From contig JANQLJ010000133.1 of assembly GCA_028280665.1 (NCBI GenBank), forward strand, positions 9,901-73,900: 64,000 bases of DNA, given 5' to 3'. Source of the stretch: Alphaproteobacteria bacterium (GTDB lineage Bacteria > Pseudomonadota > Alphaproteobacteria > JAJFIK01). The position numbers were made by a program, and so were the translations under genes. This document shows positions 1 to 64,000 of this stretch, piece after piece (positions within the stretch are counted from its first letter, which is position 1; every line of letters begins with the position of its first letter). The notes beneath the pieces were generated by a model, which worked only from the letters and a program-made list of their open reading frames with translations, searched no databases and was not told the DNA's origin.

Positions 1-842
1 CAAAGCCGCGGCGAGAAAAGATAAAGCGCGCCACCCTCAAGCTGCAATCGGGTGAGCGGTCCTTTGATGATCTGTGGCGCAAGCTTGTAACGCGGCGAGG
101 GCAGGATCGCGCTCACATCCGCAGCAATGCTGCGCGCCATGGTTTCCTCGCGCTCAACAAGACGAACGTTCACGGGACCGGGCCGCCGCCCGAACTTTCG
201 CAGCGCTTGGCCCAGCGCTTGGGATGGCCGGATGGACACAAAGACCGCGTCTTTCATTCTGTGGGGCCAGCGGCGGCGAATATCGTTGTAATGGAAGTAA
301 GTCGCGATAAAGGGACCCACGGCAGGCTCATCGGCCCATTCCAGCGACCAGCCGCGCGTTTTGACCCCCCACCTTCTCGCAATCTCTCCGGCAAGCTGGC
401 GCGCCTGATGCTCGCTGCATTCAAGCACGAAAACGCCGCGCTGGGCCGCGCGCGGCGGGCTGGTTGCCGTGATCAAATCGGCAAACTCGGCGCGGCTGAG
501 CCCATGTTCGAGCGCCGCGCGGGACGCCGCCCACTCAACGAACGCGCCAACGCCATCGTGCGAGACGGTGTGCGGGACCGGCGCCCGCGCCATCACCACG
601 GTGCCCCGGCCACGCTGCATCTGAACCATGCCATCGGACGCCAGCTCCGCGTAAGCCCGCCTCACCGTATGCAGATTGATGCGCCACAGGCGGCTGCCCT
701 CATGAACCGTGGGCAGGCGCGTGCCGATTTCAATATCTCCCGTGGCAATGCGGTAGCGCAGGGCATCGGCGATCTGACGATAGACCGGCACGGCCGACGC
801 ACGGTCGATCTCGATATGTGGTGAAGGTAAGGCTCGAACCAT
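1..842 (-). CDS. GntR-family transcriptional regulator (N-terminal wHTH; C-terminal effector domain type unclear); 3' end lies beyond window start
   Basis: Minus-strand frame is open from ATG (reverse complement of ~840-842) to position 1 with no stop; I hand-translated it in 60-nt blocks. N-terminus MVRALPSPHIEIDRASAVPVYRQIADALRYRIATGDIEIGTRLPTVHEGSRLWRINLHTVRRAYAELASDGMVQMQRGRGTVV is a classic GntR HTH. It is absent from the ORF track because it runs off the edge. Confidence 0.6.
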   Translation of the reverse strand, partial: MVRALPSPHIEIDRASAVPVYRQIADALRYRIATGDIEIGTRLPTVHEGSRLWRINLHTVRRAYAELASDGMVQMQRGRGTVVMARAPVPHTVSHDGVGAFVEWAASRAALEHGLSRAEFADLITATSPPRAAQRGVFVLECSEHQARQLAGEIARRWGVKTRGWSLEWADEPAVGPFIATYFHYNDIRRRWPHRMKDAVFVSIRPSQALGQALRKFGRRPGPVNVRLVEREETMARSIAADVSAILPSPRYKLAPQIIKGPLTRLQLEGGALYLFSPRL

Positions 843-964
843 CGTACCCTTAGCCTGCGCTTAACGGCGCGCCCGTTCAAGGCGGCAAGGACTTCAAGAT
901 TGGCGTGGCTTCCCATCTCGGCTATCACTTCAAGGGAAATCTGCAATCGAAAGGCGTGGGCCGC

Positions 965-1736
965 TATGCGCATTCTTGTGGTCGAGGGCAATACCGAAGA
1001 GGGCATGGGCAAAACCATCGCCGATGGTTGGCGGCCCAATCACGAGCGTTACGCAAACGTGCTGCAGGGTCTCAGCGAAGGTGTCCAATGCGAATTCGCC
1101 TTCCCCAGTGAGCGAGGCCGCGAAGCGCTTCCCGAAGGTTTCGCATTGGGTGACTTTTCCGGCACGGTGTGGACCGGCTCGCCGCTTCATGTTTACAAGG
1201 AGACCGCGGCGGTGAAAGGCCAGCTCACCTTCGCCGAGCGGCTTTATGCCTCGGGCGTGCCGGTATTCGGCAGTTGTTGGGGCCTGCAGGTCATGACCCG
1301 CGCACTGGGCGGACGTGTACGGAAGAACCCCAAGGGCCGCGAGATCGGCATCGCCACCGATCTGGAATTCGGCGATGCGGGCCGCGCGCACCCCATGTTC
1401 GGGGGCAAAGGAACGCCCTTTGCCTGTTTCACGGTTCATCTCGATGAGGTTGAAGAGCCCGCGCCCGGCACAACGGTCCTTGCGCACAATTCCATGAGCG
1501 CGGTGCAAGCGGTAAGCATCGAGACCGGCGGCCGGTTCTGGGGCGTTCAGTACCACCCGGAGTTTAGTTACGATGACCTGACGCGCATCATCGACGACCT
1601 GAAGAAACAGCTCATCCAGGAAGGAACGTGCGGGGATGCCGCCGCCGTTGCCGCCTTGCGCGCCCAAGTGGCGAACGGGCCCCGGGCCTTCGACCGGATC
1701 GAGCTTCGGAACTGGCTTGCAACGCTTGGCGGCTAG
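965..1736 (+). CDS. class I glutamine amidotransferase-like protein
   Basis: ORF 900..1736; probable start MRILVVEG at 965. Has the GATase1 nucleophile elbow GSCWGLQ and the C-terminal QYHPE histidine/glutamate region. Confidence 0.65.
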
Positions 1737-1787
1737 GCGCGGCCGGGCAAATCACTTCATACTCAGCAGAAACACGCCAAGGATACC

Positions 1788-2669
1788 ATGGAAGCATTCC
1801 TGCATGACTTAAGCTGGGCGGTTGCCATGCGTCACGACGCGCTCACGCCCGTCTTCCTTGGGCTGACCTGGCTCGGCTACACGACGTTTTTCCTGATCGC
1901 GCTTCCCGTCGGGTATTGGGCCTGGAACAAGGACAAGATCACGCGTGTCGCGCTGATCGTTCTCGTCTCCGCGCTACTCAACGCTTTTCTAAAGGACCTT
2001 TGGCAGAACCCGCGTCCCGATCCCGCCTTTTGGATCGACCCCCATATGGACGCATCGTTCGGACTCCCCAGCGGGCACACCCAAGTGGGCATCGTCATGT
2101 GGTTCTGGCTTGCCCACGAGATCGGAAAAAGATGGGCATGGATTGTCGCGGCTGTTCTCGCCGGCGGGATTGCGTTTTCGCGCCTCTATCTCGGCGTTCA
2201 CGATGTGGAAGACATTCTTGGCGGCGCGGTTATCGGCATTGCCACCTTGGCCCTTTATCGCTGGAGCTTTACGGAGCATTTCAACTGGTGGCGCGCGCTT
2301 TCTTTCCCGGCGCGGTTGGCGGTTATGATCGCCGCGCTTGCTCTCACGGCATTCGTCTGGCCCGGCGGCGCGGGCACCAGCATGGGTGCGGGCGGGTTTC
2401 TTGTGGCCTGGTATGCGGGGGCGGTATTCGATCAGTACAGGATCCGGTTTGCGCCGGGCCCCGGCTGGTGGCGGCGGGTGGTGACATCAGTCTTAGGGAT
2501 CGTTGGCGTGCTTTTTCTGTTCGAGATGCTCTCAGGACTTCAGGCCTCCATCGCGCCGGAAAGCGCTCTGCTCGCAACAGTCAACGGGCTCATCGTCGGC
2601 GGCGCCGTCGTGGTCCTTTTCCCGGTGGTTTTTCAGGGCTTTCTGCTCGCCCGCCGCCTGCCGCGCTAA
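1788..2669 (+). CDS. PAP2-superfamily membrane phosphatase
   Basis: Multi-TM protein with PAP2 motifs KDLWQNPRP, PSGHT and SRLYLGVHDVEDILGG. Confidence 0.7.
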   Translation: MEAFLHDLSWAVAMRHDALTPVFLGLTWLGYTTFFLIALPVGYWAWNKDKITRVALIVLVSALLNAFLKDLWQNPRPDPAFWIDPHMDASFGLPSGHTQVGIVMWFWLAHEIGKRWAWIVAAVLAGGIAFSRLYLGVHDVEDILGGAVIGIATLALYRWSFTEHFNWWRALSFPARLAVMIAALALTAFVWPGGAGTSMGAGGFLVAWYAGAVFDQYRIRFAPGPGWWRRVVTSVLGIVGVLFLFEMLSGLQASIAPESALLATVNGLIVGGAVVVLFPVVFQGFLLARRLPR

Positions 2670-2881
2670 CGGACCGCCACCGCGGGGTCGTCCAGCGCCC
2701 GGCGCACAAGGGGATCAAGCCCCTTTGCCTTTGCCGCGATGGCAAGAAGCTGCTTGCGCATGCGCGGGTCCCAGAACATGGCAAGATGGTTCGCCACACC
2801 CTTGACAGCTTCGTCCTCCGGATAGGGCGCGAAGAACGCGGCGATCTGATTGGCCTTCTGGACCAGGTCGTCGTCTTTCAT
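2666..2881 (-). CDS. fdsD: formate dehydrogenase delta subunit FdsD
   Basis: 71-aa product MKDDDLVQKANQIAAFFAPYPEDEAVKGVANHLAMFWDPRMRKQLL. Sits immediately downstream of fdsA on the same strand. The ORF-track N-terminal extension to 2944 would overlap fdsA by 47 nt, so the internal Met was chosen. Confidence 0.65.
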   Translation of the reverse strand: MKDDDLVQKANQIAAFFAPYPEDEAVKGVANHLAMFWDPRMRKQLLAIAAKAKGLDPLVRRALDDPAVAVR

Positions 2882-2897
2882 GGGTGGCTGTTTCGCA

Positions 2898-5732
2898 TTA
2901 TTCCCCGGCAAGGGGAAGCGGCACGTCCCTTTGCTCGTCTTCATGCGCGTCCTGCCAGTCCGACCGCCTGTTGGTGAGTGCCACCTGGACGGCGGTCACT
3001 TTATATTCCGGGCAGTTGGTGGCCCAGTCGGAAAGCTCGGTGGTCACGACATTTGTGCCGGTCTGCGGAAAGTGGAACGTTGTATAGACAACACCCTGGG
3101 GCACCCGGTCCGTGATCTTCGCATGAAGCGAAATGTCGCCCTTGCGGCTTGCAAGCAAGACAAGTGCGCCATCTGCAATGCCGCGCACCTCCGCATCATG
3201 GGGGTGAATTTCCAGCACATCTTCATCGAGCCACACTTCGTTCTGGGTGCGCCGCGTCTGGGTGCCCACATTGTATTGCGTCAAGATACGGCCCGTGGTG
3301 AGCAGCAGCGGGAACTTTCTGTTGGTACGCTCGTCCGTGGGCACATATTGGGTGAGCATGAACTGGCCCTTGCCGCGCACGAACCGGTCCACATGCATAA
3401 TGGGCGTGCCGTGGGGCGCCGCATCGTTGCAGGGCCATTGCACGGAACCTTCGCGGTCGAGCTTTTCAAAACTCACGCCGGCGAAGGTGGGTGTCAACCG
3501 CGCGATCTCATCCATGATCTCCGCCGCACTTTCGTAAACCATATCGTACCCGAGCCCTTGGGCGATACGCGCCACCGTTTCCCATTCCGAAAGTCCCGCC
3601 ACCGGTTTCATCACCGGGCGCACCCGGTTGATGCGGCGTTCGGCATTGATGAAGGTACCGTCCTTTTCAAGGAACGACGCGCCGGGCAGAAACACGTGGG
3701 CGTATTTGGCGGTCTCGTTGAGGAAAAGATCCTGCACCACAACGCAGTCCATGGCGCGCAAGGCCGCTTCCACGTTCTGAATATCAGGGTCCGATTGGGC
3801 AAAGTCTTCGCCCTGAATGAAGAACCCCTTGAAGGAACCATCGAGCGCCGCAGCGAACATATTGGGGATTCTGAGCCCCGGCTCGGCGAGGAGATCGACG
3901 CCCCAATCGGCTTCGAAACTTGCGCGCACCCCGTCATCGGAAACGTGGCGGTAGCCGGGCAGCTCGTGCGGAAAACTTCCCATGTCGCAGGAGCCTTGCA
4001 CGTTGTTTTGCCCGCGCAAGGGGTTCACCCCCACCCCGTCGCGGCCCAGATTGCCCGTGGCCATGGCAAGGTTGGCAAGGCCCATCACCATGGTGGAGCC
4101 TTGGCTGTGCTCTGTGACGCCAAGCCCGTAATAGATGGCCGCATTGCCCGCGCCCGCGTAAAGCCGCGCGGCGGCGCGAATCTCACTCGCCGGAACGCCG
4201 CTCGCCTTTTCAAGCTCCTCAGGCGCGTTCATGGGCTGGGAGATAAACGCCTTCCAGCGCTCGAACGATTCGCCTTCGCAGCGGCTGGCGACAAAAGCCT
4301 CGTCCACCAGCCCCTCGGTCACCACCACATGGGCAAGGGCGTTGATCACCGCCACATTGGTGCCCGGGCGCAATTGCAGGTGATGCGCCGCGCGCACATG
4401 AGGCGTCTCTACAAGGTCGATGCGGCGCGGATCGACGACAATCAACTCCGCCCCTTCGCGCAGGCGCTTTTTCATCCGCGAGGCGAACACCGGATGCGCA
4501 TCGGTGGGGTTCGCGCCGATCACCATGACCGCATCGGCATATTCGACGGAACGGAAATCCTGGGTTCCCGCAGAAGTGCCGAAGGTCTGCTTAAGGCCGT
4601 AGCCCGTAGGCGAATGGCACACCCGCGCGCAAGTATCCACATTGTTATTGCCGAAGGCGGCGCGCACCATCTTCTGGATCACCCAGACTTCTTCATTGGT
4701 GCAGCGCGACGACGTGACCGCGCCCAAGGCGCCTGTGCCGTGCCTGGCGCGGATGTCCTTGAACCACTTGACCGTAAAGTCGATGGCTTCGTCCCAGGAG
4801 ACCTCGCGCCAGTCATCTGTAATCCGTTCACGGATCAACGGTGAGGTCACCCGATCCTTGTGCGTTGCATACCCCCAGGCAAAGCGGCCCTTGACGCAGG
4901 AATGGCCCGCATTCGCGCCGCCTTCCTTGGAAGGCACCATGCGCACCACTTCATCGCCCTGAAGCTCCGCGCGGAACGAGCACCCCACCCCGCAATAGGC
5001 ACAGGTAGTTTCCACAACGCGGGTGGGCTGGCCCATTTCGACAATGGATTTTTCCATCAAGGTGGCCGTGGGGCAGGCTTGCACGCACGCGCCGCAGGAC
5101 ACACATTCCGACGACATGAAGTCTTCGTCCATGCCCGCCGTGACTTTGCTTTCAAACCCCCGCGCGCCGATGGTAAGCGCGAAGGTGCCCTGCACCTCGG
5201 CGCAGGCGCGCACGCAGCGCGAACAGACAATACACTTGGTAGGGTCGTACTGGAAGTAGGGATTGCTCGCATCAACTTCCGTACCCGGATGATAAGTGCC
5301 TTCGTAGCCGTAACGCACCTCGCGCAAGCCCACCTCGCCCGCCGCGTCCTGCAGCTCGCAGTCGCCATTGGCGGAACAGGTAAGGCAGTCGAGCGGGTGA
5401 TCGGAGATGTAAAGTTCCATCACCCCGCGGCGAAGGCGGCGCAGCTTTTCGGTTTGAGTCTCGACAATCATGCCCTCGCGCACGGGCGTCGTGCATGAGG
5501 AGGGCGTTCCCTTTTGCCCTTCGATCTCCACCAGGCAAAGCCGGCAGGACCCGAAAGGCTCAAGCTTGTCGGTGGAGCACAATTTGGGAATGGCGATGCC
5601 CGCTTCTTCGGCGGCGCGCATGACGGAGGTGCCCACGGGCACGCGCACTTCGTGGCCATCCACCTGCAGCGTCACGGACGTGTCGCCGGTGCGCGCGGGC
5701 GTTCCGAAATCTTTCTCGCGTGTCACAGTCAT
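2898..5732 (-). CDS. fdsA: NAD-dependent formate dehydrogenase alpha subunit (molybdopterin, N-terminal 2Fe-2S/4Fe-4S domains)
   Basis: Start MTVTREKDFGTPARTGDTSVTLQVDGHEVRVPVGTSVMRAAEEAGIAIPKLCSTDKLEPFGSCRLCLVEIEG. Multiple Cys clusters followed by a long molybdopterin oxidoreductase body. ATGA overlap with fdsB at 5729-5732. The 71-codon N-terminal extension in the track is Arg-rich and was rejected. Confidence 0.9.
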   Translation of the reverse strand: MTVTREKDFGTPARTGDTSVTLQVDGHEVRVPVGTSVMRAAEEAGIAIPKLCSTDKLEPFGSCRLCLVEIEGQKGTPSSCTTPVREGMIVETQTEKLRRLRRGVMELYISDHPLDCLTCSANGDCELQDAAGEVGLREVRYGYEGTYHPGTEVDASNPYFQYDPTKCIVCSRCVRACAEVQGTFALTIGARGFESKVTAGMDEDFMSSECVSCGACVQACPTATLMEKSIVEMGQPTRVVETTCAYCGVGCSFRAELQGDEVVRMVPSKEGGANAGHSCVKGRFAWGYATHKDRVTSPLIRERITDDWREVSWDEAIDFTVKWFKDIRARHGTGALGAVTSSRCTNEEVWVIQKMVRAAFGNNNVDTCARVCHSPTGYGLKQTFGTSAGTQDFRSVEYADAVMVIGANPTDAHPVFASRMKKRLREGAELIVVDPRRIDLVETPHVRAAHHLQLRPGTNVAVINALAHVVVTEGLVDEAFVASRCEGESFERWKAFISQPMNAPEELEKASGVPASEIRAAARLYAGAGNAAIYYGLGVTEHSQGSTMVMGLANLAMATGNLGRDGVGVNPLRGQNNVQGSCDMGSFPHELPGYRHVSDDGVRASFEADWGVDLLAEPGLRIPNMFAAALDGSFKGFFIQGEDFAQSDPDIQNVEAALRAMDCVVVQDLFLNETAKYAHVFLPGASFLEKDGTFINAERRINRVRPVMKPVAGLSEWETVARIAQGLGYDMVYESAAEIMDEIARLTPTFAGVSFEKLDREGSVQWPCNDAAPHGTPIMHVDRFVRGKGQFMLTQYVPTDERTNRKFPLLLTTGRILTQYNVGTQTRRTQNEVWLDEDVLEIHPHDAEVRGIADGALVLLASRKGDISLHAKITDRVPQGVVYTTFHFPQTGTNVVTTELSDWATNCPEYKVTAVQVALTNRRSDWQDAHEDEQRDVPLPLAGE

Positions 5733-7246
5733 GCCCGGCCTCCCGCTTGAAAGTCCTCCGGGAACTGATTGATAGCGGACAGCACCGGTTGCGGCGTGAG
5801 ATCCCCCATGGCGCAGAGCGAGCCGCCCTCCATAACTTCGCAAAGGTCGCGCACAAGAGCAAGGTTTGCTTCGACGTCTTGGCCTTCGCGAATGCGGCCA
5901 ATCACCTCGGCGCCGCGGGTCGAGCCGATGCGGCAGGGCGTGCACTTGCCGCAGCTTTCCGCCGCGCAGAACTCCATGGCGAACTGGGCCTGGCGCGCCA
6001 TGTCCACTGTGTCGTCAAAAACGACCACGCCGCCATGGCCCAGCATGGCGTCGATCCCGGCCATCGCTTCATAGTCCATGGGCGTTGCCAATTGATCCGT
6101 ACCAAGATAAGAGCCAAGCGGTCCGCCCACCTGCACCGCGCGCACAGGGCGGCCCGAAAGTGTGCCGCCGCCGAACTCCTCAATCAGCTCCAATAACGTA
6201 AGCCCAAACGCCTTTTCGACAAGCCCGCCTTGTTTCACGTTACCGCCAAGCTGAAAGGGTTGCGTGCCGCGCGACTTGCCCATGCCGAAATCCTGATAGG
6301 CCTTGGCGCCGTTCGCCACGATCCAGGGCACCGCGGCAAGGGTTAGCACGTTGTTCACCACGGTTGGCTCTCCGTGGAGTCCTTCAAGGGCGGGGATCGG
6401 CGGTTTGGCCCGCACCTGCCCGCGTTTGCCCTCAAGGCTTTCGAGCATGGACGTTTCTTCGCCGCAGATATAGGCGCCCGCACCGCGGCGAATTTCTATT
6501 GTGAAGTTGGGAGATGCTTTTGCGTCTTGCCAAATGCGCACCGCTTCGTTCATGGCGGCAATAGCGTGAGGGTACTCGGAGCGGATATAGACAAGCCCCT
6601 CGCTTGCACCCACCGCGTGAGCGGCAATTGCCATGCCTTCAAGGAGCGCGAAGGGATCGCCCTCCATTAGCATACGGTCGGCGAAGGTGCCGCTGTCGCC
6701 TTCGTCCGCGTTGCAGCAGATGTATTTCTTATCACCAGAGGCCTCAAGCACGGTCTTCCATTTGATCCCGGCAGGAAAGCCCGCACCGCCGCGGCCGCGC
6801 AAGCCGGATTCGGTGACGGCCTGGACAACTTCTTCCGGTTTCAGTTTTTGCGCCGCGCGCAGGCCCGCTAGGCCACCTGATTGTCCGTATGCTGAGAGAT
6901 CAAACGGATCGATGACGCCGCAGCGCGCAAACGTAAGACGTTCCTGCTTCGCAAAGAACGGAAGCTTTTCCACCTCGCCAAGGGCGAGATCGTGCGCACC
7001 ACCTTCAAGGACCCCTGCATCGAGAAGCGCGGGCACATCGCTCGCGTGCACCGGGCCGTAGCCGACCCGCTTGCCGCCAACTTCCACTTCCACGAGCGGC
7101 TCCAGGAAAAACGCGCCGCGCGAGCCGGTGCGCACAAGTTCCACATCGAGCTTGCGCTGGGCGATGCAGTTCGCAAACGTTGCGGCCACTTCGTCCGCCC
7201 CCACTGAAAGGGCGGCGGCATCGCGGGGGATGAAGACGCGCACCAT
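5729..7246 (-). CDS. fdsB: formate dehydrogenase beta subunit (NuoF-like, FMN/NAD binding, 4Fe-4S)
   Basis: NuoF-like glycine-rich NADH/FMN motifs GLRGRGGAGFPAGIKW; C-terminal CxxCxxC cluster ESCGKCTPCR. Confidence 0.9.
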   Translation of the reverse strand: MVRVFIPRDAAALSVGADEVAATFANCIAQRKLDVELVRTGSRGAFFLEPLVEVEVGGKRVGYGPVHASDVPALLDAGVLEGGAHDLALGEVEKLPFFAKQERLTFARCGVIDPFDLSAYGQSGGLAGLRAAQKLKPEEVVQAVTESGLRGRGGAGFPAGIKWKTVLEASGDKKYICCNADEGDSGTFADRMLMEGDPFALLEGMAIAAHAVGASEGLVYIRSEYPHAIAAMNEAVRIWQDAKASPNFTIEIRRGAGAYICGEETSMLESLEGKRGQVRAKPPIPALEGLHGEPTVVNNVLTLAAVPWIVANGAKAYQDFGMGKSRGTQPFQLGGNVKQGGLVEKAFGLTLLELIEEFGGGTLSGRPVRAVQVGGPLGSYLGTDQLATPMDYEAMAGIDAMLGHGGVVVFDDTVDMARQAQFAMEFCAAESCGKCTPCRIGSTRGAEVIGRIREGQDVEANLALVRDLCEVMEGGSLCAMGDLTPQPVLSAINQFPEDFQAGGRA

Positions 7247-7249
7247 GGC

Positions 7250-7705
7250 CTAGCCCTCCGCCTTGGCGTGGCGCACGGCCGAGGCGAGCTTTTCCTCATT
7301 CGCCCGGCCGATCAGCCGCCCGTCCACCATCGCCGCGGGCCCGAGCGCACAATTACCCAGGCAATAGACCGTCTCGTGCGCAATGCCGTTTGCATCACAG
7401 CGCGCGGCCAGCGCGTCGGCGCCGACCGATTGGCAGGCCTCGGCCCGGCACAGCTTGACCATGCCGGCGGCCACCGGTTCGGTCCGGAAGTCATCATAAA
7501 AAGAAAGCGTGCCAAAAACATCGGCGCGGGAGATGTTGAGCGCCGCGGCAATACCCACAATGGCGTCGCGGGTTATGTGACCGCCCGTTTCCTGCACATC
7601 ATGCAGAATCTCGATAAGCGCGTCGGACCGGTTGCCGTAACGCGCGCAGATCGCTGCAATGTTCGCTTCAACGTCCACCGAAATCTCTGCCGGCTTCGCC
7701 GTCAT
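7250..7705 (-). CDS. fdsG: formate dehydrogenase gamma subunit (NuoE-like 2Fe-2S thioredoxin-like ferredoxin)
   Basis: 151 aa with a NuoE-like Cys pattern (CRAEAC ... CLGNCALGPA). First gene of the fds operon, 3 nt upstream of fdsB. Confidence 0.85.
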   Translation of the reverse strand: MTAKPAEISVDVEANIAAICARYGNRSDALIEILHDVQETGGHITRDAIVGIAAALNISRADVFGTLSFYDDFRTEPVAAGMVKLCRAEACQSVGADALAARCDANGIAHETVYCLGNCALGPAAMVDGRLIGRANEEKLASAVRHAKAEG

Positions 7706-7792
7706 TCACGCCGCTCCCTTGGCCCAAGCATACGCTCTTCACGGCCCATCTCAAAGGTGAAAGCCGTGCGCACCCGGTGTAGAGTAGGCCCC

Positions 7793-8596
7793 ATGAAGGC
7801 CGTTCTTAGTCACAATATGATTAAGGTTTCCCGCGAAGGCACTGACGAGGCCCAAAGGCCCCTTGCCGCCGAGGTGCCCGTCTCGCTCACCTTTAACGGG
7901 GTTGCCCATGTGGTGATGATGGCGAGCCCGCGCGATCTTGAAGATTTTGTTCTCGGCTTTGCGCTCGCCGAACAGATCATTCAATCACCCGATCAGTTGC
8001 TGGGCGTGACGGTGCGCCCGGTCGAAGGCGGCGTTCTGGTGCAAGCGGAGATTCCAAAAGACCAGCATCAACACTTGCTCGAAGGCCGGCGTAATATGGT
8101 GGGGCAAACCGGATGCGGCATTTGCGGCGTCGTCGAGCTTGAACACGCGGTGCGGCAGCTTCCCAAGGTGACGGCAAAGCCGAAAGCGGATTGCGACGCC
8201 CTTTTCCGTGCGCTCGGCGGGATCAGGCCCCTGCAAGAGCTCAACCGGGAAACCGGCGCAGTTCACGCTGCCGCGCTGGCGAACGATGAGGGCGAGATCA
8301 TCGCGCTGCGCGAAGACGTGGGCCGCCACAATGCGCTCGACAAACTGGCGGGCCATATTCACCGGGCGGGTCTCGCGCGCGACGAAGGCTTCGTGCTGCT
8401 CACTAGCCGCTGCAGTCACGAGCTCGTGCAAAAAGCCATTATCCTGGGAACACCCCTTTTGGCCGCCGTCTCCGCCCCCACCACCCTGGCGGTGGAGTTC
8501 GCGGCGCGCGCGGATCTCACGCTGGTGGCGCTTGCCCGTTCCGATTCAATGCTGTGCTTTAACGACCCTCACGGGCTGTTCACGGATCAGTTGTAA
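7793..8596 (+). CDS. fdhD: formate dehydrogenase accessory sulfurtransferase FdhD
   Basis: MKAVLSHNMIKVSREG...GRHNALDKLAGH...; conserved FdhD Cys-containing loop GCGICGV. The ORF-track start at 7268 is an antisense extension over fdsG; true ATG at 7793. Confidence 0.85.
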   Translation: MKAVLSHNMIKVSREGTDEAQRPLAAEVPVSLTFNGVAHVVMMASPRDLEDFVLGFALAEQIIQSPDQLLGVTVRPVEGGVLVQAEIPKDQHQHLLEGRRNMVGQTGCGICGVVELEHAVRQLPKVTAKPKADCDALFRALGGIRPLQELNRETGAVHAAALANDEGEIIALREDVGRHNALDKLAGHIHRAGLARDEGFVLLTSRCSHELVQKAIILGTPLLAAVSAPTTLAVEFAARADLTLVALARSDSMLCFNDPHGLFTDQL

Positions 8597-9678
8597 AGGC
8601 TGAGGTCGAAGCCCGCGCGGGGCGAGGCCTTGCCGCTTAAGACTTCGAGAAAGACCGCTTGCACGCCGTCCCGCCCCCGCGCGGGGCTTATATCCAGCCA
8701 GGCGCTGGCCGAATCCACGAAATCTTTCCAGGCATCCGCCACGCGGGATTGAAAGCCCATGGCGCCCCATTCGCCCACGCGCTTTTTCGCGTGGTCCGGC
8801 GCAAAGAAGAGCTGCGGCGCCGGGCCCGGCAGATCGTCGGGGCTCGCCATCTTGTCATAGTGAGTGAGCCCCACCGCGCAATCGTAAGCAAGATTGTCCG
8901 CATAGTGACGATGCACACTGGAACGGATGTCCCCATCGCCAGACATATCCACGTAAACCGCGCGGGCCCCCGCATCCAGCTGGCCGATCCCGTCATAGGT
9001 CACGACGTCCGTGTAGAACCCAAGGTCTCTCACAAAGGCTTCGTTGCCCCCGGAGGTAAGCCCGATGATATTGAGCCCCTCGCGGCGCGCGAGCAAGAAT
9101 GCAAGCGCGATGGCCGTCTTGCTCGACGCGGATGCGATGAGGAGGTTCTTCGCGCCAAAGAAGTCTTCCTCGGCAAAAAAATCATCCAGCAGGAATGACG
9201 TCATAAAGAGCGGTTGAAGCAGCATGTGCTCGGCTTCTTTGTCCGCGCGGTAGCCCGCGTCCGCGCTCAGCCGTACATAGCGGTTATAGGCGGCAGGCAG
9301 CGCTGCGCGGGTTGGCGTGACTTCCACAAAGCCGCCGTCGTCCACCGAACCCACGCGCGCCAGATAGTGGGTCGACATGGGCCAGTAGCCGTAAAAGCGC
9401 TCGCCCGGCGCAATGCCGGGGGTGTTCGACTGGATCACCTCGCCAAAGCCCCAGACCGGCACCCGCCCCCAGCCTTCCTCGGTGGGGAAGAAGTTCCAGT
9501 AGGACATCATCTCGCCCATCACCGCATAGGTGATGTTGTTGGCGGAAAAGCCGAAGCGGTCCACCTTGAACAGCACTTCGCCCTCGCCGGGCGCGGGCAA
9601 TGGCGTTTCAGTGAACTTTCCTTCTCCCAATGCATCGCGGCGCACAAGGAAATCGGTGGAGGTGGTTTCGGTCATCAA
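8587..9678 (-). CDS. hypothetical protein (resembles the DUF2855 family by recollection)
   Basis: 363-aa soluble protein with no recognisable catalytic motif. Family assignment is from memory, not a search. Confidence 0.45.
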   Translation of the reverse strand: MMTETTSTDFLVRRDALGEGKFTETPLPAPGEGEVLFKVDRFGFSANNITYAVMGEMMSYWNFFPTEEGWGRVPVWGFGEVIQSNTPGIAPGERFYGYWPMSTHYLARVGSVDDGGFVEVTPTRAALPAAYNRYVRLSADAGYRADKEAEHMLLQPLFMTSFLLDDFFAEEDFFGAKNLLIASASSKTAIALAFLLARREGLNIIGLTSGGNEAFVRDLGFYTDVVTYDGIGQLDAGARAVYVDMSGDGDIRSSVHRHYADNLAYDCAVGLTHYDKMASPDDLPGPAPQLFFAPDHAKKRVGEWGAMGFQSRVADAWKDFVDSASAWLDISPARGRDGVQAVFLEVLSGKASPRAGFDLSLYN

Positions 9679-9697
9679 ATGCTCCGTGGGCTGTAAA

Positions 9698-10948
9698 TTA
9701 GTTGGGAATGCGGACCATCATCTTGGCATAGCCCTTGACGAAGCTCGAAAACACCCGCTCGGGCTCTTCCACCACTTCGATGGTCTTGAACCGCTTCAGC
9801 ACTTCTTCCCAGACAATGCGCAACTGCATCTCGCCAAGGCGGTTGCCCACGCAGCGGTGAATGCCGAAGCCGAAGGAAAGATGCTGGCGCGGGCGCGGAC
9901 GATCAATGATGAAATCGTTTGCATTCTCGATCGCATCTTCATCGCGGTTGCCCGAGACGTACCACATGACCACCTTGTCGCCCTTTTTGATCGTCTTGCC
10001 GCCGAACTCAACATCTTCCAGCGGTGTGCGGCGCATATGCGCGAGCGGCGTTTGCCAGCGGATAATCTCCGGCACCATGGACTCGATCAGATCGGGGTTG
10101 GCGCGCAGCTTGGCGTATTGATCCGGGTTCTGATTAAGGGCAAGCACGCCGCCGGTGATGGAATTGCGCGTGGTGTCGTTACCGCCAACAATGAGCAAAA
10201 GCACGTTGCCGAGATATTCGCGGTAGTCCATGTTTCTGGTGGCCTCGCCATGGGCCAGCATGGAAATGAGGTCGCCCCGGGGCGGCTCGTTGGCGCGCTC
10301 GTTCCAAAGGCCGACAAAGTATTCCCCGCAAGCACGGATTTCCGCGCGCCGCGCCTCGATGACCTCATCGGTGACCACTTCGCTTTCGTTGGTCACCACA
10401 TCCGACCAATGGGTGAGCAGGCGGCGTTCGTCCCAAGGAAAATCAAAGAGCGTCGCAAGCATTTGCGTCGTCAACTCGATGGAAACCCGCTGCACCCAGT
10501 CGAAATCTTCGTTACGCGGCAGGCCGTCCAAAATCGTGCACACCCGTTCGCGGATAAGCGGCTCAAGCCGGGCGAGATTGTCCGGCGCGACGATGGGGCT
10601 CACCACTTTGCGTTGTTCATCGTGCTTGGGCGGGTCCATGGCGATGAACATGGGCAGGATAAAGTCCTTCGCCTGATTGCGGATGGTAATGCCGCCGAGC
10701 GCGGCTTCCGACGAAAACACCTGATGGTTCGTGTCCACCGCCATGATGTCTTTGTATTTGGTGATGGACCAATAAGGGCCATAGCGGCTGTCGGTGCAGT
10801 AATGCACCGGCTCTTCTTTGCGAAGCCGCTCGAAATAGGGCCACATGGTGTTGCTGCGGAAAAGCTCAGGGTTTGAGACGTCTATTTCGGAAAGCGGCAT
10901 GGACCAGGCGCGGTCGGCGGCTTCGCTAAGGGTTTCGGCGGCGCTCAT
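9698..10948 (-). CDS. cytochrome P450, CYP153-like (putative alkane/terminal hydroxylase)
   Basis: Heme-binding loop FGFGIHRCVGNRLGEMQL. N-terminal LSEIDVSNPELFRSNTMWPYFERLRKEEPVHYCTDSRYGPYWSITKYKDIMAVDTNHQVFSSE closely matches the CYP153 N-terminal signature as I remember it. Confidence 0.85.
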   Translation of the reverse strand: MSAAETLSEAADRAWSMPLSEIDVSNPELFRSNTMWPYFERLRKEEPVHYCTDSRYGPYWSITKYKDIMAVDTNHQVFSSEAALGGITIRNQAKDFILPMFIAMDPPKHDEQRKVVSPIVAPDNLARLEPLIRERVCTILDGLPRNEDFDWVQRVSIELTTQMLATLFDFPWDERRLLTHWSDVVTNESEVVTDEVIEARRAEIRACGEYFVGLWNERANEPPRGDLISMLAHGEATRNMDYREYLGNVLLLIVGGNDTTRNSITGGVLALNQNPDQYAKLRANPDLIESMVPEIIRWQTPLAHMRRTPLEDVEFGGKTIKKGDKVVMWYVSGNRDEDAIENANDFIIDRPRPRQHLSFGFGIHRCVGNRLGEMQLRIVWEEVLKRFKTIEVVEEPERVFSSFVKGYAKMMVRIPN

Positions 10949-11036
10949 GTCTTTGTCCTCGGCCAGGATGCAGTGAGCACGAATATAGGCCGGATCACCT
11001 ACGCCGACAAATTGTCAGTTTGGCACAACAGGGCCT

Positions 11037-11255
11037 TCACGGCCGCATAAAGACGTAGTCCGTATCCGGGTCCAGGTTTTCAGCAAGATTTGCCAGCTCG
11101 CGCCGGACATCTTCCACGGGCCGCGCGGCGAGATAGGTCTCAAGCACCAGATTCATAAAAGCGCGGGCGACCGCATCCCGGCCCTGCCCCGCCTCGTCCG
11201 CTTCGGCCAATGCCGCCGCGAAGTGAGATTTGGCAATCGACGTGGCGCTGGTCAT
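11037..11255 (-). CDS. small hypothetical protein (72 aa)
   Basis: Track ORF between ridA and the P450 on the same strand. No cysteines, so not a ferredoxin; no recognisable motif. Confidence 0.3.
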   Translation of the reverse strand: MTSATSIAKSHFAAALAEADEAGQGRDAVARAFMNLVLETYLAARPVEDVRRELANLAENLDPDTDYVFMRP

Positions 11256-11638
11256 GGGGCCACCGCCACAGCATCGAGTTCCATCTTGGCGCCGGGAATG
11301 AGGAGCCCCGAAATAACGGTCGCGCGCGCCGGCAGGTGCGCGCCGAACTTTTCCGCATAAACTTTGTTAAAGCCTGCAAAATCGGTAGCGTCGGTGATCC
11401 AGACATTGACCTTGACCACGTCGTTGAGTGATGCACCGCCCGCCTTGAGCTGCGCCTCCAGGTTCTCGATAGCAAGAGCGGTTTGCGATTCGATATCATC
11501 CCCTGCCAGATTGAGGTCTCCGTCGAGACCCATTTGTCCGGCTACGAATAAAAAGCCGTTTGCCTTCACAACTTGCGAATAAGGAACCATTGTTCCGTCC
11601 GGCAAGGTGATGGGATCGCCAATGCGTTCGATCATGTG
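11252..11638 (-). CDS. ridA: RidA/YjgF-family reactive-intermediate deaminase
   Basis: 129 aa from MIERIGDPITLPDG...; RidA-like ...ANGFLFVAGQ...VVKVNVWITD... The upstream extension in the track was rejected. Confidence 0.7.
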   Translation of the reverse strand, partial: HMIERIGDPITLPDGTMVPYSQVVKANGFLFVAGQMGLDGDLNLAGDDIESQTALAIENLEAQLKAGGASLNDVVKVNVWITDATDFAGFNKVYAEKFGAHLPARATVISGLLIPGAKMELDAVAVAP

Positions 11639-11645
11639 CTTCTCC

Positions 11646-12965
11646 TTATCTCTCACCCCTTTCAGCCCAGGCTTCCCAGGCGGCGCGTAAAGCAACGCCT
11701 ATATCGGTAAAAGGCCGGGGCGGATTGGCGGGCGGGCGCGCGAGGCGCATCATATCCTCAAGAAGCGGGTTTTGAATGCCCATGGCGAGATCAGCGAGCA
11801 GCATCCCCGCAATGGTGCCGCGCGTTATACCAATCCCTTGAAACCCGCCCGCGCCCCAGGTGTTTTCGCCAAGCGCGCCAAACACCGAATCCTGATTGCG
11901 GCTGAGGCAGAGATACCCGCCCCAGGTATGTTCAAGCGCAAGACCGTCGAGCATGGGAAAGCGCGCGCGGAACAGCTCCTTATGCCGCGCCCGCACGCGC
12001 GTAAGCTCCGCGGCGCTGAAGGAAAGCCCGGGGCGATAGATAATCTGCTCACGGAAGAGGATACGATGATCGCCGGTCCGCTGGATCGTCGGCGCAACGA
12101 AGGCGTTCGCGGGCGTGATCCCCCAGGCCCGCCGCCCGCCCAATGCTGTGCGTTCCTCCCCGCTCATGGGCGCGGTTAGTGACGCATAGGCTACGAAAGG
12201 CATAAGGCGGCGCACGCCAAACCCAAGCGCCGGCATGAAGGCGTTTGCCGCGACGATGAGGTTCCGTGCCGTGAGCTGCCCTTGTTTGGTTGTCAGGATA
12301 ATCTCGCCGCTGTACGCGATCTCCTTCACCGGCGTTCTCTCATAGAGCGTCACATTGGCGGGCAAGGCATCCCCAAGGCCGCGCACCAGGGCGGCGGGGT
12401 TCATCAGCACCGTGCCGGGGGTATAAATCCCTGCTTCGTAGTGATCGATCCCGATGGCCTCGCTCATGGCCGCGCGGCCGCACCACTCAAAGGGCTCACC
12501 AATCGCCTCAAGCTCGCTTGCGAGCGGTTTTAGATATTTCTCCGCGCCGCGCGCCGAGGCGGCGGCGTGAAACTTGCCGCAATCCCGCCAATCGCATTCG
12601 ATGCCGTGGGTTTCGGCCAGCCCGCGCAAGTGGCGGATGGCCGCCGTGTAAAGCCGCTTCTGCCCGCGGGCGCTTTCCGTCGCCGCAGTTCCACCCCCGA
12701 GCGTATGAGCGTGATCGATGGCAAAGCCCGAGTTCCGGCCCGACGCGCCTTCGCCCACGGAAAGCGCGTCCACCACCACGATCGTGTCTTGCGGCCGGGC
12801 CTTGGCGATGCGGCGCGCGGCGGCAAGCCCGGTAAAGCCCCCGCCCAGCACGGCCCAGTCGGCGCGCGCTTCGCCTTGAAGGGCGGGCCGCGGTGTGCGC
12901 GGCGGCAGGATGGCAGTCCAGCCCGCCGGACCGTCGTCTTTGGGGAGCACGCGCACATGGGTCAT
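11646..12965 (-). CDS. FAD-dependent oxidoreductase (DAO family)
   Basis: Rossmann dinucleotide motif VLGGGFTGLAAARRIA and DAO-like ...GRNSGF... Start codon uncertain. Confidence 0.7.
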   Translation of the reverse strand: MTHVRVLPKDDGPAGWTAILPPRTPRPALQGEARADWAVLGGGFTGLAAARRIAKARPQDTIVVVDALSVGEGASGRNSGFAIDHAHTLGGGTAATESARGQKRLYTAAIRHLRGLAETHGIECDWRDCGKFHAAASARGAEKYLKPLASELEAIGEPFEWCGRAAMSEAIGIDHYEAGIYTPGTVLMNPAALVRGLGDALPANVTLYERTPVKEIAYSGEIILTTKQGQLTARNLIVAANAFMPALGFGVRRLMPFVAYASLTAPMSGEERTALGGRRAWGITPANAFVAPTIQRTGDHRILFREQIIYRPGLSFSAAELTRVRARHKELFRARFPMLDGLALEHTWGGYLCLSRNQDSVFGALGENTWGAGGFQGIGITRGTIAGMLLADLAMGIQNPLLEDMMRLARPPANPPRPFTDIGVALRAAWEAWAERGER

Positions 12966-13071
12966 GGGCCGATCATGACGCGGGACGCCGCCGCACGAAA
13001 GCCCCGGGTTTCGCGAGGCCCCCTATGGGTCTAGACTGCGCGCCGTCAGACAACGGGAGCGTGCGGACGCC

Positions 13072-13338
13072 ATGCGGACTTTTTACATCCTCATCAAATG
13101 CCAGCTCGGCCACACCTACGATGTCGCCGCCCGGCTGGTGGACGACACGGACGTGGCGCCGGTGGTGCATTCCATATCCGGGCGCTACGACCTCATCGCG
13201 CAGTATCATTTGCCTGGGGAAGCCGACATTGGCCGTTTCGTCAACGAACAGATTCACCCGATCCCGGGCATCGTCGATACTGAAACCATCATTTGCTTCA
13301 ATGCCTTTACTAAGGACAAAGGGCTTGGCGAGGACTGA
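13072..13338 (+). CDS. Lrp/AsnC ligand-binding-domain-only protein
   Basis: 88 aa: MRTFYILIKCQLGHTYDVAARLVDDTDVAPVVHSISGRYDLIAQYHLPGEADIGRFVNEQIHPIPGIVDTETIICF, the RAM/AsnC_trans_reg fold pattern without an HTH. Confidence 0.55.
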   Translation: MRTFYILIKCQLGHTYDVAARLVDDTDVAPVVHSISGRYDLIAQYHLPGEADIGRFVNEQIHPIPGIVDTETIICFNAFTKDKGLGED

Positions 13339-13347
13339 CCCACCAGT

Positions 13348-14151
13348 TCAGTCAGCAAACGCCCGGCGACTCATTTCGCTGTGAGGGTCCGCAAGAGCTT
13401 CGATGACATCGAAGTGGTGGCGCCCCGGGTCTTCGACAAACTCAACGCGCGCGCCTTTTGCTTTCCAGTCAGCGACAAAATCCCGCGACTGACGTAGAAA
13501 TTCAGGCCGCTCCTCCCCGCCCACCCAGGCGATGAGTTCCGCGCCCTCCCGCGGCTCAAGAAGGAGAGGACTTTCGGCGCGCGCGATTTCATCGGTGATA
13601 CGCAAACGCTCGTTCATTTGCGTGTGCCGCAGCGGCCGCAAGTCATAGAGCCCGCTAATGCCAACCGCGCGGCGGATGCGGGCCGCCACCTCCGCTTCGA
13701 TTGGTGCGCCCGCGCACATCATGCGCGCGGCCAGGTGTCCGCCCGCGGAATGCCCAGAAAGCACAATCGGCCCGGCACTTTCGCGGGCCGCCGCATGATT
13801 GAGGGCGGAGCCGATCTGCGCGGTGATCTCTCCAACCGAAACGTCCGGACACAGATCATATGAGGGCAGCATGGCCGCCCAGCCATGATCGACCGCCGCG
13901 CTTGCCAGATGCGACCAGGACGATTTGTCAAAATCGAGCCAGTAACCGCCGTGGACAAAGACAAAAAGCCCGCGCGCGGCGCCTTCGGGGAAAAAGAGGT
14001 CGTATCTTTCCCGCGCGCGCGCGCCATAAGGAATGTCGAGATCGTGGGCCGCAACCTCGCGGAAAGCCGCCGCCTCGCGGGCCCATAGGCCCGGGTAGCG
14101 CTCAGCGCCGGGAATGTAGGCCGCATTGGTGTAGGCGTCGTCCCAATCCAT
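13348..14151 (-). CDS. alpha/beta-hydrolase, arylformamidase (AFMID)-like; putative kynurenine formamidase
   Basis: HGGYW oxyanion motif and GHSAGGHLAA nucleophile elbow. Divergent from kynureninase. Confidence 0.6.
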   Translation of the reverse strand: MDWDDAYTNAAYIPGAERYPGLWAREAAAFREVAAHDLDIPYGARARERYDLFFPEGAARGLFVFVHGGYWLDFDKSSWSHLASAAVDHGWAAMLPSYDLCPDVSVGEITAQIGSALNHAAARESAGPIVLSGHSAGGHLAARMMCAGAPIEAEVAARIRRAVGISGLYDLRPLRHTQMNERLRITDEIARAESPLLLEPREGAELIAWVGGEERPEFLRQSRDFVADWKAKGARVEFVEDPGRHHFDVIEALADPHSEMSRRAFAD

Positions 14152-14249
14152 GACCCATTGTGCCGCCCGGCGCGGCGGCGAAGCAAGCGGGCTTGCCTCG
14201 GCCCGGCCAATACCGGAGAGTTGGCCGAACCCGCCCGATTGGGACTGTC

Positions 14250-15491
14250 ATGCCCGCAACCCGTCAAGTTTCAGCCGCCGACCTCGACAAGTCCGATCCT
14301 CTCGCCCCTAAGCGCGAGGCCTTTCACATTCCCGACGGCGTTATCTATCTCGACGGCAATTCGCTCGGCTGCCTGCCCAAGGCGGCCGTCGCGCGCATGA
14401 ACGAGGTTGTCGCCAATGAATGGGGCGAGAGCCTTATCCGCGGATGGAACGATCACGCCTGGATCGATATGCCCGCGCGGCTCGGCAACCGGATTGCCAA
14501 ACTGATCGGCGCGGCGCCGGGCACGGTGGTGGCCGCCGACTCGACATCCGTCAATCTGGCCAAAGCGCTTACCGCCGCGCTTGAAATGCGCGAAAACCCG
14601 AACGTCATTCTTTCCGACACCGGCAACTTCCCCGCCGATCTTTACATGGCGCAAGGGCTCATCCGGGGGCTAGGCCGCGGGCATAAGCTGCGGCTGGTGG
14701 CCCCCGAAGAAGTCGAAGCCGCCATCGATGAGACCGTCGCCGTCCTGATGCTGACGGAGGTGGATTACCGCACCGGCCGCCGCCACAACATGGCCCGGCT
14801 GACCGAGAAAGCGCACGAGGCAGGCGCCGTGGCTCTTTGGGATCTTGCCCACTCGGCGGGCGCCCTGCCGGTCGATGTTGGCGGCGCGGGCGCCGACTTC
14901 GCCATCGGCTGCACTTACAAGTACCTAAATGCCGGGCCGGGCGCGCCCGCCTTTATCTATGTGCGTCCCAACCACCTAGGCCACGTCGAGCCGTTTCTGT
15001 CCGGCTGGATGGGTCACGAGGCCCCGTTCGACTTCGATCCCCGCTACCGCCCCGCACCGGGCCCAGAGCGCATGACCGTGGGAACGCCGCCTATTCTGGG
15101 GCTCAGCGCCCTCGATGCGGCCCTCGACGTGTGGGAGGGGGTCGATATGGGCGAGGTGCGCGCCAAATCCATGGCCCTCGGGGACCTCTTTATCCAAGAA
15201 GTGGAAGAGCGCTGCGGCGGATACGGGCTCAAGCTCGGCTCGCCCCGCGATGCCGAGGCGCGCGGCAGCCAGGTCTCCTTCCACGCCGAGAATGGCTACC
15301 CGATCATGCAAGCCCTGATCGGCGAAGGGGTCATCGGCGACTTTCGCGCGCCAGACCTGATGCGGTTCGGCTTTGCCCCGCTTTATCTGCGCTATCAAGA
15401 CGTTGTGGATGCGGTGGCGATCCTCGAATGTATCCTGCGCACGGAGCTTTGGCGTGAGCCACGCTTTCAGGTGCGCGCCAAAGTCACCTGA
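14250..15491 (+). CDS. kynU: kynureninase
   Basis: ...LAPKREAFHIPDGVIYLDGNSLGCLP... matches the kynureninase N-terminus; PLP-fold body. Start moved from 14160 (track) to the internal ATG at 14250 by homology logic. Confidence 0.85.
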   Translation: MPATRQVSAADLDKSDPLAPKREAFHIPDGVIYLDGNSLGCLPKAAVARMNEVVANEWGESLIRGWNDHAWIDMPARLGNRIAKLIGAAPGTVVAADSTSVNLAKALTAALEMRENPNVILSDTGNFPADLYMAQGLIRGLGRGHKLRLVAPEEVEAAIDETVAVLMLTEVDYRTGRRHNMARLTEKAHEAGAVALWDLAHSAGALPVDVGGAGADFAIGCTYKYLNAGPGAPAFIYVRPNHLGHVEPFLSGWMGHEAPFDFDPRYRPAPGPERMTVGTPPILGLSALDAALDVWEGVDMGEVRAKSMALGDLFIQEVEERCGGYGLKLGSPRDAEARGSQVSFHAENGYPIMQALIGEGVIGDFRAPDLMRFGFAPLYLRYQDVVDAVAILECILRTELWREPRFQVRAKVT

Positions 15492-15756
15492 CCCGCCCCA
15501 AGGTAAAGCCCGCCTGCCCGCGCCATCCGGGATACCCCCAAAAGCATCATGGTTGATGGTTCGGCGCTCCCCCCGTTGCGCGCGCTCGAATATCGTGATT
15601 TTCTCCGATACAGGCGTAACTTAGCGGGGATTGGCAAGACCGGGGCAGGCTTCAGCTTTCTTGACCCGGTTCTCACGCGGGACTTTCAAACCGGATGCAG
15701 AGTGCTTCCGGCAACGGCTCTTCCCGCGCGGTGCGGATCCGCATGGACTAAAACCG

Positions 15757-17553
15757 ATGAAGCCGACCGATACGACCAACCCCGACTATTTCCACAAGGT
15801 CGTTGACTGCCAGTGGGCCTGCCCCTCTCACACGCCGGTGCCCGAATACATTCGGCTGATCGCGCAAGGCCGCTACACCGACGCCTATATGGTCAACCGG
15901 AAATCCAATGTCTTTCCCGGCATACTGGGCCGGGTGTGCGACCGGCCGTGCGAGCCCGCGTGCCGGCGCACGCGCATCGATGAAGAACCGGTCGCCATTT
16001 GCCGGCTCAAGCGCGTCGCCGCCGATCACCGCGATGACGTAACGGACCTTTTGCCCAAAAAACCCGCCACCACCAACGGCAAGAAGATCGCGCTGATCGG
16101 GGCGGGGCCGGCTTCGCTGACGGTTGCCAATGATCTCGCGCCGCTTGGGTACGAGTGCACCATTTTCGACGCGCTTGAGCGGCCCGGCGGGCTGATGATT
16201 TCGAACATCCCCTCGTTCCGCTTGCCCCAGGAAGTTCTGGACGAGGAAATCGGCTACATCCTCGACATGGGCGTCGAGCTCAAAACGAGCACCCGCATCG
16301 ACAGCCTCAAGGCCTTGCTCAAAGAGGACTTCGACGCGGTGTTTGTGGGCTCGGGCGCGCCCAAGGGCAAGGACCTGCAAATCCCCGGGCGCGATGAAGC
16401 CGCGGGCAACATTCACATCGGTATTGAGTGGCTCGAGTCCGTCGCCTTCGATCACATCGACAAGATCGGCAAGCGCGTTCTCATTATCGGCGTCGGCAAT
16501 ACGGCCATGGACTGCTGCCGCACTTCCTTACGCCTGGGCGCCGATGACGTGAAGGTCATGGCCCGCAAGCCGCGCGAGTTTTTCAAGGCAAGCCCGTGGG
16601 AGCTTGAAGACGCCGAGGAGGAAAACGTCGAGATCGTGGTCAACCATTCGCCGAAAGAGTTTGTCCTGGAGAACGGCAAGCTGACCGGCATGGTGTTCGA
16701 GACCATGGAATATGACGTCGATGCCACGGGCAAGATTACCGACACCCGCGTCACCGGCGAGGTCATCATCCCTTGCGACGATGTGATCCTCGCCATCGGT
16801 CAGGAAAATGCCTTCCCCTGGATCGAGCGCGACATCGGCATTGAATTCGACAAATGGGACGTGCCGGAGGTGGACAAGGTGACGTTCCAATCGACGCGGT
16901 CCGGTGTTTTCTTCGGCGGCGATGCGGCGTTCGGGCCTTTGAACATCATCTGGGCCGTGGAGCACGGCCACCAGGCCGCCATTTCCATTCACAATCACTG
17001 CCGGGGTAAGCCCCTTACCGACCGGGTGCCGGACGGCCAGATCCTCGAACCCACCAAGATGGGCATGAACGAATGGCGCTATTCGAACGGCTTTGATGCC
17101 TCCGACCGCCGCAAGATGACTCACGTAGACCTCAAGGAACGGTTCAAGAAACTTGATACGGAAGTCGAGCTTGGCTTCACGCCCGAACAAGTCGCAACGG
17201 AAGTAGAGCGCTGTCTTAACTGCGATGTGCAGACCGTGTTCGAGGCGCCGCTTTGTATTGAGTGCGATGCGTGTATCGACATTTGCCCCGTCGATTGCCT
17301 GACCATCATCCATAATGATGAAGAAGAGGCGCTGCGGCCGCGCCTCAAGAACCCCGCTGAAAACACCGAGCAGGACTTGTATGTGTCCGCGCCGCTCAAA
17401 GGCACGGGCCGCGTTATGGTGAAGGACGAGGACGTCTGCGTTCACTGCGGGCTTTGCGCCGAGCGTTGCCCCACCGCGGCGTGGGACATGCAGCTTTTCG
17501 ATCTCATCAAGGCCTACGCCTCGGAAGACAGTTTGGGAGTTGCGGCAGAATGA
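15757..17553 (+). CDS. GltD-like NAD(P)H-dependent FAD oxidoreductase with C-terminal 2x[4Fe-4S] domain (KorC-like third subunit)
   Basis: Two dinucleotide-binding motifs KKIALIGAGPASL and KRVLIIGVGNTAMD. C-terminal CIECDACIDICP and CVHCGLCAERCP clusters. Stop overlaps the korA start (ATGA at 17550-17553). Alternative upstream start at 15631. Confidence 0.7.
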   Translation: MKPTDTTNPDYFHKVVDCQWACPSHTPVPEYIRLIAQGRYTDAYMVNRKSNVFPGILGRVCDRPCEPACRRTRIDEEPVAICRLKRVAADHRDDVTDLLPKKPATTNGKKIALIGAGPASLTVANDLAPLGYECTIFDALERPGGLMISNIPSFRLPQEVLDEEIGYILDMGVELKTSTRIDSLKALLKEDFDAVFVGSGAPKGKDLQIPGRDEAAGNIHIGIEWLESVAFDHIDKIGKRVLIIGVGNTAMDCCRTSLRLGADDVKVMARKPREFFKASPWELEDAEEENVEIVVNHSPKEFVLENGKLTGMVFETMEYDVDATGKITDTRVTGEVIIPCDDVILAIGQENAFPWIERDIGIEFDKWDVPEVDKVTFQSTRSGVFFGGDAAFGPLNIIWAVEHGHQAAISIHNHCRGKPLTDRVPDGQILEPTKMGMNEWRYSNGFDASDRRKMTHVDLKERFKKLDTEVELGFTPEQVATEVERCLNCDVQTVFEAPLCIECDACIDICPVDCLTIIHNDEEEALRPRLKNPAENTEQDLYVSAPLKGTGRVMVKDEDVCVHCGLCAERCPTAAWDMQLFDLIKAYASEDSLGVAAE

Positions 17554-19406
17554 ACGTGGTCAGCGAGACCGCAGCGGGCACGCGCGTCAACGATTTCGTC
17601 ATCAAAATCGCCACCGTGAACGGCACGGGATCGGCGAGCGCCAATACGTTGCTCATGAAGACCGTGTTCCGCATGGGCGTACCGGTGGTGGGCAAAAACC
17701 TGTTTCCGTCGAACATTCAGGGCTTGCCTACCTGGTACGAAATCCGCATCACCAAGGACGGCTACCAGGCGCGCACCGGCGCGGTGGACTTGGCCGTCGC
17801 CATGAACGCGGACACCTACGATCAGGACCTCGAAAAAACTTCCCCCGGGGGCTATCTCATTTACGACAGCTCATGGCCGCGGCCCGAGCTGCTCTCCCGC
17901 GAAGACGTGAACGTGATCGGCGTGCCGCTCGCCTCCATGATCAACGAACGCTTCGACACGGCGCGCACCCGTGTCTTGATGAAAAACATGGCCTATGTGG
18001 GCGCGGTCGCCGCGCTGATCGAGCTCGACATGGACGTGATCCATGGACTGGTGACTGAAACCTTCGGCGAGAGCAAAAAACACCTGATCGACGCTAACAT
18101 GGAAGCCATCGATCTCGGCTTCCGTTATGTGCAGGAAAACTATGCCTGCCCCCTGCCCATCCGCGTGGAGCAGATGGACAAGACCGACGGTTACATCATG
18201 ATGGACGGCAATACCGCCGCCGCGCTCGGCTGCCTTTACGCGGGCGCGACCTTCGGCGCCTGGTATCCCATTACACCCTCGACCTCACTGATGGACGCCT
18301 TCAAGGCGTTTTGCGAGCGTTACCGCGTCGATGCGGAAACCGGCGAGCACAACTACTGCATCATCCAGGCCGAAGACGAACTGGCGTCCATCGGCATGGT
18401 GATCGGCGCGGGCTGGAACGGCGCGCGCGCCTTTACGCCCACCAGCGGGCCGGGCATCTCGCTGATGTCCGAGTTCATCGGCTTTGCCTATTACGGCGAG
18501 GTCCCAGCGGTAATCTTCAACGTGCAGCGCACCGGGCCTTCGACCGGGCTGCCCACGCGCACCCAGCAATCGGATATTTTGCTGTGCGCCTATGCCTCCC
18601 ACGGCGACACCAAGCATATTCTTTTGTTTCCCGCAGACCCCGAAGAATGCTTCGAGATGGCGGTGGAGGCCTTCGAGCTTGCCGAGTGGTTCCAGACGCC
18701 GGTCTTTGTCATTTCCGACATCGACATCGGTATGAACGACTGGATGGTGCCCAAGCTCAAGTGGGATGATGATTGGAAGCCCAACCGCGGCAAAATCCTC
18801 GATACCGAGCAGCTGGAGAAGATCGACAAGTTCTATCGTTACCTCGATGTGGATGGCGATGGCGTCCCCTACCGCACCTTGCCCGGCGTGCACCCCAAGG
18901 GCGCTTACTTCACGCGCGGATCGGGGCATGACAAGTACGGTCTTTATACGGAAAATTCCGACAAGTATCAGGACGTGCTGGACCGTATCGCGATGAAATT
19001 CGAGGGCGCTCGGGCGCGTGTTCCTGCGCCCGTCATTCGCAAGGCCGCCAAGAAAACGCGCTGGGGCGTTATTTCAGTGGGCAGCAGCCACGGGCCCGTT
19101 ATCGAAGCGGTGGACCGGCTGGCCGCCGAGGACATTCACCTCGATTACCTGCGCGTGCGCGGCTTTCCCTTTCATGACGAGATCGAGAAATTCGTTGCCG
19201 CCCACGATGCGGTCTTTGTGGTGGAGCAAAACCGGGACGGCCAGCTCAAGAGCCTGATCGTCAATGAAACAAATGCCGACAAGGCAAAGCTCAAGCCCAT
19301 TCTCTGGTACAGCGGCAAGGTGCCCGATTGCCGGTTCGTGGTGAACGGCATCAAGACTCAATTGGGCGAGGAAAAAATGAGCCGGGGAAAAGCGCAAGGG
19401 AGCTGA
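17550..19406 (+). CDS. korA: 2-oxoacid:acceptor oxidoreductase alpha subunit
   Basis: Start MNVVSETAAGTRVNDFVIKIATVNGTGSASANTLLMK; KorA/PorA-like. Track start 17454 is an upstream extension. Confidence 0.85.
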   Translation: MNVVSETAAGTRVNDFVIKIATVNGTGSASANTLLMKTVFRMGVPVVGKNLFPSNIQGLPTWYEIRITKDGYQARTGAVDLAVAMNADTYDQDLEKTSPGGYLIYDSSWPRPELLSREDVNVIGVPLASMINERFDTARTRVLMKNMAYVGAVAALIELDMDVIHGLVTETFGESKKHLIDANMEAIDLGFRYVQENYACPLPIRVEQMDKTDGYIMMDGNTAAALGCLYAGATFGAWYPITPSTSLMDAFKAFCERYRVDAETGEHNYCIIQAEDELASIGMVIGAGWNGARAFTPTSGPGISLMSEFIGFAYYGEVPAVIFNVQRTGPSTGLPTRTQQSDILLCAYASHGDTKHILLFPADPEECFEMAVEAFELAEWFQTPVFVISDIDIGMNDWMVPKLKWDDDWKPNRGKILDTEQLEKIDKFYRYLDVDGDGVPYRTLPGVHPKGAYFTRGSGHDKYGLYTENSDKYQDVLDRIAMKFEGARARVPAPVIRKAAKKTRWGVISVGSSHGPVIEAVDRLAAEDIHLDYLRVRGFPFHDEIEKFVAAHDAVFVVEQNRDGQLKSLIVNETNADKAKLKPILWYSGKVPDCRFVVNGIKTQLGEEKMSRGKAQGS

Positions 19407-19410
19407 AGAC

Positions 19411-20463
19411 ATGACATCCATCGCCAAGCCGCGCATTGAAAAGCACCTGTTGCGCAACAAGCTGGGCCTTACCTTGCGCGATTATGAAGGGGGCATGTCG
19501 ACCTTGTGCGCGGGCTGCGGCCATGATTCGGTCACCGCCGCCCTGGTGCGCGCCTTCTATGAGCTTGACCTTGAGCCCCATACCGCCGCCAAGGTGAGCG
19601 GGATCGGCTGTTCCTCAAAGACGACCGCTTATTTTCTGGGCCAAAGCCATGGGGTAAATGCCGTACACGGACGAATGCCCTCGATCGCCACCGGCGCGGC
19701 GGCGGCCAACGGCAATCTCCACTATGTGGGGGTCAGCGGCGATGGGGATTCGCTCTCCATTGGTCTTGGCCAGTTCTGCCATGCCATCCGGCGCAATCTG
19801 AACATGCTTTATGTGGTGGAAAACAATGGCGTTTACGGGCTCACCAAGGGCCAGTTTTCTGCTGCCGCCGATTATGGCTCCAAGTCCAAGCGGGGCGAGC
19901 CCAACCCCCATACGCCCATCGACCCGGTGAAGCTCGCGCTCACCCTCGGCGCCACATTCGTTGCGCGCTCGTTTTCCGGCGACAAGGAACAGCTCGTGCC
20001 TCTCATCAAGGCGGCGGTAATGCATAAGGGCTTTGCGTTGATCGATGTCATCTCGCCGTGCGTCACGTTCAACGACCATGCCGGTTCAACCAAAAGCTAT
20101 GCACATACTTATGAATACTATCACCGCGCGGTGCACACCGATTACATTCAGCCCTCTGAGGAAATCAAAGCGGAGTACAAAAAAGGCGAAGTAATGGAGG
20201 TGGAGCTGCACGACGGCAGCGTGATCGCGCTCAAAAAAGTCGATGACGACCTCAACCCGCGCGACCGGGGCGAGGTTCTGGCCTATCTCTCCCATCACGA
20301 GGCGCAAAGCGAAGTGGTGACCGGGCTTCTTTATATTGACGAGGAAAAGCAGGACATGAACGCGCGCAACAAGCTGCCGCCCGCGCCGCTCAACACCCTG
20401 CCTTACGAGCGCCTTTCCCCAGGGGCAGCAACGCTTGCCGACTTGCAAAAGGCCTACTGCTAA
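19411..20463 (+). CDS. korB: 2-oxoacid:ferredoxin oxidoreductase beta subunit (TPP-binding)
   Basis: CxGCGH cluster CAGCGHDSV; TPP motif GDGDSLSIG...VENNGVYGLTKGQ. Confidence 0.85.
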   Translation: MTSIAKPRIEKHLLRNKLGLTLRDYEGGMSTLCAGCGHDSVTAALVRAFYELDLEPHTAAKVSGIGCSSKTTAYFLGQSHGVNAVHGRMPSIATGAAAANGNLHYVGVSGDGDSLSIGLGQFCHAIRRNLNMLYVVENNGVYGLTKGQFSAAADYGSKSKRGEPNPHTPIDPVKLALTLGATFVARSFSGDKEQLVPLIKAAVMHKGFALIDVISPCVTFNDHAGSTKSYAHTYEYYHRAVHTDYIQPSEEIKAEYKKGEVMEVELHDGSVIALKKVDDDLNPRDRGEVLAYLSHHEAQSEVVTGLLYIDEEKQDMNARNKLPPAPLNTLPYERLSPGAATLADLQKAYC

Positions 20464-20545
20464 ACCCAACCGGGTTTGCGCGGGCACCCAATTTGGGCTT
20501 CACTTATTCTCAACTCAAATGCCCTTCGGAGAAAGAAACCGCATG

Positions 20546-22038
20546 AGCGTTGCATGAGCGAAGAGACCGCGCCTGCCGACACCCGCCGCGTGGCCGTCAT
20601 CGGAACCGGGTTTTCGGGCCTTTGCCTTGGCTATCACCTTAAAAAACGCGGCGTTCAGAACTTCACCCTGTTCGAGAAAGCAGGCCGCATCGGCGGCACC
20701 TGGCGCGAAAACACCTATCCCGGCGCCGAGTGCGACGTGCCTTCGGCGCTTTATTCATTTTCCTTTGAGCGCAACCCGCGCTGGACGCACAAATGGTCCG
20801 AGCAGCCGGAAATCCTTCGTTACATGGACCATTGCTGCAAAAAGTTCGGACTGACGCCTCATATCAAGTTCAACAAAGAAGTCACCGACACCGCCTTTGA
20901 CGAGGAAGCGGGCGTCTGGCGTCTCACCACCGCCGATGGAGAGACCGAACACTTCGACGTTGTCATTTCCGCCGTGGGCCAGCTTCACAAGCCGCAAGTT
21001 CCCGAGATCGAGGGCCGCGGTAGCTTCCAAGGCAAGATGTTCCATTCCGCGCGCTGGGATCATAACTATGATCTTAAGGGCAAGACCGTCTCGGTGATCG
21101 GCAATGCGGCGAGCGCGCTTCAGTTCATTCCGGAAATCGCACCGGACGTTCGTACCCTGAACGTCTTTCAACGCACCCCCAACTGGGTCTTTCCCAAAGA
21201 AGACCGGGAATACACGAAGTTCGAGAAGTGGCTTGGCTCCACCGTCCCCGCGACCAACAAGTTCTACCGCTTTTTGATCTGGGCGCGCGGCGAGGGCATG
21301 CTCTACCCGCTGATGAAGCAAGACACGCCCCAATGGTTGCGCAACCGCACGCGCAAGCAGGCGATTGAATATATGGAAGAGCACATCGAGGATCGGGAGC
21401 TGCGCGCCAAGCTGATCCCTGACTATCCCATTGGCGCCAAGCGCATTTTGTTTTCCGACAACTATTACCAGGCGCTTGCCCGCGAAAATGTAAACGTCTT
21501 GACCGACCCCATCGCGCGCATTTGCGAGACCGGCGTCGTGACCGCAAACGGCGCGACCTACTCCTCCGACACCATTATCTTCGGGACCGGGTTCATCAGT
21601 ACGGATTTTCTCACCCCCATGCGCGTGACCGGGCGCGGCGGTCAAGTGCTCAACGATATCTGGCGGGCGACCGGCGCGGAAGCGTACCTGGGGATTACCC
21701 ACACGGGGTTTCCAAACTTTTTCATGATGTACGGGCCGAACACGAACCTCGGTCACAATTCGATCATCGTGATGATCGAGGCGCAAACGCGCTATATCAT
21801 GTCGTGCCTCGATGAGTTGAAAGAGCGTGGCGCCCGGTGGCTCGACCTCAAGGCCGAGGCGCAGAAGGCCTATAACGAATGGATCGCCGCGCGCATGAAG
21901 AATATGATCTGGACGGCGGTTGAGCGTAGTTGGTATCTGCGCGACGGCCGCGTCACGAACAATTGGGTTGGCCGCACCACCGAATACATCAAGCGTACCC
22001 GGCAAGTAGAGCCGGAAAACTATGAATTCGCGACTTGA
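20546..22038 (+). CDS. flavin-containing / Baeyer-Villiger-type monooxygenase
   Basis: FAD motif VAVIGTGFSGL; BVMO/FMO fingerprint FQGKMFHSARWD (FxGxxxHxxxWD); second Rossmann motif SVIGNAASA. Confidence 0.75.
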
Positions 22039-22053
22039 CGAAAAACCGGATAA

Positions 22054-23178
<1,125 letters not shown>

Positions 23179-23194
23179 GGCAAGGCGGCGCGAG

Positions 23195-24637
23195 ATGGCC
23201 CGATCCGGCGATAAGCCCACACTTTCCACCAAGCTCTTTTACGGCTCAGGCTCTGTCGCCTATGGGGTAAAGGACGCAGGCTTTGCCTACTTCCTGCTCT
23301 TCTATTACTCGAATGTGTTGGGTCTCGCGCCGCAGCTTGCGGGGCTTGCTATCCTTTTGGCGCTTGTTTGCGATGCGATTTCAGATCCACTGGTGGGGCA
23401 TTTTTCCGATCAGCTTCATTCCAGATGGGGCCGCCGCCATCCTTTCATGTACGGCTCGATCCTGCCCATCGGGATTTCGTTCTTTCTCATCTGGAACCCG
23501 CCCGCGGGACTCGATCAGGCGGGGCTCTTTTTCTACATGTTCGGCATGGCGGTGCTGGTGCGCACCTGCGTCACCTTTTTCGAAGTGCCGTCCACCTCGC
23601 TGGTGGCCGAGCTGACCGACGATTACGACCAGCGCACCTCCATGCTCAGTTACCGGTATTTCTTCGGCTGGTGGGGCGGGCTTACGGTCGCGGTAATTGC
23701 CTACACCCTTCTTCTGGTGCCCGACGCGGACGCCGGCATCACCATTGGACAGATGAACCCCGAAGGTTATCAGCGTTACGGCATTCTCGCCGCGCTGATC
23801 ATGATGAGCTTTATTTTCATCTCGGCCCGTGGTACCCACCGGCACATTCCCAATTTGCACAAGCCGCCCCCGCCCAAGCCTTTCTCACTGCGCCGGACGG
23901 TGGCCGAGCTTCGTGAGACCCTGATTCACAGGCCGTTCCTTGCGCTCTTCTTCGCGGCCATCGTAACCGCCATGGCGCAAGGAGTTATCACAACCCTCAA
24001 TCTCTACTTTTGGACTTACTTCTGGTTTTTGGAGACCATCGACGTTGCGATCATCACGTCGGCGTGGTTTCTCGCCGCGGCATTTGCCCTGTTGCTTGCG
24101 CCGATCATCTCACGCGGACGGAACAAACGAAACGTCGTGATCGTCCTTTCGATCATCTCCACGTGCTACCTGCCGCTGCCGGTCATTTTGAAAACCCTTG
24201 GGCTTTTCTGGCCCACGGGGCACGAGCTTGTGGTCCCGACGCTGGTTCTGCATGGCATCACCGAAGGTACGATCATCATCTCGATCTCGATCCTGGTGAG
24301 TTCCATGGTGGCGGACGTGGTGGAAAGCAGCGAGATGGACACGGGCCGCCGCTCCGAAGGCCTGTTCTTCGCCGCGCGCAGCTTCGCCGCCAAGGTGGTG
24401 ACGGGCATCGGTGTTTTCATCGCCGCGACCATCATCACTATCGTTGGCATCCCGCGCGGCGCTGACCCGGCAGATGTGGACCCCGCCATCATGACGAACT
24501 TCGCGGCCTATTATGTGCCCACGATCATGTTCATCTATTTCGTCTCCATCGGCATACTGTCGCTCTACAAGATCAACCGCGAAGACCACGGCGAGCGGGT
24601 GGCGGAACTGCGCCAGCGGCGCGCTCAAGCGGATTAG
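23195..24637 (+). CDS. MFS transporter, glycoside-pentoside-hexuronide (GPH) cation symporter-like
   Basis: 12-TM-like hydropathy. N-terminal LSTKLFYGSGSVAYGVKDAGFAYFLLFY is typical of GPH family members. Confidence 0.65.
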   Translation: MARSGDKPTLSTKLFYGSGSVAYGVKDAGFAYFLLFYYSNVLGLAPQLAGLAILLALVCDAISDPLVGHFSDQLHSRWGRRHPFMYGSILPIGISFFLIWNPPAGLDQAGLFFYMFGMAVLVRTCVTFFEVPSTSLVAELTDDYDQRTSMLSYRYFFGWWGGLTVAVIAYTLLLVPDADAGITIGQMNPEGYQRYGILAALIMMSFIFISARGTHRHIPNLHKPPPPKPFSLRRTVAELRETLIHRPFLALFFAAIVTAMAQGVITTLNLYFWTYFWFLETIDVAIITSAWFLAAAFALLLAPIISRGRNKRNVVIVLSIISTCYLPLPVILKTLGLFWPTGHELVVPTLVLHGITEGTIIISISILVSSMVADVVESSEMDTGRRSEGLFFAARSFAAKVVTGIGVFIAATIITIVGIPRGADPADVDPAIMTNFAAYYVPTIMFIYFVSIGILSLYKINREDHGERVAELRQRRAQAD

Positions 24638-25380
24638 AGCTTGTGTGCCGCCAGCACCTCATAATCCGTATAGAGATCATCCAGCATGGGCTTTAGGTAA
24701 TCCGGCAAGGGATGGGGGCTTGCACTCGGCTTTTCAAACCCGGTGGATTTGAGCACCGCGCCGTACCAATGCTTCGCCCATACGCCGTCTTCGGGGCGCG
24801 GTCCCGGGGGCCAGGCCAGCATCTCCTCAAAGAACGGTACCTCCAGCGCCGCGCAAAGCGCCGTAAGGCAGCGCCGCGGATCGTTTAGAATATCCTCGCT
24901 GGCGACCACCGGCGGCGGCGCGCCTTGTACCCGCGTCACCTGGTCAAACAGCTCGCGCTGCAAGGTGATCCCTAGCTCTTCGGGTTTGAAAGGCACGGCC
25001 CCCCGCGCCGCCGCGTAAGAGCGCAGCATCATCTCCGGGTCGCGGATCAGGAAAAAATGCCGCGCACCCGCGAACCACTCGCGGCTCACCTGCGGCAACA
25101 TATGGTGGGTCATGCACTTGAGGAAATGGATGGGCTTGCCGCCGGGCACGGGCGCTTCGATCCGCGCGATGACTTCACGCCAATCGGTTTCATGGGTGGC
25201 GATCACCTCGTCCCGGCCCGGTTGCTCGATCCCCGTTTCCTTGAGATACCAGGTGTAAAAAGGCTCATCCCAGCACACCGTGTCGGGCCGGTTGCCCCAG
25301 GACCGCATCATCGCCGTGGAGATGTTACGCGGGCCCGACCACATGGCGATGCGCATACCGCTCATGCCCTGATCTTTCAT
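24634..25380 (-). CDS. sulfotransferase-like (P-loop) family protein
   Basis: N-terminal WSGPRNISTAMMRS resembles a PAPS 5'-phosphosulfate-binding loop. Start overlaps the stop of the upstream class IV aminotransferase (ATGA on the minus strand at 25377-25380). Assignment is tentative. Confidence 0.4.
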   Translation of the reverse strand: MKDQGMSGMRIAMWSGPRNISTAMMRSWGNRPDTVCWDEPFYTWYLKETGIEQPGRDEVIATHETDWREVIARIEAPVPGGKPIHFLKCMTHHMLPQVSREWFAGARHFFLIRDPEMMLRSYAAARGAVPFKPEELGITLQRELFDQVTRVQGAPPPVVASEDILNDPRRCLTALCAALEVPFFEEMLAWPPGPRPEDGVWAKHWYGAVLKSTGFEKPSASPHPLPDYLKPMLDDLYTDYEVLAAHKL

Positions 25381-26288
25381 GTGGAGGCTTTTTCGATCAT
25401 GGCGATGTAAGCGTCTTGCAGTGCCCTTGTGCGGGGCCCGCGCGCGCCATCGCCGATCACGCGCCCGTCCACTTCATGCACCGGCACGAGACCCGCAAAG
25501 GTGCCGGTAACGAAAGCTTCCTCAGCGCCATAAACATCCGTGAGCGAAAAGTTCTTTTCAAACACCGGAATATCGTTCGCCCGGCAAAGCTCGATCACTT
25601 TGCCCCGGGTAATGCCGCCCAGACAAAAACCGCCGGTGGAGGTCCACACTTCGCCCTTGCGCACAATGAAAAAATGCGTGGAGTTGCAGGTGGCGACGAA
25701 GCCGTGCGGGTCGAGCATTAGGGCCTCGTCCGCCCCCGCCTTCGCCGCCTGAATGCAAGCGAGGATGCAATTGAGCTTGGAATGGCTGTTGAGCTTGGGG
25801 TCCTGCACATCCGGGTAGCCGCGCCGCACATGGGCGGTAAAAAGCCGCAAGCCCTTCTCGCGCGCGGCGGGGTCCGGCGTTTTATATTCGGGGATAATCA
25901 CCACGGTGGCAGGGCCGACAGTCACGCGCGGGTCCTGATAGGGGGTCGCCTTCAGCCCCCGTGTCACCATAAGCCGGATGTGCACATCGTCGATCATCTT
26001 GTTGGCGGCAAGGGTGTCGTAAAGCGCGCTCTCCAGCTCCGTGGGGACAAGCCCCACATCCATGTCGAGCGCCTTGGCGCCTTCGTAAAGCCGGTCCAGG
26101 TGCTCGGCCAGGAACGCGATTTTGCCCTTGTGAACGCGCAAGCCCTCCCACACCCCATCGCCCAGGACGAAGCCTGAATCGAACACCGAGACCTTGGCTT
26201 CCACGCGGGGCACAAGCTCCCCGTTCACATAGATCACAATCTCCGCATTGCGCGGATCGTCCACATAATCGTGGCTGCCCATGGCCAT
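25377..26288 (-). CDS. class IV (branched-chain / D-amino-acid) aminotransferase
   Basis: 303 aa with fold-type IV PLP enzyme pattern ...EAKVSVFDSGFVLGDGVWEGLRV... and the conserved EAF motif. Confidence 0.8.
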   Translation of the reverse strand: MAMGSHDYVDDPRNAEIVIYVNGELVPRVEAKVSVFDSGFVLGDGVWEGLRVHKGKIAFLAEHLDRLYEGAKALDMDVGLVPTELESALYDTLAANKMIDDVHIRLMVTRGLKATPYQDPRVTVGPATVVIIPEYKTPDPAAREKGLRLFTAHVRRGYPDVQDPKLNSHSKLNCILACIQAAKAGADEALMLDPHGFVATCNSTHFFIVRKGEVWTSTGGFCLGGITRGKVIELCRANDIPVFEKNFSLTDVYGAEEAFVTGTFAGLVPVHEVDGRVIGDGARGPRTRALQDAYIAMIEKAST

Positions 26289-26377
26289 GGCGAAAATATC
26301 CTCAACTGATCGCTTCCCGCTGGACCTTGCCCGTTTCCCATTTCAATATGCAAGCCTGCAAAGACGGGAAGCGCGGG

Positions 26378-27814
26378 ATGACAGGTTTCAAGGACTACGA
26401 CGATTACGACGCGGTGGGGCTCGCTGGGCTGGTAGCGAACAAGGACGTGAGCGCGGAAGAATTGCTCGACGAGGCAATCGCCCGCACCGAGCGCATCAAC
26501 CCCGCCATCAACGCAGTGACCCACAAGCACTACGACGAAGCGCGCGCCGCCATCGATGCCGGTCTTCCGGATGGCCCCTTCAAGGGTGTGCCGTTTCTCA
26601 TTAAGGACCTGCACCTGCTCCTGACTGGCACCGTGACCACGTTCGGCTCGGCGCTTTTCAAGGACTACAAGGCCGATCACGACGCAACCCTGACCGAACG
26701 CTACAAGAAGGCGGGGCTGGTGATTTTCGGCAAAACCAACACGCCGGAGTTTGGGCTTACGGTAACAACGGAGCCGCGTCTTTTTGGTCCCACCAAGAAC
26801 CCTTGGAGCCTCGATCACAGCCCGGGCGGCTCGTCCGGCGGGGCGTCCGCCGCGGTGGCGGCGGGGATCGTCCCCCTTGCCAATGCCTCGGACGGGGGCG
26901 GGTCGATCCGCGTGCCCGCGGCCACCACCGGCACCTTCGGTATGAAGCCCACGCGCGGGCGCACCCCCATGGGCCCGGACCGGGGCGAAGGCTGGGCGGG
27001 CCAGTCGATCAGCCACGCCATCTCGCGGTCCGTGCGCGACAACGCCGCGCTGCTCGATGCCACGTGCGGCACCGCGCCGGGCGACCCTTACGAGGTCGCA
27101 CCCCCTGTCCGGCCCTTTGTTGAGGACGCGGCGCGCGACCCGCGGCCCTTGCGCATCGCCAAGTGGACCACGCGGCCCGACGGCACAACGCCGGACGCCG
27201 AAGTGATCAAGGCGGTAGATGATGCGGCGAAACTGTGCGAATCGCTCGGCCATCATGTTGAAGAGGCAACGGTGGAGATCGACGCCGCTGAGCTTGGCCG
27301 CGCGCAGGTCACGCTGATCGCCGCCAATACCGCCCTTGCGGTGGACGCGAGACTTGCCATGCTGGGGCGCGAGTTGCAGCAAGGCGACCTTGAACACTCG
27401 ACCATGCTGATGGCGGAGATTGGCCGCAGTGTCACCGGACCTGACTATGTGGCGGCAACGCAGTTCATGCACCAGCTCGGCCGCCGCTTCGCGGGCTTTC
27501 ACGAAACCTATGACGTCTATCTTTGCCCGGTGCTCGGCATGCCGCCGGTAACACTCGGCACCATCGACATGATGAGCGAGGACACTGAAACTTACACCAA
27601 CCTGCTCCGCGCCTATTGTCCCTATACGGGCATGTTCAACATGACGGGGCAACCTTCTATGTCCGTGCCGCTTTACTGGACGGATAAAGGCCTGCCGGTG
27701 GGAACCATGTTCACGGCGAAGTTCGGCGACGAGGCGACGCTGTTTAGCCTCGCGGGCCAGCTCGAACGCGCGCGGCCCTGGGCGCAAAAGCGCGCACCCC
27801 ACTGGGCGGCATAG
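26378..27814 (+). CDS. amidase (amidase-signature family)
   Basis: AS signature [33 protein letters not shown]. Start moved to [16 protein letters not shown] at 26378. Confidence 0.8.
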
Positions 27815-28984
27815 CTAGGCTTTCAGCCTGGAGGCCTGCACGCCCGACTTCTGAACTTCGTCGATGGAGCGCCAGCCCATCATCATCATGTCGCGGACAA
27901 GTTCAGCGCGCATGAGTTTGAGCACATGCTCCACCCCCGCCTGCCCACCCGCGGCAAGGCCATAGAGATATGGCCGCCCGAAGGAACAGGCATCAGCGCC
28001 CAGCGCCAGCGCTTTCAGCACATGCGTGCCCCGGCGCACGCCGCCGTCCACAATTAGCTCCAGCCGGTCGCCGATGGCATCGCGCATGGGCGCCACGCAA
28101 TCGATGGGCGCCGGGACCCCATCGAGTTGCCGCCCGCCATGGTTCGAGATCATGATCGAGGTGGCACCCACTTCCACCGCGCGCTTGGCATCGTCCGTGG
28201 ACTGAAGGCCTTTGATGGCAAAGGGCCCGCCCCATTCTTCGATCATCCAGCCCACATCATCCCAGGTGACCGAGGGGGTAAGCTCGTTGTTTACATATTG
28301 AACGAGACTCGTGTCCTGGCCCTCGAGCGCTTCGGCCCGGTGCGCCACATTGGAAAGCTCAAAGCCCGGGTTTTTCGCGAGATTAAGCGCCCATTTGTAG
28401 TGGTAGATAAAGCTGGCGAGACTGCGCAAGGTCAGCTTGGGCGGCATGGACATGCCCCAATGAATGTCGCGCTCGCGGTTGCCCGCAATGGGCAGGTCCA
28501 CGGTCAAACAAAGCGAGGTAAAGCCCGCCGCCTTGCAGCGCTGAATGAACTCACGCGCAAGGCCCTTGTCCCTGAACACATAAATCTGGAACATTTTCGG
28601 GCCGTCGGTGGCGGCGCCCACATCCTCGATACTGGTGGTCCCCACGGTGGAGAGGGAATACATGGTGCCGGACTTGGCGGCCGCCCGCGCCGCGCCGAAT
28701 TCTTTGTCATGGTGAAACAGGCGCGTCATGCCGGTGGGCGACAGGAACACCGGCATGGAAATCTCCGTGCCGAAAATTCTGGTCTTAAGATCAATCTCCG
28801 CCACGTCGATCAGATAGCGCGGCATCAGCTCGTAATCTTCAAAGGCTTCGGTGTTGCGGCGCAGGGTCCACTCATCGTCGCCGCCGCCGTCGATATAGTG
28901 AAAGAGCGGCGCGGGCAAAGCGCGCTTGGCCAAAGGCCGGAAACCCATCACGCTGGTCACTTTGTCAAAGCGCGCCATGCACAT
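27815..28984 (-). CDS. FMN-dependent alpha-hydroxy-acid dehydrogenase/oxidase (LldD / mandelate dehydrogenase family)
   Basis: N-terminal ...RALPAPLFHYIDGGGDDEWTLRRNTEAFEDYELMPRYL... and C-terminal SNHGGRQLDG are typical of the family. Confidence 0.8.
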   Translation of the reverse strand: MCMARFDKVTSVMGFRPLAKRALPAPLFHYIDGGGDDEWTLRRNTEAFEDYELMPRYLIDVAEIDLKTRIFGTEISMPVFLSPTGMTRLFHHDKEFGAARAAAKSGTMYSLSTVGTTSIEDVGAATDGPKMFQIYVFRDKGLAREFIQRCKAAGFTSLCLTVDLPIAGNRERDIHWGMSMPPKLTLRSLASFIYHYKWALNLAKNPGFELSNVAHRAEALEGQDTSLVQYVNNELTPSVTWDDVGWMIEEWGGPFAIKGLQSTDDAKRAVEVGATSIMISNHGGRQLDGVPAPIDCVAPMRDAIGDRLELIVDGGVRRGTHVLKALALGADACSFGRPYLYGLAAGGQAGVEHVLKLMRAELVRDMMMMGWRSIDEVQKSGVQASRLKA

Positions 28985-29079
28985 ATCCTCCCCGGAATTT
29001 TGCGCGAGTTTCGGCCAAAAGTGAGCGCGCCGTAAACCCTTGATCGGGCAAATCTGTAAGTTGAGGAGATCGCTTAGCC

Positions 29080-31785
29080 TTAGCCCGCGTTGCGGCGCTC
29101 GTTATCGGGTTCGTCCGGCGCCGCCTCGGGATTGGCGGAGCCTTCCTCGGCGGAAAGACCCTTCAGCTCGTCGGTGAGACCGCGAAGCGCATCGTGAATG
29201 GCCGAGAGCTCGTTTTCAGGAGGCGGGGTTTGCGACACACGCTGGCTTGCGCCTGTTGCCGGGGTCCTGACACTCTGCCCAAAGAAGCTTTTGCGCGGGG
29301 GCACCTTACCGCCGCGGGCGATCTGACCGGAAAGCCCGTCGATCCGCGTTTTCAGGTCGGCGGACGTATCTCGCATGATGCCCGAAAGCCGGTCCTGATG
29401 ACGCACAAGGGTTTCCATCATCTCATCGAGCTGCAGCCGGACGCCGCTCACGTCGGTGGTCTTAAGGCGCCGGGCAATTCCCCTGAGCCCATCGCGCAAG
29501 GCAAGGGCCATGGCTTCTTGCGCATCACCCATGGAGCCTTGAAGTGCCTCGACGCGGGCGATTTGCTCGGCAAGTGCCGGCGAGGGGCCAGCGTCCCGCG
29601 CGGCAACGGCTTTTGCAAGCGCGCGAAGTTCCACCGCCATTTGCCGCCCCGTTTCATCGAGCCGGTCGATGCGCGGGTCCAAGAGCGCCGTAACGTCCGT
29701 AGGCGGAATGATCTCCGCCTCGCCGCCCACAGGCACTTGCGGCACTTCAGCAAGGCGGGTTTGCAGGTTTTCTAGCGCGTCGGTGAGCTCTCCCGCCGCC
29801 TCGTTCTGCGCCGTGATCTTCGTGTTCAGGCGGTCGGAAAGGTCGAGCAAGCCGGTTGCGATCACGTGCTCGAAGGATCCGTTCTGGCTGTCGATCTTCT
29901 GGCCAAGTTGATAGACCGCGTTGGAAAGCGAACGTTGCGATGTTAGCGCCTGATCCTCGACGGCGCGGGTCAAGTGCGTCACCGCCTGGCCCATTTCATC
30001 GCGCAAGGCGCCAAGCACGGGCGAAAGATCAAGCGGCAATTCAATAGACTGGTTGATCGACGCCAGTTGCGCATCGAGGCTCTTGAGTGTGTATGCCAGG
30101 GTTTCTACCTGATCGCTGACGGCGCGGCGTTCGTGCTCGAACGTCATGTGCATGTCAGAGAGGTTTGTGGTGACGCCGCGGATCACATTGGCCTCGCCGA
30201 TAAAGGCGGCTTGCGCCTCGCCAAGGGCCGATTGGATGGCCGCGAGTTGCTGGTTAAGATGTTCGGCAACGCTTCCGCCCGAAGCTTTGAAGTCTTCGAT
30301 TTGCGCCTTGAGGTCCGCAAGTTCCCCGGTCATGCGTTCGAGCTTGCCGGGAAGGCCCTCGCTCTCCTCGCCCAGCGCGTTCGCGAGGCTATCCACCCGC
30401 GCCGCGGTTTCGCCAAGCTGCGCGATCATGTTTGTCGCCTCGTCGCGCAACTCGCCGCGTTCGGATTGCCAATGGGCGCGGTCGGCCTGGGCTTCGGACA
30501 TCACCGCAAGGCGCGTGTTGCGCGCGGCTTCCGCTTCCTTCGCCATGAGAACCGTTGCCGCTTGCGCCGTTTTGCCTGTGAGGTTGAGCTCCTTGACCGC
30601 CTTGTCGAGGGCGCCCATGGCGCCTTCCATGGGCGGGCCCGCCCGGTCGGCGAGTTGGCGCAGGCGGCCCAGCGCCTGATCGAGCGTGCCGATCTGGCCA
30701 TCGAGCGCAGAGAGGTGCGCGGTAAGTTCCTCCCGCGCCTGGGCGGTGGAGGTGTTGATGGCGTGCTGCTCGTTGCGCCAGGTCTCGGTAAAGTCGCTAA
30801 GTTCTTGCGTAGCGTGAGTGACGCGCGCGCCGGCGGTCGCGGTTGATTCCGCAAGCCGTTCTGAGGTGGCGCTCAAGCGATCAAGCTCGCCGCGCATGGC
30901 CTCGGCCAACTCGGTCATATCACCGCGCCAGCTTCCTTCTGTTTCAGCAAGGCTGTGGCGCGTGCCTTCAAGATCGCCCGCCACGCGCCGGACTTCGTCA
31001 CCCGCCGCCGCAAGGGCTTCAAGACGCCCGGCTGTTCCCGCCACCGCTTCATCGAGGGCGGTTTCGATGCGCGCCATGGCCTCGCGGCTTTCCCCGGCAA
31101 GCCCGTCGCGCGAATCGGAAAGGGCGCGCGCCGAGCCGCGCAAATCTTCCGTGGCCTCGGTGATATGGGCGAGCGCCGCATCCACCGCTTCGGCGCCGGA
31201 GCCTTCAAGACGCAGGCGCAAGGCGCCGTCGACGCCGACGGTCAAAAGCCGGCCCGCCTGAAGCTGGGTGCGGCGCAGGTCTTCGGCCACCCGCGCCACC
31301 ATGCCGATCTCGTCGTTCCGCTCGGTCCCGGGCAGGCTCCAGTCTTCTTCGTCGGCGAGCAGGTTTTCGAGGTTTTCGGAAAGTTTCCGCAAAGGGCGCC
31401 GCACATTGAGATGCAACAAAAGCGCGGTCAGTCCCAGAATAAAGACCGCCGCCCCGAGGGCGAGGCTGGTAATCCAGCGCTGAAGGGTCAAAACGCCGAT
31501 GGCGCTTTCGATCTGCTGCGCCTGGTCTTCGGCGGAAAGCGTTTGTTCCACCGCTACCGCGTCCGACAGCCGATCGCGGGCATCGAGCCCCATGGTGTTG
31601 GTCACCGCCGCCGCCACGACCAGCAAGACAAACAAGAAGACGGCGCCTATGACCAGAAACCGTCCGGTCAGGGTGAAAGACGTCAGTTTCGTTTTGAGCA
31701 TAGCGATGGCCCCAGTACGAGAAACGGCAATCCCCGTTCCCCCCTTGGCCATATTCGCCAAAGATGGCCTGCAGAAATGGCTCAC
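29080..31785 (-). CDS. membrane-anchored HAMP-domain protein with ~750-aa coiled-coil tail (no recognisable output domain)
   Basis: Two TM segments (FLVIGAVFLFVLLVVAAAV; ITSLALGAAVFILGLTALLLHL). HAMP-like RPLRKLSENLENLLADEEDWSLPGTERNDEIGMVARVAEDL. Remainder is heptad-rich A/E/L/R repeats. Track start 31785 is GTG; ATG alternatives at 31752 and 31701. Confidence 0.5.
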   Translation of the reverse strand: MSHFCRPSLANMAKGGTGIAVSRTGAIAMLKTKLTSFTLTGRFLVIGAVFLFVLLVVAAAVTNTMGLDARDRLSDAVAVEQTLSAEDQAQQIESAIGVLTLQRWITSLALGAAVFILGLTALLLHLNVRRPLRKLSENLENLLADEEDWSLPGTERNDEIGMVARVAEDLRRTQLQAGRLLTVGVDGALRLRLEGSGAEAVDAALAHITEATEDLRGSARALSDSRDGLAGESREAMARIETALDEAVAGTAGRLEALAAAGDEVRRVAGDLEGTRHSLAETEGSWRGDMTELAEAMRGELDRLSATSERLAESTATAGARVTHATQELSDFTETWRNEQHAINTSTAQAREELTAHLSALDGQIGTLDQALGRLRQLADRAGPPMEGAMGALDKAVKELNLTGKTAQAATVLMAKEAEAARNTRLAVMSEAQADRAHWQSERGELRDEATNMIAQLGETAARVDSLANALGEESEGLPGKLERMTGELADLKAQIEDFKASGGSVAEHLNQQLAAIQSALGEAQAAFIGEANVIRGVTTNLSDMHMTFEHERRAVSDQVETLAYTLKSLDAQLASINQSIELPLDLSPVLGALRDEMGQAVTHLTRAVEDQALTSQRSLSNAVYQLGQKIDSQNGSFEHVIATGLLDLSDRLNTKITAQNEAAGELTDALENLQTRLAEVPQVPVGGEAEIIPPTDVTALLDPRIDRLDETGRQMAVELRALAKAVAARDAGPSPALAEQIARVEALQGSMGDAQEAMALALRDGLRGIARRLKTTDVSGVRLQLDEMMETLVRHQDRLSGIMRDTSADLKTRIDGLSGQIARGGKVPPRKSFFGQSVRTPATGASQRVSQTPPPENELSAIHDALRGLTDELKGLSAEEGSANPEAAPDEPDNERRNAG

Positions 31786-32018
31786 AGAAACAGGGCGTTT
31801 TGCGTGGCCCTACGGTCCGCGCTTCTGGTTAAGGACTTGTTAATGATCGTAAAGGGGTAAGGAAAACCGGGGTGAAGGGCGGCCGCAGGTTAAATTTACC
31901 AAAAAAGTTGCACGGTTAACTTAGGCCCGTCTTAGCAACTAACAGGCAAAATGCAGAAGACCTGAGAGGTGTGTCTTGGTGAGTGCCACAACTGTTGCGC
32001 ATAGAGGCGCAGATCAAG

Positions 32019-32429
32019 ATGGTGAAGACAGCAAAACGTAAAGCCGGAAATGAGAGTGGCGCCGCGGCCGTCGAGTTTGCAATGGTGGTCCCGCTACTGC
32101 TTACATTGGTGCTGGGCACCATGGAAGCCGGGATGCTTTTTCAACTCAAAAACTCCATGACGTTTCACACGCGCGCCATCACGCGCGAAGTGGCCCTGGG
32201 GTCGCTTGACGGGAGTAATGCTCCGGCGGAATTGACCTCGCGGCTCGCGGGCTACGCTCAGCTCAATTACAACGTTTCGGTCACCGTGCCGGACCCCAAT
32301 GATCCGAACGACACCGATGTGGTTGTAACGGTCTCGGTCGCACAAACCGACCTTGAAGCCTACGCTATCACTGGCGTGCTTGTGATGGGAGACTATTCGA
32401 CCACGGCAACGATGCGTTCGCTGGAGTAA
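32019..32429 (+). CDS. TadE/TadF-like pseudopilin
   Basis: N-terminal AAAVEFAMVVPLLLTLVLGTMEAG, the TadE-like N-domain. Confidence 0.6.
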   Translation: MVKTAKRKAGNESGAAAVEFAMVVPLLLTLVLGTMEAGMLFQLKNSMTFHTRAITREVALGSLDGSNAPAELTSRLAGYAQLNYNVSVTVPDPNDPNDTDVVVTVSVAQTDLEAYAITGVLVMGDYSTTATMRSLE

Positions 32430-32433
32430 GATC

Positions 32434-33744
32434 ATGACACCGACAAAACCCACTTGTCCGTTCTGGCGTGCGTTTGCTAAGAACGAGGGCGGCTCGGCCA
32501 TACCCCTTGTCGCGTTGACAATCGTGGTCGCCACCGCCATGGCGGCATTCGCGGTTGATTTGAGCTACGTTTACCGGACCCAATCACAGCTTCTGACCGT
32601 TGCCGAAGCCGCCGCGCTTGCCGCCGCAAGCAAGCTACCGGATGAAACTGACGCCCTTGATCTTGCTCTCGAATACGCCGGGCTGAATCTTGAAAGCGCA
32701 CGGTTCACCGGTGCGGTTGAGGCGGCGGATGTGCGGTTCGGCAGTTGGGATCAAAGCACCGCGACCTTTACCGAAGACAGCTCGGGCGAGGCGGTCGAGG
32801 TGACCGCATCGCTCACCGGGCAAAAGGGCAATGCGATTCCGTCATTTTTGGGCGTAGTTCTTGGCCGCGACCAATTCGATGTCTCGACGACCGCCATCGC
32901 CACAACCTCGCCGGGATCGCCCGCCTGCATAACGGCGCTCGATCCCAATGGCTCAAAAGCGCTGTGGCTCGACTCAAATGCCGAGATACAAGTAAACGGC
33001 TGTGAGATCGTCGTGAACTCAAACCACGGACGGGCGCTCTATGCCGAGAGCAACAGCGCGATTCTTGATGCCGAACGCGTGTGCGTTGTCGGCGGCACCT
33101 TTACCAGCGAAAACAGCACGATAAATCCTGCGCCTGAAAATGGCTGCCCTCCTGTAGTCGATCCCTTCGCCCATCTCACGGAACCGCTTTATGGCGGCTG
33201 TGACTACAATAACCTGACCTTCGAGGAGGAAAACACAACGCTGTCCCCGGGTGTTTACTGCGGCGGCCTCAGGATCAGGAGCAATTCGAACGTTACCTTC
33301 AATCCGGGCATCTACATCATCAAAAATGGCAAGCTCGTCATCGAGCAAAACTCGACCGCTTCCGGCGTTGGCGTCGGCTTCTTTCTGACGGGCGGGAGCG
33401 GCCGTCTGGAATTCACCAGCAACGCCATAGTTGACTTCACCGCCCCCTCATCCGGGCCCCTAGAAGGCGTGGTATTTTTTCAAGACAGAAACTATGGCGG
33501 GACACACAAGATAGAAAGTAATAACGTAAGCGACCTGCTCGGCGCCATCTACCTTCCTGAAGGCAACCTTGAACTCAACAGCAACGGTGCAATTTCCCCA
33601 ATGGGAGGGTGTACACGGATCATTGCCCACCGGATCTTGTTTGAACAAAACAGTACGTTGAATCTCGACGCCGACTTTTCACAGTGCCCGGGTGGTGGCT
33701 CCAGCAGTTCCGGCGGCGGCAGCATGGTCCGCTTGCGCAGATAA
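32434..33744 (+). CDS. TadG-like large pseudopilin with N/S/T/G-rich C-terminal (beta-helix-like) domain; putative tip adhesin
   Basis: N-terminal AIPLVALTIVVATAMAAFAVDLSYVYRTQSQL is a TadG N-domain. C-terminal 250 aa has repeated NS/NST motifs, then GGGSSSSGGGS. Confidence 0.6.
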   Translation: MTPTKPTCPFWRAFAKNEGGSAIPLVALTIVVATAMAAFAVDLSYVYRTQSQLLTVAEAAALAAASKLPDETDALDLALEYAGLNLESARFTGAVEAADVRFGSWDQSTATFTEDSSGEAVEVTASLTGQKGNAIPSFLGVVLGRDQFDVSTTAIATTSPGSPACITALDPNGSKALWLDSNAEIQVNGCEIVVNSNHGRALYAESNSAILDAERVCVVGGTFTSENSTINPAPENGCPPVVDPFAHLTEPLYGGCDYNNLTFEEENTTLSPGVYCGGLRIRSNSNVTFNPGIYIIKNGKLVIEQNSTASGVGVGFFLTGGSGRLEFTSNAIVDFTAPSSGPLEGVVFFQDRNYGGTHKIESNNVSDLLGAIYLPEGNLELNSNGAISPMGGCTRIIAHRILFEQNSTLNLDADFSQCPGGGSSSSGGGSMVRLRR

Positions 33745-33919
33745 AGCCCCGAGGATGCGCCAGCCGCTGGCCATCATACAGCCGTAGATTCTACTCACCG
33801 GTCAGTATACTGACCGCTTGTCACAGCAAGCGTCCTTGCGGACAGCACGGCGCTTGATGAGCCGGATGGGTAGCACTTTTCTGCAAGGCACCTGAAAGAA
33901 TAGCGGTGATGGCTGCGCG

Positions 33920-34438
33920 TCAGCTGATGCGTTCAACCATCGGCACGCGGCGGGGCCGCGCGAAGAAGCGGTCGGTCAATTCCACTTCATCGGTGAGAAA
34001 ATACCCAACCAGGGTCGAGTGAACATAGCGCACGTCCACGACCACGACGCTGGCGTTCGTGGTCAAGATCCCTTCGGGCAAATCCCCAACGGTGAAGCTA
34101 CCCGCGCCGCCGTTGAAGGTGTCGGTCCAATCGATTTCCGTGGTGCCGCCATTGTCGATCACGCTGACCACCGTCACCGAGAAATCGTCCGAGGGAAACG
34201 GCTGCAGCAACGCGGTCGCCACCGCATAGATGTCTTCCATTTCGCTGTCGGTCAGTTCGACATCCTGCGCGACCAGGTCGGCCACCGCGCTGGTGACGGT
34301 CGTCACTTTCCGGTCGATAATCAGAATGTTGGAAACTTCAACGCTCGCAAAGAAGAGCACGATCATAATCGGCGCGATGAGCGCGAACTCCACCGCCGCG
34401 ATGCCGCCTTGCGCTTTTTTAAATCGTTTGAAAAACAT
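33920..34438 (-). CDS. TadE/TadF-like pseudopilin
   Basis: GGIAAVEFALIAPIMIVLFFASVEVSN N-domain. Track start 34459 is TTG; first ATG (MFFKRFKK) at 34438. Confidence 0.6.
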   Translation of the reverse strand: MFFKRFKKAQGGIAAVEFALIAPIMIVLFFASVEVSNILIIDRKVTTVTSAVADLVAQDVELTDSEMEDIYAVATALLQPFPSDDFSVTVVSVIDNGGTTEIDWTDTFNGGAGSFTVGDLPEGILTTNASVVVVDVRYVHSTLVGYFLTDEVELTDRFFARPRRVPMVERIS

Positions 34439-34455
34439 GGCTGATCCCGCCTCTG

Positions 34456-35013
34456 TCAATTGCCGAGGGCACTGCCGAACGGCTCGTTCCGGAAAGCCGT
34501 GCTGGCCGAAAGAAGCCGTTGCGTCCCACCATTCATGTTCGCCATCACAAATCCCACGCCCGGCGTAAACACGTTCCAGCTATAGAATGTGCGAACCAGG
34601 ACAATATCGCCGCCGCCGCCGGCGTCGAAAGCCGGGTCGATGGTAAACTCACCGTCTTCGTTGATGGGATTTGCGAACGCAACCGAGCCGAACTCGTCGA
34701 ACGTTTGCACTTCGACCGTCAATGAATCGCAATCGAGCATCATGTCGATGCGGTCGCAAAGCTCGTCCTTGAACTGGGCACCGGTCATCGCGGCTTGCTG
34801 TGCCTGGCCCGTGCGAATAAGGCGCGAAGTCTCAAGCAAACCGTTTTCAAGTGTAACAGAGGCAAAGAAAATCATTGTCGATTCAACAACCGCAAAGATC
34901 AGTGCAAAGAACGGTCCCACAATCATCGCGAACTCAATCGCGGTTGATCCGGACGTGTTTTTGCGGAACCGGTCAAACAATCTCTTCAAAGAAAGGCGCA
35001 ACATAACGCTCAA
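34456..35013 (-). CDS. TadE/TadF-like pseudopilin
   Basis: GSTAIEFAMIVGPFFALIFAVVESTM N-domain; 4-nt overlap with the downstream pseudopilin gene. Confidence 0.6.
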   Translation of the reverse strand: MSVMLRLSLKRLFDRFRKNTSGSTAIEFAMIVGPFFALIFAVVESTMIFFASVTLENGLLETSRLIRTGQAQQAAMTGAQFKDELCDRIDMMLDCDSLTVEVQTFDEFGSVAFANPINEDGEFTIDPAFDAGGGGDIVLVRTFYSWNVFTPGVGFVMANMNGGTQRLLSASTAFRNEPFGSALGN

Positions 35014-35125
35014 CCCTTTTTGCGGTCTTTACCGCAGCAGATTGCACCTGGCGGCGTAAAGACTTCGCAAAGAGACTTGGTAAACTTGTTAACTAGTCCC
35101 GGCGTTTTGAGAATTTAGTTCAAAT

Positions 35126-36856
<1,731 letters not shown>

Positions 36857-36946
36857 GCGACAGGCGTCAGTAAGCAAAAAGCCAAGCTCAAGGACCGCAT
36901 TCTAAAGAAGCTGGCCACAAAGACAGACTAAGGAAACACGGCAAAT

Positions 36947-36977
36947 GAAAAGGGCTCCCCGCGGGGAGCCCTTTTTG
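36947..36977. terminator. bidirectional rho-independent terminator
   Basis: aaaa-GGGCTCCCC-gc-GGGGAGCCC-ttttt between convergent genes (vWA tadG end 36856; minus-strand gene end 37026). Confidence 0.6.
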
Positions 36978-37025
36978 TTGATCAGCTTATAGGTCTTGTG
37001 AGCCTTGGCTTTGTCGCTCGCCTTC

Positions 37026-37511
37026 TTACCGTTGGCCTTCGTCGCCGATGCTCATGCCCCGCTCGGTCAGGTCCTGCCAAGCGCCCGACTGGCCGGCAAA
37101 GTTATCGGCGGCGGTCGTTTCATCCCCCGGATGCAGCGCACGAACGCAGCGCGGGTTGCACACATAATTGACCGATCCGGCCCGGACGTTCTGGTTGGGG
37201 CTGCCCATGTGAACCGCCAAGCCGCCCCGCCATTGATCGGTGACGCTGACCGATACGGTCAAAAGCTCTTGGCCGTCCTCGTCGAGAACGGTCACGTCCG
37301 TATTGCCAAAAAGGCGCCCATGAACGACCAAAGTGTGACCATTGACCATAGTGACGTCCGCCACCATGGGATTGCCGACGATAATCGCATCGGGCTCGCC
37401 CTCAACGATCACGACGCTTGATTCATTCATCGGCACGTTCATCTGCGCCGCATAGGCCGGCAAGGCCAGTACGGACATAAGCGCCGTAAATCCCAGAAAT
37501 TTCAGCTTCAT
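37026..37511 (-). CDS. secreted pilus-formation N-terminal-domain (BON/secretin-N-like) protein
   Basis: Signal peptide MKLKFLGFTALMSVLALPAYAAQ. Body resembles the N-terminal domain of CpaC/RcpA secretins (pilus formation protein N-terminal region). Confidence 0.55.
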   Translation of the reverse strand: MKLKFLGFTALMSVLALPAYAAQMNVPMNESSVVIVEGEPDAIIVGNPMVADVTMVNGHTLVVHGRLFGNTDVTVLDEDGQELLTVSVSVTDQWRGGLAVHMGSPNQNVRAGSVNYVCNPRCVRALHPGDETTAADNFAGQSGAWQDLTERGMSIGDEGQR

Positions 37512-37896
37512 AGTCTTCTCCCCCGAAGCGCGGGTTTCATACGCGCGCCATCATGGCAGCAAGATGTAAATGTCCTCTCAACGAAACCCCTGGGGATTGA
37601 GAAATGATGACCGCGGCGAAAATAAACTTGGTCCGGGGCGCCCAAGGGACTCACAGAAAGCCTACAAACCTGCGCTTGTCGGGCCATTTCCATAAAATTT
37701 GATTTAAGTTTTATTTGAGGTTTAATTAAAATCTATACCTAATTTACATACCTCACTTCTTGGAAATACCTGACCTACTCCCTCTTTTAACCTGATCGTA
37801 AGACCTCTCCTCCATGATGGCCTCATTCGCGACGGGATGCGTCTCGTGACCCCGGCGCGGGTAGGTGCTGATGAGTAAAGAATGGGAGTACTGACC
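37512..37896. promoter_or_regulatory. divergent promoter region of the flp pilin operon; strongly AT-rich core (~37680-37800)
   Basis: ccataaaatttgatttaagttttatttgaggtttaattaaaatctatacctaatttacatacc is about 75 % AT in a ~63 % GC genome. TTAA half-sites present. GGGAG Shine-Dalgarno 9 nt before the flp ATG. Confidence 0.45.
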
Positions 37897-38058
37897 ATGA
37901 CCTTCGTTTCTCGCTTTGTGAAAGACGAATCTGGTGCCACGGCGATTGAGTATGGTCTCATCGCCGCGGGCATCGCAGTGGCCATCATCGGTGTGCTGAC
38001 GACCCTCGGAACGAACCTTACGGCTACGTTCCAGTCAGTCGCCGACGAGATGTCCTAA
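37897..38058 (+). CDS. flp: Flp-family type IVc prepilin
   Basis: 53 codons, hand-translated: MTFVSRFVKDESGATAIEYGLIAAGIAVAIIGVLTTLGTNLTATFQSVADEMS. Flp motif ...G/ATAIEYGLIAA with hydrophobic core. Not in the ORF track (under 60 aa). Followed by cpaA. Confidence 0.8.
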   Translation: MTFVSRFVKDESGATAIEYGLIAAGIAVAIIGVLTTLGTNLTATFQSVADEMS

Positions 38059-38211
38059 TAAGCCGACTTACTCGCGGCGCCGTTCCCCGGTCCCGGGCGC
38101 TTATGTCCGGGGCCGGGGCAACGGCCCCGAGGTCGGGTACTAACCACCCGGAAACATATTTGTGTTGAGGTCCCGCCTAGCGATCTTGGGAACATTTCGG
38201 GGGGATGACCG

Positions 38212-38715
38212 ATGGCTGAAATTGCCGTCTTTTGGATACTGCCAGCAGCGTTTCTCGTTGCAGCCTTTACGGACATCACCCGGTTTACTATTCCAAACTG
38301 GCTGACCAGCGTGATCGCGCTTTTCTTTTTGCCCGTTGCTCTTTGGGCGGGTATCGAACCCATCGTAATAATCGTCCATCTAGGCGTCGGCATCTTTGCC
38401 CTTGGCATGGGCATGATGTTTTTCGCCTTTGGATGGCTTGGCGGCGGCGATGCCAAGCTGGTGGCCGCGGCGGCCCTTTGGGCCGGCCCGACGGCCGTAT
38501 GGATCTTCGTGCTGGCAGCAGCGCTGTTCGGCGGCGCGCTCACCATGGCGCTGATCTTCTTCCGCAAGCTGCCTTTGCCTGAGTTTTTCGCGGCGCAGCC
38601 CTGGATCGCACGACTTCACGATCATGAAGCAGGCATTCCTTATGGCGTCGCGCTTTCCGCCGGGGCGCTCTACGCCCTTCCTTTCATGACCCTGAGCCAG
38701 GCGCTCGCCACATGA
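38212..38715 (+). CDS. cpaA: prepilin peptidase CpaA/TadV (A24 family)
   Basis: Polytopic membrane protein with the two catalytic Asp contexts FTDITRFTIPN and GGGDAKL. Confidence 0.8.
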   Translation: MAEIAVFWILPAAFLVAAFTDITRFTIPNWLTSVIALFFLPVALWAGIEPIVIIVHLGVGIFALGMGMMFFAFGWLGGGDAKLVAAAALWAGPTAVWIFVLAAALFGGALTMALIFFRKLPLPEFFAAQPWIARLHDHEAGIPYGVALSAGALYALPFMTLSQALAT

Positions 38716-38883
38716 GCTAAGGGTCCGACGCATACGGATTAACAAAATGGTAACGAATTGCGCGCCCCCGTCCGGAAAAACCCGGGCGGGGGTCGCTCGC
38801 GTTAAGACTAATTTGATTCACTTTGTGCATGCTCATCCCAAGGGCAACCAGGGAATGGCGGCAAACAGGGGGAGACCTACCCG

Positions 38884-39705
38884 ATGAACGCAATACGCAT
38901 ATCCATTTTGGGACTCGCGCTGGTCGCTGCCGGCGTCGCAGCCTATCTGGTGCGGGGTCTCGTGCTCGAGAACGAGCAGCAGACCGTTGACGCCGGCCCC
39001 GTTATCGAGACCACCGGTGTTCTGGTCGCCAGCGGGGTCATCATGCCGGGCGATACGGTAAACGCCGGCGCTCTGCGCTGGCAGGACTGGCCGGTTGATG
39101 CGGTGGCCCCGGGCCAGGTTACGCAAACCGCGCAGCCCAACGCCCGCTCGGACCTTCAAGGCAGCATCGCACGCCGCAGGTTCGGCGGCGGTGAGCCCAT
39201 CCTTCCCGACGCGCTGGTTAAGCCAGGCGAAGCGGGCCTGATGGCCGCGCTGGTCTCGCCGGGCATGCGAGCCATGGCGGTATCGGTTTCGGACGAGAAC
39301 TCGGCGGGCGGCTTTATCCTGCCCGGCGACCGCGTTGATGTGGTGGTCACCCGCGAGGTCGGCATCGACCGCAGCAGCCGCTCCTACGTCAGCGAGACGG
39401 TGCTTTACAACGTGCGTGTCCTGGCGATTGACCAGATCTTTTCCGAAGACGTCTCCGGCGGCGCGCTGGTGGGCGACACCATCACGCTGGAGTTGACGCC
39501 CGGCCAGGCCGAAACGCTGGCGCTCGCGCAAGCGGTCGGTGACGTTTCACTCGCGCTGCGCAGCTTTGCCGATGCAAACGCGGCGGAGACGCAAAACCAG
39601 CTTGCGGATGTCGTGGCGTCTGCCGACGAGCAGCGCTCGAACCAAATCACGGTTGTACGCAATGGACAGGAGACCCGCGTTCGGGTCGAAGGGGGCGGAC
39701 GATGA
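38884..39705 (+). CDS. cpaB: Flp pilus assembly protein CpaB/RcpC (SAF domain)
   Basis: N-terminal TM MNAIRISILGLALVAAGVAAYLV followed by a SAF-like domain. Operon position between cpaA and the secretin. Confidence 0.8.
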   Translation: MNAIRISILGLALVAAGVAAYLVRGLVLENEQQTVDAGPVIETTGVLVASGVIMPGDTVNAGALRWQDWPVDAVAPGQVTQTAQPNARSDLQGSIARRRFGGGEPILPDALVKPGEAGLMAALVSPGMRAMAVSVSDENSAGGFILPGDRVDVVVTREVGIDRSSRSYVSETVLYNVRVLAIDQIFSEDVSGGALVGDTITLELTPGQAETLALAQAVGDVSLALRSFADANAAETQNQLADVVASADEQRSNQITVVRNGQETRVRVEGGGR

Positions 39706-41132
39706 GCCGGTTCAACTTCAACACAAAAGCCAAAGCGCTTTTCGCAAGCATCGCGCTGGGGCTTATGATCGCCCCTCCGGCCGTAGCCCTGGAGAACCAG
39801 ATGTTCGTGACCATTCACGAAGCCGGTTCCGGGCACATGGCGCGTATGATCACCATACCGCACAACAAGTCGGTAATCGTCGAGTTGCCGGTGGACGCGG
39901 CCGACATTCTGGTCACCAACCCGGAAATCGTCGACGCCATCGTTCGGACCCCGCGCCGCACCTATCTGATGGGCAAGGCCGTGGGCCAAACAAACGCGTT
40001 CTTCTTCGATGCGCGGGGCCGGCAATTGCTGGATCTCGAAATCCAGGTGGAACGCGATCTCACCCCGCTCAATAATCTTTATGCGGAGCTGCTGCCCGAT
40101 GCACGCATTCAAGTGGACGCCATCAACGACAACCTGGTGCTGACCGGGTTCGTGCCCAACGCGGTCGCCGCCGATCAGGCGCGCGATCTGGCGGGCCGTT
40201 TTGTCGGCAACCCGGACTCGGTCCTGAACATGCTCAGCATCGAAGCCAATGAGCAGGTTCAGCTTCAGGTCCGCGTTGTGGAAATGCAGCGCAGCCTGGC
40301 GCGTCAATTGGGCGTGGACCTTGCCGCGTCGTTTAGCGCCGGCAACGTCGCCTTCTCGCCGGTCACGTCCAATCCGTTTTCGGTGGCGGGCTCCATTTTG
40401 GGCGGCCTGGGCACTCCCGCATCGCCGGACCGGACGTTCCGCTGGTCGTCGAACGGGGATTATCTTGATGGCTCGCTGCGCGCCTTTGAGCGCAACGGGT
40501 TGATCCGTACCCTGGCCGAACCGAACTTGACCGCCATCTCAGGGGAAAGCGCAAACTTCCTCGCCGGTGGTGAGTTCCCGGTTGCCACGGGCCGCGATTC
40601 CGAAGGCAACGCGACCATCGAGTTCAAGCCCTTCGGTGTCGGCCTTGGCTTTACCCCGGTGGTGCTCGACGAGGGCCGCATTTCGCTGCATATCAACACC
40701 GAAGTGTCGGACCTTTCGACCGACGGTGCCTTGCAGATCAACGATCTGGCGACCATTCCGGGCCTCACGGTGCGGCGCGCGGAAACTACGGTCGAGCTGC
40801 CTTCGGGCGGCAGCCTGGTGATCGCGGGCCTTCTGCAGGACTCAACCCGCCGCAACATGGACGGCGTCCCCTTTGTGAAGGACACGCCCGTGCTTGGCGC
40901 GCTGTTCCGGTCAGAGGACTACCAGAACGATGAGACCGAACTGGTGATCATCGTAACGCCCTACCTCGTTGACCCCACGGCGATGAGCGAGCTTGCCACG
41001 CCGGATCTCGGCTACGTGCCGGCAAATCCCGTTGACTCAACGTTCCTGGGCCGCCTGAACGCCACCTATGCGGTGGGTGAAGGGGCCGAGGGCCGCCGTC
41101 TTCAAGGTCCCGTTGGATACATTGTGGAGTAA
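39702..41132 (+). CDS. cpaC: Tad secretin CpaC/RcpA (type II/III secretion system secretin family)
   Basis: Secretin C-domain motifs ...VRRAETTVELPSGGSLVIAGLLQD...VPFVKDTPVLGALFRS...LVIIVTPYLV. Confidence 0.85.
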   Translation: MSRFNFNTKAKALFASIALGLMIAPPAVALENQMFVTIHEAGSGHMARMITIPHNKSVIVELPVDAADILVTNPEIVDAIVRTPRRTYLMGKAVGQTNAFFFDARGRQLLDLEIQVERDLTPLNNLYAELLPDARIQVDAINDNLVLTGFVPNAVAADQARDLAGRFVGNPDSVLNMLSIEANEQVQLQVRVVEMQRSLARQLGVDLAASFSAGNVAFSPVTSNPFSVAGSILGGLGTPASPDRTFRWSSNGDYLDGSLRAFERNGLIRTLAEPNLTAISGESANFLAGGEFPVATGRDSEGNATIEFKPFGVGLGFTPVVLDEGRISLHINTEVSDLSTDGALQINDLATIPGLTVRRAETTVELPSGGSLVIAGLLQDSTRRNMDGVPFVKDTPVLGALFRSEDYQNDETELVIIVTPYLVDPTAMSELATPDLGYVPANPVDSTFLGRLNATYAVGEGAEGRRLQGPVGYIVE

Positions 41133-41136
41133 GGCC

Positions 41137-41835
41137 ATGACTAAGATGAAACACATCGCGCTGAGCGCAACCTGCATCGCCTTGGCCGCAATGGCGGGCT
41201 GCGGGACCATGCGTGGAACGACGGATCCCAACCTGATCATGCAGTACGAGGAACGTCACCCCATCACCGTGCGGGCGACCGAGGCGGAAATGCAAATCTC
41301 GGTCAATCCGCAATCAGTGGCGCTGTTGCGGGTCGATGAGACGCGCCTGCGTGCCTTTGCGGCGGCTTACCGCACGCGCGGTCACGGGCCCATGGTCATC
41401 ATGGTGCCGTCGGAAACGCCGAACGCCATGGCGGCAACGCAAGTGATGGCCGATGTTCACGCGGTGCTAACCGAAGAAGGCCTGCACCCCGATGATGTGG
41501 CCTCGCAGGCCTATCACACGAACGAAAACCCGGCCTGGGCGCCGCTCGTGCTCAGCTTCCGGCGTTATCAGGCCGAAGCCGCGCCTTGCGGCGATTGGAG
41601 CGAAAGCTACACCCGCCGCTACAACGGCAATCCGACGCCCAACTGGGGCTGCGCCACGCAAAACAATCTGGCGGCCATGGTGTCCGAGCCGGCCGACCTG
41701 GTTGGCCCGCGGGACATGACCCCGGCAAACGCCGCGCAGCGGTCGGAAATGCTCGGCCGCTACCGCAGCGGGCGCGATACCAACACCGTTCGTTCAGGTG
41801 CGGATGACGCATCTGTTGCAGAAGACGTTCAGTAG
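41137..41835 (+). CDS. cpaD: pilus assembly lipoprotein CpaD
   Basis: Lipobox LAAMAGCG at residue ~20. Size and operon position match CpaD. Track start 41068 rejected. Confidence 0.6.
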   Translation: MTKMKHIALSATCIALAAMAGCGTMRGTTDPNLIMQYEERHPITVRATEAEMQISVNPQSVALLRVDETRLRAFAAAYRTRGHGPMVIMVPSETPNAMAATQVMADVHAVLTEEGLHPDDVASQAYHTNENPAWAPLVLSFRRYQAEAAPCGDWSESYTRRYNGNPTPNWGCATQNNLAAMVSEPADLVGPRDMTPANAAQRSEMLGRYRSGRDTNTVRSGADDASVAEDVQ

Positions 41836-41843
41836 TCAGAGGA

Positions 41844-43187
41844 GTGGCTGAGATGGCCGAACAAGCAGAAAATCTGACACCGGAAGAAGAAGACGGCGTT
41901 AGCGACGAAGGTAGTGTGGCGGAGCGCGCTGCTTCGCTGACCGCCGAGGTGGCGGGGCCCGTGGAACAACCGCGCACTGAAACTGTGCAGGTGCGTCCGG
42001 TTCCGCGGATCAGCATCGATTGCTTCTGCGATAACCCGGATACCGGATCGACGATCCAGCGGGCCGCTGAAGACCGCCGGCTCGCACGGACGCACACCAC
42101 CATCTACATGGGCGGTATCGACGCGGCCATCGAGCATTACAGCAGCCGCGCCACGCCGAACCTGATCGTGGTTGAAGACCTTGACGCCACGACGGACATT
42201 TTGAACGGGCTGGAGCGGCTTGCGGAAAGCTGCGACGCCTCGACCAAGGTGATCGTCATCGGGTCGAACAATGACATCGCGCTCTATCGGGAGCTGATGC
42301 GCGCGGGCGTGAGCGATTACCTGATCACACCGTTTTCGCCGCTTCAGTTCATCGAATCGGTGTCCTCGCTTTATGTGGACCCCAACGCGGGGCCGATCGG
42401 CAAGGTCATCGTCTTTGCCGGAACCAAAGGCGGCGCGGGCGCGAGCACTGTTGCGCACAATGTGGGCTGGCTGATCTCCGAGGAAGTCGAAGACGACGTC
42501 ACCATCGTTGACTTCGATGTTGCCTTCGGCACCGCGGGTCTCGACTTCAATCAAGAGCCTTTGCAAGGCGTCTCCGACGCCCTCGCCTCGCCCGAACGTC
42601 TCGACGACGTGCTTTTGGACCGTCTGCTCGCCAAGTGCACGGACCATCTGAACGTGCTTGCGGCGCCTGCAGCCCTCGACCGCGAGATGGATCTCGATCC
42701 GGGCGCCTATGAGTCGGTGCTTGATGTGGTGCGCCAGTCGTGCCCCGTGGTGATTGTCGACCTGCCCCACGTGTGGTCGGCCTGGTCCCGGCAAGTGCTG
42801 GTGGCCGCCGATGAAGTGGTGCTGGTGACCTCGCCGGATCTGGCGGGCCTGCGCAACACCAAAAACCTTGCGGACCTGCTGGTGCTGGCCCGCCCCAATG
42901 ACGCGCCGCCGCGGATCGTTTTGAACCAATGCGGTTTGCCGAAGCGTCCGGAGATCACCTCCAAGGATTTCGCAGACGCCGTTGGCCGCGACATTTCAGC
43001 GGCCGTTCCGTTCGATGCCATGTTGTTCGGTACGGCTGCCAATAACGGCCAAATGATCGGCGAGTTAAAAGCCGACGGAAAGCCGACCGAAGAACTGCGT
43101 GAACTCGCACAGCAACTCACAGGCCGTAAGGTTCCAGGAAAACAAAAGAAAAACGTCCTGACCAGACTCGTGGGTAGAAAGGGCTAA
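41844..43187 (+). CDS. cpaE: CpaE: REC-like N-domain + ParA/MinD-type ATPase
   Basis: Deviant Walker A VIVFAGTKGGAGASTVAHN; N-terminal receiver-like domain. Confidence 0.8.
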   Translation: MAEMAEQAENLTPEEEDGVSDEGSVAERAASLTAEVAGPVEQPRTETVQVRPVPRISIDCFCDNPDTGSTIQRAAEDRRLARTHTTIYMGGIDAAIEHYSSRATPNLIVVEDLDATTDILNGLERLAESCDASTKVIVIGSNNDIALYRELMRAGVSDYLITPFSPLQFIESVSSLYVDPNAGPIGKVIVFAGTKGGAGASTVAHNVGWLISEEVEDDVTIVDFDVAFGTAGLDFNQEPLQGVSDALASPERLDDVLLDRLLAKCTDHLNVLAAPAALDREMDLDPGAYESVLDVVRQSCPVVIVDLPHVWSAWSRQVLVAADEVVLVTSPDLAGLRNTKNLADLLVLARPNDAPPRIVLNQCGLPKRPEITSKDFADAVGRDISAAVPFDAMLFGTAANNGQMIGELKADGKPTEELRELAQQLTGRKVPGKQKKNVLTRLVGRKG

Positions 43188-43188
43188 G

Positions 43189-44646
43189 GTGTTTGGGAAA
43201 CGGGGACAAGGTGCGCCGCAAACCGTAACCGCCGATGCCGCCGCCAAGGCGGCCCCGGCGGAGCTTACGGGTGTGTCGGAAGCACCTTCGGAGAACAAGA
43301 AGCCGAAGATGCCGGCTCCGGAAGCGGTCGCCAAGAACGCGCCCAAAAGCGCGTCCGCGGCGACGCGGTCGGACGATTACTATGCTGTCAAGCAATCGAT
43401 CTTCGCCGCACTGATCGACACCATCGATCTGGGCCAGCTTGCCCAACTCGATCAAAAGAGTGCCCGTGACGAAATTCGCGACATCGTCACCGAGATCATT
43501 CAGCTCAAGAATGTCGTCATGTCCATCTCCGAGCAGGAAAACCTGCTTGAGGACATCTGTAATGACGTGCTGGGCTATGGCCCGCTCGAGCCACTGCTGG
43601 CGCGGGACGACATCGCGGACATTATGGTCAATGGCGCGGGCCGCGTCTTTATCGAAGTGGAAGGCAAGGTCGAGCTGACCCCCATCCGCTTCCGCGACAA
43701 CACGCAGCTTATGAATATCTGCCAGCGGATCGTGAGCCAGGTGGGCCGCCGCGTCGATGAATCGGCGCCGATCTGTGACGCCCGCTTGCAGGATGGCAGC
43801 CGCGTCAACGTGATTGCCCCGCCGCTGTCCATCGACGGGCCTTCGCTCACCATCCGGAAGTTCAAGCGCGACAAGCTGACCCTGAAGGACTTCGTCAATT
43901 ACGGCTCCATCAATGAGGCCGGGGCGGATATCCTGGGCATTATGGGCGCGTCGCGCTGCAACGTTCTGATTTCCGGCGGAACCGGTTCCGGTAAGACGAC
44001 GCTTCTGAACTGCATGACCGGGTTTATCGACGTCACCGAGCGGATCATCACCTGCGAGGACGCCGCCGAGCTGCAGCTGCAACAGCCCCACGTGGTGCGC
44101 CTTGAAACCCGTCCGCCCAACATCGAAGGGTTCGGCGAGATCACCATGCGGGACCTTGTGCGGAACTGCCTGCGGATGCGGCCTGAGCGCATTGTGGTGG
44201 GCGAGGTGCGCGGACCGGAGGCCTTTGACCTGCTGCAGGCCATGAATACTGGCCATGACGGTTCCATGGGCACGCTGCACGCGAACTCACCCCGCGAGGC
44301 CATGTCGCGCCTTGAAAGCATGATCACCATGGGCGGGTTCAACCTGCCCTCCAAGACCATCCGCGAAATGATCTGCGGGTCAATCGACGTGATCATCCAA
44401 GCCGAACGCATGCGCGACGGCTCGCGCCGCATTACCCACATCACCGAGGTGCTAGGCCAGGAAGGCGACGTGATCATTACGCAAGACCTTATGCTCTATG
44501 AGCTGGAGGGCGAGGATAACGGCAAAATCCGCGGCCATCACCGCGGCACCGGGATCGCCCGCCCTGCGTTCTGGGACCGGGCCCGTTACTTCAATCTCCA
44601 TGGCAAACTGGCAAATGCGCTTGACCGGTTGAACGAGGAGTTCTGA
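43189..44646 (+). CDS. cpaF: CpaF/TadA secretion ATPase (type II/IV secretion NTPase)
   Basis: Walker A ISGGTGSGKTTLLN; Asp box and His box (TMGG...) typical of TadA/VirB11. Confidence 0.9.
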   Translation: MFGKRGQGAPQTVTADAAAKAAPAELTGVSEAPSENKKPKMPAPEAVAKNAPKSASAATRSDDYYAVKQSIFAALIDTIDLGQLAQLDQKSARDEIRDIVTEIIQLKNVVMSISEQENLLEDICNDVLGYGPLEPLLARDDIADIMVNGAGRVFIEVEGKVELTPIRFRDNTQLMNICQRIVSQVGRRVDESAPICDARLQDGSRVNVIAPPLSIDGPSLTIRKFKRDKLTLKDFVNYGSINEAGADILGIMGASRCNVLISGGTGSGKTTLLNCMTGFIDVTERIITCEDAAELQLQQPHVVRLETRPPNIEGFGEITMRDLVRNCLRMRPERIVVGEVRGPEAFDLLQAMNTGHDGSMGTLHANSPREAMSRLESMITMGGFNLPSKTIREMICGSIDVIIQAERMRDGSRRITHITEVLGQEGDVIITQDLMLYELEGEDNGKIRGHHRGTGIARPAFWDRARYFNLHGKLANALDRLNEEF

Positions 44647-44651
44647 CGTTC

Positions 44652-45641
44652 ATGTCTTCAACGGTAATCCTGATCCTATTGCCCATCCTTGCGCTGGTGA
44701 CCGTGGCGGGCGTCGGCTATGCCTTTGTGGGCACGAGCAACACCAACGCCGTAGCAAAGAAGCGCTTCCAGAACATCAAGCAGGGCACGGCGGCTTCCAC
44801 GCGGGAATCAAATGCCCAGCAAAAGGAACGCGACCGGCGCAAGACGGTTCAAAAAACGCTTAAAGAGCTGGAAGAGCGGCAAAAGGAAGAGCGGGCAAGA
44901 ATCTCCCTGCGCACGCGCATTGAGCAAGCGGGCCTTAAGTTCTCTCCTCTTGTGTTCTGGCTCGGCTCGGGCGCCTTTGGCATCATCGGCTACTTCTCTC
45001 TTGCCATGAGCGGTCTTCATTGGACCGTTGCCATTGCCGGCGCGCTTGCGGCGGCGTTCGGTTTGCCGCGCTGGCTGCTCGGCTATCTCAGAACCCGCCG
45101 TCAAAAGGTGTTTTTGCTCGAGTTCGCAAACGCGCTCGATGTGATTGTTCGCGGCGTGAAGGCCGGTCTGCCGCTTTCGGAATGCCTCAACATCGTCGCC
45201 CGCGAAAGCCCCGACCCGGTCGGCGGCGAGTTCCGCCGGGTTGTGGAAGGCGCCCGCGTCGGCGTCACGCTGGAAGAAGGCCTGATGGGCATGTACGAGC
45301 GCATGCCGGTGCCGGAAGTGAACTTTTTCGTCATTGTGCTGGCGATCCAGCAAAAGTCGGGCGGTAATCTCTCCGAGGCGCTGGGTAACCTTTCGAATGT
45401 CTTGCGCGAACGCAAACTGATGCGCGGCAAGATTCAAGCCATGTCGTCGGAAGCAAAAGCGTCGGCGGGCATTATCGGCTCGCTGCCGCCGGGCGTGATG
45501 GCGCTCATCTATGTTTCGACGCCGTCTTACATCACCGTCCTGTTCAATGAGCAGATCGGCAACATCATCCTGATTGCGGGCGCTTGCTGGATGGCGCTGG
45601 GCATTCTGGTGATGAAGAAGATGATCAACTTCGACTTCTAG
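44652..45641 (+). CDS. tadB: TadB (type II secretion system F-domain inner membrane platform protein)
   Basis: GspF-like domain with three TM segments; operon position after cpaF. Confidence 0.75.
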   Translation: MSSTVILILLPILALVTVAGVGYAFVGTSNTNAVAKKRFQNIKQGTAASTRESNAQQKERDRRKTVQKTLKELEERQKEERARISLRTRIEQAGLKFSPLVFWLGSGAFGIIGYFSLAMSGLHWTVAIAGALAAAFGLPRWLLGYLRTRRQKVFLLEFANALDVIVRGVKAGLPLSECLNIVARESPDPVGGEFRRVVEGARVGVTLEEGLMGMYERMPVPEVNFFVIVLAIQQKSGGNLSEALGNLSNVLRERKLMRGKIQAMSSEAKASAGIIGSLPPGVMALIYVSTPSYITVLFNEQIGNIILIAGACWMALGILVMKKMINFDF

Positions 45642-45658
45642 GCTGGGGCGGACGAACT

Positions 45659-46633
45659 ATGTATGGCATCATTCAACTTCTGACGGACCCTGAGTTCTAC
45701 GCCGTTTTGTTCACGGCGGCGGCCGTGTTCGCCACGGTGCTGACCTTCACCCTGCCGCTTTTTCAAGGCAACAGGCTGAACGCGCGGCTCAAGTCCGTTG
45801 CGTCGCGGCGCGAGGAACTGCGCCTTAAAAGCCGTGAGGCGCTTATGAACGCCGAGCGCAAGAGAAGCATTCGCATGAACAGCGAAGGCCTTCGCGAACA
45901 ACTGGCCGACCGGATCAATCTTGAGAAACTGATGGACGCGCCGGGCACGCGCAAAACCCTCGCCATGGCGGGGCTGCGCGGGCAAGGGCCATACATCACC
46001 TACCTGTTCATACGGCTGGTGGGTCCGATCATCCTGGCCGCGGTCGGCGCGCTTTATTCTTTCGTGCTGGTGCAAACCGAGATGTTGCCGGTGGTCAAGT
46101 TCGCCATCCCGCTGGGAACCTTTGCCGCCGGATACTATCTGCCGACCATTATTCTGCGGAACATGGTGGAACGGCGCCAGCAATCGATCCAGCGCGCCTT
46201 TCCTGACGCGCTCGACCTTCTGCTCATTTGCGTTGAGTCGGGCATGTCCATCGAAGCCGGGTTCAGCCGCGTGGCGGCGGAAGTGGGCACCCAATCGCCG
46301 GAACTGGCCGAAGAAATGGGTCTGGTAACGGCGGAGTTGTCATTCCTGCAAGACCGCAGCCAGGCTTATGAGAACCTTGCTCAGCGCACGGACTTGCCGG
46401 GCGTGAAAGCAGTGACCACGTCGCTTATTCAGGCCGAACGGTACGGAACGCCCATCGGCCAAGCGCTGCGCGTCATGGCCGATGAAAACCGCGCCATGCG
46501 CATGCAGGTCGCCGAGAAGAAAGCGGCCGCCCTGCCCGCACAGTTGACCGTGCCCATGATCGTCTTCTTCCTGCCGGTCCTGTTCCTGGTCATCCTGGGA
46601 CCGGCGGCGATCCGTTTCTTCGACACCCAGTAA
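45659..46633 (+). CDS. tadC: TadC (type II secretion system F-domain platform protein)
   Basis: GspF-like; start chosen at MYGIIQLLTDPEFYAVLF (45659) rather than the track's 45584, which overlaps tadB. Confidence 0.7.
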   Translation: MYGIIQLLTDPEFYAVLFTAAAVFATVLTFTLPLFQGNRLNARLKSVASRREELRLKSREALMNAERKRSIRMNSEGLREQLADRINLEKLMDAPGTRKTLAMAGLRGQGPYITYLFIRLVGPIILAAVGALYSFVLVQTEMLPVVKFAIPLGTFAAGYYLPTIILRNMVERRQQSIQRAFPDALDLLLICVESGMSIEAGFSRVAAEVGTQSPELAEEMGLVTAELSFLQDRSQAYENLAQRTDLPGVKAVTTSLIQAERYGTPIGQALRVMADENRAMRMQVAEKKAAALPAQLTVPMIVFFLPVLFLVILGPAAIRFFDTQ

Positions 46634-46653
46634 ACGGACCAACACGTCACAAA

Positions 46654-46696
46654 GAAAAGGCGCCGCTCTTTTATCTGGAGCGGCGCCTTTTTTGTT
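46654..46696. terminator. bidirectional rho-independent terminator
   Basis: aaaa-GGCGCCGCTC-ttttatctg-GAGCGGCGCC-tttttt between convergent tadC and the TPR lipoprotein gene. Confidence 0.6.
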
Positions 46697-46714
46697 CGTA
46701 GATGATTTTGGAAG

Positions 46715-47551
46715 TTAGGGCGTGGCCTCTTCGCCGCCAGCATCTTCGTTGCCCGCGTCTTCGCCGTCTTCCAGTTCGTTCCAAGCCGAAGGCTGAGTCA
46801 GCATGGCCCGGTAATAAGCCACGTTGTTTTCCACCGCTTCGGGGGGAAGATCGGCGCGGGAAACGCGCCCCGCCTCGTCGAACTTTCCTTGAACGCCGAG
46901 CACCAGCGCCAGGTTCTGCCGCATCTGCATGGTGGCGCCGGGCTCCGCGACCGCCGCTCTCAACAGCATTTCCGCGCCTTCCGGATCGCCCGCAAGGGCG
47001 CGCGAGAGCCCATAATTGTTGAGCACGTTGGGATTGTTGGGAGAGGCAGCCAATGCCCGTTCATAGCTCTGGGTCGCATTGGCAAAATCACCAACTTGAT
47101 CGTAGGCAACGCCTTCAAGGGAATGAAGCTCCCAGTTATCAGGCTCGCGGGAAATCGCCTGTGCGATGGGCCCAAGCGCGTCCCCCCCTTGCCGCGCCGA
47201 TAGCATCACGCGCGAATACTCGGTCAGAACGCCCACGTCGCTGGGGTGTTCCAGCATCGTGCGGGCCATGAGCGATCCTGCTTCGTTGAGCGATCCCATG
47301 CCGCGCAAGGCCTTGGAAAACCGCACCGCCAGATCGCTGTTTCCCGGATTGGCTTCGTAGCGCGCACCCCAATAGGTCGCCTGGGAAACCGGGTCATCGC
47401 CAAGGGGCGCATCCGGCAGGTCATTGACCATCGAGCGGGCGGGCGAGGCGCCCGCGGCGCTTCCCGTGCCCGTGGTCTCGCACCCCGCAAGCGCCGCGGC
47501 GGCAATGAGCGCGATCACGGAAACCGGCCTTTTGAATGACATGGCGGGCAT
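46715..47551 (-). CDS. TPR-repeat lipoprotein, TadD-like
   Basis: Lipoprotein signal ...VIALIAAAALAGCET. Multiple TPR-like A/L/Y-rich repeats; adjacent to the tad operon. Confidence 0.6.
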   Translation of the reverse strand: MPAMSFKRPVSVIALIAAAALAGCETTGTGSAAGASPARSMVNDLPDAPLGDDPVSQATYWGARYEANPGNSDLAVRFSKALRGMGSLNEAGSLMARTMLEHPSDVGVLTEYSRVMLSARQGGDALGPIAQAISREPDNWELHSLEGVAYDQVGDFANATQSYERALAASPNNPNVLNNYGLSRALAGDPEGAEMLLRAAVAEPGATMQMRQNLALVLGVQGKFDEAGRVSRADLPPEAVENNVAYYRAMLTQPSAWNELEDGEDAGNEDAGGEEATP

Positions 47552-47708
47552 GGTGAGCCGTCCTCCTTCAAGGGCTGTCGAGAAGATTCGTTGGCAAAGT
47601 CTCACAGCGCCGTCTCAAGAAATTCTTAACCGCTTGGGGCCGCAGCCACCCTGGGGTTTGCGGCCGCGATCACCTTTTCAGGGCCCGCGCAATGGGTATA
47701 GTCGGACC

Positions 47709-48824
47709 ATGAAGCTCCAATCCGGTGGCGCGTGGCAGTGGTTTTTTGCCCTGACAAGGGGGTTCCGCGCTTGGCTGCAGGGCCCCAGCGGATTGGTGGT
47801 GGCGGTGGGCAGCGTCGTAACCGGGGCGGCTGCGCTGCTGGCCGGAGTTTTCTGGATCACCGCACAGCCGTCTGACGATTCTCTCGACATTGCGGAAGGC
47901 GTTTTCTTCGAGATCGCCACCGGCTCGGTCACCGGGACGTACTACCCCTTGGGCAATGTGATTGCGTCGATCATCGCCCACCCGGCGGGTTCGGTGCGTT
48001 GCGAGGAAGAAACCCGCTGCGGCCCCCCCGGCCTAACTCCCGCGGTGCAGGCGGCGGAAGGGTCGGTCAGCAACATCGAAGCGGTGCATGACGGGCTGTC
48101 CGCAAGCGCGTTCGCCCAGTCCGATGTGGTCAGCCAGGCCTATAATGGCGAGCCCCCCTTCGAGACGCCGTACACGGACCTTCGCGCGGTTTCCGGGCTC
48201 TATGGCGAGTCGCTTCATTTCGTGGTCATGCGCGGCTCGCAGATTGAATCAATTGATGATTTGCGCGGCCGCCGCGTTTCCATCGACCGGCGCGGGTCCG
48301 GCACTTACGGCGTGGCGACACGGGTGCTTTCCGCCTTCGGCCTTTCCGAAGCGAACACAACCCTCGTCCACGAAAGCGCGGAACAGGCAGCCGAGATGCT
48401 CTTGGCGCGGGAGATCGACGCATTTTTCTACGTGGCCGGAACCCCCGTGCGCGCGGTGCAAGACCTCACCAATCTCAATCTTGTCGATCTTGTTCCCGTT
48501 GAAGGGCCGGAAGTAAACGGGTTGATCGCCCGCGAGCCTTATCTCACCGCGGCGGTCATTCCAGACGAGACCTATCTCGACATCCCGGAAGTGCGCACGA
48601 TCGGGGTCACCGCCTTGTGGATCGTCCGCGACGATGCACCGTTTGAGCTGGTGTACCAGGTCACGCGGGCGCTTTGGAACCCGGACAACCGGCCGCTTCT
48701 CGAAGCAGGACCCGAACAGGCGCGCTTCCTGGGCCCGCGCGACGCCATTGAAGGCGTCCCCATCCCTTTTCATCGCGGGGCGGAACAATACTATCTTGAA
48801 GCAGGACTGCTGACCGAAGACTAG
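47709..48824 (+). CDS. TAXI-family TRAP transporter solute receptor
   Basis: Start MKLQSGGAWQWFFALT; ...ATGSVTGTYYPLGNVIA... matches the TAXI N-terminal signature. Track start 47424 is an antisense overlap with the TPR gene. Confidence 0.65.
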   Translation: MKLQSGGAWQWFFALTRGFRAWLQGPSGLVVAVGSVVTGAAALLAGVFWITAQPSDDSLDIAEGVFFEIATGSVTGTYYPLGNVIASIIAHPAGSVRCEEETRCGPPGLTPAVQAAEGSVSNIEAVHDGLSASAFAQSDVVSQAYNGEPPFETPYTDLRAVSGLYGESLHFVVMRGSQIESIDDLRGRRVSIDRRGSGTYGVATRVLSAFGLSEANTTLVHESAEQAAEMLLAREIDAFFYVAGTPVRAVQDLTNLNLVDLVPVEGPEVNGLIAREPYLTAAVIPDETYLDIPEVRTIGVTALWIVRDDAPFELVYQVTRALWNPDNRPLLEAGPEQARFLGPRDAIEGVPIPFHRGAEQYYLEAGLLTED

Positions 48825-48879
48825 CCCGCCCGAATCGGGATTTCATTGACCCCATGCCGCAAGCGAAAGGAGCTGCGAG

Positions 48880-50322
48880 GTGTCCGACCGTCTTACGACC
48901 CGCCCCGGCAAGAGTGCCATTTCCGTCCGGCCCGTGCTGGCGAAGGACCTCAGCAAAACCCTGAACGCACTGCCGGCGAACGACGCCCATTGGGCCAAGG
49001 CGGGCGGCTTTGCCGCGCGCGCGGGCAAGATCCTCGCCCTTCCCCGCAGCAAGGGCGAAATCGGCGGTTACCTGTTCGGCCTCGGCAAAGGCGAAGAGCC
49101 CTTCGCCGCGGCAACACTTGCCGAAAAACTTCCCCCCGGCACCTATTGGCTGACCGGGCCGGTGCCGCCCGCAAGCGAACTTGAAACCGCCTTTGCCTGG
49201 GCCATCGGTGGATACCGCTTCGGCCGCTACACCAAGAAAAAGCCCCCGCGCGCGAAGCTGGTCGTCTCAAGCAAAGAGATTGCCGAGGAAGCCGGGCGTA
49301 TCGCCCGCGCGGTGAGCCTGACCCGCGACCTTATCAACACCCCGGCAAACGATTTGGGTCCCGGGGAACTTGAAGCCGCCGCGCGGGAGCTTGCCAAAGC
49401 TCAAGGTGCCAAGATCACGGTCACCAAAGGCGCGGCGTTGGAAAAGACCTTCCCCATGATCCATGCGGTGGGCAAGGCCTCGACGCGGGCGCCGCGGCTG
49501 ATTGATTTTACCTGGGGCCGGGCAAGCGCGCCCAAGGTAACGCTGGTGGGCAAAGGGGTTTGTTTCGACACCGGTGGGCTTAACCTCAAGCCCGGTTCCA
49601 GCATGGCCATGATGAAAAAGGACATGGGCGGGTCGGCCAATGTCCTGGGTCTTGCGCAACTCATCATGGAAGCGCGCATCGACGTGCGCTTGCGCGTTCT
49701 TATCCCCGCGGTCGAAAACTCCGTTGCGGGCAATGCCTACCGTCCGGGCGATGTCTTGCAGAGCCACAAGGGCCTTACGGTTGAGATCGGCAACACCGAT
49801 GCGGAAGGGCGCCTGGTGCTGGCTGACGCGCTGTCCCTTGGTGACGAAGAAACGCCGGAGCTTATGATCGACCTCGCCACGCTTACGGGCGCGGCGCGCG
49901 TGGCGCTAGGGCCCGAGCTGCCCGCCTTTTACACCGATGATGACGGGTTCGCGCAGGAAGTGATCGCGGCGGGCACGGAGGTTTACGATCCCGTTTGGCG
50001 CATGCCCCTGTGGCAGGGGTATATGCGCGATATCTCAAGCAAGATCGCCGACATCCATCACATCTCGCCAGGGTCCTTTGGCGGCTCGATCACCGCGGCG
50101 CTTTTCCTTTCGCGCTTTGTGGAAAAGGCGAAAACCTTCGCGCATCTCGACATATACGCATGGAACCAGAACGCAAGACCCGGACGGCCCGTTAGCGGCG
50201 AGGCTTGTTCCATTCGCGCGCTTTATCATGTGCTCAAAGCACGTTACGGTATTGCCGCCGCGCCAAAGCCCAAATCAAAGGCTAAGATAAAAAAGAAAAG
50301 CGCAAAGCGACGTAAGAGATAA
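48880..50322 (+). CDS. M17 leucyl aminopeptidase family protein
   Basis: NTDAEGRL motif and VGKGVCFDTGG. GTG start with AAAGGAG Shine-Dalgarno. Confidence 0.8.
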   Translation: MSDRLTTRPGKSAISVRPVLAKDLSKTLNALPANDAHWAKAGGFAARAGKILALPRSKGEIGGYLFGLGKGEEPFAAATLAEKLPPGTYWLTGPVPPASELETAFAWAIGGYRFGRYTKKKPPRAKLVVSSKEIAEEAGRIARAVSLTRDLINTPANDLGPGELEAAARELAKAQGAKITVTKGAALEKTFPMIHAVGKASTRAPRLIDFTWGRASAPKVTLVGKGVCFDTGGLNLKPGSSMAMMKKDMGGSANVLGLAQLIMEARIDVRLRVLIPAVENSVAGNAYRPGDVLQSHKGLTVEIGNTDAEGRLVLADALSLGDEETPELMIDLATLTGAARVALGPELPAFYTDDDGFAQEVIAAGTEVYDPVWRMPLWQGYMRDISSKIADIHHISPGSFGGSITAALFLSRFVEKAKTFAHLDIYAWNQNARPGRPVSGEACSIRALYHVLKARYGIAAAPKPKSKAKIKKKSAKRRKR

Positions 50323-50363
50323 GCCGCCCCCGGGTTCGCGGCGGCAAGGAGTGGAGGCGGAAC

Positions 50364-50741
50364 ATGAAACTGCAATCCCTCGAAGCGCTGGCCCTTTGGT
50401 CCGACGTGGTGACGAACATCGTGCGCCAGGACGGCCATGACCTCTCCCAGCGCCAGCTTGGGCTTTTGCTTGCGGTCTATTTAACGCCGCCCCCGCATAC
50501 GGTGCGCGGCATGGCCGGGCGGCTTAACGTTTCAAAACCGGCGATTACCCGCGCGCTCGATACGCTTTCCATTATGGGGCTGGTCAAGCGCAAGCGCGAT
50601 CCGGCGGACAAGCGCAACGTGCTGATCCAGCGGACGGTCAAGGGCTCCATGTATTTGAGCGACCTTTCGGACCAGATCACCGCCGCCGCCGCCCGGCTGG
50701 ACGCCGAGCCGCGGCTTACGCTTCTTAAAACCGCCGGCTGA
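50364..50741 (+). CDS. MarR-family transcriptional regulator
   Basis: 125 aa wHTH ...HTVRGMAGRLNVSKPAITRALDTLSIMGLVKRKRDPADKRNVLIQRT... Confidence 0.7.
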   Translation: MKLQSLEALALWSDVVTNIVRQDGHDLSQRQLGLLLAVYLTPPPHTVRGMAGRLNVSKPAITRALDTLSIMGLVKRKRDPADKRNVLIQRTVKGSMYLSDLSDQITAAAARLDAEPRLTLLKTAG

Positions 50742-52373
50742 TTATGTCCCTACCGCGCCGCCCGAGGCCGCTTCAAGCTCAAAGGCGGCGGCCATAAGCG
50801 CTTTCGTATAAGCATCCCGCGGCGCATCGAAAACCCGCGCGGCGGGGCCCGCTTCCACAACCCGCCCGTCCTTCATGACAATAATATCGTCCGCAAGGGC
50901 GCGCACGATTTTGAGATCATGACTGATAAAGAGATAGGCAAGCCCGTGCCGCGTCTGCAGATCGCGCAACAGCTCCACGATTTGCGCCTGGACCGACATA
51001 TCGAGCGCGCTGGTAGGCTCGTCCAGCATCACGAACCGGGGTTTCAGGATCATGGCGCGCGCAATGGCAATGCGCTGGCGCTGGCCGCCGGAAAATTCAT
51101 GGGGGTAGCGGTCCATCATGGAAGGCTCCAGCCCCACTTCTTCAAGGGCCTCAGCAATCCGCGCGCGCCGCTCGTCCTTTGCGGGCGCAAGCCCATGCAC
51201 ATCGAGCCCCTCGGCGACGATGTCGCCCACGGACATGCGCGGCGAAAGCGAGCCAAACGGGTCTTGAAAGACGATTTGCATTTTGCGGCGAAGGGGGCGC
51301 AGAGCGCGCGGGCGAAAGCTATCGATCTCGGCACCTTCAAACCGGATCGCGCCTTTAGATGCCGTAAGCCGCAACAGCGCCTGGCCCAAGGTGGTTTTGC
51401 CCGAACCGCTTTCGCCCACGATCCCAAGCGTGTGCCCGGCCTTAAGCTCCAATGACAGCCCGTCCACCGCCTTTACGTGACCCACCGTGCGGCGCAGAAG
51501 CCCCGCACGCATGGGAAACCACACTTTCAAATCCTCGGCGGCGATCATGACATCCGCGTCGTCTGGCTTGGCCGCCGGTTCCCCTTTCGGTTCCGCCGCG
51601 ATCAGATGCCTGGTGTAGTCGTGAGCCGGGTTTGAGAGAACCTTCGCCGTCTCCCCACGCTCGACGATCCCCCCGTCTTTCATAACGCACACTTGCGGTG
51701 CCATTTTGCGCACCACACCCAGGTCATGAGTGATGAGCAGCATGGCCATGCCCATTTCGGCTTGCAGCGCAGCCAGCAATTCAAGGATTTGCGCCTGGAT
51801 CGTCACATCGAGGGCGGTGGTGGGCTCATCAGCGATGAGAATGTCCGGCTCGTTGGCAAGCGCCATGGCAATCATCACCCGCTGGCGCTGGCCGCCCGAT
51901 AGTTGATGCGGATAGGCGCCCAGGCGGTCTTCCGCATCCTGAAGGCCGACCTTTTGAAGCAGCTCAAGCGTGCGCGTGCGCGCCGCCGCCCTGGGCAATC
52001 CCTGATGGAGTTCCAAAATCTCACCCACCTGGCGCTCGATGGTATGCAGCGGATTGAGCGAACTCATGGGCTCTTGAAAGATCATGGAAATGCGGTTGCC
52101 GCGCACGCCGCGCAGCGTGCTTTCATCGGCGCCCACCATTTCCTGGCCCTGAAACTTGATGGAACCCGCGGGGTGGCTGGCCGCCGGATAAGGCAGAAGC
52201 TGCAGGACGGAAAGCGCCGTTGTCGATTTACCCGAACCGCTTTCCCCCACAAGCGCCAAGGTCTTGCCCCGTTCGAGCGCGAAGGAAACACCCTCCACCA
52301 CGGTTTCCCGAACCCCGTCCACCTGAAAGGCGATGGCGAGGTCCTTCACTTCAAGCAGCGGCGCGCCGGTCAT
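50742..52373 (-). CDS. yejF: ABC transporter ATP-binding protein with two fused ATPase domains (YejF-like, peptide/opine/nickel importer type)
   Basis: Two Walker A motifs (GESGSGKST; GESGSGKTT) and two LSGGQRQR signatures. Start [12 protein letters not shown] at 52373 overlaps the yejE stop (ATGA). Confidence 0.85.
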
Positions 52374-53422
52374 GCCTCGCCTCCCGGCATTTTGCGCGGA
52401 TCGAACGCATCGCGCACCGCTTCGCCAATGAAAATCAGCAGACTGAGCATGGTGGCGATCACAAAGAACGCGGTGATGCCGAGCCACGGGGCCTGTAGAT
52501 TGTTCTTGCCTTGCTGCAAGAGCTCGCCCAGCGACGGCGCCCCCGGCGGCAGGCCGAAGCCGAGAAAATCGAGTGAGGTGAGCGTGGCGATGGAGCCGTT
52601 CAAGATGAACGGCAAAAAAGTAAGCGTCGCCACCATGGCGTTCGGTAGCACGTGCCGGGCCATCACGCGCACATGGCCCATGCCAAGGGCACGCGCGGCC
52701 TTCACATATTCAAAGTTCCGTCCCCGGAGGAATTCCGCGCGCACCACGCCCACCAGCGCCACCCATGAGAACAAGAGCAATATAAAAAGCAGAATGAAAA
52801 AACTGGGGATCAGCACCGACGAGACGATAATGATCACATAAAGCGCGGGGATCGCGGTCCAAATCTCGATAAAGCGCTGGAAGACAAGATCGGTCCAACC
52901 ACCGAAATAACCTTGCACCGCGCCCGCGCTGACGCCGATGAACGCGGACGCAAGAGTCAGTGTCAAGCCAAAGAGCACCGAAAGCCGGAACCCGTATATG
53001 GCCCGCGCCAGCACGTCGCGCTGCTGATCGTCAGTACCAAGAAGGTTTTGCGCATCCGGCGGCGCGGGCGCGGGCACGTCCTTGTCGCGAATGATGGTGT
53101 CGTGGCTATAACGGATGGGCGGCCAGACCATCCAACCACGCTCGCTGATAAGATCGCGCACAAAAGGATCGGTGTAATCCGCTTCGGTTTCGAAAAAGCC
53201 GCCGAATTTGGTTTCGGGATAACTGACAAAAACCGGCGCGAGCAATCCGCCTTCGTACCAGGCAAGGATCGGCTTGTCGTTGGCGAGCAGTTCGGCAAAG
53301 AGCGAGAGCCCGAACAGTCCTATAAAAAGGATCAGCGCGACAGCGCCGCGGCGGTTGGCGCGGAAGTTTGCGAGGCGCCGCTTGTTGATGGGCGAAAGAT
53401 CTGCGCCGAACCAGTCCCGCAT
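52370..53422 (-). CDS. yejE: ABC transporter permease (YejE-like)
   Basis: Multi-TM BPD-transporter permease. Start chosen at MRDWFGADLSPINKRRL (53422) to avoid a 60-nt overlap with yejB. Confidence 0.7.
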   Translation of the reverse strand: MRDWFGADLSPINKRRLANFRANRRGAVALILFIGLFGLSLFAELLANDKPILAWYEGGLLAPVFVSYPETKFGGFFETEADYTDPFVRDLISERGWMVWPPIRYSHDTIIRDKDVPAPAPPDAQNLLGTDDQQRDVLARAIYGFRLSVLFGLTLTLASAFIGVSAGAVQGYFGGWTDLVFQRFIEIWTAIPALYVIIIVSSVLIPSFFILLFILLLFSWVALVGVVRAEFLRGRNFEYVKAARALGMGHVRVMARHVLPNAMVATLTFLPFILNGSIATLTSLDFLGFGLPPGAPSLGELLQQGKNNLQAPWLGITAFFVIATMLSLLIFIGEAVRDAFDPRKMPGGEA

Positions 53423-53426
53423 TACC

Positions 53427-54542
53427 TCATGCCTCGCGCGCTTCAAAGTCGATGCGCGGATCGACCCAGGTGTAGGCAATGTCCGCAAAGAGATGCACTA
53501 CAAGCCCGATCAGCGAGAAGATATAGAGCGAGCCGAACACCACTGGATAGTCGCGGTTGACGATGGATTGAAACGAGAGCAGCCCCAGCCCGTCGAGGGA
53601 AAAAATCGTTTCGATCAAGATGGAGCCGGTAAAGAAGATATGCATGAAGGCGCCGGGAAAGCCCGAGACGATCAGAATGATGGCATTGCGGAACACATGA
53701 CCGTAGAGCACTTGCTGTTCGCTAAGGCCCTTGGCGCGGGCGGTGGTCACATATTGTTTACGGATCTCATCAAGGAACGAGTTTTTCATAAGCAGCGTTA
53801 CCGTGGCAAAGCCGCTGATCACCATGGCGAGTACGGGCAAGGTAATGTGCCAGAAATAGTCCACAATCCGCGCGGGCCACGAGAGCACGGCCCAATCATC
53901 GGAAACGATTCCCCGTAAGGGGAATAGATCAAGAAACGTTCCGCCTGCGAACAAAACAATAAGCAGCACCGCGAACAAAAACCCCGGCACCGCATAACCG
54001 ACAACCACGACGGCGCTGGTCCACACATCGAACATCTGCCCGTCGCGCACCGCCTTTGCGATGCCTAAGGGAATCGAGATCAGGTAAATGAGTAATGTGG
54101 TCCAGAGCCCCAGCGAGATCGAGACGGGCATTTTTTCAAGGATCAGCCCAATCACGGATTTGTCGCGGTAAAAGCTCTCGCCCAAATCGAAACGCAAGTA
54201 ATCGCCAATCATAATGAAAAAGCGTTCGTGCGCGGGCCTGTCGAGGCCGAATTGCGCTTCAAGCTCGGCAATAAAGGCGGGGTCCAGTCCTTGCGCGCCG
54301 CGATAGCGCGAAGACCCGCTTCCCGCTTCAAGCCCGCGGGAAAGGAACTCATCACCGCCCGCCAGGTCGCCGCCCGCGCCGGAGACGCGCGCGGTGGCGC
54401 CATCATCGAGGCCGGTGAACTGCGCGATCATGCGCTCCACGGGCCCGCCCGGCGCGAACTGCACAATGGTAAAGCTAATGAGCAGGATCCCGAAAATGGT
54501 CGGGACCATTAGCAACAATCGGCGCAGGATGTAGGCAGCCAT
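53427..54542 (-). CDS. yejB: ABC transporter permease (YejB-like)
   Basis: MAAYILRRLLLMVPTIFGILLISFTIVQFAPGGPVERMIAQ, a typical DppB/YejB N-terminus. Confidence 0.8.
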   Translation of the reverse strand: MAAYILRRLLLMVPTIFGILLISFTIVQFAPGGPVERMIAQFTGLDDGATARVSGAGGDLAGGDEFLSRGLEAGSGSSRYRGAQGLDPAFIAELEAQFGLDRPAHERFFIMIGDYLRFDLGESFYRDKSVIGLILEKMPVSISLGLWTTLLIYLISIPLGIAKAVRDGQMFDVWTSAVVVVGYAVPGFLFAVLLIVLFAGGTFLDLFPLRGIVSDDWAVLSWPARIVDYFWHITLPVLAMVISGFATVTLLMKNSFLDEIRKQYVTTARAKGLSEQQVLYGHVFRNAIILIVSGFPGAFMHIFFTGSILIETIFSLDGLGLLSFQSIVNRDYPVVFGSLYIFSLIGLVVHLFADIAYTWVDPRIDFEAREA

Positions 54543-54611
54543 CAGCCCATCCGGTTAAAGACAAAGGCGGAGTGTGTCTGATGCGCGCCGCCGGGTCGAG
54601 AGGCAGGAACG

Positions 54612-55247
54612 CTAGTGCGCCCCTCCGTCATCGCCTTCGCCGGTGTGATCCATGGCGTCGTCCAAGACGTCTTCTGCTGCAGCAGGGGGTGTGGGAAGCG
54701 GGAGCGGCGCGTCGCTTTGGCTGTTGAGATAAGCGATAAGGTTCGCCCGGTTGGTGTCGCGGCGCATGCCCGCATAGCTCATGGCCGTTCCCGGCATGAA
54801 ATCGCGCGGGCTTTGAAGGAACGCGGAGAGGTTCTCGAAGGTCCAGGTGCCGCCATGGCCGCCCATGACGTTCGAGTAATTGAACCCGTCCACCGCGCCG
54901 ATGGCGCTGCCGACAATGCCCCAAAGGTTCGGGCCGATCCGCGCGGCGGCGCCCGGCGCGACCGCGTGGCAACTTCCGCAGGCGCGGAACTGGGCTTCAC
55001 CTGCCGCAGGGTCGGCGCTCGCCAGCAGGGTCGCGAAATCGGGGCGCTCCGCCGCGCCATTCGTCTCGCCATTTCCGCCATGGGTTTCGCCGTGATCGGC
55101 AGCGGCAACGGGATAGCCCATTTCCTCCACGTGCCCGGCCTTGCGCGGATTGGGATAGAGCAGATGGCTCACCTCGATGACCACAAAGCCAAAGAGCAGC
55201 GTGCCCAAAACGGCGCCAGCGATCTTGTTGAACGTAAACCCATCCAT
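54612..55247 (-). CDS. membrane-anchored cytochrome c (CycM-like)
   Basis: N-terminal TM FNKIAGAVLGTLLFGFVVIEV; heme motif CGSCH; Met ligand region PGTAMSYAGM. Track's 52-codon N-terminal extension rejected. Confidence 0.7.
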   Translation of the reverse strand: MDGFTFNKIAGAVLGTLLFGFVVIEVSHLLYPNPRKAGHVEEMGYPVAAADHGETHGGNGETNGAAERPDFATLLASADPAAGEAQFRACGSCHAVAPGAAARIGPNLWGIVGSAIGAVDGFNYSNVMGGHGGTWTFENLSAFLQSPRDFMPGTAMSYAGMRRDTNRANLIAYLNSQSDAPLPLPTPPAAAEDVLDDAMDHTGEGDDGGAH

Positions 55248-55498
55248 CCCCTGAACTCCTCGGCGGCGGTGCTGGTGAATAATGGCGCGGAGATTATGCG
55301 AGCCGCGCCTTGGGGCGCAAGCCTTGCCAGGCACCGGAAAAGACGCCGCGATCATAGGGAGCCGCGCCCGCGCCTTCCAAGGGGCAATCCGTCGCGGGGG
55401 CAACAGCGGGGCGGCCTCTCTTGAGCCGCCCCGCGCCCCTTAACCCCTTATGGGTCAAGCGGTTGCGCGCGGGGCCCCTCCCCGGCTAAGGAGCAGGG

Positions 55499-56236
55499 AT
55501 GGAACCCTTGATCGTTATCCCGGCCCGCATGGCCTCGACCCGCCTGCCCGGCAAGCCGCTGGCGATGATCGCGGGTGCGCCGATGATCGTGCAGGTCTGG
55601 CGCCGCGCCTGCGAGGCGGAAGTGGGCCGCGTGGTGGTGGCCGCGGCGGAGGCTGAAATCGCGGACGCGGTCGAGGCGGCGGGCGGTGAGGCGGTGCTCA
55701 CCCGCCCCGATCACCCTTCGGGCTCGGACCGGGTGTGGGAGGCGGTGAAGACGGTGGACCCCGCGGGCAAAGCACCGGCGGTGGTGAACCTGCAAGGGGA
55801 CCTGCCCACCTTGGAGCCGCAGCTCATCAGAGATTGCGCCGGTCTTCTGACCCAGGGGGCCGCCGACATCACCACGCTGGCGGCGGTCATCACCGACGAG
55901 GAGGAGCGCGTGAACCCCAATGTGACCAAGGCGGTGATCTCCCTGCCCGAGGGCGCCGCCCACGGCCGCGCGCTCTATTTCACGCGCACGGCGGCCCCTT
56001 CGGGCGAAGGGCCACTCTATCATCACATCGGAATCTACGCCTTTCGCCGCGAGGCGCTTGAGCGCTTTGTGGCGCTGCCCCCCTCGCCGCTTGAAACCCG
56101 GGAGAAGCTCGAACAATTGCGCGCCCTCGAAGCGGGCATGCGCATTGACGTGGCGGTGGTGGACACCGTTCCCTTGGGCGTCGATACGCCCGAGGACCTC
56201 ACGCGCGCGCGCGCCGTATTGGGAGAGGGATCATGA
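55499..56236 (+). CDS. kdsB: 3-deoxy-manno-octulosonate cytidylyltransferase (CMP-KDO synthetase)
   Basis: [34 protein letters not shown]; 4-nt overlap with pheA. Confidence 0.85.
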
Positions 56237-57075
56237 CCAAAAAGAAGATCGCCTTCCAGGGCGAGCCTGGCGCCAATTCCCACATGGCGGCCCGCGAGCA
56301 CTTTCCCGAACTCGAAGCCATGCCGTGTTACGCCTTCGAGGATGCCTTTGCCGCGGTGCGCGAAGGCACCGCCGAGCTGGCCATGATCCCCATCGAAAAC
56401 TCAGTGGCCGGGCGCGTGGCCGACATTCATCACCTGCTTCCTGAAAGCGGGCTCTTTATCATCGGCGAACGCTTCCAGCGGGTGCACCATCAGCTAATGG
56501 CGCCCAAGGGCGCAGCGCTGAAAGGGCTCGCCGCCGTGCGCAGCCATGTGATGGCGCTCGGCCAATGCCGTTCGGTCATCCAGGAACTGGGCCTTAAACG
56601 GGAGATCGCCGCCGATACCGCGGGCGCCGCGCGCGAAGTGGCGGAGCTCGGCGATCCTAAAGTCGCCGCTATCGCCTCCTCGCTTGCCGCGGAGATTTAC
56701 GGGCTGGACATTCTCAAAGCAGATGTGGAGGACGCGGCCCATAACACCACGCGCTTTGTCATCATGAGCCGGGATCACATTATCCCCGGCCAGGGCAAAG
56801 GCAAGGTGATTACCAGCTTTGTCTTCCGTGTGCGGAACGTTCCCGCTGCGCTCTACAAGGTCATGGGCGGGTTCGCCACCAACGGCGTCAACATGACCAA
56901 GCTGGAAAGCTATCAATTGGAAGGCAGCTTTAACGCGACGCAGTTCTATGCCGACATCGAAGGCCACCCGCAAGACCGGATGGTAAAGCTCGCCATGGAA
57001 GAAATGCAATTCTTCTCAACGCACCTGCAAATTATGGGGACCTACCCCGCCGACCCGTTCCGGGAAGGGGTATGA
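56233..57075 (+). CDS. pheA: prephenate dehydratase
   Basis: [12 protein letters not shown]...[10 protein letters not shown]... PDT domain plus C-terminal ACT domain. Confidence 0.85.
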
Positions 57076-57093
57076 CCCGTCTTCTCGTTGCCT

Positions 57094-58020
57094 CTACGAA
57101 ACCCACGCCCGCAGTAATTGATGCGCGATGGCCATGGGCGGCGGGATCATGAAGGACTTGTCGCCCCCGCCCTTAAGCGCGCGGACGATTTCATCGCGGG
57201 CAACCCAGCGCGCTTCGGCCACCTCGGTGCCGTCCACCTGGATGTCCGTTGTTTCCGCCTCGGCGATGCAGCCGATCATGAGGCTTGAAGGAAACGGCCA
57301 GGGCTGGCTTTGGATATAGCGGACGGCGCCCACCTTCACCATGGTTTCTTCCGCGATCTCCCGCCGCACCGCCTCTTCGATGGTCTCGCCCGGTTCCATG
57401 AAGCCCGCGAGCGCCGAGAACATGCCGCGCGGCCATTTGGGCCCGCGGCCGAGCAGGCAGTCGTCCCCCTGCACGGCGAGGGAGATCACCACCGGGTCCG
57501 TGCGGGGAAAGTGTTCGGCGCCGCACGAAGGGCAGCCGCGCTTGTAACCCCCATCGGCGAAGGTGGAGCCTTCGCCGCATACGGAACAAAACCTGTGCCG
57601 GTGGTGCCAATCGATCATGGACTTGCCCTGGGCGAGGATCGCCGCCTCGCGCGCATCAAGCCCCGCCGCCGCCGCACGCAGGTCCATGAACTTGCCAAGC
57701 CCCGCGAGCGGGCCTTCGTTTTCAGGATCAGAAGCGCGGTCGAGATCCACCGCGAAGTAAGAAGTGCCATCCTTCTGACCAAGGAAGATCTTCACCGCAC
57801 CATCGCTCACAAGCCCGGTGAGCGCGCCCCCGCGCAGCCACCCCACATCGAGCGGGTTAGCCGCATCGCCTGTTTCCAGCACCAACGGCTGCAGGCGCCA
57901 GAACGGCACGATCAGGGTTTCCCCATGGGCATATTGCGCCGCCACCCAGTCCGCATCGGTGCGCCGTTCCGACATGCGGTCGAGGGGGTTGTTGGCGAAG
58001 GTGTTTTGGTCGGTGGCCAT
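57094..58020 (-). CDS. nudC: NAD+ diphosphatase NudC
   Basis: Zinc ribbon CSVCGEGSTFADGGYKRGCPSCG followed by Nudix box GFMEPGETIEEAVRREIAEETMV. Start MATDQNTF chosen, giving 308 aa. Confidence 0.8.
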   Translation of the reverse strand: MATDQNTFANNPLDRMSERRTDADWVAAQYAHGETLIVPFWRLQPLVLETGDAANPLDVGWLRGGALTGLVSDGAVKIFLGQKDGTSYFAVDLDRASDPENEGPLAGLGKFMDLRAAAAGLDAREAAILAQGKSMIDWHHRHRFCSVCGEGSTFADGGYKRGCPSCGAEHFPRTDPVVISLAVQGDDCLLGRGPKWPRGMFSALAGFMEPGETIEEAVRREIAEETMVKVGAVRYIQSQPWPFPSSLMIGCIAEAETTDIQVDGTEVAEARWVARDEIVRALKGGGDKSFMIPPPMAIAHQLLRAWVS

Positions 58021-58154
58021 GGGGTCCTCGGCTTTGAACGCGCGGCGCGGCCTGTGTGCCACGGGCGCGCGGGCCCTGTCCATAAGAGGCGGATTCAGGG
58101 CAAATCGCGCCCGCCAAGCCTTGCATGCCCCCGCGCCCTTCCTGATATACTGCG

Positions 58155-58255
58155 CCTTGAGAGGTTGGCTGGACGGACCACTCGCCAACCCGGTCAGGTC
58201 CGGAAGGAAGCAGCCGTAACGAGACCGGTTCGGGTCGGTTCAGCCTCTCACCCTT
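58155..58255 (+). ncRNA. ffs: signal recognition particle RNA (4.5S, small type)
   Basis: Contains the conserved domain IV sequence GGUCAGGUCCGGAAGGAAGCAGCC. Closing helix gagagg...cctctc. Lies immediately upstream of dnaX, the conserved ffs-dnaX-ybaB-recR arrangement. Confidence 0.75.
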
Positions 58256-58320
58256 TATTTGGCACCCCTTTTGGCGCCTTCTTTCTTCCTGCCCCGCAAG
58301 GACACTTCAAAGGACCCTTT

Positions 58321-60141
58321 ATGAGCGACGACGCCGTAACGCCCGATCCTCAAGAGGAACCAGGGCTCGCGCTCGAAGGCGGTGCGATGCGGGAAGAAAG
58401 CGCCTACCGGGTGCTGGCGCGCAAGTACCGGCCGCAAACCTTTGACGACTTGATCGGCCAGGACGCCATGGTGCGGACCTTGCGCAATGCCTTCGACGCG
58501 GGCCGCATCGCGCATGCCTTTATGCTGACCGGCGTGCGCGGCATCGGGAAGACGACGACGGCGCGCATTATCGCCCGCGGGCTCAACTGCATTGGGCCGG
58601 ATGGGAACGGCGGTCCCACCATTTCCCCTTGCGGGACGTGCGAGCATTGTACGGCGATTGCCGAGAGCCGCTCGGTGGACGTTCTTGAAATGGATGCGGC
58701 CTCGCGCACCGGCATTGACGATGTGCGCGAGATTATCGAAGGCGCGCGCTATACCCCCGTTTCCGCGCGCTACAAGATCTACATCATCGACGAAGTGCAC
58801 ATGCTTTCGAAGGCCGCATTCAACGGGCTTCTGAAAACCCTTGAAGAACCGCCGGCCCATGTGAAGTTTATTTTCGCCACCACCGAGATTCGCAAAGTGC
58901 CGGTGACCGTGCTTTCGCGCTGCCAGCGCTTTGACTTAAAGCGCATCGAGGCGGAAGCGCTCATCGAATACCTGCAAGCGATTGCCGAAAAAGAAGGCGC
59001 GGCGCCGGAACGGGGCGCCCTGGGGCTGATTGCAAGGGCCGCCGAGGGCTCGGCCCGCGATGCGCTCTCCCTGCTCGACCAGGCCCTTGCCCACGGCGCG
59101 AAGGCAGAAGACGGCACGACGCTGGTCGCCGAAGACGAAGTGCGCGACATGCTCGGGCTCGCCGACCGGGCGCGGGTGCTGGATCTTCTAAACCTCGTCA
59201 TGGAAGGCGACACCGCCGGGGCGCTTAAGGAGCTTGGCGACCAGTACGAGCGCGGCGCCGACCCCATCGTGGTGCTGAACGATCTTCTCGATCTCGCCCA
59301 CTGGCTGACGCGGCTCAAAATCGTTCCGGAGGCAGATGATGACGCGACCCTGCCGCCCGAGGAAATCGGGCGCGGCAAGGAAATGGCGGACCGGCTGCCC
59401 ATCAATGTGCTCACGCGCACCTGGCAGATGCTTCTGAAAACCCTGAAAGAGGCCAAAGACGCGCCGCGCCCCCTCGCCGCCGCCGAGATGGGGATCATCC
59501 GCCTTGCCTATGCGGCGAAACTAAAAACCCCCGACGAGGTGATCCGTATGCTGGAAACGGATGCGCCTTTGCCGGACATGCCCGACCCGCCCGGCACCGG
59601 GGGAAGCGGAAGCGGTGGAGGTAGCAATACGCCTTCAGGGAGCGGCGCGCGTTCGGGCGGCCCCCGCGCGGCGGCAAAGCCCCAGCCAGTGGCAGAAGCG
59701 CAATCGATGGTCATGCTGCGCACGTACAAAGAAGTAGTGGCGCTCGCCGAACAACACCGCGACATCCGCCTCAAGACAGAGCTTGAGGATTACGTGCATC
59801 TTATCTCCTTCGAGATGGGCCGCATCGAGTTCCGCCCCGCCCCGCGCGCACCGGGCGACCTGGCGGGCCGCCTCAAGACACAGCTTGAAGGGTGGACCGG
59901 CGCAAGCTGGGCCATTTCCATCGCCAAGGAAGGCGGCGCGCCAACCATCCGCGAGGCCCGCGAGGATGAATGGGCGAAGGCGGTCACTGCCGCCAAGAAC
60001 GATCCGCTGGTGGCGGCAGCCTTCGAGGCCTTTCCCGATGCGCAGGTGGTTGACATTTTCGAAGCCCAGGACGATTTCACCTCTCCCGCGCCGGGCAATC
60101 CCGAATTCGCCCTGGGCGACGATGATGACGAAGACCTTTAG
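58321..60141 (+). CDS. dnaX: DNA polymerase III subunits gamma/tau
   Basis: MSDDAV...YRVLARKYRPQTFDDLIGQDAMVRTLRNAFDAGRIAHAFMLTGVRGIGKTTTARIIA...CGTCEHC. The 337-codon upstream extension in the track (from 57310) is antisense to nudC. Confidence 0.9.
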   Translation: MSDDAVTPDPQEEPGLALEGGAMREESAYRVLARKYRPQTFDDLIGQDAMVRTLRNAFDAGRIAHAFMLTGVRGIGKTTTARIIARGLNCIGPDGNGGPTISPCGTCEHCTAIAESRSVDVLEMDAASRTGIDDVREIIEGARYTPVSARYKIYIIDEVHMLSKAAFNGLLKTLEEPPAHVKFIFATTEIRKVPVTVLSRCQRFDLKRIEAEALIEYLQAIAEKEGAAPERGALGLIARAAEGSARDALSLLDQALAHGAKAEDGTTLVAEDEVRDMLGLADRARVLDLLNLVMEGDTAGALKELGDQYERGADPIVVLNDLLDLAHWLTRLKIVPEADDDATLPPEEIGRGKEMADRLPINVLTRTWQMLLKTLKEAKDAPRPLAAAEMGIIRLAYAAKLKTPDEVIRMLETDAPLPDMPDPPGTGGSGSGGGSNTPSGSGARSGGPRAAAKPQPVAEAQSMVMLRTYKEVVALAEQHRDIRLKTELEDYVHLISFEMGRIEFRPAPRAPGDLAGRLKTQLEGWTGASWAISIAKEGGAPTIREAREDEWAKAVTAAKNDPLVAAAFEAFPDAQVVDIFEAQDDFTSPAPGNPEFALGDDDDEDL

Positions 60142-60150
60142 GCGGTTCCC

Positions 60151-60474
60151 TTGAAAGACCTCGGCGACATGTTCAAAAAGGCCCAAGAGCTTCAAGCCAA
60201 GCTCGACGCCTTTCAGGAGGAGCTTGAAGCGCTGGAAGTGACGGGCGCCGCGGGCGGCGGGCTTGTGACGGTTACCCTTAATGGCAAGGGTTCCTTACGC
60301 CGGGTGGCGATCGATCCTTCGCTTTTGAGCGAAAGCGAACGCGAGGTGCTGGAAGACTTGCTCGTGGCCGCGCACGCCGATGCCAAAAACAAGGTCGAAG
60401 CGCGCGCCCAGGAAGAAGCGCAGAAAATGACCGGCGGCATGGGCCTGCCCCCCGGCTTCAAACTGCCGTTCTGA
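60151..60474 (+). CDS. ybaB: YbaB/EbfC nucleoid-associated protein
   Basis: [59 protein letters not shown]. Confidence 0.85.
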
Positions 60475-60479
60475 GCCTC

Positions 60480-61079
60480 ATGTCGCCTATCTCGCCCGAA
60501 CTGCAGCGCGTGATCGACCTTCTGGCGAAACTGCCGGGGCTCGGCCCCCGGTCGGCGCGGCGGGTGGCGCTTTATCTCGTCAAGCGCAAGGACACGGCGC
60601 TGCGGCCGCTTGCCCGCGCCCTGGAAGAGGCGGCTGGCGCCATCCGCACGTGCACCACCTGCGGCAATCTCGACACCCGCGACCCCTGCACCGTTTGCGC
60701 CGACAATCGCCGCGACCCCGCAACCATTTGCGTTGTGGAGGAAGTGGGCGATCTCTGGGCGCTCGAACGCGCCGGGGTCTTCAAGGGGCGCTACCACGTG
60801 CTTGGCGGCACGCTCTCGGCGCTCGAGGGGGTAGGTCCCGGCGATCTCAACATCGCCTCGCTCATCGAACGGGCAAAACCCGATGACGTGCAAGAAGTAA
60901 TCCTGGCGGTGGACGCCACCGTGGACGGCCAAGCCACGGCCCATTACCTCAGCGATCAGCTGGCGGGCGCAGGCGTGACCATCACCCACCTGGCCCACGG
61001 GGTGCCCGTGGGCGGGGAGCTCGATTATCTCGATGAAGGAACGCTTGCCGCCGCTCTCAAGGCGCGGCGGTCTTACTGA
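60480..61079 (+). CDS. recR: recombination protein RecR
   Basis: HhH ...[14 protein letters not shown]...; C4 zinc finger [16 protein letters not shown]; Toprim domain. Confidence 0.9.
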
Positions 61080-61108
61080 CGCAGCTTGATGCAGGCGCAC
61101 ACGCCGTA

Positions 61109-61288
61109 TCAGCCAGCGGGCAAAGGCGGGAGTTCCTCGTCAATGGCATAGACCGGAACCTCCTGGGCGCCGCCCACCGGATCGCCCACCGAAACAGAAA
61201 CACCCACAAGCACGAGCAGGGCAATTCCCGCAACGACCCAGCTCATCGCTACGCGCTCAACTGGGCTGCTTGGAATGATCTTGTTCAT
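61109..61288 (-). CDS. small hypothetical membrane/secreted protein (59 aa)
   Basis: Hand-translated: MNKIIPSSPVERVAMSWVVAGIALLVLVGVSVSVGDPVGGAQEVPVYAIDEELPPLPAG. One hydrophobic helix. Below the ORF-track cut-off. Coding status unproven. Confidence 0.25.
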   Translation of the reverse strand: MNKIIPSSPVERVAMSWVVAGIALLVLVGVSVSVGDPVGGAQEVPVYAIDEELPPLPAG

Positions 61289-61327
61289 CGTGCCTTTATC
61301 CCTTTCCCGATATCCGCGAACCGCGCG

Positions 61328-62419
61328 CTAGGCCTGCTTACTGTCCGGCAGCGCGCTTTGCGATTCGGGTTCTTCAAGCTGCACTTCGGTGATCGCGCCC
61401 GCGCGGCGGACAATCTTGTCGGCAGACGTGGTAATCTCGCGGATGTCCTTTTCCGCCTGGCCGAAATGTTTCGTCAGGTTACTCACCCGGTCGTTGAGCC
61501 GCCCCACGTCTTCGACCATCTTGCCCACCTCCGCCTGGATCAAGTGAGCTTGCTCGCGCATTTCCACGTCACGCAACACCGCCCGCACCGTAAGCAGCGT
61601 CGCCATAAGCGTATTGGGCGAGACAATATAAACGCGCTTCCCCATGCTTTCCTGCACCAGCGCGTCGAAGTTGGCGTGAATTTCGCCATAGACCGCCTCG
61701 CTGGGCAAAAACATCAGCGCCGAGTTCGAAGTTTCCCCGTCGATAATGTAGCGCCCGGCGATATCGTTCATATGCTTTTTGACCGATTGCACGAAAAGGC
61801 GCTGCGCCGCCACGGTTTCCTCGCCCGTCTTGGCCGCCTGCAGCGCGCGGTAGCCCTCGAGCGGAAATTTCGCGTCGATCACAAGCGCGCCTTGCTCGTT
61901 CGGCATGTGCACAAGACAGTCGGCGCGGCGGCCATTGGAAAGCGTCGCCTGAAAGGCGTAGGCCTTGGGCGGCAGCGCATCGCGCACAATGTCTTCAAGC
62001 TGAATTTCGCCGAAGGCACCCCGCGCCTGTTTGTTGGCCAGCACATCCTGAAGGCCCACCACCTGGCCCGACAGCTCGGTGATATTCTTTTGCGCGCTGT
62101 CGATGACCGCCAGCCGCTCTTGCAGCTTGGCGAGGTTTTCGTGGGTCTTGGTGGTCTGCTCCGTAAGCGACTGATTGACCCGGGTCGAGAACTGATCGAT
62201 GCGTTCGTTAAGCGCTTTGGAAGTGGCTGCGTGACTTTGCGCCTGGGTTTCCATGCGCGCCGCAAGGTCCGTTTGCAGCTTGGCAATCACCTCCTGCAGG
62301 CGGTCAACGCTGCCGGCTTCCTCCACCGCCGTCCCGCGCCGGAAGATAAAGGCAACCGCGATGATGGCCGCGGCGATGACCAGCGCCGCGCCGAGAAGGG
62401 CAACTTCCATGAAACTCAC
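61328..62419 (-). CDS. rmuC: DNA recombination protein RmuC
   Basis: N-terminal TM, then a long coiled-coil, then the RmuC nuclease-like C-terminal domain (...[12 protein letters not shown]...). Confidence 0.85.
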
Positions 62420-62520
62420 CTTATCCCATTTCCGGGGCAGCCAAGCGCGATTCGGGGCGGCGGCGCCAAACCCCGCCCAAAACCTTGACCTTCGGCCCCG
62501 CCCCGCCCATCTTCCCGGCC

Positions 62521-63039
62521 ATGGCGATCCGCGACATCATCATCGCGCCCGATGCGCGCCTTACGCAAATCTCCAAGCCCGTGGAAGCGGTCACGGACGA
62601 GATTCGCGCGCTTATGGATGACATGCTCGAAACCATGTATGCCGCGCCGGGAATCGGGCTCGCCGCCATTCAGGTGGGCGTTCCCTTGCGCATCATCGTG
62701 ATGGATTTGGCGCGCGAGGATGAAGAGCCGGATCCCCGTTATTTTGTTAATCCGGAGATTCTCGAAATTTCCGATGATCTCGCCACCTATGCCGAGGGCT
62801 GCCTGTCGGTTCCCGATTTCTATGAAGATGTCGAGCGCCCGGCCCATGTGCGCGTGCGCTATCTCGACTATGACGGCGAGCTTCGCGAGATCGAAGCGGA
62901 CGAAATGCTCGCCACCTGCCTTCAGCACGAAATGGATCACCTGGAAGGGATTTTGTTCGTGGATCATCTCTCCAAGCTCAAGCGCTCGATGATCCTCAAG
63001 AAACTGCAGAAGCAAAAGCGCATCCAAGAGAGCGTCTGA
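62521..63039 (+). CDS. def: peptide deformylase
   Basis: Motifs [17 protein letters not shown] and QHEMDHLEG. Start [11 protein letters not shown] (62521). Confidence 0.9.
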
Positions 63040-63043
63040 GGCC

Positions 63044-63967
63044 ATGAGCGCGCTTCGCCTCGCCTTTATGGGGACGCCGGATTTCGCGGTGCCCACCCTT
63101 GCCGAGATTATTGCGCAAGACCATGAGGTCGCTTGCGTTTACACGCGCCCGCCGCGCCCCGCTGGACGCGGGCAAGAGGACCGCAAGTCGCCGGTGCATG
63201 TCTTTGCCGAACATCAAAGCCTCCCGGTGCGCACGCCCGCATCGCTCAAGGACGAGACCGTGCAAGCCGCCTTCGCCGCACTCGACCTCGATGTGGCGGT
63301 CGTGGTCGCTTACGGGCTTATTCTGCCAAAGCCGGTCCTTGAGGCGCCAAGGCTCGGGTGTCTCAATCTTCACGCTTCGCTGTTGCCGCGCTGGCGCGGC
63401 GCCGCGCCCATTCAGCGCGCCATCATGGCGGGGGACACGGAGACCGGCGTCATGGTCATGCAAATGGAAGAAGGCCTCGACACCGGGCCCATCCTGCTTG
63501 CGGAGCAGACATCCATCGGCGCGCGCGAAACCGCGGGCACGCTCCACGACCGCCTTGCCCAAGTGGGCGCGAGCCTTATGGGCCGGGCGCTGGCCGCGCT
63601 TTCCCGCGGCGGGCTTGATAGCGCACACCAAGCCCAAGAGGGCGTCACTTACGCCCACAAGATCGAAAAATCCGAAGCCCGCATCGACTGGACCAAACCC
63701 GCCACCGAGCTCGACCGGATCATCCGTGGGCTGACGCCTTTTCCCGGCGCGTTTTTTGAGCTGGGCAGCGTGCGCATCAAAGTTCTGCGCGCGGAAGCCG
63801 TGGCAGGCGAAGGCGCGCCCGGCACGGTCACCGGGCCCGGTCTCACCGTCGCGTGCGGCAAGGGCGCTTTGCGTATCACCGAGCTTCAGCGCGCGGGCAA
63901 GGCGGCAATGGACGCGAGCGCCTTTTTGCGCGGCACGGACGTGCCCGAAGGCACTGTGCTTCGATGA
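63044..63967 (+). CDS. fmt: methionyl-tRNA formyltransferase
   Basis: [14 protein letters not shown]...[20 protein letters not shown]... Confidence 0.9.
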
Positions 63968-64000
63968 GGCGCATCAAGCTCACCATTGAATATGACGGCG
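63964..64000 (+). CDS. truA: tRNA pseudouridine(38-40) synthase TruA, first 12 codons only (continues beyond window)
   Basis: ATG overlapping the fmt stop (ATGA); [12 protein letters not shown] matches the TruA N-terminus (M-RYKL-IEYDGT). Confidence 0.5.

Follow-up and report, generated by a model that had tools for sequence, protein, structure and literature searches.

A lysine-less class IV aminotransferase homologue paired with a predicted PAPS-dependent sulfotransferase in bacteria, and its relation to the plant BCAL1/2 proteins

Described systems and the locus

Sulfation creates a leaving group in the reactions of the CurM sulfotransferase domain, LGS1 and retinol dehydratase. The sulfotransferase domains of CurM and of olefin synthase (OLS; PDB 4GBM and 4GOX, termed 'activating') belong to polyketide synthases, act on carrier-protein-bound beta-hydroxyacyl chains and have a thioesterase as partner. 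ColD and E1, PMP-dependent 3-dehydratases of deoxysugar synthesis, have an aminotransferase fold in which the Schiff-base Lys has become His, and eliminate a leaving group adjacent to the ketimine. The canonical class IV enzymes, namely BCAT, D-amino-acid transaminase, aminodeoxychorismate lyase and the (R)-amine transaminases, all retain the catalytic Lys. Sulfotransferases of the PF19798 family, those of the CyrJ type among them, lie beside cysC/cysD in biosynthetic gene clusters, one of which, in Dolichospermum, would from its gene content be a cylindrospermopsin-like cluster. Finally, land plants possess fused proteins named 'branched-chain-amino-acid aminotransferase-like protein 1/2' (BCAL1/2), which in the parts of the literature available to us are mentioned in omics, QTL or genomic studies with no function given. 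The available part of the supplement of a plant sulfotransferase survey that used PF19798 holds a single, algal match, and our literature search returned nothing on the function of PF19798, on PDB 7Z79 (see below) or on a link between sulfotransferases and class IV proteins.

We describe here a gene pair from the window, by which we mean the whole 64,000-nucleotide stretch of alphaproteobacterial DNA that was analysed, encoding a class IV homologue (the AT4-like protein) and a sulfotransferase (ST5) side by side (Table 1). ST5 is related to the CurM and OLS domains in sequence and fold at 16-21% identity, and at 30-34% identity to its fellow PF19798 members in the biosynthetic clusters, which differ from the window in having no class IV partner and in being embedded among NRPS/PKS genes. 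The AT4-like protein has the fold and the phosphate-binding residues of the canonical class IV enzymes but not their Lys, its nearest canonical relatives being the archaeal BCATs 5MQZ and 5CM0 (E 1e-60). PDB 7Z79 ('Aminotransferase, class 4'), which is seen as a hexamer and which we take to come from Variovorax paradoxus, belongs to the same clade as the AT4-like protein (295-residue match, E 2.7e-101), carries the LNSHS(R/K)LN and SSCNSTNFF motifs as it does, and is 66% identical to an Azospirillum protein encoded next to an ST5 gene. PDB 9J32 is 7Z79 with only the Asn of the catalytic column changed to Lys.

Table 1. Genes, junctions and motifs of the locus (window coordinates)
Feature	Coordinates	Strand	Remarks
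MFS_2/GPH-type transporter gene	23195..24637	+	convergent with ST5; gene ends overlap by 4 nt
ST5 gene	24634..25380	-	248-aa PF19798 (Sulfotransfer_5) sulfotransferase; PAPS predicted as sulfate donor
RDPEMMLRS, ST5 residues 113-121	25018..25044	-	R-x-P...S motif, putative PAPS 3'-phosphate binding
SGPRNIST, ST5 residues 15-22	25315..25338	-	putative PAPS 5'-phosphosulfate loop
ATGA junction	25377..25380	-	AT4-like stop codon overlaps first candidate ST5 start codon
AT4-like gene	25377..26288	-	303-aa PLP fold type IV homologue; PF01063 (Aminotran_4), E 2.3e-41
LNSHSKLN motif, AT4-like residues 166-173	25770..25793	-	Asn167 in the catalytic Lys column; Lys171 in the column of the O3'-contacting Tyr
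AT4-like/amidase intergenic region	26289..26326		short, divergent; promoter of the two-gene operon presumed here
Amidase gene	26327..27814	+	divergent from AT4-like gene
FMN dehydrogenase (FMN_dh) gene	27815..28984	-	convergent with amidase

A preliminary description of the locus had set out five genes, with a divergent amidase, an FMN dehydrogenase convergent with it and an MFS symporter around the pair, and had reported an overlap of the aminotransferase stop with the sulfotransferase start. Domains and arrangement are as it stated, and we confirm the overlap at 25377-25380, with the caveat of later in-frame ATGs. The junction reads '...gcctccac ATG A aagatc', and these four nucleotides hold both the TGA that ends the AT4-like gene and the ATG that opens ST5. 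The start of ST5 is nevertheless uncertain, because three further in-frame ATGs fall within 36 nt of the first (M6, M9 and M13), homologues start 1-12 residues ahead of the conserved RIAMWSGPRN motif and M1 is preceded by no good Shine-Dalgarno; the true start may lie up to 24 nt downstream of the first ATG. The gap between the two genes is at most 24 nt whichever start holds, and in 27 loci with the AT4 gene placed first the median distance from its stop codon to the RIAMW motif is 14 nt. The two genes are co-transcribed and are probably translationally coupled. Overlaps of 4 nt are commonplace in bacterial operons, and it is the conservation of the pair, not the overlap itself, that goes beyond chance. 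In a scan of 23000-29200 for promoters, no consensus sigma-70 site lay within 26289-26326, and PADLOC returned no match to anti-phage defence.

Conservation of the pair in bacteria and its fusion in plants

A class IV homologue adjoins the sulfotransferase on the same strand in 67 of the 80 species-level genomes that have the sulfotransferase. These paired loci occur in both gene orders and span at least seven phyla, with representatives in the Alpha- and Gammaproteobacteria, Verrucomicrobiota, Planctomycetota, Chloroflexota, Actinomycetota, Gemmatimonadota and Bacteroidota. At about 10 of the 80 loci the sulfotransferase has no such partner within 8 kb, and no alternative partner was found there. 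Neither all-against-all clustering of 3456 ORFs from the 80 loci nor a Pfam census of 113 flanking ORFs identified a third conserved gene, the census yielding 137 Pfam families with none in more than three loci. Across loci, pairwise identity in one protein tracks that in the other (r 0.32, the highest value under permutation being 0.15); divided by clade of the sulfotransferase-associated class IV family, in which the AT4-like protein is assigned to clade A, the correlation is strong in clade B (r 0.76) and absent in clade A (r 0.03). Given the adjacency in most genomes, in both orders and in at least seven phyla, together with the plant fusion, we conclude that the two genes form a genuine functional unit. 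The preliminary description would have been refuted by a 248-aa protein devoid of sulfotransferase-fold signal and by a pair that other genomes do not conserve; we find both the signal and the conservation. The two proteins may also associate physically; modelling of a chimera of AT4 and ST5 with AlphaFold2, in a monomer set-up with a shallow paired alignment, gave a pTM of 0.62, too low for a confident docking.

In land plants, at least 120 proteins, those named BCAL1/2 and about 555 aa long, carry PF19798 and then PF01063 in one chain, which bears out the suggestion in the preliminary description that plant BCAT-like proteins unite both domains in a single polypeptide. They were retrieved with a bait sequence, the counts being of actual database entries. 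The catalytic Lys column is His in 120 of 120 of these fusions and the PAPS loop is kept as SAPRSLST. When compared with A. thaliana P0392 (555 aa), ST5 of the window aligns to residues 7-237 at 35% identity (E 1e-44) and the AT4-like protein to residues 259-545 at 44% identity (E 9e-77). Sharing both domains, the PAPS motifs and the loss of the catalytic lysine, the window pair is, as judged from sequence, the bacterial two-gene form of BCAL1/2. The two differ in that the plant protein is one polypeptide, in which the sulfotransferase precedes a class IV domain with the His and Glu of clade B. In the window there are two separate ORFs, and the class IV product has the Asn and Thr of clade A.

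A chimeric ST5+AT4 profile also retrieved about 18 bacterial proteins with both Pfam domains in a single chain. We reject these as frameshifted gene calls from MAGs, because the seven examined are interrupted, inside the domains or between them, by long out-of-frame stretches rich in Arg and Pro, and the others vary irregularly in length (382-570 aa). Among the best 150 of the 4724 ST5 family members found by profile search of 1.84 billion representative proteins, none is a protein of about 550 aa.

Active sites of the two proteins

The AT4-like protein matches PF01063 over the full domain, and scores below the cutoff of all 18 NCBIfam models for BCAT, DAAT and ADCL, the best being NF006185 at 261 against 363 bits. 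Alignment to 5MQZ and 5CM0 places 'kLNSHSKLN' of the AT4-like protein against 'nIKSLNYLN', so that Asn167 aligns with the Lys of both archaeal enzymes, and His169 follows two residues later. In the paired bacterial homologues this column is non-Lys in 62 of 62, with Asn in 30 of 30 members of clade A and His in 32 of 32 of clade B. Two other contacts to the cofactor are also altered. Thr200 takes the place of the Glu hydrogen-bonded to the ring nitrogen of PLP (pyridine N1) and Lys171 that of the Tyr at O3', in keeping with the T/S and K/R found in these columns throughout clade A, whereas clade B keeps the Glu and has Leu for the Tyr. The phosphate cup of R51, T227, T261 and T263 (EGxR, GITR, TGT) is invariant in the family, the carboxylate-binding Arg is kept as R105 of an H103-x-R105 motif in which both named residues are invariant, and cationic residues have been gained that are invariant at K113 and K136 in the family and at K/R171 in clade A. 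These features mark the AT4-like protein as a non-canonical class IV aminotransferase by sequence. Its pocket is under strong purifying selection: the cup, H103, R105, K113 and K136 do not vary from phylum to phylum, and in place of the lost Lys stands a clade-specific Asn or His with no drift. Such conservation indicates ligand binding at least; catalysis need not follow.

For the 248-aa product of the second gene, the preliminary description had pointed to Sulfotransfer_3 or a P-loop protein. The sulfotransferase signal is strong, with a match to PF19798 at E 2.8e-52 and 177.8 bits against a gathering cutoff of 23.2, while Sulfotransfer_3 itself falls under its cutoff at 17.5 bits. Both sequence and predicted fold are those of a sulfotransferase, not of a nucleotide kinase, and the matches are to PAPS-dependent sulfotransferases, with the CurM domain, LGS1 and retinol dehydratase among the fold matches. 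Among 18 diverse homologues there is no variation at S15, G16, P17, R18, N19, S21 or T22, nor at R113, P115 or S121, and RDPEMMLRS aligns to 'vRhPysvieS' of the CurM domain. We take SGPRNIST to be the 5'-phosphosulfate site on the pattern of the known sulfotransferase motifs (PKSGTT / PRSGST), rather than from a structure-based residue alignment. ST5 is predicted to use PAPS, for which the position of its relatives in biosynthetic clusters beside cysC/cysD, genes of PAPS supply, gives indirect support.

A possible sulfation module and its alternatives

We propose a model, which we hold to be somewhat probable, in which the pair acts as a module for PAPS-dependent sulfation, with the lysine-less protein binding or processing the sulfated acid. 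ST5 would take sulfate from PAPS and sulfate a small carboxylate-bearing metabolite, and the AT4-like partner would then bind or process the sulfated compound, though not as a transaminase. It might do so as a His-assisted lyase of the PLP/PMP type, following a scheme of 'activate with sulfate, then eliminate or replace', or it might serve as an acceptor- or product-binding subunit. The sulfation and subsequent elimination of CurM and OLS offer an analogy for the window pair, and ColD and E1 offer a mechanistic analogy for the His-type clade B, differing in that they are of fold type I rather than IV, act on nucleotide sugars and have no sulfotransferase, whereas the window has Asn together with His169. 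The conservation of the pair, the plant fusion, the loss of the lysine, the invariant PAPS motifs and the precedents of ColD/E1 and of CurM, LGS1 and retinol dehydratase lend this model a modest advantage, and from them we infer the use of PAPS, the association of the proteins and their chemistry. Several observations count against it. A catabolic elimination would be a wasteful use of PAPS, the roughly 10 partnerless loci and the missing identity correlation in clade A do not speak for a module, and the cofactor sites differ between Asn with Thr/Ser in clade A and His with Glu in clade B, such that a shared chemistry is not guaranteed.

A possible but rather doubtful alternative is that the AT4-like protein is a non-catalytic pseudoenzyme, a subunit that provides a scaffold, acts allosterically or senses a ligand, or presents the acceptor, while ST5 does all the chemistry. 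This would agree with the loss of the catalytic Lys in every member, accompanied in clade A by the loss of the cofactor-contacting Glu and Tyr, with the PF19798 sulfotransferases of biosynthetic clusters that work without a class IV partner, and with the plant fusion, which fits an obligate complex. It is harder to reconcile with a pocket so strongly conserved across phyla, in which Lys gave way to an invariant Asn or His in each clade, and with a partner that is more conserved than the sulfotransferase itself (mean identity within clades 62-71% vs 47-57%).

The preliminary description had read the five genes as a catabolic route for amides or conjugates, running from MFS uptake through the amidase to transamination of a D- or branched-chain amino acid by a working class IV enzyme and on to the FMN 2-hydroxyacid dehydrogenase, with the sulfotransferase alongside. 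We consider this very improbable. All five domains are present as that reading requires, the divergent amidase is kept in three related lineages (that of the window, L085/L086 and L087) with the FMN dehydrogenase gene nearby in each, and the invariant K113 or K136 could in principle be a relocated Schiff-base lysine that restores transaminase chemistry. Against this, Asn167, Thr200 and Lys171 stand where a transaminase has Lys, Glu and Tyr, every NCBIfam BCAT and DAAT model is under its cutoff, and amidase, FMN dehydrogenase and MFS genes are near the pair in none of the 80 species-level loci and are missing from the flanking-gene census. The route is unsupported because its three additional genes accompany the pair only in close relatives (63-74% identity of the sulfotransferase). 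Even among these, L087 has lost the MFS gene, and other genes intervene between the amidase and the FMN dehydrogenase. These three genes are outside the AT4-like/ST5 unit, and neither the route nor the transamination is upheld.

A further reading, which we regard as a long shot, is that the pair and the plant fusion carry out a new chemistry in which the lysine-less protein would hold a PLP/PMP-bound intermediate of the enamine or aminoacrylate type. ST5 would either pass the sulfuryl group of PAPS to this intermediate or put on a sulfate for the partner to displace. A candidate within this reading is the '2-aminoacrylate sulfotransferase' reaction, leading from PAPS to L-cysteate, to which to our knowledge no gene has been firmly assigned. 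This reaction is present in algal metabolic models (PMC7990286). Finally, a meaningless adjacency of unrelated genes that share one operon in this genome, for which only the frequency of 4-nt overlaps would speak, has a negligible likelihood and is already refuted by the adjacency across phyla and in both orders, the otherwise unrelated flanks and the plant fusion.

Both superfamilies are well known, and database annotation already shows the plant fusion. The pair is, however, conserved in lineages as far apart as Verrucomicrobiota, Proteobacteria and land plants, and the active-site signature of its class IV protein is at odds with the annotated 'aminotransferase' function, so that thousands of annotations of such proteins as 'aminotransferase class IV / BCAT' are probably wrong. 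A fold type IV protein with Lys changed to His or Asn and tied to a PAPS enzyme points to an undescribed sulfation-linked reaction. Furthermore, the bacterial two-gene form provides a tractable system for the function of plant BCAL1/2, for which the structures 7Z79 and 9J32 should be helpful.

A two-gene unit in variable surroundings

The genes for the AT4-like protein, a class IV aminotransferase homologue (PF01063), and the sulfotransferase ST5 meet at ...CCAC ATG A AAG..., where the stop codon of the first and the start codon of the second both use 25377-25380; ORFs, domains and shared codons confirm the pair as the preliminary description had it. ST5 has additional in-frame ATGs (codons 6, 9 and 13), and its homologues differ at their N-termini, so that its true start could lie up to 24 nt further on, although the two genes abut whichever ATG is used. 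The sulfotransferase assignment of the 248-aa ORF holds through Sulfotransfer_5, but not through Sulfotransfer_3, whose score in the Pfam search is under its cutoff. No NCBIfam model exists for this protein, and the BCAT, DAAT and ADCL models of NCBIfam all score the 303-aa protein under their curated cutoffs. The amidase, FMN_dh and MFS_2 genes are arranged as previously described, judging by ORF coordinates and domain matches. The MFS and ST5 gene ends converge in a 4-nt overlap that includes the stop codons (24634-24637) and leaves no space for a terminator between the two.

Scanning GTDB at one genome per species gave at least 579 loci with a relative of the 248-aa protein, 80 of which were kept, from Alpha- and Gammaproteobacteria, Verrucomicrobiota, Planctomycetota, Chloroflexota, Actinomycetota, Gemmatimonadota and Bacteroidota. 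By tblastn with the two window proteins as queries, 67 of the 80 have a co-oriented AT4-like homologue adjoining ST5, and three or four more loci stop at a contig edge. Both gene orders are found; where AT4-like comes first, the upstream stop lies a median of 14 nt from the RIAMW motif of ST5, making tight coupling a family-wide feature. Divergence of the two proteins is correlated (r 0.32 overall and 0.76 in clade B, one of two groups of AT4-like proteins; permutation maximum 0.15). The proposed catabolic route with amidase, FMN_dh and MFS was wrong, as all three are absent from every one of the 80 loci. Clustering all ORFs of these loci returned no further family in more than 13 of them, and the 113 flanking ORFs carry 137 Pfam families, each in at most three loci.

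The wider arrangement of the window recurs only in close relatives, with ST5 74% or 63% identical, one of which lacks the MFS gene and in which FMN_dh and amidase are split by other genes; the shared order reflects descent rather than a conserved pathway. In the 63% relative (L087), a gene of the MamF/MmsF family is found between FMN_dh and amidase. The oxidoreductase set, the Baeyer-Villiger-type monooxygenase and the class III alcohol dehydrogenase keep their order in L085-L087, and L085 has a homologue of the 901-aa protein at the same place. That protein is probably coiled-coil, and its Pfam matches are faint and under cutoff (Baculo_PEP_C, DUF1664). A gene for a Zn-dependent alcohol dehydrogenase immediately precedes ST5 and AT4-like, co-oriented with both, in three actinobacterial loci (20-40 nt from ST5 in L027 and L058), and in the window lineage the class III enzyme is also one or two genes from the pair. 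Such proximity may be chance, or may hint at an alcohol or carbonyl substrate.

Features of the window and of loci in other genomes (L-numbers)
Feature	Position	Strand	Remarks
Alpha/beta hydrolase	13348-14151	minus	
Kynureninase-like class V PLP enzyme	14160-15491		
Fer4/Pyr_redox_2	15631-17553		2-oxoacid:ferredoxin oxidoreductase-like set, gene 1 of 3
POR/POR_N	17454-19406		same set, gene 2 of 3
TPP_enzyme_C	19411-20463		same set, gene 3 of 3
Baeyer-Villiger-type flavin monooxygenase	20476-22038		
Class III alcohol dehydrogenase	22066-23178		
MFS_2 transporter	23195-24637	plus	
ST5 ORF, 248 aa	24634-25380	minus	downstream of AT4-like ORF; Sulfotransfer_5 (PF19798), E 2.8e-52
AT4-like ORF, 303 aa	25377-26288	minus	Pfam Aminotran_4, E 2.3e-41
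Amidase	26327-27814	plus	
FMN_dh	27815-28984	minus	
901-aa protein	29080-31785	minus	Ala/Glu/Leu-rich; N-terminal hydrophobic segment
Tad/Flp pilus accessory gene cluster	31983-36856		
TadE-like	31983-32429 and 33920-34459		
TadG-like Tad/Tad_C	32434-33744		
Tad + VWA protein	35126-36856		
Zn-dependent alcohol dehydrogenase/ST5/AT4-like	L027 4982-7708; L058 6891-9606; L081 6295-9600		
MamF/MmsF-family gene	L087 3591-3995		

Active sites of the two proteins

Aligned to two archaeal BCATs (5MQZ and 5CM0), the window protein has 'dpkLNSHSKLNCILA' where the BCAT stretch is 'ppnIKSLNYLNNILA': Asn167 takes the place of the Schiff-base Lys and Lys171 that of the Tyr contacting O3' of PLP, and Thr200 ('ATCNSTH') replaces the Glu that pairs with the pyridine nitrogen ('SEGSGDN'). 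In a MAFFT alignment with these two BCATs, 62 ST5-adjacent homologues split into clade A (n=30, including the window protein), with Asn, K/R and T/S at the Lys, Tyr and Glu columns, and clade B (n=32; mainly Verrucomicrobiota, Planctomycetota and Chloroflexota), with His, Leu and Glu. The transamination previously assigned to this protein fails on the absence of Lys at the catalytic column from all 62: no internal aldimine would be possible at the usual place, making ordinary transamination unlikely. The phosphate-cup residues R51, T227, T261 and T263 and the carboxylate-binding R105, here within an H-x-R motif, are invariant across the 62, as are K113 and K136, which are absent from BCATs. 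Together, intact phosphate cup, carboxylate site and new cationic pocket residues suggest binding of a phosphorylated cofactor (PLP/PMP) or sulfated ligand, plus an acidic substrate. The nearest solved structure, 7Z79 (E 2.7e-101), is a clade A member, and 9J32 differs from it solely in having Lys for Asn at the catalytic column, by which the depositors evidently saw the missing-lysine anomaly; a literature search found no paper for either entry.

ST5 looks functional and most likely uses PAPS. Its SGPRNIST loop and R113-x-P115...S121 motif, which from characterised sulfotransferases we take to be the 5'-phosphosulfate and 3'-phosphate elements for PAPS, are invariant in 18 diverse homologues, and the latter motif aligns with the CurM sulfotransferase domain. 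Distant PF19798 members (30-34% identity) occur in NRPS/PKS clusters next to cysC and cysD. One, 34% identical, lies on a Dolichospermum plasmid (CP070234.1, 116977-133771) in the order PKS, amidohydrolase, 2OG oxygenase, MATE transporter, amidohydrolase, sulfotransferase, cysC, which fits the cylindrospermopsin (cyr) cluster; by that likeness the sulfotransferase would be CyrJ-like.

Single-chain counterparts

Precomputed domain annotation places PF19798 and PF01063 together on at least 120 land-plant entries about 555 aa long, under the name 'branched-chain-amino-acid aminotransferase-like protein 1/2'; A. thaliana, Brassica, Glycine, Nicotiana and Nelumbo are among the sources. They bear out the suggested plant counterpart and, with the adjacency in bacteria, the pair as a functional unit. 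The entries, which are themselves the evidence, were retrieved with an approximate query sequence; bacterial-seeded searches had no plant proteins among the matches listed, since close bacterial homologues filled these. The sulfotransferase precedes the class IV domain, as in clade B gene order, His occupies the catalytic Lys column in 120 of 120, and most keep both PAPS motifs. Against the Arabidopsis fusion, window ST5 is 35% identical (E 1e-44) and the AT4-like protein 44% (E 9e-77) to their respective halves. Titles and abstracts of the literature naming the fusion seem to describe omics, QTL or genomic studies. Five plant entries of 920-960 aa (P0390, P0424, P0449, P0471, P0490) bear PF10294 (FAM86-type methyltransferase) beside both domains and could be either neighbouring genes joined in annotation or a three-domain architecture that recurs. 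About 18 bacterial proteins with PF01063 and PF19798 (P0269-P0283, P0295, P0306; mostly ENA records) were rejected as fusions, being adjoining genes merged by frameshift errors, with Arg/Pro-rich out-of-frame stretches in the seven inspected; domain-architecture counts on such entries would inflate bacterial fusions.

A model for the pair

That the two genes form a self-contained unit whose surroundings vary, that plants have them fused and that their products diverge in a correlated way all point to two proteins that both act on one small, common metabolite and are probably physically associated. The most attractive mechanism, by analogy, is 'activate, then eliminate or replace', in which ST5 would put on a sulfate that the AT4-like protein would then eliminate or replace. 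It is favoured by two sets of precedents: ColD and E1, aminotransferase homologues that have His in place of the Lys, work as PMP-dependent dehydratases, and LGS1, retinol dehydratase and the CurM sulfotransferase domain each attach a sulfate that serves as leaving group. The main rival makes the AT4-like protein a non-catalytic binding subunit. Clades A and B differ at the cofactor site, and an AlphaFold2 chimera of the two proteins (pTM 0.62) gave no confident docking. More speculative is sulfuryl transfer onto a PLP-bound enamine, of which the '2-aminoacrylate sulfotransferase' step to cysteate in algal metabolic models (PMC7990286) would be an example. The AT4-like/ST5 module is widespread and conserved, and its aminotransferase annotation is misleading.

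Follow-up and report, generated by a model that had tools for sequence, protein, structure and literature searches.

Within the 64-kb window (the whole stretch of DNA that was analysed), a minus-strand gene encodes a large membrane protein with a HAMP domain and a long helical region next to a Tad pilus island. This raises the question what a protein of this type, in which no output domain can be recognised, does beside the genes of a surface machine. The gene, here called gene X, occupies positions 29080..31701 (−). The open reading frame itself extends over 29080..31785 (−) and had led the first-pass annotation to a size of ~900 aa, but the alignment of homologs and the conserved GGGG-N5-GCT-ATG context upstream place the true start further in, at ATG 31701..31699, with the stop codon at 29082-29080; the inner-membrane protein thus counts 873 aa. 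It matches P0001 at 100% (our searches used 29080-31698, which leaves off only the Met), and on its sequence gene X is confirmed as a genuine protein-coding gene. Rfam gave no match near gene X, and sigma-70 and terminator scans around it gave no informative signal.

Architecture of the protein and the search for an output domain

Hydropathy, profile matches and the secondary structure predicted by AlphaFold2 agree with the proposed order of two transmembrane (TM) helices, a HAMP domain and a long helical region. The two hydrophobic segments, at about residues 12-36 (TM1; 31594..31668 (−); conserved in the family) and 76-100 (TM2; 31405..31476 (−)), are separated by a remnant periplasmic loop of about residues 37-75 (31477..31593 (−)), recognised from an alignment gap relative to its relatives, and positive residues, located N-terminally and behind TM2, indicate an N-in/C-in topology. 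The HAMP domain (RRPLRKL...DEIGMVARVAEDLRR, residues 100-148; 31258..31404 (−)) follows immediately after TM2 and has the AS1-connector-AS2 order, AS1 containing a Pro and AS2 a motif of the DExG type (RRPLRKL...DEIGMVARV). In Pfam, HAMP (PF00672) was the sole match to this fragment, with 15.2 bits against a cut-off of 25; sub-threshold matches of 15-20 bits recur at the same position in relatives, and the cut-off is exceeded in the distant relatives P0021 (26.2 bits) and P0023 (25.9 bits). Furthermore, the top 15 matches of the family profile in the PDB are all to the HAMP domain of Af1503 (E 1.3e-4), aligned over AS1-connector-AS2, and P103, D130, E131 and G133 are invariant across the family, so that the HAMP assignment, together with the position of the motif, stands. 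The domain is followed by a signature, QAGRLLTxGxDGALRLRLEG (31198..31257 (−); conservation 0.84), which occurs throughout the wider superfamily as G-x-[LV]-x-[LIVM]-x-[LF]-[EDS]-G. Because this Gly-rich break interrupts the helix, classical transmission of a signal from HAMP into a helix is uncertain.

The tail that follows (residues 169-800; 29302..31197 (−)) is predicted by AlphaFold2 to be almost wholly helical (H203-350, H357-445, H450-552 and so on), at a low confidence (pLDDT 52). Hydrophobic residues recur in it most strongly every 3.5-3.6 residues (z 12.6 and 11.3 vs shuffles), and its best-register a/d occupancy is 0.69 vs 0.57 in shuffles. It had been described as a coiled coil of ~750 aa; the long helical region is indeed there, but it covers ~650 aa and, because of a Gly content of 8% and conserved Pro/Gly breaks, is better seen as a segmented rod of amphipathic helices and coiled coils than as a single continuous one. 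The tail is non-repetitive, as no convincing internal repeats were obtained when its blocks were compared with each other (hhalign probability <50%). One conserved break with its helix (residues 551-578, ..LPLDLSPVLGALRDEMGQAVTHLT; 29968..30051 (−); conservation 0.86) contains invariant columns. Beyond a weakly conserved Pro-rich linker (residues 801-828; 29218..29301 (−); pLDDT <50), the protein ends with an amphipathic helix, ENELSAIHDALRGLTDELKGLS (residues 829-851; 29149..29217 (−)), which also has invariant columns. No other stretch is as conserved (0.89), and the helix is a candidate partner-binding site. Conservation thus peaks at the HAMP domain with the post-HAMP motif, at one internal motif and at the C-terminal helix, a pattern that would be expected of a signalling hinge plus docking sites.

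Searches of Pfam, NCBIfam and PDB profiles yielded only sub-threshold coiled-coil noise and no output domain, in line with the earlier claim that an MCP, kinase or GGDEF domain is lacking. The MCP signalling domain (PF00015) gave no match in Pfam or NCBIfam, and in the PDB the Tsr chimera 3zx6 was matched only within its HAMP part; HisKA/DHp and HATPase_c were likewise not matched in any of the three. Of the SMC-like ATPases, in which Walker A/B head domains flank the coiled coil, only the coiled-coil region was hit (29-33 bits vs cut-offs of 300-729), and the C-terminal region showed no MCP or SMC homology in these searches. Labels such as SMC, archaeal SMC-like, FlaC or "chromosome segregation ATPase" were rejected as artefacts of coiled-coil composition.

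A rare family and the loss of the sensor in the window copy

Gene X belongs to a rare, unnamed family: 5.8 billion proteins yielded only 11 clusters, every one of them from uncultured Alphaproteobacteria. A scan of genome representatives retrieved homologs at only two MAG loci and a metagenome scan five loci from two samples; tblastn against plasmids gave no match. A second word-indexed search, started from the N-terminal alignment of the superfamily, yielded a single fragment, low-complexity words having probably saturated the candidates.

In the alignment, every relative has ~110 extra residues between the TM helices that are absent from the window copy (columns 74-183). This periplasmic insert is modelled as a NarQ/Tar-like four-helix-bundle sensor, the domain comprising ~110-150 aa. 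The model of relative P0003 has an overall pLDDT of 76, with about 90 for the periplasmic part; its top fold match is the periplasmic sensor of a histidine kinase, 4k0d (target TM-score 0.74), and further matches are to the Adeh_2942 sensor, the NarQ sensor-TM-HAMP fragment, the Tar ligand-binding domain and the Af1503 HAMP. The same deletion is present in an independent assembly, P0013. Judged from the alignment, the short loop of the window copy is a secondary deletion in a family that ancestrally carries a periplasmic sensor and a HAMP domain and, judged from the models, the ancestral combination of sensor, TM2 and HAMP is a receptor-type input module. The relatives of gene X share with NarQ, Tar/Tsr and Af1503 the order TM1, periplasmic helical bundle, TM2 and HAMP, as well as the Pro in AS1 and the DEIG in AS2. 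Unlike these receptors, gene X has no kinase, MCP hairpin or other output, and the Gly-rich motif after its HAMP domain leads into a non-homologous helical stretch of ~650 aa; in the window copy, moreover, the sensor is missing.

An input module of the Tar/NarQ type without an output domain, in a copy that has also lost its sensor and evolves faster than its neighbours (65% identity vs 83-91%), could be taken for a decayed chemoreceptor or sensor kinase that lost its output and is drifting, the loss of the sensor being a further step. This is, however, highly improbable: the reading frame is intact in every lineage of the family (873-1150 aa), strong conservation of motifs extends over the entire tail and the C terminus, the promoter block is likewise retained (see below), and the architecture is kept in more than 30 clusters of the wider superfamily, with an output domain in 0 of the 10 scanned.

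The size and topology of the protein had suggested a polar landmark protein such as TipN, in which two N-terminal TM helices are combined with a large coiled coil in the cytoplasm; TipN has a role in organising polar organelles and binds to an ATPase of the ParA type (PMC4085708). Compared by description only, TipN and gene X are alike in their two N-terminal TM helices, coiled coil, size and alphaproteobacterial origin. The gross topology agrees, but the likeness in the short loop is superficial: the periplasmic linker of TipN is ~15 aa long and no HAMP domain has been reported for it (10.1101/784066), whereas the window copy resembles it through its secondary deletion and all relatives carry a sensor of ~150 aa there, followed by HAMP. 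The resemblance is thus weaker than first thought. Our literature search found nothing linking TipN to HAMP, nor gas vesicles to HAMP.

A second group of landmark proteins, Agrobacterium GPR (Atu1348) and Sinorhizobium RgsE, shares with gene X a two-TM anchor, very long cytoplasmic helices and a Pro-rich region before a C terminus that is functionally important in GPR/RgsE (PMC8262873, PMC7327166). GPR differs in its size (2,115 aa), its 100-aa cytoplasmic N terminus and its strong coverage by PF01442, the apolipoprotein repeat domain, which is missing from the gene X product and weak in some family members (at most 36 bits vs a cut-off of 90, in P0008); like TipN, it has a short loop between its TM helices and no reported HAMP (bioRxiv 10.1101/784066; PMC8262873 Fig S3). 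A short look-alike motif follows the Pro-rich linker in both (LSAIyDALRGLT in X, GWISDLLRGAS in GPR). Homology with GPR (sequence from PMC8262873 Fig S3) was rejected, with a best BLASTP E of 0.03 in a 94-sequence database and an hhalign probability <1%.

Gene X could be a static polar landmark of the TipN/GPR type, marking a pole or division site through its membrane anchor and coiled coil, in which HAMP and sensor are vestigial and an effect on the pilus is one among several. The window copy does dispense with the sensor, and the CtrA-type box discussed below would suit a protein timed by the cell cycle. Nevertheless, we consider this unlikely, since every other lineage and the superfamily at large conserve both the HAMP residues and the periplasmic domain, which argues that these are not vestigial, and since gene X shows no significant similarity to GPR and differs from TipN in its HAMP domain and the ancestral length of its loop.

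Linkage to the Tad pilus genes and a conserved promoter block

In the window, gene X is separated by one intergenic region from a TadE-like gene (31983-32429) and a TadG-like gene (32434-33744), a pair on the plus strand (31983..33744) recognised with Pfam. The rest of the Tad island, annotated with Pfam on both strands of 33920..47605, holds two TadE genes, TadE179 (−) and TadE185 (−), a TadG-VWA gene (+), a pilN-domain gene (−) and the Flp pilin (37882-38058 (+)), together with CpaA, RcpC, the CpaC secretin, CpaD, a CpaE/TadZ-like protein, the CpaF ATPase, TadB and TadC, and closes with a TPR protein (−). Gene X adjoins tad genes in all eight lineages of the family (8/8), with identities of X ranging from 38% to 66% and with two different minor-pilin cassettes, so that the suspected co-occurrence with tad loci is borne out. 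In the seven other lineages (7/7) it lies directly downstream of, and co-directional with, TadG/TadE minor-pilin genes. The closest cassette relative, L018, has no TadE-TadG pair at the position corresponding to 31983..33744, and the divergent orientation of gene X and the Tad island, correctly described for the window, is found in this window only because that pair was inserted; it is a lineage-specific rearrangement and not a trait of the family.

To our knowledge, a comparable gene is absent from most Tad loci in other bacteria, and gene X is therefore not a core Tad component. All members of the family come from related uncultured Alphaproteobacteria and, on the family contigs, the flank with the FMN-dependent dehydrogenase is as conserved as the Tad flank, so the adjacency could partly be inherited synteny. 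Taken to its end, this would make gene X an envelope or cell-cycle protein of this clade that is unrelated to Tad pili. The downstream flank as a whole (FMN dehydrogenase, amidase, aminotransferase, sulfotransferase, MFS) is syntenic on the same contigs, gene X has its own predicted promoter, and the distant relative P0021 adjoins FtsW/RodA and pur genes, with no pilus or gas-vesicle cluster beside it. On the other hand, the junction with the minor pilins has outlasted a full swap of the cassette (~30% identity between cassettes) as well as a divergence of X down to 38%, whereas the opposite junction gains and loses genes (e.g., GNAT, orf226), and a second subfamily is likewise fixed to its own type of cluster, that for gas vesicles. 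We hold an explanation by inherited gene order alone to be doubtful rather than implausible.

The "TTAA-box" noticed in the intergenic region between gene X and the divergent TadE proved real in a pattern scan and invariant in the alignment of homologous loci. A perfect CtrA-type box, TTAAC-N6-TTAAC, lies at 31828-31843, 128 bp upstream of gene X and 140 bp upstream of TadE, within a conserved promoter block, CTTTACnATCATTAACAAGTCsTTAACCmGAAGCGC (31812..31854 (−)). The pattern TTAA-N7-TTAA occurs once in the 64-kb window (expected 0.15). Each homologous locus likewise has one match, in all cases a short distance upstream of the gene X homolog. In every lineage the homolog is preceded by the near-invariant block of ~40 bp, which is the only part of the intergenic gaps of 130-280 bp that can be aligned. 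Conservation includes the spacer of the box, a feature that CtrA by itself would not demand. As a sequence box, the promoter region of gene X carries the TTAA-N7-TTAAC pattern of the CtrA regulon, which makes control by CtrA a candidate mechanism; no ctrA gene was identified within the 64-kb window. Between cpaA and rcpC, and ahead of the terminal TPR gene, there are CtrA-like boxes with one mismatch.

Possible role in pilus assembly and in a wider superfamily

A pilus-linked scaffold or signalling role of the gene X product is likely as far as sequence and gene order can tell. As its most likely function we tentatively favour that of a transmembrane scaffold or signal coupler of the Tad machine, non-enzymatic and timed by CtrA, a reading to which we would give slightly less than an even chance. 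The protein would be of a homodimer type and devoid of enzymatic activity, its ancestral form a receptor that, like NarQ or Tar, has a periplasmic four-helix-bundle sensor followed by TM2 and HAMP, and in which hundreds of residues of segmented coiled coil and the conserved C-terminal helix would replace the kinase or MCP tip as output. The invariant CtrA-type box in its own promoter would time its expression to the cell cycle or development, together with the Tad pilus genes. Rod and C-terminal helix may recruit or position cytoplasmic partners, for instance the ParA/MinD-like CpaE/TadZ or the CpaF ATPase, and the TM-HAMP module may modulate this recruitment upon a periplasmic or membrane cue. 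Since it has lost the sensor, the window copy would probably be constitutive or sense only via its TM helices. In Caulobacter there is a membrane receptor, PleC, that senses membrane PilA and is tied to both the pool of Tad pilin and the cell-cycle circuit of CtrA (PMC7196804). It acts as a histidine kinase or phosphatase, whereas gene X has no catalytic domain and no homology to it, and any parallel would be mechanistic only.

The linkage with tad genes does not extend to the wider superfamily. Distant relatives share the N-terminal module and are placed at the end of gas-vesicle clusters, on the 3' side (3/3), which indicates that superfamily members have repeatedly become attached to the loci of large cellular structures. 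More speculatively, and in our estimate improbable as a whole, gene X and its distant relatives may form a previously unrecognised receptor-scaffold superfamily, consisting of a four-helix-bundle sensor, TM helices, HAMP, a Gly-strand motif, a long coiled coil and a C-terminal docking helix, that in Alphaproteobacteria is attached by subfamily to Tad pilus or gas-vesicle clusters and may place, tether or license assembly upon an envelope cue with CtrA-type timing.

Little is known of the placement and timing of Tad pili outside Caulobacter, and PodJ and TipN are narrowly distributed. The immediate impact of our findings is modest, as members of the family occur only in uncultured bacteria. The natural sensor-less variant in the window provides a ready-made comparison for the role of the periplasmic domain. 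If the proposed role is correct, a HAMP receptor with a coiled-coil scaffold as its sole output would represent a new route from an envelope signal to the assembly of a surface machine, and the parallel linkage of distant relatives to gas vesicles hints at a more general principle.

Reading frame and anatomy of protein X

The minus-strand open reading frame of 901 codons at 29080..31785, taken in the first-pass annotation to encode a 900-aa protein, exists, but because the Met at which all homologs begin in the alignment corresponds to the ATG at 31701-31699, and the GGGG-N5-GCT-ATG context ahead of it is kept in relatives, the product of gene X (29080..31701) is 873 aa long. It is identical to database entry P0001, and P0013, from an independent assembly, differs only in the start-codon call. 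The search query was 29080-31698, leaving out the initiator Met alone.

Hydropathy located both of the TM helices claimed earlier (approximately residues 12-36 and 76-100) and, since basic residues precede TM1 and follow TM2, the topology is predicted to be N-in/C-in. The HAMP pattern (residues 100-148) scores below the Pfam cut-off in X (15.2 bits vs 25), but it is the sole Pfam match to that fragment, lies at the same position in relatives, and exceeds the cut-off in distant relatives. The 15 best PDB matches of the X-family profile were all to the Af1503 HAMP (E 1.3e-4), in an alignment spanning AS1, the connector and AS2. On this evidence the HAMP, which was also part of the original description, is accepted as real. 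It is followed by a Gly-rich, strongly conserved motif, QAGRLLTxGxDGALRLRLEG.

The proposed coiled coil of ~750 aa was recovered as a periodic helical region, but it comprises ~630 residues, predicted as long helices at low model confidence (pLDDT 52), with a hydrophobic periodicity of 3.5-3.6 residues (z 12.6 and 11.3) and a best-register a/d occupancy of 0.69 vs 0.57 in shuffles. Because it contains 8% Gly, its Pro/Gly breaks are conserved and a search for internal repeats found none, the tail is best described as a segmented rod, which may be either a heptad coiled coil or a set of bundled amphipathic helices. The most conserved stretch of the protein is the C-terminal helix ENELSAIyDALRGLTeELKgLS, directly preceded by a poorly conserved Pro-rich linker. 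As had been noted, no output domain was found by Pfam, NCBIfam or PDB sequence search, and by the same searches X is not an MCP, histidine kinase or SMC protein; matches to SMC, apolipoprotein and baculovirus-PEP were all far under their cut-offs.

A rare family and the sensor lost from the window copy

X matches just 11 clusters (90% identity level; 38-66% identical to X) among 5.8 billion proteins, and when 1.84 billion representatives were searched with a profile, five matches fell below 1e-30. Genome representatives yielded two MAGs, labelled Rhodospirillales and Alphaproteobacteria, and metagenomes five contigs; no family member bears an informative name. In the alignment every relative has ~110 additional residues between the TMs. 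The model of the N-terminal module of one relative, P0003, is a helical bundle (pLDDT 76; about 90 in the periplasmic part), of which the best solved-structure match is 4k0d, a histidine kinase periplasmic sensor (target TM-score 0.74), followed by a NarQ sensor-TM-HAMP fragment, the Tar ligand-binding domain and the Af1503 HAMP; the E-values are weak (0.02 or above), yet the set is coherent. It follows from this modelled resemblance that the ancestral protein had a receptor input module. In the window the sensor has therefore been lost in frame, and although X does possess the short loop of the TipN-like topology attributed to it, that loop is derived.

The Caulobacter new-pole landmark TipN has two TMs with a ~15-aa linker and a coiled coil (PMC4085708; 10.1101/784066); X was compared with it by published description only, and we found no literature linking TipN to HAMP. 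In GPR/RgsE of Agrobacterium/Sinorhizobium, two TMs are combined with a helical stretch of ~1,700 aa (PMC8262873, PMC7327166). BLASTP and hhalign of X against GPR (sequence from PMC8262873 Fig S3) gave no significant similarity. GPR has a short loop between its TMs, a long N-terminal extension and no HAMP-like motifs. The likeness is limited to a short C-terminal motif, following a Pro-rich linker in both (LSAIyDALRGLT in X, 29149-29217 (-), vs GWISDLLRGAS in GPR, residues about 1945-1968), which is not statistically significant. That X is a purely static landmark is a rival reading, to be weighed with the short loop on one side and the HAMP and the ancestral input module on the other.

Pilin cassettes and a CtrA-type box

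Co-occurrence with tad loci, by which the first-pass annotation had proposed to check the link, was found in all other lineages whose sequence extends upstream (L001/L020, L002/3, L004/5, L006, L007/16/17, L008/9, L018/19): the X homolog comes straight after the Tad minor-pilin genes, reading in their direction, and an FMN-dependent dehydrogenase flanks it on the opposite side. The divergence of X from the Tad island is true of the window, but it results from an extra TadE-TadG pair (31983-33744, +) inserted in inverse orientation between TadE179 and X. Two unrelated minor-pilin cassettes, ~30% identical to each other, occur: TadG-TadG-TadE148-TadE138 and TadG-VWA(-)/TadE185/TadE179, the latter being present in the window (73-79% identical to L018). 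Comparison of window 31983-36856 with L001 6189-9868 and L018 2834-5671 shows the minor-pilin region as a swappable cassette in otherwise syntenic genomes. A complete Tad set makes up the remainder of the island (Flp, CpaA, RcpC, CpaC, CpaD, CpaE, CpaF, TadB, TadC, TPR protein). Identity to the closest relatives is 65% for X and 83-91% for neighbouring enzymes.

Most relatives carry a GNAT acetyltransferase gene that separates the X homolog from the dehydrogenase; L002 lacks it, and so does the window, where the gap is just 95 bp (28985-29079). The real amidase is the plus-strand ORF 26327-27814 (75-84% identical to the PF01425 genes of relatives); the 522-aa ORF 26234-27802 (-), overlapping it on the opposite strand with no Pfam match, is a shadow ORF. 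The sole Rfam match in the window is a bacterial small SRP RNA (RF00169, 62 bits) at 58158-58253 (+).

The TTAA box reported upstream of X was borne out and extended. TTAA-N7-TTAA occurs once in the window (31829-31843, 128 bp upstream of X); with 0.15 expected and at least one in 13 of 100 shuffles, this uniqueness by itself is weak evidence. Homologous loci, however, each contain exactly one, always in the gap immediately upstream of the X homolog and inside a near-invariant ~40-bp block (CTTTACnATCATTAACAAGTCsTTAACCmGAAGCGC) surrounded by unalignable DNA. Its core, TTAA-N7-TTAAC, is the CtrA consensus established in Caulobacter. Because the block with its single box precedes each homolog, X has its own, strongly constrained CtrA-type promoter, and we infer from the sequence that CtrA binds there. 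Boxes with a single mismatch were found between cpaA and rcpC (38739-38754 and 38801-38816) and just ahead of the TPR (TadD-like) gene at the end of the island (47615-47630). With the sensor lost, X might be regarded as a decaying receptor, but this is unlikely because frames are intact and motifs and promoter are conserved in all lineages.

The wider superfamily and the predicted role of X

Among weaker profile matches, with E from 1e-17 to 1e-4, the proteins are 700-1150 aa long and share the N-terminal module; their HAMP is followed by the signature G-x-[LV]-x-[LIVM]-x-[LF]-[EDS]-G. In the ten scanned with Pfam the tails are long and helical, and there is no output domain. A related C-terminal motif, for instance LTEVIDILEQRS, is found in other subfamilies. 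P0021 adjoins FtsW/RodA and pur genes. P0019 (L014 8001-11450), P0017 (L011 376-3594) and P0038 (L021 7797-10535) are each the last, co-directional gene directly after gas-vesicle genes (GvpO/A/F/L/G/K, GvpK, or GvpN-like and GvpF/L, the adjoining genes being GvpK or GvpN-like and GvpF/L). CtrA-like but non-canonical elements lie upstream of distant relatives at L014 7868-7881, L011 about 247 and L015 about 93, namely TTAAC-N5-GTTAA (N6 spacing), TTAACGGACCATTTAC and, adjoining the start codon, TTAACCAT. A Flp pilin gene and an NMT1_3 gene are found both near P0038 in L021 and at the Tad island of the window.

Since these four relatives sit in other contexts, tad linkage is specific to the X subfamily, while attachment of the superfamily to loci for large structures recurs. 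That X is functionally unrelated to Tad is a rival reading, to be set against its place beside minor-pilin genes across lineages. The most economical reading is that X is a dimeric, non-enzymatic receptor-scaffold, predicted to be produced together with the Tad machine and to be subject to CtrA-type control. Cytoplasmic partners would be bound through its coiled coil and C-terminal helix, and the TM-HAMP module would link this binding to a cue from the envelope or the membrane. The allele in the window would be a variant without the sensor.

Follow-up and report, generated by a model that had tools for sequence, protein, structure and literature searches.

Identification of a Flp/PilA pilin gene

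We identified a short open reading frame (ORF) at positions 37897-38058 of the forward strand in a 64,000-nt stretch of DNA from an uncultured alphaproteobacterium (hereafter, the window) and consider it, with a probability of about 95%, to be the structural pilin gene (flp/pilA) of a Caulobacter-type Cpa/Tad pilus. The ORF extends from ATG to TAA, consists of 53 codons plus the stop codon, and translates as MTFVSRFVKDESGATAIEYGLIAAGIAVAIIGVLTTLGTNLTATFQSVADEMS. The assignment draws on matches to Pfam and the PDB, the pattern of codon changes among relatives, and public gene calls, and we found nothing substantive that speaks against it. The initial annotation, which had proposed a 53-codon Flp pilin gene at this position, named the Flp/Fap hidden Markov model (HMM) as the check. 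Applied to the product, Flp_Fap (PF04964) gave a score of 76.4 bits, well above its cut-off of 32.2 (E = 1.5e-21), and the match is full-length, with residues 7-52 covering profile positions 1-46 of 46. With a custom profile built from homologues, the ORF scored 120 bits and was the sole strong match among 1359 six-frame segments. A search of a 5.8-billion-protein collection returned at least 7965 homologues at E ≤ 1e-5; PF04964 was found on every homologue listed, and the named ones carry the descriptions “Flp family type IVb pilin” or “pilus assembly protein Flp/PilA.” No NCBIfam model matched either Flp or CpaA, which we read as a matter of library content rather than as a cause for doubt, because Pfam and the PDB both match.

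Judged from its sequence, the product is a Flp-family (Tad, type IVc) prepilin of 53 aa, with a predicted leader of 13 residues (MTFVSRFVKDESG) and a predicted mature pilin of 40 aa that begins with ATAIEYGLI. The Flp processing motif G↓XXXXEY, which the initial annotation had recognized, is present (...DESG13↓A14-T-A-I-E18-Y19), with Glu and Tyr as residues 5 and 6 of the mature part. Among 19 aligned sequences, A14-T15-A16-I17-E18-Y19-G20-L21-I22 was invariant and G13 was conserved in at least 90%. The best matches in the PDB were 8u1k_A (E = 1e-6) and 8u2b_A, in both of which residue 1 of the mature chain (ATAIEYGLI...) aligns with residue 14 of the query. The predicted prepilin-peptidase cleavage point between G13 and A14 (Gly13 codon at 37932-37934 and Ala14 codon, GCC, at 37935..37937, forward strand) is supported, since the mature Caulobacter PilA chains start at the aligned residue.

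The two PDB entries, 8U1K and 8U2B, are cryo-EM structures of Caulobacter crescentus Tad pilus filaments, the subunits of which are 45 aa long and consist of a helix only (PMC10710030). The 40-aa mature part of the window product aligns to this helix-only subunit and is accordingly likely to be a small pilin devoid of a globular domain. The predicted mature pilin has an average mass of 3968.5 Da and a monoisotopic mass of 3966.09 Da, the prepilin weighing 5453 Da; Lys, Arg, and Cys are absent from the mature part. The N-terminal half is strongly hydrophobic, its mean Kyte-Doolittle hydropathy being 1.79 over residues 14-36 and 2.27 over residues 20-36, and the C-terminal third (TNLTATFQSVADEMS) is polar. 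The length of the mature part equals the median mature Flp length of 77 genomic relatives (40 aa).

Coding status, start codon, and annotation of flp

Being short, the ORF falls under common ORF length filters, and one could ask whether it is a chance ORF or a decayed, unexpressed pseudogene. The full-profile Pfam match (E = 1.5e-21) argues against this, as does the comparison with the syntenic orthologue in the related locus L005 (79% nucleotide identity): the 34 nucleotide differences are distributed over codon positions 1, 2, and 3 as 3, 3, and 28, and amount to 28 synonymous versus 3 non-synonymous codon changes. The orphan flp gene on the metagenomic contig L008 differs by 20 synonymous and 9 non-synonymous changes. 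Given that synonymous changes far outnumber non-synonymous ones and that third-position differences dominate, flp appears to be a coding gene under purifying selection. In addition, the ribosome-binding site is invariant and every relative retains an intact frame; a frameshift, which the initial annotation had named as grounds for withdrawing the gene, was not seen. The Pfam match and the codon-change pattern together effectively refute the chance-ORF or pseudogene reading, to which we assign a negligible probability.

The start codon of this coding gene requires a choice between two in-frame ATG codons. A Shine-Dalgarno sequence, GGGAG, which the initial annotation had noted, lies at 37884-37888 (forward strand), 8 nt 5′ of ATG 37897. 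At this site, the segment TGGGAGTA is invariant in five related loci with diverged flanks, and the block GGTGCTGA-GAG-AA located 5′ of it is likewise invariant in the five relatives amid diverged surrounding sequence. The program-made ORF list instead chose the upstream ATG at 37882, which would lengthen the leader to 18 residues and the prepilin to 58 aa while leaving the mature product unchanged, and one homologue (P0010) has been called in the equivalent 58-aa form (MGVQTMTFVS...). However, ATG 37882 overlaps the conserved GGGAG and has no ribosome-binding site of its own; the public protein collection contains the 53-aa product in exactly this form, in gene calls derived from NCBI, Logan, and ENA, but lacks the 58-aa form; the codon corresponding to ATG 37882 is TTG in the two more distant relatives L007 and L092; and most homologues have leaders of 13-14 residues. 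On these grounds, we accept ATG 37897, the start codon given in the initial annotation, as the probable start of flp and regard initiation at 37882 as very unlikely.

The description of flp as unannotated holds only relative to a length-filtered ORF track (with 53-58 aa, the gene would be missed at a cut-off of 60 aa, the default of the ORF listing used here); it does not hold for public resources: the exact 53-aa protein has been gene-called on NCBI (GCA_028279895.1, a metagenome-assembled genome [MAG]), Logan, and ENA contigs, with PF04964 assigned. Thus, flp is an ordinary gene of an already known kind, which standard gene callers find, and the gene itself offers no novel reading. Since Flp pilins are encoded by 50-60 codons, an ORF cut-off near 60 aa makes Tad loci seem pilin-less, and the remedy is a rescue step based on a profile (PF04964) or a motif (G-x4-EY). 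Biologically, the window gene is a routine orthologue of Caulobacter PilA, and its mechanism is apparent from the structures already solved for Tad pili; what the locus adds is modest and lies in the flanks, namely, a conserved 3′ hairpin accompanying flp and CtrA-box-like sites clustered along the locus.

Organization of the cpa/tad locus

Profile matches place flp within a complete cpa/tad locus, encompassing pseudopilin genes, cpaA to cpaF, tadB, tadC, and a gene for a tetratricopeptide repeat (TPR) protein at the position of tadD. The upstream part of the locus is a pseudopilin/minor-pilin block (31983..36856), in which we recognized, by matches to PF07811, PF13400, PF09977, and VWA profiles and by G-xxx-[IV]EF motifs, genes for a TadE-like protein (31983-32429, forward strand), a TadG-like protein (32434-33744, forward), a TadE/F-like protein (33920-34459, reverse), a second TadE-like protein (34456-35013, reverse), and a TadG-like protein with a VWA domain (35126-36856, forward). 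Between this block and flp, a gene on the reverse strand (37026-37511) encodes a 161-aa protein matching PF13629 (61.8 bits).

Downstream of flp, cpaA/tadV (38212-38715, forward strand) encodes a stand-alone A24 prepilin peptidase of 167 aa (PF01478, 53.3 bits against a cut-off of 26.5). Peptidase_A24 is its sole Pfam match, with no methyltransferase domain among the matches, and both Asp21 and Asp80 (in GGGDAKL) are present; the paired Asp residues of GxGD aspartic prepilin peptidases are catalytic. By these features, CpaA fits the pattern of the presumably non-methylating TadV/CpaA class. The initial annotation had flp directly followed by the A24 peptidase gene, which is correct as to gene order, but the two genes are separated by a gap of 153 nt that carries a conserved hairpin (see below).

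The remainder of the assembly machinery is encoded on the forward strand, starting with cpaB/rcpC (38884-39705; TIGR03177, 221.5 bits, and PF16976) and the secretin gene cpaC/rcpA (39702-41132; PF00263, PF13629, and BON domains). These are followed by cpaD (PF09476, 192 bits), which is listed as an ORF at 41068-41835. The next genes are a cpaE/tadZ-like gene, for a ParA/MinD-type ATPase (41844-43187; PF13614 AAA_31 and locus position), cpaF/tadA, for the motor ATPase (43189-44646; PF00437 T2SSE, 217 bits), and tadB and tadC, for the two platform proteins (44652-45641 and ~45584-46633, respectively; both PF00482 [T2SSF]). The TPR protein gene at the tadD position (46715-47605; TPR family matches) is on the reverse strand. 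The listed start of cpaD, 41068, overlaps the end of cpaC (41068-41135); the true start is probably near 41137, because orthologues have been called at 232 aa.

Conservation of the locus and number of flp copies

The order of the PF13629 gene (reverse strand), flp, cpaA, cpaB, cpaC, cpaD, and onwards recurs in six related loci (L001, L005, L006, L007, L089, and L092); a further one, L002, is a short contig that spans the PF13629 gene to cpaA only. The position of the PF13629 gene beside flp is kept in all seven. Its product in the window is essentially the PF13629 pilus N-terminal domain that is also found at the N-terminus of CpaC, and the gene is divergent from flp. A wider set comprised 77 species representatives from the Alphaproteobacteria; in 54 of them, flp is followed within 1.5 kb by an A24-like ORF. 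The closest species representatives, which are 70-76% identical, are uncultured or Hyphomicrobiales-like alphaproteobacteria.

Neither a six-frame motif scan nor the custom HMM found a second Flp-type gene in the 64-kb window; apart from flp, the matches were weak and fell on the N-terminal motif of TadE-like pseudopilins. The remark in the initial annotation that the island would look pilin-less without this ORF is thereby borne out. Elsewhere, orphan flp genes encoding proteins 83-91% identical to the window product were found on metagenomic contigs away from any cpa locus (L008:259-420, L090:1501-1662, and L091:1501-1662), which is why related genomes may contain several flp copies.

We infer from position and homology that the window flp encodes the major subunit of the pilus. 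The existence of the highly similar orphan genes on L008, L090, and L091, and the fact that the visible portion of the genome is 64 kb, would fit a different arrangement, in which the window gene encodes a genuine Flp pilin that is minor or alternative and the main pilin is the product of a paralogous orphan flp located outside the window. Several features speak against such an arrangement: the window gene is found where pilA canonically lies, directly ahead of cpaA, which is also the case in Caulobacter and in the 54 of 77 relatives; it possesses a strong and conserved ribosome-binding site as well as a 3′ hairpin; and it is the sole flp gene in the window. We therefore consider it unlikely that the main pilin is encoded elsewhere and retain the window gene as the probable source of the major subunit.

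A conserved stem-loop 3′ of flp

A GC-rich stem-loop is located directly 3′ of flp, at 38072-38131 on the forward strand, as indicated by minimum free energy (MFE) folding, conservation, and covariation. The 166-nt segment that contains it (38050-38215) folds at -79.9 kcal/mol, with a z-score of -2.97. The stem-loop is conserved in syntenic loci, where compensatory changes affect 4 of 27 pairs, and also follows the orphan flp genes that have no cpaA downstream (L008, L090, and L091); over seven sequences, syntenic and orphan, double changes were detected in 8 of 24 pairs. None of 500 shuffles reached the observed covariation, and stem pairing fell from 89% to at most 59% when the partners were slid by one column or more. 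By these comparative measures, we regard the stem-loop as a genuine element. It does not recur as a dispersed repeat within the window, and at gathering thresholds no Rfam family was matched near flp, the sole Rfam match in the window being the bacterial small SRP RNA at 58158-58253 on the forward strand (RF00169, 62 bits).

We considered and rejected the possibility that the element is a canonical intrinsic (Rho-independent) terminator: in the window, the stem is followed by CCCGAGGTCGGG and the U-tract that defines such terminators is absent, and a scan for consensus terminators did not report the stem-loop. A role in termination is uncertain for the same reason, the lack of a U-tract in the window. 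In the orphan locus L008, the stem is followed by GGGGTTTTTCTTTG / TTTTTCTTT, a U-tract. It is plausible that the stem-loop is a putative attenuator or an mRNA-stabilizing 3′ structure. More tentatively, and with the odds rather against it, the stem-loop could be a dedicated, undescribed cis-regulatory RNA of alphaproteobacterial flp genes, acting at cpa-linked copies as a leaky attenuator or 3′-end stabilizer that sets the pilin-to-machinery ratio and at orphan copies as a full terminator.

CtrA-like boxes upstream of flp and across the locus

The region upstream of flp includes an AT-rich patch (37700-37749, 18% GC) and, at 37693..37801 on the forward strand, a putative promoter or other regulatory region with five TTAA-N7-TTAA sites, each with one mismatch; none of the five is a perfect match. 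Within this region, five relatives show no variation in TTAA (37787-37790) or AA (37800-37801). A sigma-70 promoter scan of 37400-38900 reported no promoter-like site, its consensus being one that does not cover alphaproteobacterial or CtrA-type promoters.

Allowing for up to one mismatch, the window contains 12 CtrA-box-like sites versus 4.2 expected, an excess to be read with the caution that AT-rich DNA inflates chance matches. Ten of the 12 are intergenic or promoter-proximal within the tad locus, and the sites are located at 31829-31843, 35139-35153, 37693-37801, 38739-38816, and 47615-47629. The one at 31829-31843, upstream of the TadE-like gene that starts at 31983, is a perfect TTAA-N7-TTAA. 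In Caulobacter, pilA is controlled by CtrA through several such sites (PMC11264516). By analogy, a CtrA-like regulator may control the window locus, and the clustering of the sites, which are putative and serve as a lead, suggests an expression logic like that of Caulobacter.

Comparison with known systems and a model of pilus assembly

The closest described counterpart is PilA of C. crescentus (PDB 8U1K, 8U2B/8UCR). The leaders are of the same type (...RF-x-KDESG↓ATAIEYGLI), the mature N-terminus ATAIEYGLI is identical, and residues 14-48 of the window product align to mature residues 1-35 of PilA; both proteins appear to be helix-only and too small to accommodate a globular domain. The order of genes in the window also matches that of Caulobacter, pilA-cpaA-cpaB-cpaC-cpaD-cpaE-cpaF. 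The two pilins differ in the C-terminal third that forms the surface, which is TATFQSVADEMS here and RTAFTKA... in the aligned part of the Caulobacter protein, and in the mature chain, which is shorter here (40 aa versus 45 aa; PMC10710030). Furthermore, the host of the window locus is not Caulobacter but an uncultured Hyphomicrobiales-like alphaproteobacterium.

Likenesses also connect the window locus to the founding Tad locus, that of Aggregatibacter actinomycetemcomitans, with which it has in common a PF04964 pilin (Flp-1 in that species) and the G↓xxxxEY motif. The A. actinomycetemcomitans locus encodes a dedicated non-methylating A24 peptidase (TadV), TadA/B/C/D/E/F/G/Z, and Rcp-type components, all of which have their counterparts here. 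The window locus differs from it in its alphaproteobacterial cpa arrangement, which includes cpaD, and in the shorter leader of its pilin.

Type IVa and IVb pilins, such as PilA of Pseudomonas and TcpA, resemble the window product in having a class III signal peptide that is removed by an aspartic peptidase of the A24 family, a Glu as the fifth mature residue, and a hydrophobic helix (alpha1-N). Unlike these proteins, which measure 140-200 aa, the window pilin would be ~40 aa long and devoid of a globular C-terminal domain; it carries the Flp motif with Tyr6, and its mature part does not start with Phe1. A further difference concerns the peptidase, CpaA here being without a detected methyltransferase domain (PMC10710030).

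Read against the accepted Tad/Cpa model and the structures solved for Caulobacter (PMC10710030, PMC11067988), the gene content of the locus suggests the following pathway. The 53-aa prepilin would be inserted into the inner membrane via its hydrophobic helix, and CpaA would cut it after Gly13, releasing the 40-aa mature pilin (~3968.5 Da). The CpaF ATPase, acting through the TadB/TadC platform, would then drive polymerization of the single-helix subunits, with the TadE/F/G-type minor pilins priming the filament, and the filament would exit through CpaB, CpaC, and CpaD, with CpaC serving as the secretin. In the filament, as in the solved Caulobacter one, the hydrophobic N-terminal half of the subunit would build the core and the polar C-terminal third the surface. 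Owing to its own strong ribosome-binding site and the conserved stem-loop ahead of cpaA, pilin mRNA would probably be far in excess of machinery mRNA; the excess could arise by attenuation or by 3′-end stabilization, with the stem-loop belonging to the flp transcript.

Additional features of the locus and its borders

A 46-codon ORF between cpaA and cpaB (38747-38887, forward strand) has been gene-called in L005 and L089. We rejected it as coding: nucleotide differences are spread over the codon positions as 16, 16, and 9, and the ORF is probably non-coding. Its conserved stretch, which would translate as KTNLIHFVH, coincides in part with the CtrA-like site at 38802-38816 and is possibly an element of the cpaB promoter.

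The VWA-domain TadG-like protein encoded at 35126-36856 carries a 30-residue insertion, G4-D10-E-D-G18 (aa 329-362, window positions 36110-36220), that is encoded by runs of GAC/GAT and GGC/GGT triplets and is lacking in the L005 orthologue (78% identity). This poly-Asp/poly-Gly insertion could be a slippage-prone simple-sequence tract in a candidate minor pilin or adhesin. The annotated TTG start of the same gene, at 35126, is probably ~30 codons too far upstream.

In terms of base composition, the tad locus does not clearly stand out as an island, with 57% GC at 32-38 kb versus ~62% elsewhere. It is bordered by a 901-aa ORF on the reverse strand (29080-31785). At the edge of the tad loci in L005, L006, and L007, proteins of 959-983 aa, which have no confident Pfam domain, are encoded beside an acetyltransferase gene.
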